Positions 1 to 64,000 of a DNA stretch of 64,000 bases are shown piece after piece. The DNA is from Paragordius varius (Eukaryota > Animalia > Nematomorpha), in contig OZ176052.1 in the NCBI GenBank assembly GCA_964247055.1, positions 6,758,001-6,822,000 on the forward strand, read 5' to 3'. The position numbers were made by a program, and so were the translations under genes. The notes below the pieces were generated by a model. It saw only the letters and a list, made by a program, of their open reading frames with translations. It was not told the DNA's origin and made no database searches. Position 1 is the stretch's first letter, and each line of letters starts with the position of its first letter.

Positions 1-559
1 ATTAAAATTTAATGTTTTTAAAAAGGTATCAACCTATATCAATTTCTTTTGCTTTCTAGCAAAATATATTTTACCTTACTTTAAGGATTAATAAGTACAC
101 AAATTTTTTTTAAAAAATTTGTCCATTAAGTTTAATACAAATGATTCTTTTAATAATACAATGAATTAGGTAATTTTTGACAAACAAGCAAATTAGATAC
201 TTTATTTATTTTCTCTTGAATATTTTTCCATCATTGGCTCGCGGAATCGGTGAATGTCGCTCGCATTTGAAAAAGTTGGGAAGAATTTCGTCTCTGCTAA
301 AATTATCTGTTCGATATAATAAAATTATTATTTATTACAGAATATATTAAAATAGCAAATTAAAATGGCAAAACAATGCAACTATTTTTTATTTGACGAA
401 TGAGACTTTAACAGCAGTATTAAATATTTTTAAATATATTACATAGTAACTACATAATAATTAACCATTTGTGGACTAGAAACTAATAGTTAACTGTTGG
501 AATTATTAACCAAAGCACAAAAATAATTCAAATCTAAAAAATAACGAGAATTATTTTAT

Positions 560-3200
560 ATAATCCTAAATGCTTTAAATATTTACTTAATGGTGCATTT
601 TATGGTTGGGTTATGGGTTTTTATTGTCTTTTTTATAGCAAATGCAAAATACTGCTCGGAGGACTGTTTTTTTTCGCTGATATTCAATACCTCCTTATGT
701 TCTTCGTCACGCCAACCTGAGGAAAGGGGTTGATCAACAGAATTTTAAGTGTCAATTATCCGAATTTCCATATTTGCTTATCTTGTTATTCAATAATCAT
801 TAGTTAAAGTTGAGAGGTAGTCGATAGAGGGGTTTCAAATGATGAGAAATGATGTCTTTTCTGTTATGATGGAAACATTGTCAAGATTATCATTTTTATT
901 GTGAATAAACCGAATTTTTTATTTTCTTATCATGTTCTTTTTGATTCTCATTAGTTTAAACGGAGAAGCAGTCAATAGAGAGGCGGGTTCTAATGGCTGA
1001 AAAATAAATTTTCTTATGATGGGAGTACTGTCAAAATTATCAGAATTTTTAGTGCGAAATCGTTTAAATTTCCATCTTATGTTGTTCTTTTGGACAATTC
1101 ATCATTGTAGGGCAGCTAGTTAATTGAATTTCAGGATTTATTTAAATTGCTGATATCAGATCTGATAATTTTTACAGTATTTCCATCATAAAAGAAAAGG
1201 CATCCACTTCTCAGTCACAAGAAACCGCCACTCAATCGACTGCTTCTCAGTTAAAACTAATGAATATCAAAAAGAACATAATAAGTAACTAAAAAATTCG
1301 GTTTATTTCACAATAAAAATGATAATCCTTACAGAACTTACATCATAATAAAAAATGCATTTACTTATAAAACGATGAATATTAAAAAAAGCATAATAAA
1401 TTCGGACCTCGACTATATAAAAATCTGATAATCTTGACATTACTTAAAGTTCAAATTTTGTTATCATATTCTTTTCCATAATTCCTCAATTTAATTGAGG
1501 GATATTCTGATTCGCTAAATCTTACTATTTTTTTATTTGTTCTTCCTGCGCGTTTTAATCCAAATTTGATTCAGAGTCAATCAAAATCTCCATTTTTTAA
1601 GAAAACTGAGCTGAACGGATGGATTTATGCAAAAAATTACTCAAACGCAAACGAGGAAATAATAATGAAAAATGGAAATAAAGTGAAAGACTAATTCAAA
1701 AAACGACTCAGTCATTAGGGGCATCCATAAGAAGAATAATACATAACTCAATGAACTTAAACGTTTTTCGGAAACATGCCTTAAAATCACAATTTGTGAA
1801 CTTTTATTTTTTTAAATCCTAGTTTATCAGTTGAGCGAAACAGAGAAACCAAATCAAATAAAGTGCACAGTCACTCTCGCTGCATTTATGTATTTAAATT
1901 TTTATATTTTGGAATTCATATGGGCCCAAACGTAAGTGATAGTTAACAAAAAAAGTAACTTAAGTTATAAATTCAGGGCCATAAAAAATCCATTTTATGG
2001 CTGCATGCCGCACGTGGACCGCGGTTTGAATAACATCTGCATAAAATGATAGCTCCATTTAAATAAAGGTTTTAATCTTAAAAAGATTATATATAAAAAT
2101 GGTAAAAACAAACAATTTTTAGGGATTTTTTTGAAATATTTATTTATCTTTTATTCCCTATTGATTTTGATGAGTTTTTGTTTCTCTGTCTTCTTTTTAG
2201 TGTTTTTTTCAATTTTCTCTCGTTTTTTCCAGCTATTCCGATTTCTTAACATATTAGGTAATTAAAAAATAAAATCTTACAACAAAAAGCGTCACACTTA
2301 GTTTCGGCCAACTTCAAAATCTTTCAAGATTGATAGTCTAGTTAAACAATTAATTGCGAAAAAACATACAAAAATTAAAATTATAATTAGGTAAAAATAT
2401 TTCCATAGCAACGCGATTTAAATGATTGCTTTTTTTGTCCTTTATTTATTTTGAAAACTACTAAAAAATAGTAAGTGGCGCGTTTAAAGCGTTACTTAAT
2501 ATGGTATTACAAAACAACAAATGAAAAATAGAACCCACAAAAGGGAAAAAATAGAATTTATGGTTAAAAATAAAATATTCACAAAATATATTAACACCTC
2601 ATGACCTTTTGGGGTAGGTTTATACTTGAGGGCCTATTAAAATATAAATATCCTAAAAAATATTTTTAGCATTTGTCCAAATTCGAAAATATTTTTAAGT
2701 AATCATTCATAAAAAAGTAAATTATTTAAATAAAAAGTGGACCCCGGTTTGAGTAGCATCAGAGGCGTACTAGGGGAGAGGAAAAGGGGACTGATGCACC
2801 GGGCGCCATAGTGAAGGACTGTCGGATTATAAAATTTTTTGATTTTATTTAAAAAAAATAGGTAATTAATTTTATTATTTTAAATAATACATTAAAAAAT
2901 AACCTATTTATGCATGGTCTCCACGGTTTGAATTTGATTATTATTTAAAAGTTTAATTAATTTAAACCAGAATATACATTTATTTGCCTGTTTCCTCGCG
3001 ATATAAAAAAATAAAGAAAAAAAGGACGGCAAAAAGTTTGAGATGAGGATTTTTTTACAATATTACTTTTTTTGCAACATGCGCCTAAAAGGCTAAAGTA
3101 TGCATATTTAAATTTGACCCAATGCTTAATATATTTTATTTAAATTTTGGATGGTCCTGGATTATAAAACTACCCCAAAGGTTCATAAAGTATTTAGAGT
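560..3200 (+). repeat. Composite repeat, copy 1 of a ~3 kb diverged direct duplication with an internal foldback; boundaries approximate
   Basis: Collinear matches to 5560-8730, e.g. 581 ATTTACTTAATGGTGCATTTT vs 5582 ATTTACCTAATGGTGCTTTTT, and ~2281 ACAAAAAGCGTCACAC..AGTTTCGGCCAACTT vs ~7311. Arms ~745-1050 and ~1155-1450 are reverse complements built of ~165-bp subunits. Confidence 0.75.
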
Positions 3201-5559
3201 TTAATTCATACGTAAAAAACTAACGTTTACCTTAATCCCACATTTGTGTTTAAGGAAATCCGGCGTATTGGCATATAAAATTCAGCAAGATATGTTAGGG
3301 CAAGATAGGTGTAGCCAATTGATGTCTTTAAATAAAAAATTGTGATAATATATATAAGGAAAGAGGTTGGCAACGCGAATTGAAAGATTTTTCCCTTTCA
3401 CTGTCATTTCTTTCTTTTGTGCTGAATGGAAGTTGTATGTTTAATGTGTTGCTTACGAGCTATTTTAAAACGACACAAGAAATAGAACTCACAAACGGGA
3501 AAAAAAATTAAAATATTTGAAGTCAAAAATCTAAAAAAAGAATATTCTAAAAAATAAAAAAAATATACAAATAAAATTTATTATATAATGATAGGCAGTG
3601 GTACTTACCAAAAATGTACGGGCTTAATAAAATATTTTTTGCCTAACTGTTCGACACATGCGAATATTTATATCGTTGCTTTGCGAGTCGCATACAAATC
3701 GCACCTAAATGCCTCCTGTGACATATAATTATATATAACATATAATGATAACACTACCTATCAACAATCACATACAATCCGTTGTCGTTATTTAATATTC
3801 ATTTTGTATTAATGTAATTTTTTATGCTATAATCAAAACAGGTTATCATATAGTAATGATAAATGTAAAAAATATAAATGTTGAAATATTTTTAGATAAC
3901 AAATCAATAAACATTTGCTAAATCAATATGCCAATATATAAAATAACACAAACAACGTGTGGCAAATTTTTAAATTTAATTTTTAAAAATCTCAACATAA
4001 CTTTTACATCAATCCGGGAAAGTCTTACAAAATATTTTTCATATGAACAAAAATCGAATATACCAAAATAAGAAAAATTACAACCGGGTTTTAGTTTTTA
4101 AATACTAAATACATAAATACATCAATTTTCTCTTAAATTTCGAAGCAATCATTTAATAAAAATGAGTTTAAATAATTCAAAAAGTACTTTTAGGGCCGCG
4201 GTTTGAGTATAACTGCTGATAGGATTTGGTGATTGAAGTATGCTGTTTATTTTGAATTGCAGGTCCTTAACATTTTACTATTTTGAGGTAATGGTTCATT
4301 CAAGAAAAGTCGCTCCAGAAAATCTTAAAAAATTTTACTAAAAGAGGGGCCAAAAATTTGGAGAAACGACCCAAAATTTATGTTAATAAACATAATGTTT
4401 ACTATTATTTGATGATTGGTTTATTTAATATTATTTAATTTATAAAATTATAGCATTGGTAGGTAATCATTGTTGGTTAAATTTACATATATTTTAGAGT
4501 ATTTTTTTCTTTTACTGGTTTTTGATAAAAATTATTAAAAAAATGTTTTAGGGGGATGGGGTGTAGGCAATATTTTTTTCAATTGGATGGGGCATGAACA
4601 AAAAAGGTAGGTAATCACTGATCTAATAATATAAAAATTTTCATCAAATTATTTTATATCTCAAATACACTTTGGATAAAATAACCTATATATTATACAT
4701 TCACAGTGGACTCGGTGGTTAAAAAATATATAACAGTTAAATAAAATTTGTCAAATGTAATTTCCTTTTATATCGAAAAAGTCATATAAAAAGTTAAAAA
4801 CTGTCCCTTCAGGTTTGCACAAAAGATCTCTTGTTTAAAACCAATTTTATCATTTATAATTTATATAGGTTTTATCATTTTCATTGTATTAGAGCGTATT
4901 ATCTAAAAAATATTTATTCAATACCCTAAATTTATTGAAATCTAAGATTTTTAAGCAGATTTATGATACTATATGTTTTTTTGTTTTTAGTTTTAAAAAT
5001 TAGGAATATACATTTTACCTTATCTGCAATACCGCTTCAGTATTTCATGTGAACTATCATATGACTAGATTACTGATCACTAGACATGCGCAACAAAAAT
5101 AATATAAAAAATTGATAAATATAGTTAAATAAAATTTTTATCTAATTTAATTATAACTCTTTTTTAACATATAAAACTAATATTAATATTAAGACACAAA
5201 GTTAAACTAAATTTTTACACTGATTATTTTAATTTTCATTAAGAGGGCTAAATTCAGTTAAATTAACTAAATTGAGTTTATTTTAAATCTATCCATTCAT
5301 ATTGAGCCAAAATTTGCAAATAATATTTAATAAATATTAATTTTTATCATATATAAGTTTCATAATTTCTGATATAGTGATATGCAAAAAAATTGATTTT
5401 TTCCGATAACCATAAATAGAAAAAGTGGGTTTCTCTATTTTTATTTTTTTATCCTTGTATTTTTGATATGAAGATGTCACAACGGTCATATTTAGCTAGG
5501 TGTGATATCTTAAAAATTTGTTGCACACTGTGTCATATAAGTTCTTCATACCATTTTAC

Positions 5560-8500
5560 ATTGTTTGTAAATGTTCTATATATTTACCTAATGGTGCTTT
5601 TTCTGTTTGGGTTATGGCTTTTTTCTTTTTGACCTTCTTTCTTTTACAGCTGACGGCTGAGACACTAAATTTTTTTGCCTGATATACATTTATTTCTCTA
5701 TTCTGATCTTCACAACAATCTGAGGAAAGGGGTTGATCATCAGAATTTTTGTCAATCATCCGAATTTCTTTATTTGCTTATTATGTTCTTTCTCAAAAAT
5801 CATTGGTTTGAATTGAGAGGTATCGAAAGGGGTTTCTAATGATGAGAAATGAAAGTTTCTGTTATAATGGAAGCACTGTCAGGATTAGCATTTTTATTAA
5901 CAATCCTAATAGTCTGAATATATTTTCATATCATTATGTTGTTTAATATTAATCAGTTTAAATTGAGAGGCAGTCGATAGAGGGCGTTTTCTAATGGATG
6001 AAAAGTAGATGTCTTTTTTATGATGGGAGTAGTGTCAGGATCATCAGAATTTTTATTGCGAAATCGTTTAACTTTGCATATTTTCTTATGTTGTTCTTGT
6101 GGACAATTCATCATTAAAGGGTAGCTGTTTAATTAAAAATGGATTTATTCCGGTATGCTGCTATCAAATCATTCTGATATTCTTGACAGAATTTTCATAA
6201 AAAAAAGGCAACCACTTCTCAGTCGATACAAACCGCCGCTCATCTGCCTCTCAATTCAAACTGATGAATATCAAAAACAACATAATAAGAAAACAAATAT
6301 TCCGTTATTTCACAATAAAAATGATAATCCTTACAGAACTTCCATCATAATAAAAAAGGCATCCACTTCTCAATTATGAGAAACCCCCTCTCTTCTCAAA
6401 CCGATGAATATTAAAAAAGAGCATAACAAATTCGGACCTATGTTAAAAAATCTGATAATCTTGACATTACTTGTGAAGTTGAAATTTTATCATATTCTTT
6501 TACAAAATTTATTTGAAGGATATTCTGCTATTTTCACTAAATCTTACTGTTTTCTTTTATTTGCGCTTCCTACACGTTTCAATCCAAATTTGATTCAGAG
6601 CCAATCAAAATCTCCATATATCAAAAAGACTGATCTGAACGGATGATACAAAAAAATGCTCAGTAACCCCAAACATTGAATAAATTATGAAAATAAGCGT
6701 CCACATTTTCTGGATCATTGTTTCAAAGCCAATAATTGTTTAAATAATTTCATTTCAGGAGGATGGAAATAAAATGAGAGCCTAATTTAAAAAACGACTC
6801 AGTTTTAGGGGCATTTATAAATTCATAGTTGAAACTGAATGAACTTATACGATTTTCGGAAACTTGCTTATATCATTGTGGACTTTTATTTTTTCAAAAG
6901 TCATAGTTTTTCAGTTGAGAGAAGCTACAATAAAGTGCTCAGTTACTCTCGCCGCATTTATATTTTAAAATTTTACTTTGGAAATGAGCCTACGTTCATA
7001 ACACAGTCTCATTTACATTAAAAAAGAAATTTCTTTATAAATTCATTATAAAAATCCATTGATAGTTCCATTCAAATAAAGGTTTTAATCTCAAAAATAT
7101 TATCATAAAAATGGTAAAAAATCAATATTTAAGGATTTTTTAAAATATTTTATATTCTTTGATAATCTTATATTGATTTTGTTTGTTCTGTCTTCTTTTT
7201 AGTGTTCCTTTGCGATTTTCTTCTAGTTTCTTTCACCAATAATTTATATAAAGCCCTATTTCGTAACATATTAAGCAATCAAATAAAATATATTTAATAA
7301 AAATCTTACAACAAAAAGCGTCACACGGAGTTTCGGCCAACTTTAAAATTTTCCCAAAACGCCTGTTTTGTTGGACAAGATTGATAGCTTAGTTTCACAT
7401 AAACCAACAATTAAGACATTTCTCAATGATTAGTATTAAACTTTACTTCGAAATATCTGAGTTTATATCTTAGTTGCCATCTGTATCAATAATTAAGAGT
7501 TTAATTCATATCTAACATGTAGTTTACCTCTTTAATACCACATTTGTGATTAAGAATACCATATATTGCAGTACAATAATTGGAATATGTTAAGGCAAGA
7601 CAGATGAAATGATAGAAACCTTTAAACAGACTCTCAATAAAATTGTCATAAGATATGTAAGGAAAGAGTTCCCATAGCAACGCGATTCGGCAGAAATTTT
7701 TCTTTACTAAACTTTCTATTAACTATAATAGTTAGCGCGTTTAAGGCGTTACTTGCTGTTTCAAAACAACAAATAAAAAATAAAACTTGCAAAAGGGAAA
7801 AAATAGAATTTAGGGTTCTAAAAAGTGAAATATACAAAAATATATTGGGTAGTTTTATATTTAAGGGCCTATAAAACATAAATATCTAAAAAAATATTTT
7901 TAGCATTGGGCCAAATTTAAAAATATGGTTTCTTTAGCCATTTTGGCGGATAAATTTTTGTAAAAATTTTAATTTTAAAAAGACCCACAAATATTTTCAC
8001 CGCCATATTTTTTTAATATTGTGCAACAGGCAAATACAGTTTTTAAAATTTTATAATACAGGAAAAGTAGGTTTGATTGCATATTAACCAAAACAACTTT
8101 CAAAACTGTAGTTAGTTTACTATAAAAGTTCTGTGATAGAAAAGAAAACACCCCAAAATGTAATGATGTGTTAATATAAAAATTCTTCTCGAGTAAGTAA
8201 ATTATATATTGTAAATATTGTGTTAGCACTTTATTATATTACATTTTTTTGCCACGATGCTATTTTGGGGTAAATTTCTTCCCCTAGTATAAAGTAGTAA
8301 AGCGACTATGAGATATGTTTTTGCTTAAATTTAATTATTCAAACCCTATTCTCCTTTATTGATAAAAACATACAATTTTTACAGTTTTGTGACTTTCAGC
8401 TCCAAAACACAATTAAACGAACAGCTGATATTAATATCAATCAAATATTAGCAGCTAAATAAATAAAGCCTTTTTAATTATTTCTACCTTTCATCCATAA

Positions 8501-8730
8501 TATGTAGTTATTGGCGTTTTGTATTCAGGATTTAAAAAAATTAAAGAAAAGAAATGGCGGTGAAAAAGTTTTAGATAATTTTACAATACTTTTTTAAAAA
8601 TTAATCATGCTCTTAAAGAGCTAATGAAAGCATATCAATGCAACATATTTTTTAATATATTTAAATTTTAAATGGCCCGGGGGATAAAACTACCCCAAAA
8701 GGTCATGAAATATTAAAAATATGGATTCAT
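5560..8730 (+). repeat. Composite repeat, copy 2 (foldback arms ~5745-6055 and ~6170-6470); boundaries approximate
   Basis: Same ordered motifs as 560-3200, about 5 kb downstream. The short ORFs at 5556-7021 fall inside this repeat. Confidence 0.75.
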
Positions 8731-8789
8731 AATCATTGAAAACGTATCCAAATTTATTATTTTGATATATAATTAATTTCTTTTTGCAG

Positions 8790-11700
8790 TTATGAATTTT
8801 CAAGCAAATAAATAATTTTGTGCCATGCATCATTAATCATCACAATAAACATAAACAGTGTACCAAATAAAAAGGTAATGAGAAGTTTACTAAACGGTTT
8901 ATTTAAGCCAGAAAATACGTGATAAATTATCATCCCTGAACAATAGATGAAGGTAATGAGTAAACTGTAGGTGCGCAAAGACATTATGCGCTCCGTGTCA
9001 CCTGAAAGTATGGTCATTTTATTAGATAAACGCTCGCTGGTTGTTGTAGCTTTTATGGATGATATTTTGGTTTGTCCTTCTTGGTTACTTGGTTTTAAAT
9101 GATTTGAATAGGCTTCTTGTCTTTCATTTCGAACTGAGGCATATGAAAACGAATGGATTCGTTGCATCCTTGGTTTACTTTTACAGAAGTATTGCTTGAA
9201 GAGTGTTGGAAAGACGCGGCCAATTTTGAGGTTGTACCACACACAAAGCGATATTATGGCAATGTCGAAGCTTGTTTGGAATGCCAGGTAACTATTGTCA
9301 TTTGCTAGAGGTGAACAAAATTTAAACACGCTTAGCTTGAAAAATGTAATTTGGTTTGTATTATTGGCGTAATGTCGCATATCACCGAGTACTTTGAGCA
9401 TATTTGGTTTAACAGCTAAATGTCTGTTGATGTGCATCTGTTGAAAAGTTTCAAAGTATGCCAGATTTGTGGGATCAAATATGGCAAACATTGTTAAACC
9501 TAATATCTATAATAAAAGAATGAATGGAATTTTTTTATAGAAATATTTGTTTTACAAGCCAGATACAATGACGAATTGGATAAAATTTATTTTTTACCGA
9601 TTACACAAAATCTATATAATGAATAAAAAATGAAAATCAAACCATGTCAATAATCTAAAATAATTATAAATATTCTTGCTAATTCATATTCTTCATTTAT
9701 GTTACACATGGCGTGCTTATGACCGTTACCATGAGATTGGTCAAATTTAAAAGCTGCAATACATGATATTTTTATGGAGTTGGTATGACAGATTTTATTT
9801 AAATGGTTTGAAATCACACCCTAATCACGCTTGTTTATTTAAGATATTAACACATGAAGGAAAAAATATAAATCGAAATACAGATATGAAGATACAGGAC
9901 CGTTACTATGACCGTTTATTCTTATATATATATAACGAAATTAAAGTTATTATGATGGTATAGTAGGTAGGGCGCCGGTTCACACTGCTGAGTTCAAACC
10001 CCGATACTACTCAATTTTTCCATCATCGGTGTTAGCCCTGGGCAGGCGAGTGTTAAAGCCTTCACAAGTCCGGATACAATTTAAGTCAAAAAGGAAAAAA
10101 GAGACTCTAAACTGTATATTTATTTATTTAAGATTTGTTTATCACACACACTCGACTCACCTGATGTGAATTAATGTAAAATAAAAGCAAGATTAAAAAA
10201 TTTTAAAAATAGAACTGTTTTGTTAAGTTTTATTTGATTGTCATTAATAATATTACATTATAAAAAGCAATATCATTGGCTAATTTCTTTTTTTATTTAA
10301 TGACATATATTTTCGATTGTTGTATTAACTGGTATTATGTATGATTGCATTCATCTGCAAAGAGGTTGGCTATTACAATTACCATAAAAACCCTAACCTA
10401 AACGAAAATTTGCTAAATGAATATTTTTAACAATCAAAGGTATTTGATAAACTAAATATGAACTATTTATAGAAAAAAATATATGTTGTTATATCTCATT
10501 TTTTTATTTATAAGCTAAATAAAACTTTGGAAAATATAGTAAACTTATGTACAATCAAGCACTAAACCATTTTGAATTCTAATTAATTTATGTAACAGCT
10601 GATATTTTATTAAAAAATCGCTATTTTAGTCCTATACTTATTAATATTTAGCTCTATTCATATAATACCTTATTCAATATTATATATGACCTATTCAGCA
10701 TTCATATAAAAGCATGTATAAATATAAATGTATATATTTACTTGAAAAAGAATAATGGCCCATACAATCCAAATTAAATTCCTAACATGATATCTTCTTC
10801 TGATAATAAATTTTTGATAAATGATATGTAGTTGACAAAACATGACAGAAAATATAACTGTACCACTAATTTGCCAAAGGTACTGACCAATATTGCATAT
10901 TGTCAAATTTTTATTGCTAAGCAAAAAGAATATGCTAACAAATCCCGCTAGTAATGCCAGGTATTTTAAATGATATAATATCCTTATTTCAAGTTTGAAA
11001 ATCAAGTTTTTATAATTTTTCATGTATATAACAGCCAAAATAATCCATATAAAAATTCCAAAAGCATTGACAAAATATAAGACGGCTGGCCAAAATTCCA
11101 TTTGATTAATATTAAAGATGGGTATTGGTGTGCACTGTTTATTATGAGATACAATTTTTCTATCATTACGGTAAAATCGTATTATATTAGTGGTTTCTTG
11201 GAGTTGCTGTAACAGATCAGGGTTTATAAGTACGATGATTAAATGTGATCTAGATTTCTGATACAGCGTAACTATGTGATGTTTTCCCGGTATGGGCCAT
11301 GTAAAAATGGGACACATTCGACACGGTTCTGTTACGCTATTGGCATTGTAATAGGCTCTTAATGGACATGTGTGACAAACCCAGCAACATCTATCCGAAG
11401 TTGGGAGAGAGTATTCGTATGTTTTGCATAATGGACTACATCTTGCCTTAGGGGCTGTCATCTCGTCACTAAAACTTATATTGTTTATGATTATGTCTTG
11501 TGTTATAACCAGTTCTTCAGTTACATTATTAAAATGGCCAACCTCCAGCATTTGATAGATGTTGGATGATATTTTGCGAAAATTACCTACTTTGATACGA
11601 CTTAAGTCTCGCGAATATCCACTAAGTTTTTGGCCCACATAGGAGTGATGAATTTGTAAATAGGTTTGATTAATAAAAGATAACATATTTTGGTTTCGGA

Positions 11701-14700
11701 TGCATTGCAATAAAAAACGTTTGAGTGACCTATTGTTTTCAAAAGACTTATTTCCGTGAACACTGTTTAATCTTTGTTCAATATGGGGCAAACATTTGGA
11801 TGCTACCATATTCTCAAACGATTTTATTATTGAAGTTGCTGCGGTAACGGTAAGTGAGACTTGTTGATGATTAAAATTATTTTGGTGGGGATTGCTTTCA
11901 ACAATTAGTCTCTGTGCAATATTCTTTTGATTTAACGCATAAGACAACCATTCATGTCTTGTCTTATTTTTATGGTCAATAAGCCATCTAACATAGTCCT
12001 TTAAATCTTGATAATTTTCCAGTATGGCTATTGTTTGACAAGCTAAATGCTCCACGCCAGCATCCCTAATTTCCAAACTGTCTGGCCAGGAATCCACAGC
12101 CACAAAAATTATTTTGGGGTTTGTGTCGATCGAGTTTATAATTTTCAAGATTTCGATGTAATGAGATCGCCTAACATACATGAGGACAACCAAATATTTT
12201 TGATGGGATTCATCAATTAACGTTTCTAACTGCCTTTTAATATCGTAAAATGTGCTGTTAAAATTTAATATTGCTACAATGGGAATTTCGATATGTTGTT
12301 TTAAACAAGCAATATTTTTCAGTTCCTTTTTGGTTTGGTAATAAAAATAATTGTAATAATCATCATCGCTATAGATTATAGCGTATCGGTTCCATTTAAA
12401 GTATTCAAATACTTTGGATACGGCCATTATAAAGCTACTTTGGGATGACATGGGAGTAAAGAAGTATGTGAACCTGTTGATATTAGGTATAAATAGATTA
12501 TAAAATTAATACTTTGAAATTATTGGGATTTTTTGGTTTAAGGATCACTAGCAAAATATACTTTCCTGTTTAAAAATCGGTATAAAATTAATTTTATGCA
12601 GTGTTGAAACTATTATAGAAGCCACTTTAAATATAAAAAGTCAGTTTATAACCATTAAAAAATTACCCCATATTACAGTTAATTATAGATATATAATTTA
12701 AATTTTTTAAAAACTTTTTCTCCAAAAGATCTATATTTTTTTTGATTCTTTTAAAAACTTTTTTCTCAAAAAATAGTAATATATACAATTTATGCATAAA
12801 CAAGTCATCGTTGTTGGCAGTTGGACTAATATGAGGAATTTTAGCGAATGTTACGATAGGAGACACAGCTTTAACTACTGGGCTATTCAGAGGTCCTACA
12901 AGGCTTGTTATCAAGGTTCCATTATTGACTTCATTTATTAATCTTAAGGCTTGTAACTTGAATTATATGGTATATATAATTATTTATATAATAATCTGCA
13001 ACTAATTTCCAATTAATAATTAACTATAAACAATACTTTTGGTAAGATATATATAATTTGACATCTAAAAGCTAAAAAAATAAATGAAAAGAGTAATCAA
13101 TCGGAAATATTTTATTTTTCTGCCCCCTTGATTTTTTCAGTCCAAATAAAACCCCGAATATCCTTTTATTTAAATACGATTAATATTGAACTATATGGAA
13201 GATACAAAATTAAGAATGATCCAAATTAAAATATTTTTTTCTGTTCCAACTTGCCACTGATTTTACCATAAATTCTATTCATACTAATTGAATGCATCAC
13301 AAAGATTAAAAGCAGAAAGCACAAATTGATTATTAATATAATTATATTAGTCATGGCCGTGAATAACTGCATTCATAAGGGGAGAGAGCGGTTATTTGTG
13401 ACAAGTCAAAGCCCAACCTAATGTAATAACTATTAGTATATAAAAAAATGAAACGTTTGCAAGCAATTAACATGTATGCGTTTTTCTAAATCAGGGGTCT
13501 CCAACACAAATGGCTTAAAGAGCCACATTTTCGACCCCAAAAATCCGAAGAACCACAGTTGAATTAATATATATCAAGACATAGTATCAAATAATTATTA
13601 TATAACATATAGAGATGTGTTAATTGTCATATAAATAACAAAATAACTAGTACAAATATTTTAATATTGCTAAATTTGCTGTTAAATTGTACTAATATGT
13701 GTATCCGATGAAAAGCATGGGCACATTAAACTTAATTTTTTAAATATATCTGCCAAAGCACAAATATATATTATATCACAATGAATTCTATTCGAGAAAT
13801 TGATGAATTTTTTCACAGAAGACAACTTAAACTTACTCCACTTAAATTCCTGCTGAACTGTGTTTAGCATGCAATATTAAATATTTAAAGAATTAGAAAT
13901 ATATGTATGAGCTACCGAGGATCCTTTTATAAGAAAAGAAAATAGAGATTCTATTATCAGTTTTTCATTTCCGTAGTCATATTAATAAAATCCAGATGCA
14001 CGGTATTAGTCTATCTTTTTGTAATTCGTGAAACGCACTCAATGTTAGTTTACAAATAAGGCACATGGGTTTATGATTAGAATTTTGTGTAAAATTATAT
14101 TATTCCCACGGATTATATTTTCTTTTAACTTTTATAGATTTATGCATGTAATTTATATCTGACTTTAAATAAATAATAATTTACTGCACTAATGTATCAA
14201 TATAAATTAAGTTCCGCAAAAAATAATATCTCAAAAATGACTATAAAAAAGTTTATTGTAAATATTCGAATACGTAATTTAGAAATCCAATAATATCGGT
14301 ATTGCTATATTAAAAATGAGACTGTGATTTTCAATATGCTCTTTCACTATTTAAATAAAAACATTTACCAATTGCAAATATTTTCGAATACGTAATTTAC
14401 ACCATTAATATGGGTATTGCTATATTAAATGTGGAACTGTGGTAGAAATAAGGCTCTTTCACTAAATATTTACCAAAAAAATTTACCAATGCCATGTATT
14501 CTATAAATTTTCAGATAAAGGAAATAAATGATTAAATGAAGGTGATGAAAAATAATAATAAATATTATAAAAATATTTTAAAAATTTTACATCTCCACTC
14601 AAAAATAAAACTTTGAAAAATTTTTTTTTTCAAAATATTTAGCCACTCAAAATTTTTAAAGAGCTACAAGTGGCACTGGAACCACCGGTTACCCCTGTTC

Positions 14701-15125
14701 TAAATTATATTAATATGTTTAATAAATACCTGAGCGATAGCTCTATTATCACAGGTCGGTAGTATGTAGTATCCCACCGTTATATTAAGCATATCCAGCA
14801 ATAATTTTACCGGTGATCTATATGCCTGCGATGAATGCATATATGATGATGTTAGGTTTGGGTGTATGATTAGTCTATTATGATTGTATGCATCAATAAC
14901 GTACACCATGGCATACACAATCAAAATTTGGTATTCATCCAGTTGTTGACTGCAGTAATCAGATGGTTCGTTTCTAGCTTGATAGGTTTTGAGCAAACCA
15001 CCTATGTTTACATCCCCCAAACGTATTAGCTGTGTTCTAGGGAAATTTTCTAAAGCTTTTCTCATGCCTAACGTCCTTGTACACCAACTCATGGTCCAAA
15101 GAAGGGCAAACAAATGTAATTTCAT
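8790..15125 (-). CDS. Class C GPCR (mGluR/CaSR-like: signal peptide, Venus flytrap, Cys-rich domain, 7TM), ~1004 aa; exons 15125-14730, 12956-12787, 12473-10742, 9506-8790
   Basis: GDVNIGGLL, NITVGYYILPTC, VGPLNS..IPHISPT, FKWNRYAIIYSDD and CRD CSPLC..CCWVCHTC..C..CP..WP, followed by hydrophobic TM helices. All three introns are GT-AG with matching phases (0, 2, 0); total 3015 nt. Confidence 0.9.
9950..10180 (+). mobile_element. Probable tRNA-derived SINE in GPCR intron 3
   Basis: A-box-like TAGTAGGTAGGGCG and B-box-like GAGTTCAAACCC at tRNA-like spacing in a locally GC-richer island; no full cloverleaf. Confidence 0.4.
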
Positions 15126-15942
15126 GGTTAGAATATGAAAATTAATACCTATTTTATCCAATGACTATTCATTTTTTTCATCTAAAAGGAATATTTTTAT
15201 CCTATTTTTATCAGAGTTTATATCAAATTAATTAAAAACCAATTAATATACAATAAAGACGTACAATTATACGCCTCGTTCAACGCATAAAATAGAAGTA
15301 ATTAATATATTGTTATATAACCAATGGTAAAACAGATTTATGGAATGGTTAATTAAATGAGATGATTTAGAAATATAAACTTTGACGTAATTCCATATTC
15401 GTACATATAATTTCACTATAAAAAATCATAATTGTAAAAGTCTGATTTTTGTGAATCTAAGATAACACGTTTTTAAGATGCGTATAAGCGCTTTTTCCAC
15501 AGCCTTTAGATACCTCGTTAGATTTGAATCTATTTGCAATGTGTATCGGAATTTATTATTTTATCCAATATATTTATATTTAAAAATAGGAATTTTGCTA
15601 TTATATCTAAAAAATTAATAATAAAGGTGACAACATACTTTTCTATTAAATGCTTTTATAGTTTATTAGGCCTGACCGCATCTATCTGTGACTGAGGTGA
15701 ATATCTTTTGACCGACTCCTTTAGGCAATGCTTAACCATGCCTCATTGTTATATATCTTTGTACCGTAACAATTAATCTTTAAATAGTCTAATATTTTCT
15801 AGAAAAATTGTTTCCAAGAGTAAATTACACTTTTAAATGTTTCAAAAATGATATTGTAAGAATTTCGTAAACAAAATCAAAAATTTTAATACATTTAAAA
15901 AAATATATTCAATTTAACTTGGATACAGCACACTCATTTTAG

Positions 15943-16496
15943 TCCTTCGGTTCAAATTGGGGTAGTTGGATACCCCAGGCTTGTTTAAAATCAAATACTT
16001 TAGAAAGTATGGAAGCAATCGAAACCATGGCAAAATTTTGCACTTATATAACATTAATTAACCGAAATATATAAAAAATTATATTTAAAAATACTTGATA
16101 TTACTTATTTTGAGCTAAAACTGAAAGGTAAAAATTTAGTCAATGTGACATGTGTCAAATTGTAAAATTAAAAAATAATACAAAATAAACCGCTTTTTCT
16201 ATTTCTATCAATGTTAGATGTAATTTATATAAAAAATAAGCTTTAGTTTTACCCTTAAAATTAAATGAAGAAGATATTTTGCAAAATTTTTGCAAAATAA
16301 AAATGGCGTCGAAGTAGTTTGAGATGGAACTTTTTTTCAAAACAAAGTTTTATTAAGATATTTTGGCATATTTATAAAATATTTATCAGGATAGAAGCAT
16401 AAATTTAAATTGGGACCGTTTTCTTCAGTAGTTTTTTAAAAATTTTAATTTAAATTTAGTCTGGGGTATTTAGATACCCCAATTTGAATCGAAGTG
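15943..16496. mobile_element. MITE with piggyBac-like ends; second copy at ~37889-38350
   Basis: Imperfect TIR TCCTTCGGTTCAAATTGGGG / CCCCAATTTGAATCGAAGTG, followed by TTAA at 16497-16500. The internal AAAATAAAAATGGCGTCGAAGTA block is shared with the 38160 region. Confidence 0.55.
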
Positions 16497-18230
16497 TTAA
16501 TAGAGACATACGATATTTATATCCATTTTTATATAGAATGATAATAAAGTTTGATTAAATTTGCGCCATGAATAATGAACCTTACCATTAAGTGATTATA
16601 AAAGGAGGGGTAAGTATTCACATTTTTCGCATTGCTATTTATAGATACGTTTTCGGGATTGAAAATTATTATCGCTTGACATAAAATAGAGCTGCCCAGC
16701 GGATATAAAAATGAATTGTTTTACACTGACAAAAATAAAATTAAGAACTGTGTGCTTAATTTGTCCAATATCGAAGAATCTGTCAATGTTTTGTTATTTG
16801 CCCATTTCTCCTAGGTTGCTAAATCCAGATTATTAAAAGCTTTCCGCTACAATCTGCATATTTGTTTCAGATATAATTGATTCTATCAAAAGCGCACTAT
16901 ATTGCATTGAGACTCTTAAGCCGTGTTTTTTGTAACACAGTAAACACTATAAATATCTTGAACTATATATATTTAATGGAATTCAGAATTTTTTTGGCTA
17001 TTAGTTTATTGCTTCTTAATGAAAAAGTAGCGAAATACGGCACATTAATATGACTTTTTGGTGAAATTAAGTGCTTCAATCAAATATATTAAATATCATC
17101 CAAATTTAATAATAAACAATAGATAGATAAAATATTATATTTTCGATGTATAATCCGAATCTTAAATTATGTAACCCCTCAAGCTAGTTGTTTTCAAAAA
17201 TGTAATATGGTCAAGTTTGCGCGATAACAATTTATAATATAAGCTAGATTATTACATATATATATATTAAATAATATTTTTGAATATTTAAATTTCAACA
17301 AAATTTTGGAGAAGCCTATTTTTAATGGAAACACTAAACCATTTGAGATATAAAAACACTATTTTCGGGCAGTGTATTTATGATTTTTGAATGTTTTTCT
17401 AACCTTTTAAACGTGGTCCGAACATTAAACACCGTTCATTAAATTTTGATAAAAGTTTTATAATAAATTAGCCCTTTTCAAAAATATTCTTTTTGATTTA
17501 TTCATATTATAATTTTTTAAATTTAATAAAACTAGCCCGTTTTAGGTCCGAAAATCTGAGACTTTCGGTGCTTATATTTAAAAACTTAAATATTTAGAAA
17601 ATATTGTTTTACTTTTTGGCTAGAGTGTATGATTTATTTAAATAATATTATTGGGAATGGAGCATTTGGTTAAAAAAATTTTATTCAGCTTATGTGCGAA
17701 ATTTTTGGGATTTTTGATATGGTTCGTTAACACAAAAGCGGTAATAATCTTCATAAATCTAAGACTCAAAATAAGAGCCAAATTAATGTATTTATCTAGG
17801 AATATATAATCAGGATATTTTTATACGCAATTGTGTGCATTAAGTGAATTAATCTCCCTTGGGATAGTATCTCAAAGCGATTTTATATTATAATAAAAAG
17901 CATATTATATTAGGCTAAATTTGAATTCTAATGCCTTTTAGGTGTGTTATTATTAAGAAATACTTATTTAATAAAGCATGAAATATATAAATCATAGCTT
18001 TGTAGCCAAATATTAATATATTGATATTTTGTTATTTCTCTAGAGAATTGCTAAAAATATGATATCATATACTATCGTAAAATATATTTTGTATTGAATA
18101 TATATAATAATATATACATTAAATGTATATGATTTAATATTTATAAAAATTTATATATCTCAAAATATTCATTTTATTATTTAAACATCAGTGCCACAAT
18201 CACATATACAAATTTCAAATTTCAATTTTG

Positions 18231-21200
18231 ATGAGCCTATTCTCAAAATATTTTTTCGTTTCTCAAGATGATAATTTGTAATATTTAATTAACATTAGGA
18301 AACAACGTATGAAAATTACTTTGATTCGACTAAACGAATTTGTAAAAAGTTATAATATTTTAGGAATATAAAATTAATTTTAATCAAGATGAGGCCCCAT
18401 ACGAGTATTTTACATTCAAATTAGACAATACTTCATTTAACAAGTTTGTAAAGTAATAATTTAGATTAAAAATTGAACAAGGCTTAATGTTTTTGTTTGA
18501 TGAATTTCCAACTAAGTTTATTAACTTATTAAATATGGTAGATGATCAAAACAAGTATTATTTTTTCAAAAAACAGGTCGTATCTATCCCTTTCCAAAAA
18601 GAATCAATCTTATATTTTTGCTATCAATGAAATAACATCATTTCGACAAATATGTCAACTTTCTTTGGAATTAATGATACCACCAATATCAGAGATTAAA
18701 TTATATTATGCCGAGTATATAAAAAATTTACAGGTTTGACAATAATTTAAAGATGGATTAAATTTAGATTGTATTGGTTTATTTGCCTATTTTTATACTT
18801 ATATAATGTTTTACAATATATATTTTTTATTGAATTAACGTTATAACAAACATTATTTGGCAGTTACAAACAATTTTCAAACCGTTAATTTATAAAAGAA
18901 TATGCTTATTATTTGCTAAAATTTATAAACTAATTCCAAATGTATATAGCAAAACCCCCAATATATGAAAAAAATATTTTCCTAATTCAATATTTTTGTT
19001 ATAAACATATTTAACATTTGCTCATTTATCTAAGTAAAGTATTTTGCCATATGATTAGTTATTTATTCCAATTTTTATGCATTCTGTGAATGTATATGGC
19101 CTATTATTTTATTTTATAAAATTTAATTATAAACGGTGCGTATAAATTTTAAGATTGAAAAAAGCCTATATGGATTTGAAAAAGGAGCGATTGATTATAC
19201 ATAGAGAATGATTCAAAACAATATCATTGATATTTAGGAAATAATTTTTGATTGGAAAATGCGTATATAATATATAAGACAACAGCGTTTTTGATGAATC
19301 TACATGAATATTCATAGCACTATTAATAGCATCAAGTGGTAAAATTTGGATTTTATTTGTCTTATGAAAGAGGATTTAACTAATGAATATAAATTGGTCA
19401 ATTTTATGGGATTAAAAATGTATCCATTTTAATGGATATTGTGCCAGATGGGTCTGTAATAATTTTTATATCTGACTCAAAACCGAGCCTTAAACCTGGC
19501 TCAGTACTATATATGATGACCTTACTGAGGCCAAACTAAATACAGAAGATGTGGAAAATAGAAGCAATTGGAAACAGTAACTTATCTTGATTCAGCTATC
19601 TTCAATTTTGAAGATCAACAGCTTTGATGGATATATCTTATTTAGAATGTTGCTTTTTAATTAATATATAATATAGTCATAATAACTATTAAATTAAATT
19701 CCCGTTTTATTAATTAAAGGAATTTTGAAATATACTCAAAATATTAATGATATAAAGTAAAATTTTCAGTTATATTTTAAATCTAGAATCTTCAGTTTTA
19801 TTTTCATAAAATTTTCAGGCACATTTTTGCGTCTTTATCCAACCATATTCCTGTCAAACGCTTTTTCATTATTAATTGCATGTAACTTCTTTTTTATTTT
19901 GATATGCTTTTCAATGAAGTTATTTTAGACAGTACTAGAAAAACGGATAAGAAAAATGGTTAGCATAGAGCAGTGATACTCAAACCGCGGCTTATGGGCT
20001 GCCACGGATCTAAAATTGATTTTCTATTGTCCTGAATTATTTATTTTATTTCTTATATGGCGTATAAATAGCTGCGAATTCAAACAACCAAAAAATTTTA
20101 TCAGTTTATGGCTCTCTAAAGAATATTTTCCGGGAAAGTCCACGATTGAATCGATTGCATTTAGAAGGTTAAGTGAAAAGCATATCGAAAGGGAAAAGGA
20201 GTTGCAGTGTATTTCAATCCATATTTTTAAATAGTTTGAAAGGATACCACTAAGTACAGATTAAGCCGAAAAAAATGTGCCTGAAACTTACCAAAAAATC
20301 CTGAAAAGCATGTACGACTCTGCCATACCAAAGTTAAACTTCAGGGACTGTCAGATACTTATTTACTAAACCAAGGCGTCTATCATGGGTCAATCAGTCC
20401 GTTGCTATAAAAAATATGCATGGACCAAATTTCAAAAGAGGTAGGACGATATGGTGCCTGTATTTGCTTTATGCAGGTGACCTAATTGTGCTGTCAGTCG
20501 AGTTCCAATAAAAGAATTGGCGGATTGTTGTGTTACAACGGGTCGGTTTAAGTTATAAAAGAAAACGGAACTTATAAATTTTGGTGGGAAAAAACGAGAA
20601 ATGGTATTAGAAGAAGGTTGGATAAAGGTCAGGAGGAAGGGAATATTTAGGAGCGATTTTAGCAGCAGATGGTTGAACACATTACAAAAAAGTTATGCTA
20701 AAAATATTGATTTTAAAGATAACGGTGAGATTCACTACTGTTGTATAACCAACAAAAAGAAAAGCACTTTTAGTTACTGAGATGGAGATAGTTAGATTAA
20801 GGTGCGAAAAAAAGACATAGTGAAAATAAGTACTTAAAAACACTCCTAGATGGTTTAAACACAAAGAAATGTATTTTTTGTGGAAACAAGGGAAGAGGGT
20901 GCTCTAAAACGCGGTGGATAGATACGGTTAAAAGGGATATGGCAAAGTTAAACTTAAAACGCAAAGACGCCATAAATAGGGCTCTATGGCGAAATAGTTT
21001 ACGAATTTGACCGCTCGAAAGAGTGATATCACATAATGTAATTATTATTATCGTTTAATTTATTACACGGAATTTTATGTTTTATACGACATATTTTATC
21101 GTTTTAGGAAGAAATCTCATGCATAACCCAATCCAAGAATATCAAAGAAAATGAGTTGTCTTCAAAAATCGAATTGCAAAAAAATTTAGTAATAATTTTT

Positions 21201-22825
21201 TACTTAATTAAGCTTCACACAAAAGATAAACGCATCTCAGATTTGAATGAACAGATAAAAAATATTCAAAATGAATTGACATGTAAGGCCAAACAAGAAA
21301 TTGATTTATTGAATCAAAAAATGATTGAGGTTAATATACGCCGACATATATTTTAGGTGCAAAAAAATTTTGATACATCTACACAAAATCAAATTGATTT
21401 GGCTGAAAAGAAGTTTATCAAAGAATCCGAAAATTACAAAAGAAAATCGGAAAACCTCGTTAATGACAATAAGGCTAGTTTACATAACCACGATAAACAA
21501 CCCTATAATTTTTTTCATTATGATATAGAATTTAAATCTTTATTAAAGTATATTTCAATATGTGTTTTTATAAGTCATTTTAGGCTGTTTCTATGTTGTT
21601 TTTTAACTATAAGTTTTGATGGTACACCATCGTAAACTATCCAGCTTTTTGCTAAATAGTTCTTTATCATACAATCTGTTTTTAGTTTGATTGGAATGTT
21701 CATAATTATTATTTTAGAATTTAACAAATCGGTTAAATCAGGCATTGTTAGATAAACAAAACAATACAGAACAGTATAAAAAGCAAATTGATGATTTACA
21801 ACAAGATAATTACGAATGTAAAATGTTGCTTAAACAGTTACAAGAACGGTACGAAGCCTTCAAATCTGAAAAGGTTTAAATTCAATGTATAAAATATTTC
21901 ATAGATTTTGGTAATATATAAAACTTGTTTGATCATACATTTTTTATTTTCCAATTATATATGAATTCAATTCACTTATTAGGAATCTTATGTGGTAAAA
22001 TTGGGAAAGAAAGAAGAGGAGAGACAAAATTTGAAGGAATCAATTAAAACCTTAATGGAAGATTTGGGTAAAGGTCATGAAATTATCCGTAAGTTGCAGA
22101 CTGAAAATCGGATATTGGTTGAAAAAGTAAATATGTACTAATAAAATTTTAAAATATTTCCTGATATTTTTATTTTCTTGTAAATGCATAATAATTGTTG
22201 TTATTTTCTTGTAAATGCATAATAATCGTGGTTATACACCAGAATAGAATATATTTTTCCCCACATCTATTGCATTTAATAAAAAAAATAATTGTATTGG
22301 CCTTTACGACTGTTTTTGAATCGTTTTTAATTTTTATATATTCACACCTATATTTAATATTGTAAATTCGTTAATATATAATAAAATTTTAGATCATTAT
22401 AGATTAGAAACAATATATCTTTTAGATATCAACTCAGAATACCATTATGTTGAAGCAAGAAGAAACTGTGGAAAGTCACCGAAAACTTGTTATGGAACTT
22501 GATAAACGTTTCCAAGATTCCAAACATGAGTTTGACAAATTAAACTCAATGTATCAAACAACAATGTCAGAAAATGTCCAATTGCGCGAACAAAACGCTA
22601 ATTTTCAGGAAAAACTTGCGCTAAATGAAACTGGTTTTACCTTGATTTATTTTAAACCAATTATTTTTTTAAATAAATTTATTAATCATAATTTTTAACA
22701 AAATTATAGTCATAAATTGGTTAAATAAGCAAATCGCCGAGCTTAAATTGGGTGGAAACGTAAGTGATAATGGCAAAAAACAAATTACGCACAACAATAA
22801 AAAAGAAACGAAACCTAAAGTATAA
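18231..22825 (+). CDS. SASS6: Spindle assembly abnormal protein 6 (centriole cartwheel protein), ~451 aa if it stops at 22825; exons 18231-18277, 18299-18341, 18364-18443, 18465-18554, 18577-18733, 21108-21188, 21213-21329, 21357-21473, 21718-21873, 21983-22126, 22426-22633, 22710-22825
   Basis: Spliced product has the SAS-6 head (SFNKLKIEQGLMFLFDEFPTKFINLL; FAINEITSFRQICQLSLELMIPPISEIKLYY) and coiled-coil motifs (IKTLMEDLGKGHEIIRKLQ; KISTQNTIMLKQE; LNETVINWLNKQI). These match recalled human motifs [55 protein letters not shown] and NEKLITWLNKEL. All phases are consistent. Confidence 0.9.
18278..18298 (+). other. 21-nt GT-AG intron (SAS-6 intron 1)
   Basis: GTAATATTTAATTAACATTAG; contains an in-frame TAA; removal joins MSLFSKYFFVSQDDN-L-KQRMKITL. 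Confidence 0.75.
18342..18363 (+). other. 22-nt GT-AG intron (SAS-6 intron 2)
   Basis: GTAAAAAGTTATAATATTTTAG; removal is required to reach the frame of the next exon (EYKINFNQDEAPYEYF). Confidence 0.8.
18444..18464 (+). other. 21-nt GT-AG intron (SAS-6 intron 3)
   Basis: GTTTGTAAAGTAATAATTTAG; two in-frame TAA; removal restores the ungapped motif SFNK-LKIEQGL. Confidence 0.9.
18555..18576 (+). other. 22-nt GT-AG intron (SAS-6 intron 4)
   Basis: GTATTATTTTTTCAAAAAACAG; SAS-6-like sequence lies in different frames on either side, and removal reconciles them. Confidence 0.9.
20005..21010 (+). mobile_element. Degenerate RTE-clade LINE (reverse transcriptase and C-terminal region) in SAS-6 intron 5
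   Basis: Fragmentary frames PGKSTIESIA..EKHIEREKEL, GVYHGSISPLL, LLYAGDL and GRGCSKTRWIDTVKRDM...DAINRALWR, with many stops and frameshifts. Confidence 0.8.
21189..21212 (+). other. 24-nt in-frame GT-AG intron candidate (SAS-6 intron 6)
   Basis: GTAATAATTTTTTACTTAATTAAG; has no stop, and if retained inserts hydrophobic VIIFYLIK into the coiled coil. Confidence 0.6.
21330..21356 (+). other. 27-nt GT-AG intron (SAS-6 intron 7)
   Basis: GTTAATATACGCCGACATATATTTTAG; its terminal TAG is an in-frame stop between two coiled-coil ORFs (21156-21356 and 21357-21635). Confidence 0.85.
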
Positions 22826-23242
22826 ATATATTAATGTTTATAGTGGAAAATTTGATGCATATGTCGATATATTTTTAATTAGATTTCCAAGAATTTATTT
22901 TATTTATCAAAATAAATTATTATTTATTTTTGTATAAACTGGTGCAAAACTGATTACACAATATGTGTTATTCATATAAGGATATCAGTTTAATTAGTTA
23001 CATTTAAATATTATTATTAATCATAAACTCTTACCGTTATCATTTATTTTGTATAAACATGTATTTTTTATATATTAAATATATACGCACTTGATAATCT
23101 TATAGGTTTTTAAAAAATAATCTATTTAATTTAACGATTTTAAATTTTTTTTTGAATCACACGCTATTACAATTAGCCACACTATGACCGTGACACAAAC
23201 AAAAAGAATTATTATTTCAATATATTAAACCGTATCACTCAC

Positions 23243-23353
23243 CTGAGCAGTCTTGCAGTACAAGTGTTTGCATGAAAAATCTTACGAGAACCTTGATTTG
23301 TAAACAACAATACTCTTTTATTTGATGTGGGACATCCCCAGCACGCTTACCTT
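23243..23353 (-). CDS. Orphan 111-nt exon candidate (xGKRAGDVPHQIKEYCCLQIKVLVRFFMQTLVLQDCS)
   Basis: Flanked by a TTATAG acceptor and a CAG|GTGAGT donor; open in phase 1/1; no partner exons identified. Confidence 0.3.
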
Positions 23354-23671
23354 CTATAATAAAATTTCTTAATACTTTTAAATTTTGAATCTAAACCATC
23401 GTAATTTATTTTTAGATCTATTTAATATATGTGGCTACTTATGTAAAACATTTCTCATTTATTCGACTTGACAGTTTTTATTTCGTTTTTACACATAAGG
23501 TACTACGTTTTTGCAAAGACGATTGAATTTTTCCTTTGATATTACAAGATTCAGTTTGACATTTAGTTACCCTCCCGCAATTATATAGTACGTACCCATT
23601 TATTGACATTTTAAAATGATCCAAAAAAGAAAATTTTAAATTTTATGTTTCTTATCAATTTATAATATTTA

Positions 23672-26041
23672 TTAGCTGGCCCTGTCAAGCCTCGCTATGA
23701 CGTAGTTTCACAAATAATTATATTTAATAATTTGCAATAAATAGAGGAAAGATAAAAAAATAATAAAAAACATATTTAATAAAAAGAATGTTTTTAATTA
23801 TTCTTTTACGGATTTTTGCATAGGCTCAAACATTGTTTACTCGAAATTAACCATATTTAAACTGTCCCTTATTTAACGTTCAACTATCATTGGATTTATT
23901 TTAAATGGTTTATGAAATCATGGTTAAAAGTTTTATATTGAAATTGTGTTCACACACCTGGGATCAAGGGGTATAAAGTAAATTGTTTGTAATCCCTTTT
24001 AAAAGAACAGAATGGAATTATACGAATTCCCCAGAAATGTGTTTAACTGAACTCGTATGGCTTCTTTAGTTTTTGAAAATTAGTTCCAAAATTACGCCAT
24101 TTTTGTATGGCGTCCCATTTAAACTCTTATATCCCTACCCATAGACCTATATGGAAAAGCGCTGAATTAAATTCTTTGCCTTTATAGGGCAAATACTTGG
24201 AATCATCTTTGATACCATCGTCTCATGGGCTATTCGAAAAAAACCTCAACACTAAATAATCTATAATGGCGTATTTTTAGGGGTATAAAGGCATTAACGG
24301 CTAATTAAAAAAGCCTGACCTTAATTTTTATCTAGTTACGGGTAATATTTCAAGCTTTTAATGAGCTCATATGACTTCATAAATTTTCTGTAAATTAGCT
24401 CCAAAACAATGCAATTTCTATATAGTGTCGCAGTTTTTGGCGGGTCTCTCCCTACCCAGGGGCAGGCATAAAAAAGCGTGAGGCAAATTTTTGCCTTTAT
24501 ATGGGGAATATCTGGATTTATCATAATTTCCATATGTCCCTATTTGCCTCTTAGGTTTTCTGAAAAATGCCTCTAAAGGCATGCTGTATCGATATGATGA
24601 CGCAGTTTTATGCGGGTAACACCCTAACCAGAGGCGAAACAAAACAACAAATTTTTTGCCTTAATTCGGTAATACCTGGAATCATGGTTGATTCCATATG
24701 CTCTCGTGGGCTTTTCGAAAAATTGCCTTAAAACCAAAAAGTCATTCTATGGTGGCGTATTTTTCAGGGCAAGCCTAATTAAGGAGTCATTTAATAAAAC
24801 CGACTGCTTTTTCCAGGTAATATTTCACGCCCTTATTGAACTCATATGGCCAGATAAGTTTTCTAAAATTTGCCTCCAAAGTCTCGCTGTATCGATATGG
24901 TGGAGCAGTTGTAGGCGAACACCTTTCCAGAGGCCACGTTCGATAAAAATTTTTGCCTTTATGGGTGAATACCTGGAATCACTATTCATTCCTTATGTTC
25001 TTGATAATTTTTGAAAGAATGGCTTCAAAACTAAATATTAGTTCAATGATAGCGCATTTTTTAGGCGCAAAGGGCCTAATTAACGGGTAATTAAAAAAAC
25101 CGCTCAACTTAAATTTCTGCTTTTTTACGGGTAAAATTTCATGCCCTTATTAAACTTATGTGGCTTGATAAGTTTTCTGAAAACTCCTAAACAACGCAAT
25201 TTAAATATGGTGGGTAGTTTTAGGCTGGTAGCTCCCTACCCAAAGGCTGATACAAAAAAGCGCTTGATAATAATTTTTGCCTATTTACGGAGAATACCTG
25301 GAATCATGATTGATTCCATATGCTATCATTAATTTTTGAAAATATTGCCTCAAAATTAAAAAATCATTCTATAGTGGCGCATTCTTCAGGGCGTGAAGGG
25401 CCTAATTAACGGATAATTTTAAAACACACGACCAAAATTTTCGCTTTGTTACGGGTAATAATTTAAGCACGGATTAAACTCATATGGTCTGATAGGAATT
25501 TTAGCCCCAAAGGCACACTATTTCGATATCACGGATCAGTTTTTAGCGGGTAGCTCCTTACCCGGCAAATATAAAAGAAAGGCACGACTAAAGTTTTTGC
25601 TTTTGAACAGGGAATACCTGGTATCCTTATTGAATTTTTACGGTCTCATATCTTGGGCGAAAAATAGATTCAAAAAACTATTTTTGTGGACACTTTTTTT
25701 TGAAAAAAGTGGCTACGGGGGCAGCGGGTAAAAAGAGGGCCTAAATTAAAAATGCGAGCCCACTATGTTCGGCGCAATCGAAAATAAATAAAAAAAAATT
25801 ATATTTGAATTCGAATGGTCCAACACATTTTCCGGAAAATTGTTTCAACACGATTTTTGTGGATTTCTTTCAAAAAAACCCGTTTTTTACACGGGATGGG
25901 CCCGAACTGGGGGCCTAATTAAAAAGGGCGAAGATGTTGTTGGGGCATTCATTAATGATTATATTTGGATTTGAATGGGTCTACCGGGTTTCCGGAAGCA
26001 GATCACAAAGCCAGCATTTTCCATTTTTATAAATATATCGA
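23672..26041 (-). mobile_element. Non-autonomous Helitron, copy A, with an internal ~300-bp tandem array
   Basis: On the minus strand: A|TC 5' end, hairpin GTCATAGC-GAG-GCTTGAC upstream of a CTAA|T 3' end (CTAG in copy B). Collinear with 39326-41559; the GAATACCTGGAATC motif recurs about 5 times. Confidence 0.75.
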
Positions 26042-26107
26042 TTTCGATTTCCTCTCAAAAAAGTATAATATTAGTTTAATTGCAACACTTATTGAAAGCA
26101 TTTTATT

Positions 26108-29100
26108 TTAATTTAAGATACATCCAGAACATTTAGTTTCATTCGATCGATTAAATGTCTGATAAATCTTGTTTTCGGGACCATATATACAAACTTCTTG
26201 ATGATCATCGTTATCGGTTGTTTTATATTTTACAATTGCATATGGTATAGCGATTATGGTTTGTTTCTATAGGGGCAAAACATTTTAGCATTATTACATC
26301 ATAAAGAAGGATGATTTTATATAATTATACAATAACTTTTCTATAAACTATTAAAATTCCGTGTGATTTGTTGAATCGAATGAAAAAAATATAACTTTAA
26401 AAGTTAATATATATAGAACGGGTGTTCAACGCTCTGCCATTCAAGATATTTTGTGTAGCCCACAATAAATTGGAAATTATTCTCAAAAGTATTGTTATTT
26501 ATATGATTATTTATAAAATTGATATTTATTACATATTTCTGAATGAGTATTTCCAGATCTTAATAAGTGAAATTAGTCAGTTATTATATTTTTTACAGTT
26601 TTATTTTAAATCTATGATATTTATAAATGTCTATATATACATTTAGCCCGCGGCTTTGTGTTAAGCACCCCCCTATCAAAATAATTTTTACTTGTTTAAT
26701 AACTCTTTCGTATTTTGTAATTTGTTGGTGCTCCAAGAATAAGCGTTGCGCATTTTCATTTATATCTTCCTCAAAAAAATCATCGACTGGGCACACCTTA
26801 TAAAAAATTATATCGTATAATATAGAAATAATTTGTGTATTAAAATAATCACTTTGGGTAAAATTTGTTCCATCATTGTTATCCCTTTTATTTCATGGAT
26901 GTCGGAAGTTGGAAATTGTTCTGAGCCGTGGATATATTCTGACCAATGATTGGAACTTAAAAAATAATAGATATAATCTTGAAGTAAATCTGATACGATT
27001 AAATAATCTTTTACTTTAAGAAAAAAAAGATATTATAATTAAATTTTTATAATGATTACTTAAATTTAAAACTATTTTTGTGATTTTAAATACAAAATGT
27101 TTTTATTAAATTAGTATGTGAATACATTTTTTAACCCCTTCATAAATAAAATATTTTCCGGTTTTATATATAAATTTACAGTAAAAATGAAATTATACGA
27201 CAAAACGTTATATAAAGACAAATGTTTTTTTCTAAAAGAAAACCATACTTTTTAAATCTTTATTTTTAATATATAACTGGTTGTTTTAAACTCTAAAATA
27301 GAGACATAAATACGAAATCAACTAGGTATTTTAGCTTGTATTAAAATAATCTTTATAGGATAAAAACTTTAAGAACGTTTAGGTTGTATTTTAAAATATT
27401 TGTCTTTATATTTTTACGTTTTGTCCGTATAATTTCCATTATTAATATATAATAAAATTTGCAAAATTCATTAGTTTTATTTCACATAAACGTAGTTAAC
27501 GGTATATATTTGTATTTAAACTATTTTAAACAAATTATGATGCATATGGTCTAGGTAGAGCATAAAACAATTTGGATTCATGCATAGATGTCTCTTTTCC
27601 CATTTAAAAATATTCATGGTTTCATAATTTATTGCGTTTATCATGTCCTAATAAAGCGTTGGGACCTGGACTATCGGATTGTTGTAAAAGTAATTACCCT
27701 TATTATTCGTAAAAGTGGTCAAAATTTTAACTTTATATATGACCTATTTTGGAGTTGTTAATAGTTACTTGTATCGTATAAAAATATTCATTCGCATTTT
27801 TATTTCAAACACTCTTACTGAATTGATAATGTATTATTTATCATATTTTTTATTGATATGTTTTAATTTTTTGGTCCAAAATCAAGTAGCATGTGAGAAT
27901 GATCTAGATCTTAAAAATATTCATTTTGTAAAATAATACTGTAAACTATATAATTGTTTACTGTTTGATGGTGAGTTTGATATACTGTTTTAAACCACGT
28001 TTTCCTTTGCAGCCGTCACATAATAATCTGCCTTCCGTATCACATGTCTGGCATCTAAAATATATTCGTTAATTTATGACGAATTAATATCGGCTTTAGA
28101 GTATAGTTATTGAAGTGTATGGAGCAATTTATGTACAAATAATATATAGTTTTGTACCTTTTGTCTTCTAATCTTATCGAACAATCACTTTCAGAGTGCA
28201 GAATTATAATATTTTTAAATTGCCCTTTGGCCAAAATATATATAGGTATTCATATAAAAACCGATTACACTGGACAACAAATTTTTCTGCCACTCGTTTT
28301 TGCATTTTCTGATATTTAGTATCATTTTAACAGTAAATCTGAAATAAAAATTATAACTCGATGGAAGAATTTTGTATAATTTGATTTTTTGATTATGCGC
28401 CCTCTTTATCAAAATTTTAATAAAAAAATGTTTTTCTTTGAAAATATACAAGTAATGCCCATTTGTAATATATCATTCGAAAGAGTAATAAAAACTCTAT
28501 AAAATGCATACTAATATGTATTACATCGACAATTAATATTAGACACAGAGAGCGACAAACGTGCGAAGCGAGAATTTTTGTTAAATATTATATTTTTAAA
28601 ACTAATGGATGAAAATAGCTCAAACTTTGTTTAGATAGTGATGAATGCCCAAAAAAGATAACAGAAGAAAAATTTTTTGATTAAAACATTTTTTTATTGC
28701 TTTTATGTCACATAAAACAGCCATTTTTAAGTTTTTTGTTTTTTAAAAATTACCATCTCATCAATATTAATTTATTTTCTTTACGAGGCTGATAATTTCA
28801 AAATTTTAAAGATAAAATTAAAGTTTAAGGTATTTTTGATCTTTTATAGCCTTTATGTGATAAATTTACAGTTATAACTGTGCATTTTAGTATCCTCTAG
28901 GTAAAATATTTATGATAATAATAATTTTTAACAAAAAAGCAAACCAAAAGCTTTTTCAAACATTTTTTTTAAATTAAATACTAATTTTACCCTAATAATT
29001 ATATTAAAATAATTTATATGATTTTCAAATTAGTATGTCTGTAAAGATTCCTGACTTATTTATGAATTGAAAATTTCGACCATTTAAATCCAAATAACTT

Positions 29101-32100
29101 TTACATCCGATTGATTTAAATGACTTACTACCATTTAAAAGATGCAGTTTTTTGCGCTCTTTCGAATGATATAAAATACATGGCTTCATATCTAAAACTT
29201 TAAATTTTCGAAATTTCGAGTTTAATGTTAAATCGGGGCCAAAAAATTATCGATAAACTCTAATATAAAAAAATTCTTTCATGCTAGACCAATTTTCTTT
29301 TCACATATACTAATTATGTCCTTTAATGAAATAAATTTTAAATTTACAAGAATGGCAGTTAAAAAAAGTTAAAATTTGTTGTCTAGTGTTATGATTATAG
29401 TTAGTCCACATGATTCGTTTACTGGTGGAAACACGAACCCACAATAAGAATTTTTCGATATACAAATACTATTTGTGCCAAAAATTCGAGGCAAAAAACT
29501 TAACTCTCATAACAAAACAGCAAAAGCAGTTTTTTAGAAACGTCTAAAAGATAATAAATTTAATGTTAAATATATTAATATAATTCAGATCTTGAATATC
29601 GAATTTAGTTTACTTCATATTAATTATTAAAGACGACATCGCATAAAAATATCTGCATTTAATTTTTTACAAAGAGAGAGGCAAAACCAACTCACTAAGG
29701 AGGTAAGACTCATATTGTAAAATCATATCAAAATTCTTTTGTCCTTATTGATTTTTAAACAATATAGTAATAGGCACGTTAAAATATTATTGTTAATTTT
29801 CTAGCCTTTTTCTTCCTCTGCCGCTACAGGTAAAACAAAAATCTTTGTTTCGCCCAAAAGTACCGCTAGTTAATGTATTCCCCAAAATCCCTACTCCCTT
29901 CTTAAGGCTTTTGGCCAATTTGGGGGAAGGTGTGCTTGTGATAGAACCACCTAAACTCACAGATCCTGACAAATGCCCCGTCCCAGCACACGAGATGCAT
30001 GTAACGGTTCCGCGCCCCGAACATCTCCAGCATCGTTTCCAACCATCCGCTCCACATATATTACATTTCTTTGGTAAATGATAAAATTTATATATTTTGC
30101 GTATATGTATTGGCTAAGTCACTATTGGTTTCATATAAAGACAATGAGATATTATTAACAGCTAAAAATTTTTGGTCCATTTTAATAACGATAATGAATT
30201 GAATATATATATACTCCCAGTCAAAAAAACGTTTTCCCAGTCAATCGATACAATTTCCTTGTCAATAAAAACATTTTTCCAATCCAAAGGTCTTATTTTT
30301 GATAGATATATAATCTTTTAATCATTATCAGAAAATCACAATTATCGAATGAGAATTCCAATTATATACCAATACACTCACAATCATTCATGACTTATTC
30401 TTTTGAAGTTATATTTTATTAGGTTTAGTCGTTTATGGTTTTTGAGTATTTTTGTAAAAAATATTTTTAAGAAAATTTTTCATGATCCTTTTTATTATAA
30501 CAATTGAGATCGATGGTTCACATTAATATTCGGGGTTAACCTAAAAACATCTATAGTTTCAGATGAATTTACAAAATTAAAAAATTACCATTTTTATCTC
30601 AAATTGCTCATTTAACGTTTCAAATTGGTTTTAAAACATTTCAAGTTTGCGTTTGAGAACCAATTATAGCCGTTAATTTATTTGTAGCTAATTTCATTTT
30701 TAAATAAAAGTCTTCCCATTTCATCTCAAAATTAATGCCCTTAATAACCCTCATATTATAACTAAACGATCTTCCGAAATTCAAAAAAATACATTTTTGA
30801 CCCAAAATTCGAACTATTAATATAAATTATTATTATATATAAAACCAGTTAAATATATCGCCATGGAATAACGATATCGTATGTAACGCATAGCTTACTA
30901 CTTATGATAAGCATATATGATATATAGTTTTGCATTAAATATACCCATCCCATGATATATATTATCTAACTTATATACTTATGTATAATTTACGCAAAAT
31001 TTATTGTTTATGTGGTTTTTTTGTGCGCCATTCGATAATTTTTTATCCAATAATATTGCTCTCTACTGAAATTTATAACTAAACAATTCTATTAAAAGTT
31101 AAATATACTCCATATGAAGCTGTAAATGGTATTTCCATATGCGATTCTGCATCCCTGAACAATATTTTCGGTGAGCAGGGAATATCCCAAGGTTCGGGGG
31201 GCATCAAATCCTGTAATTCAACCTTTAATGATTTACTCCTGATACAAAAAAATATTATTTTTTAAAAGGTTATGTATTAGGATTGAATATATATCGCATA
31301 ATAATATTACTGTGCGGCGAAAATGGGCAAAAAATAAAGGTTAATGAATCATATATCAATCAATAGCCAAGGTTCCAGGTACGCGGTTAAAATATTAGAA
31401 AAAAAGTTATTTTAATTTCTGTTTTTAGCCAAAATCAAATAATCGCATTTTTTCCCATATTAAGTCAAATAAAATTAAATACAATAGATGAAAAAGTGTC
31501 AACTAAATTTTATTTGTTTTAATATAGCATTACAATAATTCTAAACGCAAAATAAAACTAACATGGATTTTACATTTTTTCGGAGGGTCCCAGAAAGATT
31601 TTCAAGAATATTAGCTAAAATTCGCACTTTGTCGTCAAATTGAATCATAAAAACTTATTAATATCCGGTTTTCTAATTTTTATTAGAAAAATCATATCTC
31701 TCTCATAGAGATTACCCAATATATCGTCTTCAAAAAAATTTGAGCCTTATATAAAAAAAGAAAATTTTTCGATAATTTGTTCTAGGCGTATAATTTTTAT
31801 AACATCCAATATAAATATTATAAATACTTTTTCCATACAATTATGAAAAAAGTATCTATCATCTCAGATTTTTGATTTAGGGAGTTTTTTCACCCGAAAT
31901 TGATTATATATTTTTGGCACCATTTTGATACCGGATTTAGGGCATTTCATCTAAACGGAAAAGTTATTTAGAAATATGTTGGATGTTTTGTAAAAATTAT
32001 ATGGAGCTTCCGCTTTGATACTAATTATTGAAAAATATTCTTTATTATTAAGGCTTAAATTTTTTTTGAAGGCTATATATTGGGTAATTTTTTTAAAGTT

Positions 32101-34405
32101 AATATATGATTGTTTTTATAAAAATTAAAATCTTTTATCGCATATTAATAAGTTATTACGATTCAAATTTGACAACAAAGTACGATTTTTTAGCTTATAT
32201 TCTTGTTTGACTATATAAGACCCTCCGAAAAAATGAATCTTTGTTGATAATTTTTGCGTTTACAATTATCCTTATGCTATATTCAAAAAATTTGGTTGAT
32301 ATGTTTTCACCTATATTTAATATTATTTGACCTAAGATGGGAAAAATGCGATATGGCTAATAAAAAAATTAAAATAACTTTTTTTTAGCATTTAAACCGC
32401 ATATATATCAATATTCATTACCCTGAAGCTTTTGGATATCGAATGATATATGATTTAATGACATTTTTTTATTGCTGCGTACCGTGTATTATTATATCAT
32501 AAACCTTTGGCCAATCAATAATCCTTCATTTGAGTTGTTAGATGGCCCATTTGTACCCTGTAGCCGGACAATGTTTATTAGAGACGTATCTGTTGGTAAT
32601 TTTTCTGCGACCTTGGCAGATATATTTTCCATTTTGGAAATCGTGTTTCTCTTTTCAGCCGTGTTTTCTAACCATTCCCATGGTTCTTGAGCCCATTCAA
32701 CAGATCTAGATTCGGTAAACGTGTCCAATCTATACTATAGTTAAATTAAACATTCTTATAAAAAAGCCAACTTAGTTATGAGATAATAAAATGGGAGAAC
32801 CAAGTGAAAAAGGTGGCCTCATTAAACTTTCGATTTATTGATCCAAAACTACATATAAACTATTAGATGACAGGTAACAAGGCATATTTAAATTATAGCA
32901 TAATAGAAAAGGAGATGAAAGGAGCATTCGAAATGGATTTCCTTAAGCACAGATAAATTATCAGAATTAGAATTTAAAAATAACAAAAAGAGAGCTCTCT
33001 AAAATTTATATGACCAATTGAACAGCAAAGAAGGAAATCTTTTGAAAAACAAGTGGAATTCTCACTATTTACTTTATCTAGGAACTTTGTTTTCCAACAC
33101 AAAATACATGAAAAAATACATTTACCTATCGAAACTTAACCTACTTTTAAGCTTTTTACAGAATTGCTGGCCCATCCGCGAATGAGGTCGTGGGCATGCA
33201 AGATTCAACCTTCTTCTATACCCATCCTTAACAATTACATCGTTATTAATAATAAACGAAATGGGCTTAAAGCCGATTTAATAATCATGAACATCCTGAG
33301 CTGTTACGAATCATAACATTTTCCAATTTTGAAAAGTTTAGTGCCTTAGTTATTATTACAAATTTTGTATCCCCTTTATACCATTTCTAAGTCAAAAACA
33401 ACATTTTTTTCAAAAGCAACAATTTTTTTTAAAATTAAAACAAATGTTACTTGACCAGTTATCGTTAAGTATAGATGGTAAAATGTTCAAACATTTTAAT
33501 TTTGCCCATAACTTAATTGTATTATTTTTATGTAAATATCTATTTTTTTATATCCACAGTTATTTTCACTAACAAATGGCCATCTAATTAATAGTAGATA
33601 AATATTGGAGTTTAATATTTTAACGAATATTAATATTTAAAAAATTAACCATGGTATTTACTATAATTATTTTTTTACTAGACAATATTATTTCACTTAA
33701 ATCACATATATAAAAAAGTGGACATACAAATACCTCAAATATATTTAAAAACCAATAGTACTTACAATGTATATACAGTAATTGCTTAGCTTTGTTATCA
33801 TAACTTCGCGGTGTGTTGATCGAATATTATAACACCACATAGATTGAGGTTTTTCATTTATAATTTTAAGCACATCCGTTTCAGATATCATGGGTATCCT
33901 ATAAAATTGTAAAAACAAATAAAATAATTCCAGAAAAATACCCTTTTTTAGAAACAGATTAAATATTATAATAGAAGTTAGTCTAATTCAAAATTCCTCA
34001 TTTAACGGAATTTAACGCAAGTTTTGTATTTACTGTAAGAATATAAGAGGTAAACAAATGTATTCTTAGTTTTAAGTTTAAATTATTTATAATATGATAT
34101 AATTATCACCAAGATTTAAACTAGCTATAAGATAAAAAATAGTTTTCTTACTCTTTATATTCATTCATGGCTGAATATGTTATATCGATGGGGGTTAACA
34201 TCGGAGGTGTCAAAAGATCTGCAAAAAAAATATGTATTAATTACACCCTAAACTTAAAATAAAAAGATGTGATATATAGTGTGATGACTTGTTTTAATCA
34301 TTAGTATATAAAATGAGAATCGACCGTTTTGTTTAACTCCAATTCAAAATTAGAGTCAATTAATCAGATGTTTACTTTGTTTTAAAATGGCTTACGAAAT
34401 CTGGC

Positions 34406-34451
<46 letters not shown>

Positions 34452-34587
34452 GTATACGTGAGTTCCAATCAACGTATTCATATCCAATCGGTGGCTGAAT
34501 TGTTGGATTTAAACTAGCTGTTTTATTTTCATCTTCCAAGGCATCCTCCAAAGCTTCATTCATATCAGAAAGATCTAAATTATTCAT
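26108..34587 (-). CDS. SSUH2: SSUH2/ssu-2 homolog (DnaJ-type CxxCxGxG zinc-finger region), ~470 aa from ATG 34587; exons 34587-34458, 34218-34152, 33898-33766, 32734-32505, 31238-31109, 30068-29806, 28054-27962, 26955-26853, 26796-26692, 26266-26108
   Basis: YRLDTFTESRSVEW, PEPWDIP..LF..EIPFTAS, CNICGADG..CWRCSGRG..CISCAGTG..CFTCSGRG..CQTCDTEG..CDGCKG, VCPVDDFFEEDINENAQR..EH, RVIKQKQTI and terminal KCSGCILN* match the recalled SSUH2 layout. Ten exons are in consistent phase (1413 nt). Confidence 0.88.
28268..29388. mobile_element. Chapaev3-like (CMC superfamily) MITE, 1121 bp, in an SSUH2 intron
   Basis: TIR CACTGGACAACAAATTTT / AAAATTTGTTGTCTAGTG with 3-bp TSD TTA on both sides; a close inverted copy lies at 39458-40580. 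Confidence 0.8.
31345..32460. repeat. Foldback/long inverted repeat (~400-bp arms at ~31345-31760 and ~32045-32460) filling an SSUH2 intron
   Basis: TCGCATTTTTCCCAT vs ATGGGAAAAATGCGA; TTTTTTCGGAGGGTC vs GACCCTCCGAAAAAA; TTGTCGTCAAATTGAATC vs GATTCAAATTTGACAACAA. Confidence 0.75.
34409..34449. repeat. (AT)n microsatellite; others near 36487-36512 and 45950-45968
   Basis: Uninterrupted TA dinucleotide runs; they explain the YIYIYI tails in the ORF track. Confidence 0.95.
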
Positions 34588-35148
34588 TATGTACAAAAAT
34601 AAAATTTTGATAAATATTACCAATATTGTATATAAAAGTATTAAATTCCTAATTTTTAAACTTGTGTCATAACTCAATATGGATGATTTTCTTATTCGTT
34701 TAAAATATTTATGCAAATCTTTCATGTAATCCGTTAGCAAACCATCTTCATAATCTTGGGGAGTTATGAATACAAGACTGGCTAATATAATGGTCATATC
34801 AACGAACATTTTTAATTCTAAAATGCGGTGTTTCCAATTATTGAATAGACCGCTGTTGTCTAAATTTAGAAAAGTCGCTAAGTTATTTCCTTTAGAGTTT
34901 GTTTCTCCTTCAAAAAATTGATTTTCGTTCGTGAACATATTAGATGAAAGGTTAATTAAAATGTTTTCATTTATTAATATGATGGGTGGAGTCATGTGGC
35001 ATTTCGCATTTTGGCTATTTTTTCGATTGTCGGTATTTAAAAGATTGGAATTCTTTTTATTGACAACACAACCTTCCAATGAGGTAAACAACCCTTTTCT
35101 ATTATCGGCCAAATTAGTCTTTTCAAAAAGTTTTTTTGATACTTTTAC
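34588..35148 (-). CDS. Long open frame continuous with SSUH2 exon 1 (unknown domain); probably joined to an upstream exon at ~35847-35733
   Basis: Part of the 279-aa ORF 34372-35211. Acceptor ..GATGCCAG|AA (phase 1) matches an upstream donor TAC G|GTAAGT after YQKADLLYVLGSNVLKEYL..REQLKY. Confidence 0.5.
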
Positions 35149-36483
35149 AGATATTTCTGGCATCAATGGACGTTTGGTGAACGTAGAACAAAATATAAGG
35201 ATAAAAAACACAATGATCGGGATTTTGTTCGATTGATAATCGCAAATGAAAAATTTATAATGAAAAATTAATTATTAATGAGACTATAATCAAATTAATG
35301 AAACTCATACAATGTAAATATTTTTAATCTATACTCATCAATTATTAATAAAAATGAATGCGTGTGGTCGATCTATACATATATTTTTGTCAAAAATATC
35401 CATATATCATGCATGGTCTATGAAAACCGATATGTCATGCTGTTAAAATCTCGATCTAATAAATGTATAAATCGTTTTGCTAGTCTGACATTTTAATCTA
35501 TATATACTATTCCCACATTCATGCGATAGAAATACATTTGTTTATTACAGGTAATACTTTAATTCATAGGCATCTATTTTCATTATTTAAATATACAACA
35601 TTATAAAACATGAATTTGTAGTAAACGCCATAAAGAGCTAAAATTATTTACATCTTTTCTGTGCATATAAAATTTTGGCTGCTTTGTTACAGCATATTTA
35701 TTAGCGAAAATATTGTAAGTTGCAAACTTACCGTATTTCAGTTGTTCTCTCATATAACTTTGGCCCCTATTTTTCGTTTTAAAGACCAAATATTCTTTTA
35801 AAACATTACTACCCAAAACATATAAAAGATCCGCCTTTTGATACTATATATATATATGATGTGCCAATTTGTTTTTTACATAAAAAATTAACTAAAATAT
35901 CGGTCTTGTCTAAAAACACTTAGTTTTTGGGCATTAGCTTCTTATTTATTTATTTATTTAAGACACCCATTTGAAACCTATGATTGACAAATAATAATTA
36001 TATGCCAATCGATAATATTCCATAGTAAAAGGTTTATATCATATGGCTTATTTTTGTAATAAATATTTTGGCATGTAAAAGGCTTAAATCGTATTTGTAC
36101 ATCTCAGAACTGAACTGGTTATTCAGAAGTAACGCATAAAAGGAGCTATGTAAAAACTGTTTTTATAAAAAATAAATGAAGTATTACTTTGGTATTTTTC
36201 AATTAAAGCCCCCAAGACAAAATTTTATGAAAAAACAATTTTGATCATATTTTAAAAATCTTACCTTTGCATTTTAGATGCTGATAATATAAATAGCCTA
36301 TTAAATTTTTACTATTATTCTAAATTTAGGTTTTAGCCATTTTTTAGAGCTGACGGCTTAATTCAGTTTTTTGATTCATTTTTCCCATTAAGACCATGAA
36401 ATATTATTTCGGGGTTTTAGAAGCTGGTGAGTTTCATTATCCAAAAATATCATTAGTAAACAATTTTAACCTTAAATTTGGCA

Positions 36484-36514
<31 letters not shown>

Positions 36515-36524
36515 TCCTTTATGT

Positions 36525-36778
36525 CAGGAATGTCCAACATGCCGCCCTCCGAGTCTTTATGTGCGGCCCGCCATTTTGAAATTCATTATTTGCAAAAATA
36601 TGCTCATAAAATCAGCAAAATTAATATTTCTTAAAAATTATTCCGAATAAGTCTAACTAGAAAAAATTAATATTGCGTTGGCATTTTGCAGTCTTATGAT
36701 TGAAAATCTACTAAATTATTAATGAATGCCCATATATTCGAATGCGGCCCACAAATCCATTTATGTTGGACACTCCTG
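36525..36778. mobile_element. Short hAT (Charlie/Buster-type) MITE
   Basis: TIR CAGGAATGTCCAACAT / ATGTTGGACACTCCTG with internal GCGGCCC motifs; TSD not cleanly preserved. Confidence 0.65.
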
Positions 36779-39325
36779 GCCTTTAGCCCAAAATGTTAAT
36801 CTATTAGGAGTGTGACCACAATGAATCAAGTTTTGCGCTAAATGAGTTTGATAAAATACAAAGAAAAATAAAATCATTGATTTTAGTCAATAAAAACAAT
36901 GTGATTTTAATAGTCAGATTGTAAGAATTACATGTATTATTTTTTATTACATGATACTAACATCAGAATAACTAAAAAACAAAGATATATTTATTAATAT
37001 TTTTCTAGTTAAAATATTCAAAGAGTTTTTTAAATAAAACTATGGGCAAAAATTAAATTGTGGGTTAGGGATCGGTTTTAAATTGTTATCTAAAATTATC
37101 TCAATTTGGCCAAATACGTTTTTAAATCATTTCTATCGTTTCAAATAATTTATAGTAATCAAGTAAATAATTTAATACATGGTGGCAAAACTTTAAATTT
37201 CATATTAGGTAATAGAAGACCATTACATAATTTTGATGCATTTAAAATATGCTATCATTCATCTAAAAGCTTTATTTTATTCTTACGGTTTTAATTGTAA
37301 TGTTTAATATTTAGTAACTTTCTCAATAATAAAACTGGCCAGAATTCGCTCCCAAATTCTTCTTATAATAGGTATTTAAGGCTAATTAGACTTATTTTTT
37401 TAATAGTATGCTTATATTGTAAATTTGGCATAAACCATAGTAATTAACTATTAAAATGATATATTTCATTGAAAGTGTATTTAAAGTTCCAGAAGCTCAG
37501 ATTCTTAACAATTGATGATGTCTGCTTAAATACTATCAATATTTTTGGAAAATCTTTTGGGTTTCCACAATTGTTTTCCAAATACCAAAAATATAATATA
37601 TCTCATTACACAATATCTACATATTCCTGTCATAATATATTCTGATAGGAAAATTTATCAGGATTATTATGGTGCTTTTAGTTTTGGGCATTACGAGTAA
37701 TATAAGAAAATAATTTGAGATTGCATATGGTGATTTTGCAAAAAATGGTGGTTAAATTGTTATAAAATGTTGATAATCAGTGTAATTATCATAAAAATGT
37801 TTTATACTAAATAAACAATTTTTAGTTATATGTTCTTTTATATTAACCGCCCACATCTAACTTCTTAGATACAACACATTTATTTAATCCTCCGGTTCGA
37901 ATTGGGGTGGGAAAAGTTCAGGCCTATTGAAACCAAACATTGATGCACAAAAAGATTAAAAATTTATTGAATAAAACTTGATATTATTATAAACTTACAA
38001 GTAAAAATATATTCAACATGACATTGCATTAAGTAAATATAAAAAGAATGCAAAACACTTTTTCCGTTTACATTATTGTTAGATGTGATTTAAATAAAAA
38101 ATTAGCTATAATTTTAACGTTAGAATCAAACAAACACGATATTTTGCAAAAATGTGTAAAATAAAAATGGCATCGAAGTATTTTGATATAAAACTTTTGT
38201 TCAAAACTAAATTTTATTTAGATATTTTGGCTTATTTAATTAAGTTTAATTAGGATAGAAGCGTATAGTTAAATTAAAACAGTTTCTTTTAACAGTTTTT
38301 TGCAGCCTAAAAGTCCGGGATCACTAAATACCCCAATTCAAATGAAAGGAAAAAAACGTTTTTAAACAATATGCGTTTCATGCCCAATTTGTAAAAAATA
38401 ACTGGCTGATAAAAAAACTATTGTTTCAATTTATAAACAATAATTTACATAAAAATCTTTTAATTTAAACAAAAAGAAATTTTGAAAAAAGTTATGTTAA
38501 TTACAATTTAAACATAATATAACCTTATTCAAAAATGTATTTTTTGGTTTAAAGAATTTTAAGGATGTTTTAAGTGATTGAATGTTTATATAAAACAATT
38601 TTTCCATCAGTCAGTTATCTTTACAATTTAAGCATAAAAACGTGTTTGAAAAACTACCTTTAAGTTAAATATTTTAAGTAGGCAATTAATGAGAAAAGTA
38701 ACTTGATATTTAAAACATAGTTAGTTCCAAAACCAAAAGAACCATCATAATCCTGATACATTTTTTTAAAGATAGATTTAGGATAATTTTTGTGGACATG
38801 TTTAATAATCAATATATTTGATTAATTACTTTCTGGTGGAGGTAATTTTAACTTGAGTTTCTTCATGTTTTTCGCCAACCATCGATTGAGATCGATTGCC
38901 CGACCTTTTTCATATCTAATTTTGCTCAATTCATTTTCGTCTTTGTCAATGTAACTAATAGTTCCGATCGAGGAAATAGATCCAAATGTTTCTTTTGATA
39001 AATTTAATGTAATTTATGTGTTACATATTAAGTTAATGATAAAATATATATAAATCATAGTGAAATAGAAAGTAACTGTATCACGATAACATATGCATTA
39101 TTTTTGGTAAATTACGCAGGGCTTCTTAAACTTTTGTAGTTCCCGACCCCATTTATGATTGCGAGTTTCTTAACGACCCCAACAAATATAAATAAAAATA
39201 ACACTTAGAAATTTTGTTGATAATATTTATCAGGATTATTTCAATTTTAAGAGATTGACAAAAATAAATCTACATTTTTTATAAATTTCTATATTTTCTA
39301 ATTCATAGTAAATTTATACTAGATA

Positions 39326-41559
39326 CTAGCTGACCCTGTCACGCTTCGGTGTGGCGTAGTCTCACCGATAATTATTCTTAATAATTTGCAATAAATAGAG
39401 TTAATGGACATAAAAAATAATAATAAACATATTTAATAAAAAGAATATCTTTAATTACACTAGACAACAAATTTTAACTTTTTTTAACTGCCATTCTTGT
39501 AAATTTAAAATTTATTTCATTAAAGTACATAATTAGTATATCTGAAAAGAAAAATGGTCCTGCATGCAAGAATTTTTTTATATTAGAGTTTATCGATAAT
39601 TTTTGGCCCCGATTTAACATTAAACTCGAAAGTTCGAGAATTAAAAGTTTTAGATATGAAGCCATGTATTTTATATCATTCGAAAGAGCGCAAAAAACTG
39701 CATCTTTTAAATGGTAGTAAGTCATTTAAATCAATCGGATATAAAAGTTATTTGGATTTAAATGGTCAAAATTTTCAATCCTTAAATAAGTCAAGAATTT
39801 TCACAGACAAACCAATTTGAAAATCATATAAATTATTTTAATATAATTATTAGGGTTATATTAGTATTTAATTGAAAAAATATGTTTGAAAAAGCTTTTG
39901 GTTTGCTTTTTTAATAAAAATTATTATTATCATAATTATTTTACCTAGTGGATACTAAAATGCATAGTTATAACTGTAAATTTATTACATAATGGCTATA
40001 AAAGATCAAAAAGACCTTAAACTTTGTTTTTATCTTTGAAATTTCGAAATTATCAGCCTAGTAAAAAAAATAAATTAATATTGATGAGATGGTAATTTTT
40101 AAAAAACAAAAAACTTAAAAATGGCTGTTTTGAGTGACATAAAAGCAATAAAAAATGTTTTAATCAAAAAAACTTTTTTGTGTTATCTTTTTTGGACATT
40201 CATCACCATCTACACAAAGTTTGAGCTATTTTCATCCATTAGTTTTAAAAATATAATAATTAAAAAAATGCTCTCGCTTCGCGCGTTTGTCGCTCTTTTT
40301 GTCCAATATTAACTGTCGATGTAATACATAATAGTATGCATTTTATAGAGTTTTTATAACTCTTTCGAATGATATATTACAAATGGGCATTACTTGTATA
40401 TTTTCAAAGAAAAACATTTTTTAGTAAAATTTTGATAAAGAGGGCGCATAATCAAAAAAATCAAATTATACAAAATTCTTCCAACGAGTTATAATTTTTA
40501 TTTCAGATTTACTGTTAAAATGATACTAAATATCAGAAAATGCAAAAAACTCGAGTGGCAGAAAAATTTGTTGTCCTGTGTTATTCTTTACGGGTTTTTG
40601 CATAGGCTGAAATATTGTTTACTCGCAATTGACCATATTTCTGTCCCTTATTAAAGTTAATATTCAACTATCATTGGATTTATTTTAAGATTTTCGTTTT
40701 ACGAAATCATAGTTAAAAGTTCTAATTTGAAATTATGTTCATACAGCTGGGATCAAGGGATATAAAAAGTAATTTGTGGTCACTTTTTAAAGGAAAGAAT
40801 GATATTAAACATATTCCCCAGAAATGTGTTTAACTGAACTCGTATGTCTTCTTAAGTTTTTTAATCATCTTCAAAACCACGCCATTTTTGTACGGCGTCT
40901 CAGTATTAAACCGGTAGACCCCTACCAATAGACCTATAAAAGCGCTGAGTTAAATTCTTTTCCTTTATAGGGCAAATATTTGGAATCAACTTTGATACCA
41001 TCGTTTCATGGAGTTTTCGAAAAAATACCACACTAAATAATCGATATGTTGGCCTATTTTTGGGGGCATAAAGGCCCCAAATTAACGGCTAAAACTCGAT
41101 TTTAATTTTTATCTAGTTACGGGCAGTATTTCTTTTAATAAACTCATAGATAAATTTTCTGTAAATTTGTTGTAGACAACGCATTTTCTATATAGTGGCG
41201 CAATTTTAGCGGCTATCTGTTTACCCAGCAGCCAATATTTAAACGCAATAATATTTTTGCCTTTTAACAGAGAATATCTCGAATCCTCAGTTAATCAACG
41301 TTCTCATACCCAGGCAAAATATTATTTAGTTTTTTTGAAAAAAATGGCAATTTACGGCGAAACGGGTAAAAAGAGAGCCTAAATTAAAAAAGTAAGCCGG
41401 CTATGTTCGGCGCAATCGAAAAAAGTCAAAATAATTATATTTGAAATCGACTGTTCCAACACGTTTTCAGGAAAATTGTCTCAAACACGTTTTTTTAGAC
41501 TTCTGTTTTCAAAAAACAGATCACAAAGCCAGCATTCTCCATTTTTATAAATATATAGA
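39326..41559 (-). mobile_element. Non-autonomous Helitron, copy B
   Basis: Minus strand A|TC ... imperfect hairpin ... CTAG|T; collinear with 23672-26041 apart from the MITE insertion and fewer tandem units. Confidence 0.78.
39458..40580. mobile_element. Chapaev3-like MITE, 1123 bp
   Basis: TIR CACTAGACAAC / GTTGTCCTGTG, TSD TTA; the empty site (TTTAATTATTCTTT) is visible in Helitron copy A near 23795. Confidence 0.85.
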
Positions 41560-44067
41560 TTATAATGATCGGAGTAGAAATGCTGGCATAAACAGTTTTT
41601 CCGAACCAGAAGATTATATTATCTACGATGATTGTAATTATTCTTAATAACAATAATTTAACAAGTTTAAAACATTTTTTCTTAAATTGTAATTTCACTC
41701 GCGATCCATAGTTTAAGAAGCCCTGAAGACGCATACAGTATAAACTAACTGTTATGGTTAAGTGAGTAATAATTCGATAACATTATTGAATTTCGGTAAA
41801 TATTTTTGAAAAAACACTAAAAAGCCCAAGACGATTTTGGTTTGAGCCATATCAAGTGCAAATGTTAGTAACCATCTATTATTCTAAATCGGTAATTCCC
41901 AATTTCCTCACATAGTTTTAAAACTATTTGGCTGACATAGTTGAATATAAACGCTTTTGTCCCTATTTTATTTAAAGATTGTTTATCTAGAACAAAATTT
42001 CGAGAAAATGCGGCTAATTTGGTTAATATTATTACGAAATCCGCATGATTTGCGTTTTAACATCAAATATATCACATTTTAACTATTTTTAAATAATTCT
42101 AAACACACCGCGTTAAACATTTATAATAACACCTTATCTACATGGTTTACAATAATTTTAACTATCACATATCACCTATTTTTCGGTTTTAATTACTTAC
42201 AACAACGGTAATCTGCTAATGATTTCACGTTTAAATTCACCCTAAATTATATTATGTTTTCAAGATTAAAAATTATCTATATTTTTATTTATTTTTAGAT
42301 GAAATTTCGTTTAAAATTAATATAACTGAAAAAACTATGCCATAAGAATATTCTTATTAATGATGAGTTATATAAGCCCAAAAACACATAATTTATTTTT
42401 AGAATGATGAATTGTTCGAGGGTGAATTTGAATTGTTCAAGGGTGTTAGAATTGTAAATGGTATATATCTATTTTTTTTATCTAAAAACCTCTCGTGTTT
42501 AAATTCCGAAAACGCCCTATTCTGGCTAATGACTCCTCTGTAATATCGTACACAAGTTTTGAAAATTTAATTAACAATATATTAAAAAACGCGTGCCAAA
42601 GGTGAATACACTGTTTGTCTGGATAAGCTTAGCCACATCAGTTCAACTTGACTCTCAAAAGAAATTGTCAAGTATTATGTTGAATTATATAAACGTAATA
42701 TAATAAATGCTTTCTCATCTATTCTTACGGTAAAATCAGAAAATAATTATTCAAACTTTATCGTAAGAATTAACATAAATTTATATTTTATAATATAGAT
42801 ATCAATGAATTTTTAATAAAATTATAAAAATTCATTGCAATAAGCTTCAATCATATTGATTAAATCCTTAATTTTAGAAGAAAAAAGAAATTTTTCAATT
42901 GGTACGAAATTATAACATAATAATCTCCATCAAACCTATTTTAATTACACATTATTATATATATAACACCCAATCTTTACGTTTTACCTTTCGATTCGGA
43001 CCCAAATAGTTTAACGATAAACAATTATTTTAATTTTCTGTATTTTGAAATAATAACCATTAAAATATTCAATCTAAAGAACGTGAAATATATTACTAAG
43101 ACTCGTGCGACTGAATGATCCATGCATCCGAATATTGTTTAAAATTCTTTTAACTGATTTATCATAGTATTAAAAATAAGTTCCATAGCGAAAATTGATA
43201 AAATTTATAAAATGGACACAGCTTTCCCTAGTCTTATCACACTATTTTTGTATCTTGTATATATAGCATTAGAGTACTCTAGTATATCTATTGTCCATTT
43301 AGTGTTCTTGCTTTACAGCTTTAGCAGTTTAATAATTTCTAAAAATCAATAAAATATGGAGTGTGTCTAACTTCTTTTTAGAAATTAGGTAATGTTATAT
43401 GTGTGCAAAAAACTATTAGGAAAAAATCCAAAAAAGGTGTTAAGCGCGAGTTGATTATCTTCATTAATGACAAGATATGTTTGATAATAAGGGTACCTGT
43501 TACACATTGAATAGGCCCTTTAATTTATAGCATAAAATTTATAATTTAAATTAAAGTATTTGTTAAAATCATTATATATATTCATACAAGTTTTGGCTGT
43601 ATAAAAACAGATTAACTATATTTAAATTTAAACATATTCTATGTCTGCAAAAATTGTGTTATACAAGTATTAAAATTCGATATTGTCCTAAACCTAACTA
43701 TGCTAAGAAAGATGAGTTTGTTAATTTAACATGACTATACTTTTTCATTCTGTCAAGGCGCTTACTATAAATTAATATTTTATTTCTGGCCAATTTTGAT
43801 GATCTCTTAATTATTTAATATTGTCATTGTCTGACAAATTTTTGGTCTTAAAAATGTTAAGTTTATTATAAAAAATTAATAATATAAAATTAAAAATATT
43901 TGATATTACATAACATGAAAATAATAGGACAAAGACCTAATTTTCACAGTAAGAGCATTCATTATATGCGTGCATGGTAGTAGCTTGAAGCATTTAGAGA
44001 CATATTTTACATAAAATAGTATACCATTCATTCTTAAACTTAATTTAAATTTTATTTCAAAAATACA

Positions 44068-45948
44068 ATGTATAATATGGTTTTGATATTGTTTGGTTTT
44101 TGGAACCATGTTTTACTTTACCAATATATATTGTGCGTAATGCTGGTTGACATTCATTTTGGATTTGAGGACATTAATGATACAACAGCAATTCCAGCAA
44201 ACATTCTAATTGCAGATGAAGCTTTTGCATGTCAAACACATTACAATCCTTTTCACAAAACTTCCCACATTCAACTTGTGGATATAGGTATAATTTGGGA
44301 TTATAAAATATACCTACCTACCTTATTACAATAAAAATTAAAAAATATAAAAAGTAAAAGACATCAATACTTTATAAAAAGACAATTAAATTTTTACATC
44401 ATATGTTTTTCTATAAAACGGATTTTTTTAAATAAAGATTAGCATATTCAGCTTTATATTCCATATTTGTATGTGATCAATTATTTAAGTTGTTATGAAG
44501 ATATCTAAGATAAAGAAATGTACTTTCTTTATAAATTTGTCTTTATACTTTAAATACTTACGCTTTGTCTTTATACTTTACGTAATTTACAAATTTTAAT
44601 TAATAATTGCGCTAATTAATAGATTTTGTCTTAAAAGAACCTTGGGAATCATGGAAAGTTCCGCATTTTCGTCTGAACCCTAGCAATATTTACACATTTA
44701 ATTACAAACCATTGTTACGGTATAATACCACAAATTACAGCTTTTATATTGAAATAGAGGATGGTATTACACAAAGGACCATAATCAATAAACAGGTTTA
44801 AAGACTAATCAGATATAAATGCTCAAGTAAATTGGAACGTCTGTAGAATATTTAATGCGTTTTTTGCTTCTATTATTATTTTTCAAATTTGGAGAAGAGC
44901 TCCTATATATTAAAATATATATTTATGCCAGGGTCATATATAAAATGGTATCGATTACACATTTATTTTAGAAATATTATAAAGAATGGGCATTCGCTTA
45001 AAATCTAACTTTTTTATTTATTGTATTCATAATCATTTGTATGATATTTACAAAAAATACCACTTAAACTTAATATTTTGCTAATTTTATTTGGAGGATA
45101 TTGATATATAAAAAATATTAAATAATTTTATTTTTATTTAAGAGCATGGATAGATATGTATTAAATCAAAATGATTTAAGCATACATTTAAATCTTTTGC
45201 CAATGGGAATGACAAATGTTACAAATTTAACGACATGGATATATGGGCAAGGTCGAATCGATGGTAGAAAGAAAATATATAAAAGTTATCCTTTACAATT
45301 TTTATTCTTATTTTTTGGCTAAGGTGTGCTGCAGTAAAATAATTTTTAAAATGTTGAGAAACCCTGATTTAACAGTCATAAAAAATAAAATAAATTTGAG
45401 AAAAAATAATCCTATATTATATATTTATATATAGGTGAAGTTATTTTTTTATTGCGATACGGGTTTACAAATGAGCCACAAATGAGCCAATCTTTTCGTG
45501 CCACAAATAAATCTGTCCAAAACTCTCTAACCTTTGAAGATCTTTTAAATATCGAAAATATAAAATGGAATACGTCAACCATAAAGCTAACTAAATTAAA
45601 TATATCAATTTATGAAGAAGCCCTTTTAAATTCCACCCTCTTTATAGCAAGAGCTAAGCCAACCCATTTTGATCCAAATATTATAATCCAATATAGGCTG
45701 ATCAACCACACTGAAAATCTTTTCCATATTGACAAATATACTGGTATAAATCATTTTGTTTTAAAAATTTTTAAAAGAGCCGTTTAGTGGGGATTTTTAG
45801 TGAATTTTTTTCACACCAAAATTGCTTTTTCTCATTTTTAGGCCCAATAATAGCTGATAAAATAACTGGATTTAAAAATGGGACTTTTTCTAAGTCAGAC
45901 TGAATATGATAGGATATATTTTGCAAGTATACCACATGGTTAAATATA

Positions 45949-45980
<32 letters not shown>

Positions 45981-48900
45981 ACTAAGGTGGAAATTATTGT
46001 TTTTTAAAAATATATGTAATGAAATTAATATTTTTAAAATACTCCTCATTTTGTTTTGTAAAATTTTATTACTCAACTATCCAATTATTAATATTAAATT
46101 AATCTAAAATTGAAGGTGAAATCCGTATTATAAATCGAATCAATCTGGAATCAAATATTTTAAGTAGCATTCCACTTCACATCGAGGCAAAGGCGTATGG
46201 CGATATCGAACAAAATGTGTTACCGGCACATCTTCTTTTAATTCTGGAAATTATTGATATAAATGACAACCCTCCCACCCTTATTCCAAAAGTAATAAGC
46301 TTTATCCATGAAATAAATCCTTACCCATGTTTTTAAAACAACTATCAAATTTTGATTGTAGAATATTAAAAAAAATCATGTGAACCTATTTATTTAAACT
46401 ATATTATTATTATGGTTGGATTTTAATGGAAACTTTGACTAACGGTATAAACAAAAAAATAAATTATAAATATTTTCCATTTGCATGCTATAAATTTACA
46501 TTTTATCAAAATTTTAGAATTTTTCATGTGTTTTTTTTACATATTAGAAAAATATCACTAAAAAAATTAAAAATGTCGCAAGTTTTTAAATTTAAGATGC
46601 ATCCATAAGTGTCTACATAAATGATTAAAAGGATAAAGTTTTTATTGTATATTTTTTGTAAAATCAGGAGTACACGCTTAAAATCGACGAAAATCAGACG
46701 CTGCCTTATGAAATTCATACTTTTGGGACTAAAGATAATGATTTAACCCAACCATTTCTCCATCGCTTTGCTGTACAACAATTAATGGCATATGATCCAA
46801 AGGGGAATAAAATATATTCAAAAAATGAAAAGGAAGCTCTGGAAAATGGTCCCTTTGAATTTGTGTCTAATTCTAGATCAAGGTAAAAATGTATCTATAC
46901 CATTTGAAAATATGTAATTTATTTAGATAATTTTGATATATTTTTTCATTACGAATTTTATATGTTTTAACATTAGAAATGAAACGAATAACATTTTAGA
47001 GGTCAGAAGAGATGCGTTGTTAGACAGGGAAGTTATTAGCCAATATACAATATCCGCTGTGATTACGGATGAAACTATTTCTCAGGCATTTGCGTCAAGG
47101 GTATCAACCGTTGCGAATCCATATTACCAAATTTATATTTTAGTAAGCAATCTTGAATTTAATTAATCATTTTTTGAAAATTAGGGAATTATGTAGCCAT
47201 GTTTTCATAGCCGTCATTAAATATCTTTCTCATATAAAACGTGTACTCTTTACCAAAAGTATATGCATTCTCTTTTCAAGGTAATTTAGGTGATTTCCTT
47301 TTAGCTTAAATCATTTTATTTTTGGTTATTTTTACGATATTAGATTGATATCTGTGCAGTAACCTAATTCTTATTTATACAACTATTGAAGAGATATTTT
47401 TATTTGTGTATAATAATTACACATTTCTTGATCTTTTCCATACCGAGAACCGATCCATTATAATCTGATTTTTAAAGGGTAATATGGTATTTGATAACCC
47501 ATTTATTACTATTTGTTTTACCTAAACCGAAATAATGATAATATTGTCCGTATAAAAAACAAAATACATAGGCTAATCAATGCGTTTTAATTTCTAATCA
47601 TACATAATAACGAGGCATTTTAAACCTCAGAGTACTGCAAAATAAAAAGGTTGCGCTGATGCATGGTAAATTTAATTTATAGAGAATTAAATGAAAATGT
47701 TTGTCCATTTTACAAAAGATGATTATATTTACGGTGTACCTCTTGAAGAGTGAAATTAAAATATTTTATTAAGGTTTAATGGTTAGAGTTTTCACGCATA
47801 CTTAACCATATCTATGTTTTGTCTAGGTGAATCAATCACCGGCTATATTTTTATTTTCTCCCTGAATTCATTTCGCTGCACACTAATTTTTCACCCAATG
47901 GTTTTTCATTTTAAAAATTCCATACATATAAATGTACAAGAAATTTCCCTTTTTAAAACAGTAAACTTCTAATATTTAAAAACGACGCTAAACAGCCCAA
48001 ATAGTTTGTCAATAAAAATGATATAAAAATGTGTGTTAAAATCTTTTTTTATTTTATTTTTGTATTTATATATTTAACCTCTCATATATAAAATATTTTA
48101 ATCTTGTATAAAACGTATAAATACCAGGAATTATATTACAACACCATAATTTATTTAGATCCACATAAAAGTTGTTGATGTAAATGATAATCCACCCATA
48201 TGTCAATCTAGCAATAATCCCATAATAATTGATAGTAACACAGAAATTGGGTCTATGATCGGAATTGTCGAAGCTTATGATTACGATGATATGGAAACAA
48301 ATAACGGGAAAATTGTTTACAAATCATTGAATTACACAAAAGGTAATCATTTATTTCATTTTACAATATATATTTATTTAATCCAATATTATAAAAGTCT
48401 CTCTCTCCTTCAAATAAGTGCCGATATATTGTCCTAATTATGATTTTTGTAAATGGATATAAAAAATTATAATAAAATTTAAAGTTTAAACAATCTATAA
48501 ACGATAGATGGGCATTTAAATGTATTTAAACCCTTTTTATATGTTTATAAAACATTGTTAAATGTTTCTTAAGTTTTTTTATTGGTTTTAGTCGAAATTT
48601 TTAAACTTTAGTAGCCTCATTTGTTTTAATCCACAACTTCATTATACATATAGGATTGGTGCCTTCATAGACTATAATAAATAAATTTTCTCGTAATTTA
48701 ATAAAGCAACACCATTGTACGCATCAATAAAATATAGGTATTGTAAAATATTTTTTGCAATTCGAAATAGATATAAACATCCACCCCGATAGCGGAATAA
48801 TCGTATATAAGGGAATAAAAGATAAACACAACAATTTACAAACTGAAAATCGGATCGTAAAAAGATATTATCAAACTTGTAACATAGAACCCGGTTTAGA

Positions 48901-51900
48901 TGGCAAACCTTCTTGTTGTCAAAGCTATTATCAAATTAAATACGTTGACACAAACATTCACACCCCATCAAAAGATGTGATAACCAATCGCCAAAAAGTC
49001 ATTGTCATTTTGAAACCCAAAAATGTTTATGAAACGGTTAAAATATTAGAGGTATTATTTTTCAAATTGTTTAATAAACAGTTTATAATAAAACCATAAA
49101 CAGTTTTCAGTACCGTTAAACAAATTTTTTGAAAAAACTCTGTTGCAATTTTTTTTTGAAGTTAGTATAAAAAAATTTTACACAATGTTTTATTTTTAAT
49201 TTTAATCTTCAGTTTATTGAAATCACAAATAAATATTTTTTAGTATTTGTGGAAAAAAGTAACACACAATAAATATTTATAAGCTTATGATTTTGCGGTT
49301 AATCATATTCTATCAAAAATTTCGGATACGTGTGAATTAAAAAATAACCAAAATCACCATTTACCAGTGGTTTTTTGTATATTTTTTATTGAAACCGGAG
49401 TAAAAAAACGATTTCGGTGGCACTAGTATATTAAAATATTATCTCAACGCTTGTATTTTTTCTCTTTTTGATAGAACACTACATTAGGTTCAAAAGTGTA
49501 TGAGGTTGTAGCTACCATACAGGCAGGTTACAGAGAAAGCTGGAGAACATTCAATTCACCAACAGATAAATTTTCTTCGAAGGATGAATTTGACCGATCA
49601 AATTTTTTCCCTGAAGAATCCAAAAATTCAATGTTTAGATATGACTTTTATTACAAGTTGGATGAGTTATCAATAGCACCGGGTGATCACAAAGCATTTT
49701 TTATTCATCCTAAAACAGGATTCATATATACCAAAACTTCTTTCGATGCTGAATTCAAAGAAAAATACACAGTTACTTTTTTAAATAACGATTTAATTGA
49801 AATAAGTTGAGACAAGATTTTTAAAGATCATTTTATGATTGAATCTATAATGCCGCCTCTAACTATCAAAATATATTATAATAATTTATAATTTCAAATT
49901 AATGTTTATTGCATTAAATGGACAGATATTTTATTTTCCTACTTTTTTTACTTTATATTTACAGTTTATCGTTAAAGTTGTGAGCAATGACTTAGGGTTA
50001 GAAGAATCAAAATTACTTACAATCCAAATTCAGGACATCAATGATAACATTCCAATATTTCCAGGGGTATGATAGATGATTGTTTTTTTTAAAAATATAT
50101 ACTATTTTCTCGTAATTTAATATAAATTATTTTATAAATATAAACGCTAAAAAATTCATAATACCGCCTAATAAATAAATAGGCAAACATTTTCGGTCCG
50201 ATTAACGAATTTAGGGCTAAATTAAATTTATTTTTTATCATTATCAAACTTCACTATATTTTTATAGAGTGACAGAGAAATAGTGGTGAATGTGTTGGAC
50301 ACAAGTCCGCCTGGGTTCATTATAGGAACATTAAATGCAACAGATAGCGATATTTCTGCCATAAACTCAAAGATTTATTACCACCTTATATGTAATTATT
50401 TATGGACTTTTTAAGCAACATATCAACAAAATTTTGTCATAATAACAATTATTTAGCATAATTTTTCCAAAAATATTTAAATACCTCGAATTTGACAAAT
50501 TTTATCGTATTTTTTTATATATTTCCTTATGATAAATGACTTATGATTTGGTTATTTTATTTCAAGCTAAAATAAAAAATTGCTTTAAGGAAAGTTTTTT
50601 TAAAAAGGTGAATATTTAATTAAATATCCCAGCGTATTTTTAACATTATTAATAAAATCAAAATGCTAGATAGAGGTGCTTTCATGTTACCGAACACAAA
50701 AAATCAGTAGAGCACAAACCAGAATACATTAAGTGAAAACTTATTTAAGAAACCGGCCATTTAATAATTATTGTGGTTATCGAAAAGAGCTTATTATAAT
50801 CATATCCTAATCCTCTCTACACTATATGAACAAACTTTTATAAATAGGCAGTGGAAATAGAATAAAATTTAGGAGCCAAGCTTTTATACATTTTTAAAAA
50901 AGTATCCAACCAACTTTATTAAATTCCTATTAATTTTTACCCAATTCAAAAAAGCTATAAAATACCATTGAATTTACCCTTTATTCCATATTATAGCAAA
51001 AGCAAATACGTATACCCTTTTATATTTCTGTATATTACATATATTTTCCGCAATTTTTCTATTTTTGCTATTAAGATATTTCACATCCAAATGCCATAAA
51101 GATTGATGAGCTGAATGGAAATGTTTGGGTCAATGCGAATTTGGAAAATTTTTTTTCACCTTTCGACATGCATGAACAAAAGGTGGTAACCCTGATGGTC
51201 AAAGTAACAAACGATGGAAACAAACCTCAAATATCATCGAGAGATATTTCAAAATTATTAAAATCAAATAACTTAAACGATCCAACATTAATTAGAATGA
51301 CTTTATTTATCCTACCCGATCCAAACAAAGTTCAATCCGATCCACAATTATGGAATCATTTAGCCCTTAATACGACGATTGGTAATCTATATTTATAAAA
51401 GAATTGAAAAACTTCCTACAAATATTTCAATACAGTATGAGTAAATATAAATACTGAATATTGTCATAAGATATGCAGTAAAGAGTAAATTATTAATAAC
51501 TAATAGCACGGGAAAAGCGAAAAAAATAACTATAGGCCAATTATAGAACCCTTTGTTTAATATACTATCTGGCAATAATTAATAAGAATAGCAATGTATA
51601 CTTACTCATACTGTAATTTAGATTTGCAGTTAGACAATGAAGATATGGACAGGGATTTTAATATCAACCTTAAAAACCAAAGATATATTATGAAAGATGT
51701 AATTTACTGCCAGCTTTCAAATGTAAACGATTATGAGTTGAATATAAATAATAACGCGTCATTTATCATGGGCTACGAATGTAGTGCAAAAGAAGAAATA
51801 AATTCTAACCACCTTAATAGAAATAAAAAGATAGCGGAAACTATGTTGCAGAAGGAATGGGGGCTCATCGATGGAAAAATTGGTGAATTTTCTCATTCCA

Positions 51901-54900
51901 AATTAATTATCCCCAGAAAATCATTAGATTTACCAAAAGCAGATACTTTTTACAACCTTAAAGTAATAAATTATATATTTAAATTTATATATAAAAAACA
52001 TAAAAAACTTTTTCTTATGTGTTATGAAACCAAGTGCCTGAAGTGTCATGCTAAAAAATTCTCCAACTAAACTTTTTCGCTATATTTTTCAATCATAACT
52101 TATTTAGGTATATTTAAATTAAAGGTAACGCTTTTTTATTCCAGATTAACACGGCAATTAACTTGTAAGATATTTACATAATTGTATCCGGTTTATATTT
52201 TTGAAATTGATAAATTATCCAAATAAAAAACTTAGTTACTCATTATTATTTCTATAGGAAACAAAAAACATAACCCTTCTGCCTTCCAAAAAAATAAGTG
52301 GGCACATTTTTTGACAACTTAATATTGTCATTAACCAAATATTTATATTCACATTGCTAATATCCAATAAAATAAATCCGTAGAGAGGATTTGGGTGTAT
52401 CAACATAAAGAATCGGTCGACATTGTAACTATTAAATTTTTGAGATATCTAAAAAATATATATCAAACTCATAGAATAATTTTTGTATTTTATGCGGTTT
52501 GATGGGTAATGCTATAATATGTATTGCTATTTTATTAAGTTATTTCATCAAAGTTATTTTTACTTTTCTCTTCTAAATAATATAATAGACTATTAATGTT
52601 TGGGATTCGTACAAAAGCAAATTGATAATCGAAGGAAATCCTAAGAAGGCAATCAGACTGTTACCACTTTATAAACAGTAAAATAATTTTTATTATTAAA
52701 TCAATTTTCTCATACATCAGGGCATAATCTATTCATAATTTTGATAAAAATTAATAACTTTATGTAAAAATCATTTTGGAAGTTTAAACTTACAGATATT
52801 GGTAATATCTAAGGTGACCAGACGTCCCGCCTTTGGCGGGACAGTCCCGCTTTTTCACACTTTGTCCCGCTTCCCGCTACAATTTAAAATGTCCCGCTTT
52901 TTCACGATTATATAAAAAAAATTTTTTTTTAATACAAATAAATTTTTTTTATCCGTTTAAATTTTTTATCATTATATATCTTTAAAATCTATTCAATTTT
53001 AAATTAAAATTTTTTATTTTTAAATTAAAAATATTTATTTTTTTCGAATTTATACTATATGAATATACACTTTGCTTCCTACTACTACTGTCATCATTAT
53101 TAAAAAGACAAATTAATACCACAAATCGGTAGCTTACACGTTTATTTCAGAAAATTAAGGTAATATAATATTTACTATGCTAATATTTTAGTTATATTAC
53201 TTAACATTATTAAAAAGCCAAATTAATACCACAAATCGGTAGCTTAAAAGACAAATTGATACCACAAATCGGTACCTTACACATTAATTCCAGAAAATTA
53301 AGGTATTATACTAATAGTAGTTTATAAAAATGAGCACAAAAAGAGGTTGTAAATTCAACGATCAATTAATGAAAGATTTTCCTTTTATCAAAAAAACGAA
53401 GAATGAATCATCTGTTAAATGTCTTATATGCGAGGGGGAATTCACCCTAGCACATGGCGGCAAGCATGATATTACAAAGCATATGGAAATAGAAACATAA
53501 AAAATATTTAGATATGGCGGCATCATCTTACAAAATGAGCGATTTTTTTCGAAAAACCGCTTTTGGAGAGGAAGAAAAGAATTTGGCACTAACTGAGGGC
53601 GTGTTATCTTTTCACGCCGTTAATCACAATCATTCCTTTAGATCTATGGACTGTACCTCACAGGTTATTCGCACGTTATTCCATAAAAAATTTACATGTG
53701 CCCGTACAAAGGCTGAAGCCATTGTGTGCAATGTCCTTTCGCCACATGCATTTTCTGAAATACAAAAAGATTTGCTAAAAAATAATTTCTTATCCCTATA
53801 CTCTAATGCATCAAATCACCATGAAACAAAATTATTTCCCACTTTAATAAGATATTTTGATTCAGAAACCGGAGTAAAAATAAAATTTTAGATTTAATTT
53901 CTTTACCCGGTGAAAACTCCGAAATAATATTTACTTCAATAATGCATATTCTAGAAAAAAATAATTTAAAAGACAAAATTATCGCATATTGCGCTGACAA
54001 CACCAATACGAACTTTGATGGAAAAGCAAGGAGGGAACAAAAAATATTTTTCATATATTAACAGATAATCTTAATCATACATTATTGGCGTTGGATGTGC
54101 AGCGCATATAATACACAACGCTATTCTAACAGCTGCTGATTTGTTACCCCTAGATGTGGAAAATGTAGTTGTTAAAAATATATTCCTATTTTCATATCTA
54201 CACAGTACGTGTTGAAACGCTTAAAGAATTCTGTGAAAATGTAGAAGTTCAAAATCAAAAAATCCTTGGAAATTGTAAAACTCGTTGGTTAGCTTTTATA
54301 CCAGCTATCGAAAGAATTTTAAAAATGTATGATCCTTTAAAAATTTTTATCACAGGACAAATGTCCTACAACTTTAAAAAAGTTTTTTGAAACTGATTCT
54401 TCAAAAATATGGTTAGAATTCTTAATAATCAAGCTTCTCTCTTTCAAAATGTTATTAAATTTATAGAAGGCGACAAAATTTCGGCAATCGAATTAGCCAA
54501 TGAAGTCAGTAACCTAAAATTTCAATGTCAAGAACGGTTAGAAAATAATTTTATACCAATAATTATCCGCAATATAATAAATAATTTAGAAAAACAAGGC
54601 TTAATAAATCGCCAAGATATCCTGTACCATATAAAAATGTTTTATACAAACTGTAAAAATTATTTGGAAGACTGGACGACGTAATTCAATGAAATTGATC
54701 ATTTTCATTGGATAACATTAAAATCAGAATTTAATTGGTGCGATGTTCAAAAATCATTTGATTATATCTGTTCCCAAAAATTCTCAAAAAGTAATCTTTC
54801 AGAAAATGATCTTTGAAGAATCATTAGTTAAAAGATATATTAATAATGAAAAACTTAAATTATGGACAAAAGAAAAATATACAGTAGAAAAGAAATGGTT

Positions 54901-57369
54901 GGAAATATTTGAACATTTTGAATACATACAAAAATAGTTTAAAAATTTGTCACTATCTTTACCTGGAACAAACGCTGCTACTGAGCGCGTTTTTTCCACA
55001 GTAAATCAGGTGTGGACATCGGAAACATCAAATTTAAATGTTGAAACTTTAAAGGCCGTTTTATCTGTCAAATATAATTTGACAAATTCTTGTGAAAACT
55101 TCTACAATATTTTAAAAAATGATGACAAACTGCTAAAACGCATTCACTCAAACTATACCAAAGAATAAAATATTTTCTTATATTTATAAAGTTTTTATGT
55201 TAAAAAATAAACAAAATTACTTAAAATATTGTATAAGTCTTCATAATTTGTCAAATTATATTTGAACACATAAAATAGCTTTTATCTAACATTTAAATTT
55301 GATTCCGTGTCCTTACTTAATTTACTGTGGAAAAACGCGTTCAATAGTAGTGGTTAAAGATAATGCAAATTCTACTATAAAAATATTATTGTATGGAACA
55401 TTATTTGTTTAAAAAGGATTATTTTAACCATTTCTATCCTACGTATTTTTTTCTGTTGTTCATAATGTAAGTTTTCATTCAATATATTTATTTTGTAATG
55501 AGACTTCATAAAAAAGTATCATTGTGCACCGTCTTGTCTTCCAAATAATCGTTTCTGTTTGTATAAAACATTCTTATATTCTGGCTATTCATTGAGCCTT
55601 GTTTTTCTGGATGCTTTATAACGATTAGGTAATGGTATAAAATTATTTTCTAACCTTTTTTGACTTGGAATTTTGACCTTTGTCCTGTGATAAAAAATAG
55701 GATTCTAGGAGATCACATTTTTATAAATATTTCAATCGCTGGCAAAAGAGCTAACCAACAGTTCTACAATATCCAAGCATTTTAACATCTATATTTTCCC
55801 TATCCAGGGGTAACAAATCAGTAGCTGTTAGAATAGCGTTGTGTATCTACCAATGATGTTTTAATTAAGATTATTCGCTAAATTGTTAAAAATATTTTTT
55901 GTGCCGCTTTTTGCATCACCCAGCGCACTTTGTGATGATTTCGTCTTTATTATTTTTTTCTAGAATATTACTATCACTTCACCCTTTGTTCGTGCACATG
56001 TAAATTTATTGAATAAGGTACAAACAACCTGTAAGGTACAAATTTTTTTATATTTATAATGTATTTGTATTATAAATAAATATTACAATAAATTTTTTGT
56101 ATAAAAATTTTTGGTTGTACCCCCCAATGACCCCCCCCCCTTTTCTCAGATTTGTCCCGCTTTTTCCTTCAAAAAATCTGGTCACCTTAGTAATATCACA
56201 TATTATTTTGTAAGATTTTCAAATTAAACCTTTAGTTTGTGTCCTTAAAAGAATGAAAAAAAGCCGCGTTAACATGTTTCCGCTATAATAAAATAGTATT
56301 CAAAAAGAAATATGTACAAGTTTAGTCAAAATACAATGTTCTGCAAAGCGTATAAATTATAATATGCTGCATAATACAAAGTTGTATGAATGATGTCTTA
56401 ATATATATAATAAAATAAAAAACACCATTTTTACGCAAAAAAAATTTTAAATGTCAAATATTAAATTGCTTGTCTGTGTTTTATTTAATACAGATATTTT
56501 TTGGAGAAATTGCGAGAACAAGGCTTTACAATCACATTTGAATCAGTGCGTTTTTACGAACCTACCAAAGGAATTTTAAATTACACCACTTCACAATGCT
56601 GTTTTTATGTCACATTAAATGGGGTTGTTTTAGATACGTGGGAAACTTATCACGTTTTAACCAATTTGAGTATTTGGAGCTATTTCAACCACAATGGTGC
56701 CATTGGAATAGAAGTACTGCAACTTTTCTGTTTTAATATTATTTATTTATTTAATACTCTAACAGTTTCTAAGTGTTATTTTATGTCGATACCATTTACA
56801 ATTCAAATTCACTCTTAAACGATTCAAATGCACCCTTGAACATTTCATATTCACCCTCGAACAATTCAAATTCCCCCTCATATTATATGTTTTTTAAAAT
56901 TAAAAATACCTATATTTTTATATGATTCAAAAATAAACTTTTGTTTTAAATAAAAATAATACTAAAAAAATAATAATGAGTTATATTAGTTCAAAAATAC
57001 ATGATTTATTTTTACGGTGAATTTAAATGAAGAGTGAATTTGAATTGTTCGAGGGTGAATTTGAATTGTTAAAGGGGAAATTCGATATGTAAATGGTATA
57101 TAATAAAATTATTTATACTACACCTTGTATTTTTTAAAAGATGTGTATTAGTATTACTTTATCGTTTAAAGGTTATCAATTTCGTATTTGTTAATTTATT
57201 AAAATTGTAGAAATGCCATAATATTGAATCTACTCAAATGGAAAAAAACAATTGGTTGGTTTCCTTTATGGTGGGAACAATAGTTTTAGCATTTTGTGTT
57301 GCTGCAATCCTGATTGGAGTTATTGTTTCGTTCAAAACCAAGTCTAGTATTATTAGCGCAAATAGTTGA
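44068..57369 (+). CDS. Non-classical single-pass cadherin, ~1193 aa; exons 44068-44287, 44623-44795, 45143-45263, 45435-45743, 46116-46291, 46668-46882, 46977-47100, 48159-48342, 48771-49051, 49475-49771, 49965-50066, 50268-50391, 51076-51381, 51622-51962, 52258-52297, 52384-52484, 52589-52677, 56494-56713, 57211-57369
   Basis: N-terminal hydrophobic signal; DINDNPP, LDRE, DVNDNPP, AYDYDD, DINDNIPIF, ATDSD and F.I...TG motifs; TM segment WLVSFMVGTIVLAFCVAAILIGVIVSF. All 18 GT-AG junctions are phase-consistent. The 3' end and a few small exons are less certain. Confidence 0.85.
53330..55168 (+). pseudogene. Frameshifted hAT transposase (BED finger, catalytic core, hATC dimerisation region)
   Basis: CLICEGEFTLAHGGKHDITKH, FTCARTKAEAIVCNVL, CADNT, CAAHIIHN, KTRWLAFIPAIERIL and SLPGTNAATERVFS, split across frames by stops and frameshifts. 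Confidence 0.9.
55540..56040 (-). pseudogene. Inverted, internally deleted second copy of the same transposase inside the hAT element
   Basis: Reverse complement gives AAATTTACATGTGCACGAACAAAGGGTGAAG (cf. ~53690) and ATACACAACGCTATTCTAACAGCTACTGATTTGTTACCCCT (cf. 54111). Confidence 0.85.
56789..57099. mobile_element. Small MITE with subrepeated inverted ends; related end at ~42410-42465
   Basis: TACCATTTACAATTC..TTCACCCTCGAACAATTCAAATT vs AATTTGAATTGTTCGAGGGTGAA..GTAAATGGTA. Confidence 0.6.
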
Positions 57370-58239
57370 TGTAGAGATGAATAAAATTAATTAGATATAA
57401 ATTATTTAAAAAAGTTTAAAAGATATTATTTTGGTTAATTTCATAATATGTGTACCATTTGTAATTGGATTAAAACATCTTCAAAAATTAGCAAAAAATA
57501 TTTTTGGAACCCATAACCGTTTTTTATATTAAAATTTTGTCGAAAGCCAAACCATATGTAATAAATGTGAATTGGAATCGGTACCAAAAACATTTCCGGT
57601 TTCAACCCATGGGCACAATAAGTAATATAAAAAGTGCGCTGTTATCGTATACTAAATAATTTTATTATCCTTTTATAAAAATAACGGTAGCCTGTTAGTC
57701 ACCGCATTGGAAAAAAGGATTATCCATTAATTAATAAAATATTTGCAATAGTAAAAAAATGACGCTACAAAATACTATAAACAGTTTTCTTAAATAATAT
57801 TTCGAGAGGAATGATGATTGTTTTAGTCTTTTTAAGATTTAGTCTTGTATAACTTAAACTATTATAACGCGAATTTTCGGTGGCTTTGAGGCTGCATCCA
57901 GGGTAATTTAAAAGACCTCGTTACGCTATGCACATTGGTAATCTCTGCATAAATGTTCCTGTAATTAAAATAAGCATACACATTTACCATATTTGCTTGG
58001 TATAATCCTTAATTTTACATAAGATGTGGCTTTTGGGACTTAATCGAAAATAGACTCTTATTTATCTATAAAATACTTGGTTTTTAAATCTTTAAATATT
58101 AGTTAATAATTAATTGTAAAATATCTGGTTTATGAAAAAAACTTTTTAATTTTTAATGTTTTATTTTTAAATAATATTTTCCTTAACTTTTTAAATAAAA
58201 AATATCTGGTAACAAAAAAGATGTCGATTAGATTTAGAC

Positions 58240-60125
58240 CAAGGGTGTCAAAAATAAATGACTTGGCGGGCCGCATGTGGAAAATACATGGGCATTAACC
58301 AATACTTTATTAGATTTTATACCTAAGACTGTCTATTTATCAAGGGAAAAGGGTGTAACAGACCCACATCGCCACTGCCTACTATACCCAAATAGTGGTT
58401 CAGTGAAAGCTCCTAGTTGCGTTGAGTATGGGGATAAGTCTAAGGATATAATGATTTATAGATATAGACATATAATTAATGATGTTTGCATTTATGGTAA
58501 AGAGAGTAAGTTTATATATGTGGTAAAAAGTGATGTTTAGGTTTCAAGTGGTAAATAATGTCATTAGTGTGTTGGTCAACTTAGATATTTCTTCATATTT
58601 GGGTGTAAATGTGTCACTGGTTTAGGCCTAGTAGGGTCAGTATCTGGGCCTATGGATAATTGTCGGGGTTCTCTGTTGGTTGCCTTTCTTCTGGCCTCAC
58701 GCCTTCGCGCTCTAGCTCTCTCAAAGCGACGTAAACGCTTTCGTTCTCTTTTGCCTTTATATAACCGATTTCTTTTTTCGATGAGTTCATTCTTTATTTC
58801 ACCGCTCAGAGGTTTCCAGGTCCTACTCAACACTGTATTAATGAATCTGTCATCGGATAATCCCACGCGACTCATGAATAGTGCAATTCTTCCATAACAT
58901 GATCGTCTGTAATTCCAGTCGTTATCCAAGTTCCATTTCAATGCCAAGAGGGCTCTTAGAGTTATGCCGGATTTGGTAGGCCTATTATGTTCAGACCGGC
59001 TAGGATGGCCAGTTTTATAGGAAGCATCATTGTTTACTGTGGAGGTATCAGGTGGGCAATTGAAAATATTTGACAGCGTGTATGTATCGCCAGTGATGCG
59101 TCGAAGGCATTTATTTATGAAAACCTGTATTTTTCGGGTGTATATGCGTTAAACGCCATATTGAAAAACCATATGTTATGCAGGGGATAACCAGGCATTT
59201 GAAGATTTTTAGTTTAAATTTTTTCCTATTTTTTTGGATTGCCACAGGCCTCCAAGTCCCTTAGAGATTAGGTTCGCCATGCCTAATCTATTAGGACAAC
59301 ATTCCACGAACCAACCCTGATTATATATCTCGATGCCCAGGTAGCGAAAGCTACTAACAACATCGATTTTGCCATAATCTAGGGTAGTGAGAGTCTGTCG
59401 TATTCTCCCGTCTCCATTGCTTTGGTTTTGGAGAAGCTTGTTGATTGATTCATTTTGAGTGGTTCATTTTTTATTAAGTGCTGATTGTAGCAAATATTCT
59501 GAGTCCATGAGTTACAGAGATCATCCGCATAAAGGATGAACAATTTTTTGTTGATTAGTATGTATAACTTATGGATAATTTCATTAATTGCTAAGTTGAA
59601 CAATTTAGGGGACAGCGAACATTCCTGTTTAAGCCTCTCACAGGGTGAATGTAGTCCGACTAAGTGTTCTCGAGGCTGACCCGACACCTTGTGTGAGTAA
59701 TTAAGTGTACCATAAAGTTTTTTATTTCATCCGTAATTAAGGTTTCTACAAGCTGACAATATGATCCCCGTCTATCAGGTCAAATGCCTTCTTGATGTCG
59801 ACAAAGCTGATGCAGATGGGGTGGTATAGGCTTCTACTTTTTTCTATGTATATATTGAGTGCACTGAAAAGGTCAGTGGTTCCGCGGCCCTTTCGAAAAC
59901 CACATATAGCGTAGTGTAGCGTGTCAACTATTTCTTTTAGTGAATAGAGCGCAATATTAGCAAGCACTTTTTAGACAACTATTTACTTTAACATTTTTGG
60001 TAGTTCATTGCCGAAATTCGTAAATATATATCAAAAAATTAGTTTAAGAAAATATTTTTTCTAAAATTTCGTTTTTGTATTATTCTCGTGGGCCGCAGAA
60101 AAATTTTGGAGGGCCGCCAACCCTG
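58240..60125. mobile_element. hAT (Charlie/Buster-type) element shell enclosing a LINE relic
   Basis: Left end CAAGGGTGTCAAAA..GGCGGGCCGC, degenerate right end GGGCCGCCAACCCTG, and exact 8-bp TSD ATTTAGAC (58232-58239 and 60126-60133). Confidence 0.75.
58280..59970 (-). mobile_element. 5'-truncated degenerate non-LTR retrotransposon (RTE-like RT and C-terminus)
   Basis: CGFRKGRGTTD, ISFVDIKKAFD, LKQECSLSPKLFN, LYADDL, YLGIEI and QVFINKCLRRI, followed by the C-terminal ORF 58576-58947. Confidence 0.85.
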
Positions 60126-60924
60126 ATTTAGACTCAAAATGCATAAAAAATGAATCTGAAATCAATTTTTGGTTTTGAAATCGCTTTGAGGTGGAATAGA
60201 CATTAAAATAATGGAGTCATATACTACCTGCATACCGCAAAGCTCATATTGGATTTTGTTTTTATAAATTTTAGAATCATTTATTATGTTGAAGAAAATT
60301 TGGATAAACAAGTTAAGAAGATAAGAGCAAAGGATATTAATAAACATTACACGCAAGTTTTCAACGATTTTGATCTTCAACAGCGCAAAAAAGAGGCATA
60401 TGAATGGCAGGTTTTTATAACTTATTAATCTAATATTTTTACATAAATATGCCAATGGGTCAAAAATGTAATTTTTGAATTTTTAGTGCAAATCCTTAGT
60501 TTTAGCCAAAAAATTTGGTAAATCACTCATTAAAAGTGATTATAAATAATGGTAATAAGAATTGAAATTTGCAAATTAATATATTATTATACCAAAACCC
60601 ATGTTTTGTTTGACTATGTATCTATATTATAAATTTATTATTACAATTCTATTATATTTTAGAAGCTTTATTTATTGGTAAAAACATCAAACATAAGATT
60701 ATTTTTAATTTATAACATTGCTGGAAGCTAATTTTTTTTCAAAAAATTTTATAACTACATTTTTTACCAAAAATTTGACGCAATATGTTATATAATTTTG
60801 GGTCAGCGCATAAACCTCTAAAGAATCAAATTTAAATAAAATGTCCTGCATCCGAAAGAGTGTAGTTTGACGGCCTATTATTATAGAAACAAATGCAAAA
60901 ACTAAAATGCGTCACAGCTGATTT

Positions 60925-61110
60925 TTCGTACAACATTTTTTTCATCCAAACGCAACATTTTTTTCCATCAAATGCCACATTTTTTCATCCAAACGCAATT
61001 TTTTTCAGTTGTCTATACTTGAAAAATGTTGCATTTGCTTGAAAAAATGTAGTATTTGGTTGAAATAATGTTGGCTTTTTGGTAAAAATGTTGCGTTTGA
61101 TTGAAAAATT
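60925..61110. repeat. Short ~21-bp unit array followed by its inverted copies
   Basis: CAAACGCAACATTTTT / CAAATGCCACATTTTT units, then AAAAATGTTGCATTTG / AAAAATGTTGCGTTTG units. Confidence 0.6.
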
Positions 61111-62849
61111 TACGTTGTAAAGATATTGCTTTTGACTGAAAATTGGTATAATAGTCATACTTTTACATGTCAAAAACACCATAATTATAAATAACATGTA
61201 CCCAATGTCTCCAATTTTATTACAAAAAATATTTTTGGCGTCATTTTGGCTGTTGAAAGTATCGCAAAAGCTTTAACTAAAAACTTTTTAAAAATATATG
61301 GTATGTATATAATCTTTTGTAATTAAATGTCTTATTTTATGACTTTTCAAAGTTACGGTAATTTCTAGTAAGCAAGGTTAAGTTTGGAAGTTTCATTTTT
61401 TTAATTTTGAAACTAGTCAATTTAAGGGTAAGTTATAATTATTTTGTTTATTTTCTTGAGTGTTTTTATAATGATGCTAATCCCATATTTTAATTTTTCT
61501 GTTTTATGTGCATAAATATAATATTTCGCTCAATTGTGTTAGAGATGAAAATTTATGAACACTAAACCAAAGCTTTCACATTTTGATATAATTAGCAGAA
61601 TCTCTTGATATTCTTCAAAATAATTTCTGAAGCTGCATTATTCTTTTACCTATTAAAGTGACCCAAAAAGTAATGACAGACCCAAACCTGACATCATAAT
61701 TTTAATATGTATATATATTTTTAGGAAGACATTGTTGAATTTGATGATAAGAAACTTAATCTACAACAATCTGATATACAGCCAAGTTATTACGAAATAT
61801 GCAGAAATTAATTTTTAAATATAAATAAATTATTTTCCTTTTTACTGATAATATATATTGTTATATTGTCAATTTTTTGAACAGCTGATCATGAAATAAT
61901 TTTTTGTGCAAACGTTCTGTTGCTTCGGATTATATCCTAAATATATTTGTTAACAAAGCTATTATTATATCGATACCAAAAATACTTATAACTTGCAGAG
62001 GCATTTCTTATCTCCTTCATTAATTATTACGTCCCGTCTAATCTTAGATAATTTGGATCCATTTTTATAGAAAAATATATTTTTTTCATTGGTAAAATTT
62101 GTCGATATTAATATGCCAGGAGTTTCAATGCAATAAGACATGCCATTTATTGAATAAATTTTCATTATAAATACAAAAATGTAAAATTCAGCGATGATTC
62201 GTTTAATTGTTTTGAATTTCCTAGAAAAATTATTCATCAATTACGATAATACCTATTATTGTTATTTTTTAACAATTGGATATGTAAGTATAAGCGCGAT
62301 TGGTAACATATATTATACAAAGTAAACAAATAAATTTTTGATTGCTGAGGCACCCATTTTATCTATATAGTAGTTTATTGCGATATTTTATAAATGGTGC
62401 TAGTATTTATCCATCTAATTCTTTTTATCTCTAAATGGGCAGGTATTCATTATGTCTTATATACAATTTATAATAATATTGTTTATTAAAAAAATATGTT
62501 AACCCAATTAGTGGCATAGGTGTCATAATTTTAAAGATTTATTTATTAAAAATTTTTGCCTGAGTAAATTATTGGAATCAATAAAAAAGAGGTGTGATTT
62601 TTTTGAATTTTTATATTACATTGGAACTGAACTTAATTGATATCCCTTGTGAAATGTTTTAATGCTGTGATCAATTCAGTTTATTTTATTTAGAGATATC
62701 TTTATAAAATTTAATTCATTTCTGATAAAAAATCATAAACATTACGCAATTGTAGTAATTATCAAATGCTATTACGACCCTTTTTATAACTTAATATGTT
62801 AATAACAGTGATTGATTGGAGCTAAAACTATTTTTATATATTAAATAAG

Positions 62850-63529
62850 TTATACTCATTACAAAAGGTAAAATAATTTTAAAACGGTTCCTAAACATAG
62901 GGTGTTGCCTTCAATCCGTGATTTTTTGCTTTAATTTTTAAAACATTTAGGCATTTAAATAAAGCAATAGTGACTAATGCACCCAACTCGGGCACAATAC
63001 GTACATATGCATTGGGTCAAACCCCAAAACTGCCATTTTACTATCATCAAGATAAAAATTATAATATTATGTACTGATTGGATATTTAAGGGCAATGTTT
63101 GAAGTGAATAAGCATCACTCAGTAAGCGTAATATATAAAATTTATAGCAGGTCGCCAAACGTAAACTAGTTTATATGGAAATATACCATGTAAATGAAAA
63201 GGTAAAACTTAAATACCATTTAATAATATATTTATCTTTTGATTTAGAATCATCCATATTTAATTCGGATTTTTTGTGTGCCCTATCACCCAAAACTACG
63301 CTCACCCATCAAACGACTGATTTTATTACAAAAAAAGATATCCCTAAAGTTATTTCCGTTCAAAATAATAATGTAGATAAACATTTCATTTATTGTTGAC
63401 GTAAGCAAGCAAACACTCGCTACTAGAAATATAAACATTAGGATACCATTAAATGTAAGTGAATGTAAAAGGCTTGATCCCTTGTTAAAATGGTTACAGA
63501 CGCAACATATTAGTTTCAACGCCACACCC
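62850..63529 (+). CDS. Unidentified multi-exon gene fragment with micro-exons and 20-33-nt introns; exons 62850-62867, 62901-62917, 62951-63070, 63091-63121, 63148-63160, 63248-63348, 63377-(63400 or 63529)
   Basis: Six consecutive GT-AG junctions (33, 33, 20, 26, 87 and 28 nt) give one open frame: LYSLQKGVAFNPHLNKAIVTNAPNSGTIRTYALGQTPKLPFYYHQDKNYNIMAMFEVNKHHSQVAKQSSIFNSDFLCALSPK..DIPKINISFIVD. No homolog recognised. Confidence 0.5.
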
Positions 63530-64000
63530 GTAAGTGTTTTATTTGAATATGCCAATTATGCTTTTTAGTTATAAATTCAGGCGACTAAAATATATTGATT
63601 ACCAGAACATTAGTATTTTATGGCCTAAAATGCCACCTTTATAGAATTAAGAAACCGGTTAGACATTGTTTCTACCAATCTCAAATTAGATTTTATTACT
63701 ATTTAAAAAGCATTCATAAACTCGATTTTGGGCATCCTTTTTATTCGCAATTATTGAAACTGCCGTGGTAAACACTTTCCTTAAAATTACACATATTCAT
63801 TAATAAGCCTATTCAATATTACTATTAATTATATCAGATTTCGCCCGTAAAATTTTACACAAATATTACGAAAAATATTTTCCTATGATGATTATTTTTA
63901 TATATAAGCGCCCTACATTTGACTAAAAAAGTTTATGATTTTCTTCTAATTTTGTAAATATATTGACAAAGTTTATATTATGCAACTAATCAAATGTCAA

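Follow-up and report, generated by a model that had tools for sequence, protein, structure and literature searches.

Animals were long thought to be without introns shorter than 30 nt. Such introns have recently been shown in two groups of parasites with compact genomes, the myxobolid myxozoans and Dicyema, where the shrinkage was read as one element of genome reduction, and these are the only animals for which they have been published (Hadjez et al. 2026, PMC13644364). In both groups the genome-wide median intron is 22-27 nt, and the myxozoan genomes are described as compact, with a relatively low number of transposable elements (PMC13644364). Ciliates (15-16 nt in Stentor) and microsporidia likewise use a U2-type spliceosome to remove introns far below 30 nt (PMC13644364). 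These are unicellular organisms, whereas the 64,000-nt stretch of DNA analysed here (the window) comes from an animal, with a class C GPCR, cadherin repeats, a LINE, a hAT element and the standard genetic code. An initial annotation of the window had called introns this short exceptional in animals and named dicyemids as a reported case; Dicyema is indeed such a case, to which the myxobolids now have to be added (PMC13644364).

The window carries a SAS-6 gene whose frame is open across all 446 codons once six introns of 21-27 nt and five introns of 76-2374 nt are taken out. Its parts are as follows.

18231-22825, plus strand: SAS-6 gene, 12 exons, 446 aa, stop at 22823-22825.
18231-18277, plus strand: exon 1, 47 nt; the ATG at 18231 is the first of the open frame.
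18278-18298, plus strand: mini-intron 1, 21 nt, GTAAT..ATTAG, phase 2; if kept, an immediate TAA.
18299-18341, plus strand: exon 2, 43 nt.
18342-18363, plus strand: mini-intron 2, 22 nt, GTAAA..TTTAG, phase 0; if kept, a frame shift.
18364-18443, plus strand: exon 3, 80 nt, SAS-6 head domain.
18444-18464, plus strand: mini-intron 3, 21 nt, GTTTG..TTTAG, phase 2; if kept, an in-frame TAA.
18465-18554, plus strand: exon 4, 90 nt, conserved SAS-6 block LKxxQGL..FPxKFIxLL.
18555-18576, plus strand: mini-intron 4, 22 nt, GTATT..AACAG, phase 2; if kept, a frame shift.
18577-18733, plus strand: exon 5, 157 nt, last part of the head domain; carries the Phe opposite zebrafish F131.
18734-21107, plus strand: intron 5, 2374 nt, GTTTGA..TTTTAG, phase 0; contains repeats as well as a LINE-like ORF2 tail at 20801-21007.
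21108-21188, plus strand: exon 6, 81 nt, predicted start of the coiled coil.
21189-21212, plus strand: mini-intron 6, 24 nt, GTAAT..TTAAG, phase 0; if kept, neither a stop nor a frame shift.
21213-21329, plus strand: exon 7, 117 nt.
21330-21356, plus strand: mini-intron 7, 27 nt, GTTAA..TTTAG, phase 0; if kept, its last three nucleotides, TAG, form a stop in frame.
21357-21458, plus strand: exon 8, 102 nt; 21473 is its last position in the GC-AG model.
21459-21717, plus strand: intron 8, 259 nt, GT..AG; or 21474-21717, 244 nt, GC..AG.
21718-21873, plus strand: exon 9, 156 nt.
21874-21982, plus strand: intron 9, 109 nt.
21983-22126, plus strand: exon 10, 144 nt.
22127-22425, plus strand: intron 10, 299 nt.
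22426-22633, plus strand: exon 11, 208 nt.
22634-22709, plus strand: intron 11, 76 nt, phase 1; the sole in-frame GT..AG pair that leaves both open blocks whole.
22710-22825, plus strand: exon 12; the stop codon occupies 22823-22825.

The five mini-introns that the initial annotation had proposed (21, 22, 21, 22 and 27 nt) were all found in place with GT..AG ends and, as it had held, retention of either 21-nt segment or of the 27-nt segment brings a stop into frame and retention of either 22-nt segment shifts the frame. Its list lacked the sixth, the 24-nt mini-intron 6. The longer introns of 2374, 109, 299 and 76 nt stood as described; the 244-nt one has a GC donor and may instead be 259 nt, the two versions being equally in frame.

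With the first four mini-introns excised, 18231-18733 reads as a single open frame that starts with the ATG at 18231. Chance was assessed by allowing the excision of up to eight GT..AG segments of 18-30 nt. This procedure yielded a stop-free frame in none of 500 dinucleotide-preserving shuffles of 18231-18733 and in only 2 of 117 other 503-nt segments of the window, whereas the real sequence needs four excisions. The restored reading frame is thus beyond chance. Mini-introns 3 and 4 are backed by both frame and homology, and the others by one kind of evidence each, the frame for 1, 2 and 7 and an indel for 6. Our results support the conclusion that the gene must lose 21-27-nt GT..AG segments to be readable.

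Five runs contain the locus; they are DNA-like, with even depth over the introns. Differences between individuals are considered here as the best-supported 40 of 153 substitutions and 12 of 40 indels. Exon depth in the DNA runs equalled that of flanking single-copy sequence, which suggests that the SAS-6 locus is single copy, and no joined, intron-less form of the gene was listed among their variants. Sampled words of the locus were counted zero times in the species' RNA-labelled runs. All 12 listed indels fell in predicted introns or UTR and none in an exon (P ~0.02). The contig of run X1 had two 1-nt insertions in mini-intron 1 (18292 and 18295), a gain of 2 nt and so not a multiple of three, and a 1-nt insertion behind 21190, inside mini-intron 6; the latter would break the frame if mini-intron 6 were coding, which disfavours that reading. 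Among the listed variants, mini-introns 1 and 6 therefore tolerate indels that are not multiples of three between constrained exons. Seventeen of the listed substitutions were exonic; 12 changed the third codon position (P 0.002) and 10 were synonymous, against 18% expected (P 2e-4). In exon 9 all three listed substitutions were synonymous. When 18231-18733 was read as one continuous frame, 7 of 11 changes still fell at position 3, so the substitutions alone do not track the frame changes past intron 2. The view of the locus as a genuine SAS-6 gene shaped by purifying selection is supported.

The identity of the product was examined with the Pfam profile SAS-6_N (PF16531; gathering score 25 bits) and with PDB sequences. 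Exon 4 alone matched profile positions 71-99 (21.6 bits, E 2.6e-4), and its top three PDB matches were the heads of zebrafish and human SAS-6. Exon 3 by itself gave no SAS-6_N match, and exon 5 by itself was unrecognisable. Once joined, exons 3 and 4 matched positions 46-98 as a single stretch (36.2 bits) and exons 4 and 5 matched positions 71-135, the profile end (36.3 bits), so that the two pairs, both above the gathering score, jointly span positions 46-135. Exons 4 and 5 aligned with residues 73-157 of zebrafish SAS-6 (PDB, E 2.6e-5) and weakly with the Chlamydomonas chains named 'Centriole protein'. A Phe in exon 5 lies opposite F131 of 2y3v, the hydrophobic head-to-head contact (F131 in zebrafish and human) that ring assembly requires, a position taken by Asp in 2y3w, which we take to be the F131D mutant of zebrafish SAS-6. 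The predicted product consists of the head domain, some 276 proline-free, coiled-coil-like residues and a short tail. In the SAS-6 family a long parallel coiled coil immediately follows the head; here residues 140-415 lack Pro, include 3 Gly and are 54% charged or polar, and a crude heptad score for them was no different from that of the head domain. The gene thus has in common with zebrafish (2y3v), human (6z4a) and Chlamydomonas (3q0y) SAS-6 the SAS-6_N head, the LKxxQGL..FPxKFIxLL block, the Phe corresponding to F131 and a long stretch free of proline behind the head. It diverges from known SAS-6 in its exon 5, in the unmatched first 30 residues and, at 446 aa, in being shorter than human SAS-6, which has 657 aa.

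Addition of exons 1 and 2 did not extend the Pfam match, which begins at residue 30 and leaves profile positions 1-42 unaccounted for. The claim that excision restores ungapped SAS-6 motifs accordingly holds for junctions 3 and 4, on the Pfam and PDB alignments, and is without homology support for junctions 1 and 2. This is what would be expected if the 5′ end were mis-modelled, with exons 1 and 2 and mini-introns 1 and 2 not being coding sequence and coding introns, with a start elsewhere (the Met of exon 2 or an upstream exon), and with only introns 3, 4, 6 and 7 being real. We regard this as unlikely, since the frame from the first ATG stays open through junctions 1 and 2, whose ends are canonical (GTAA..TTAG), and five of the six listed substitutions in exon 2 are at codon position 3, all five synonymous, next to an intron 1 that carries the 2-nt length difference. 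In addition, none of the upstream blocks examined on the plus strand was coding-like.

That the mini-introns are genuine would not in itself make them new, because the genome could belong to a dicyemid or a myxobolid myxozoan. The low GC content is compatible with such a source, as Henneguya salminicola has 29.1% (PMC13644364). In contrast to the short-intron, compact genomes of these groups, 5 of the 11 introns here are 76-2374 nt long and repeat-filled, with transposon remains beside the micro-introns, and the surroundings are gene-poor and repeat-rich. Within intron 5, word depth in the bins 19388-19548, 19871-20031, 20515-20675 and 20837-21158 was 15-200 times the locus baseline, and intron 8 holds a high-copy repeat near 21668. 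These findings, together with the LINE tail in the long intron and the hAT element and LINE elsewhere in the window, bear out the earlier view of a non-compact genome around the gene. The GC content of the window, 27%, is also that of the horsehair worm Gordionus montsenyensis (26.93%). We therefore consider a dicyemid or myxobolid source improbable and the lineage to be probably Nematomorpha.

If the animal is a hairworm, it belongs to a phylum reported to lack STIL and the majority of ciliary genes (PMC12094185), which makes a relaxation of the constraint on centriole genes conceivable, and the locus could be a decaying SAS-6 pseudogene in which insertions, stops and frameshifts resemble introns by chance. 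Each disruption, however, falls within a segment that has GT..AG ends, the frame was restored in 0 of 500 shuffles, the listed exonic differences are biased to synonymous changes and include no indel, and the ring-forming Phe is preserved. Furthermore, SASS6 and CEP135 are kept in two hairworm proteomes, with SASS6 orthologues in Acutogordius (g4516.t1) and Nectonema (g7738.t1) (Pachinger et al. 2025, PMC12094185, Table S1B); the gene in the window would be the orthologue of these two in a phylum that kept SAS-6 without most ciliary genes. Decay is on these grounds very improbable, in line with the initial annotation, which had found a pseudogene unattractive. Its worry that SAS-6 itself might be falsely called lost does not apply to a hairworm, given the two orthologues (PMC12094185). 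A SAS-6 under constraint, its ring-forming Phe included, in a group reported to be without most ciliary genes suggests that the cartwheel is retained for cilium-independent roles.

An assembly or sequencing artefact, for example indels of long reads in AT-rich DNA, where homopolymer runs are error-prone, can be dismissed, because the same segments recur, with length differences of at most 1-2 nt, in contigs from four independent runs and at least two samples (the contigs of runs X1, X3 and X4 cover 18126/18239-18540/18720) and because 21-27-nt segments with GT..AG ends are no type of error.

We then considered how the mini-introns might be spliced. They open with GTA or GTT, close with TAG, CAG or AAG, and have 18% GC against 29% in exons. 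The branch motifs that had been proposed near their 3′ ends were confirmed as candidates: an A-containing motif, mostly TAAT- or TAAC-like, lies 6-7 nt from the 3′ end in all six, a pattern recognised post hoc in six AT-rich sequences. Myxobolid and Dicyema japonicum introns are similar, as GT-AG introns of 20-27 nt in parasitic animals, with a 5′ signal reduced to roughly GTA, hardly any polypyrimidine tract and, a few nt before the AG, A residues as the presumed branch point (PMC13644364). The A that each of the six mini-introns here has 7 nt from its 3′ end may serve as branch point, which would give a lariat loop of about 15 nt without a real polypyrimidine tract. Altogether, we assign a probability of about 0.8 to the reading that this is the single-copy, functional SASS6 orthologue of an AT-rich, transposon-rich animal, with a pre-mRNA carrying six genuine U2-type GT-AG micro-introns (21, 22, 21, 22, 24 and 27 nt) set among introns of 76-2374 nt. 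We infer that the spliceosome removes these micro-introns.

The micro-introns may be members of a class that occurs throughout the genome, and the lineage, probably Nematomorpha, would be one for which such introns have not been published. We think it reasonably probable that this is a third independent animal lineage, probably the horsehair worms, with a discrete class of 21-27-nt spliceosomal introns that lie, within one and the same transcript, among transposon-filled introns reaching several kb, a miniaturisation without genome compaction. The presence of 21-27-nt introns and a 2.4-kb repeat-filled intron in one gene argues that extreme shortening is not simply a matter of genome compaction. 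If this is true, a single spliceosome would deal with kb-scale introns and with lariat loops of about 15 nt within the same pre-mRNA, and the gene offers a natural system for studying how the two splice sites and the branch point are recognised inside some 21 nt. Gene finders and spliced aligners with a minimum intron near or above 21-27 nt break such genes at their 5′ ends, and the broken models could inflate counts of missing genes in the lineage; gene models and gene-loss counts of the phylum obtained with finders that do not admit such introns would then need rechecking.

The longer introns also varied between individuals. Run X1 had deletions of 1 nt and 6 nt within intron 9, and a presence/absence difference of 77-78 nt (22286-22365) was seen in intron 10 in all four runs.

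An open reading frame for SAS-6 was followed on the + strand from an ATG at 18231 to a stop codon at 22823-22825, across 12 exons. The 11 introns that interrupt it measure, in order, 21, 22, 21, 22, 2374, 24, 27, 259, 109, 299 and 76 nt, and all of them have GT..AG ends. We read the locus as a functional SAS-6 gene, with a probability of about 0.8, in which six real micro-introns are predicted to be spliced out beside ordinary, repeat-filled introns. The short introns, together with intron 8, are the following:

18278-18298, + strand, mini-intron 1: 21 nt; retention gives an in-frame stop
18342-18363, + strand, mini-intron 2: 22 nt; retention shifts the frame
18444-18464, + strand, mini-intron 3: 21 nt; retention gives an in-frame stop
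18555-18576, + strand, mini-intron 4: 22 nt; retention shifts the frame
21189-21212, + strand, mini-intron 6: 24 nt, in frame and without a stop; added here to the earlier set
21330-21356, + strand, mini-intron 7: 27 nt; retention gives an in-frame stop
21459-21717, + strand, intron 8: 259 nt, GT..AG; alternative 21474-21717, 244 nt, with a GC donor

The initial annotation had proposed five short introns (21, 22, 21, 22 and 27 nt), which we recovered at exactly the same positions and with the same consequences of retention, namely stops from both introns of 21 nt and from the one of 27 nt, and frame shifts from both of 22 nt. It had missed the sixth mini-intron, and the 244-nt intron that it listed uses a GC donor; the 259-nt GT..AG version is equally possible, both being equally in frame, and shares a GTTAAT donor with the 27-nt intron. 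Four of the six micro-introns fall within the first 260 nt of coding sequence. Their GC content is 18%, compared with 29% in exons and 27% in long introns; the window as a whole is at 27% throughout, close to the 26.93% of Gordionus montsenyensis, which hints that the animal may be a hairworm.

Homology to SAS-6 was examined with exon joins of 56-86 residues, each containing one or two junctions, against the Pfam profile SAS-6_N (PF16531; gathering score 25 bits) and solved structures. Exon 4 alone matched profile positions 71-99 with 21.6 bits (E 2.6e-4), and neither exon 3 nor exon 5 alone gave a match in Pfam or PDB. When exons 3 and 4 were joined at the predicted splice, a single stretch covering profile positions 46-98 was obtained (36.2 bits, E 7.8e-9). 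Likewise, joined exons 4 and 5 matched positions 71-135, up to the profile end, in a single stretch (36.3 bits, E 7.5e-9). Junctions 3 and 4 thus gained ~15 bits each, and only in the frame left by excising exactly 21 or 22 nt. The restored Pfam and PDB match over these two junctions bears out the SAS-6 identity and the junction motifs first noticed in the unaided sequence. With exons 1-4 joined, the match began at residue 30 (profile position 43; 34.7 bits), and adding exons 1-2 did not extend the SAS-6_N match. Therefore, mini-introns 1 and 2 are argued for by frame, canonical ends and variation data only, and the 5′ end is the weak spot of the model.

The structure search led to the same protein. 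The top three matches of exon 4 were zebrafish and human SAS-6 heads, and exons 4+5 matched zebrafish SAS-6 residues 73-157 with an E value of 2.6e-5. Matches of exons 4+5 to Chlamydomonas 'Centriole protein' chains were weak, the stretch over junction 4 being ungapped after one loop gap. Zebrafish F131 drives the head-to-head ring assembly of SAS-6; a Phe of exon 5 aligns with it, and chain 2y3w has Asp at that position. Used alone, exon 5 (52 aa) retrieved only two repetitive, unrelated proteins among protein representatives, no match in a homologous-protein search and only noise in a protein atlas search. Downstream of the head, residues 140-415 lack proline altogether and 54% of them are charged or polar, in line with the SAS-6 coiled coil; our own crude heptad score did not tell this region apart from the head.

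A search for sequencing runs found ten, of which five, X1-X5, unlabelled as to kind, contain the locus; none of the sampled locus words was present in the five RNA-labelled runs carrying the same species label. One locus-containing run bears another organism label (organism B) and has low depth. In X1, X3, X4 and X5, depth was flat over introns and contigs spanning 18126/18239 to 18540/18720 retained the mini-introns, indicating that these four runs are DNA. Since the contigs of other runs retain them, the segments are not assembly errors. Exon depth equalled that of the single-copy flanks. At the locus, contigs diverged from the window by ~5-6% (15/302 and 37/595 letters within 18126-18720), which is high for one species and suggests that its populations are divergent, that cryptic species are present or that haplotypes are very diverse.

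This divergence served as a small test of selection, made on the best-supported variants (40 substitutions out of 153 and 12 indels out of 40). Each of these 12 indels falls within a predicted intron or the 3′ UTR, with exons making up 28% of the stretch (P ~0.02). Mini-intron 1 carries two 1-nt insertions (21 to 23 nt), and the 24-nt segment 21189-21212 carries one; in coding sequence this insertion would disrupt the reading frame, so it supports the segment's status as an intron. Among the best 40 substitutions, 17 are exonic; 12 of the 17 affect third codon positions (P 0.002) and 10 are synonymous, whereas uniform mutation would make 18% so (P 2e-4), exon 2 alone having five synonymous, third-position changes out of six. 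Taken together, the variation and the DNA evidence speak strongly against a pseudogene, and the earlier view that this explanation is unattractive agrees with the non-exonic indels and largely synonymous exonic changes of these best-supported subsets. The substitutions were also examined for whether they track the frame shifts exon by exon, but a single unbroken frame explains the changes in 18231-18733 just as well, with no discrimination after intron 2.

In contigs of X3 and X4 (sample S2), 18708 is linked to 21881 through 13 other letters. This would leave out exons 6-9 with their intervening introns, as well as intron 5 and the end of exon 5; exons 6-8 are covered by other contigs of the same runs. 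The join is either a deletion allele or an assembler mis-join of AT-rich words. In intron 10, a 77-78-nt stretch (22286-22365) is missing from the contigs of all four runs compared, a presence/absence difference.

Because AT-rich DNA abounds in stops and in GT and AG dinucleotides, we tested how often 503-nt stretches become stop-free by excising GT..AG pieces of 18-30 nt, with at most eight cuts. The real 18231-18733 segment was stop-free after four cuts. Among 500 dinucleotide-preserving shuffles of it, none became stop-free within eight cuts, and of 117 other 503-nt pieces of the window only two did. The open frame of 18231-18733 thus exceeds chance. Elimination of the segments at the DNA level was rejected, no joined, intron-less copy being present in the contig listing of the runs compared. 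A ciliate-type genome was dismissed, as Gln is encoded nine times in exons 1-5, always by CAA/CAG and never by TAA/TAG, and the window has animal-type genes.

The micro-introns of the predicted SAS-6 gene have GTA or GTT at their 5′ ends and TAG (4/6), CAG or AAG at their 3′ ends. In each of the six, an A lies 7 nt from the 3′ end, usually as part of a TAAT- or TAAC-like motif. Used as the branch point, this A would give a lariat loop of ~15 nt with no real polypyrimidine tract. The short lariats suggested initially are consistent with this arrangement, although the position of the A is a post-hoc pattern in six AT-rich sequences. Over all 11 introns, the last exon base is G in four, A in four, T in two and C in one, a weak preference for G. 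In the long introns, word depth reached 15-200x the locus baseline; introns 5 and 8 harbour high-copy repeats (19388-21158 and ~21560-21700), with a peak of 92,000 in X1 against a baseline of 300-800. Intron 5 also contains a LINE-type ORF2 C-terminal tail on the gene's strand (20801-21007), and transposon remains account for at least part of the larger introns.

In a comparison of 51 metazoan genomes, introns shorter than 30 nt were restricted to Dicyema japonicum and to myxobolid myxozoans, with a median of 22-27 nt in the latter, and more such lineages were predicted to follow (Hadjez et al. 2026, PMC13644364). With the A as branch point, the micro-introns of the SAS-6 gene would fit the description of introns given there; in contrast to both published cases, the genome here is not compact. 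Nematomorpha are absent from the main text of that paper, our literature search found no report of <30-nt introns in hairworms, and micro-introns are probably unpublished for the lineage of this genome. If the animal is a hairworm, its possession of SAS-6 is not new, SASS6 and CEP135 orthologues being listed in the Acutogordius and Nectonema proteomes, which lack STIL and nearly all ciliary genes (Pachinger et al. 2025, PMC12094185). The concern that such introns produce false calls of gene loss would in that case not apply to SAS-6, but may apply to other genes.

Elsewhere in the window, a class C GPCR gene (8793-15164, - strand) with ANF_receptor, NCD3G and 7tm_3 domains has large exons and introns of ~0.16-1.7 kb, with no micro-introns seen. 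It is highly divergent (Pfam E only 1e-5 to 1e-9), and its 586-aa exon found no relative in a homologous-protein search at E 1e-10. Open blocks at 45410-51395 (+ strand), with weak cadherin-repeat matches (E 0.003-0.009), are probably a large cadherin gene. A match to the C-terminal dimerisation domain (E 1.6e-5) marks a hAT-type transposon at 53321-55165 (+ strand), and a match to RVT_1 (E 1.7e-4) marks a LINE reverse-transcriptase remnant at 58579-59970 (- strand); a 190-aa reverse-transcriptase block had no match in a homologous-protein search. The window gave no Rfam match. An open block at 29796-30113 (- strand, 43% GC) has a CxxCxGxG-type cysteine repeat resembling a DnaJ-type zinc finger and no Pfam match at E 0.01. 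Finally, several GTAAG..AG segments of 26-45 nt lie within 62850-64000 (+ strand).
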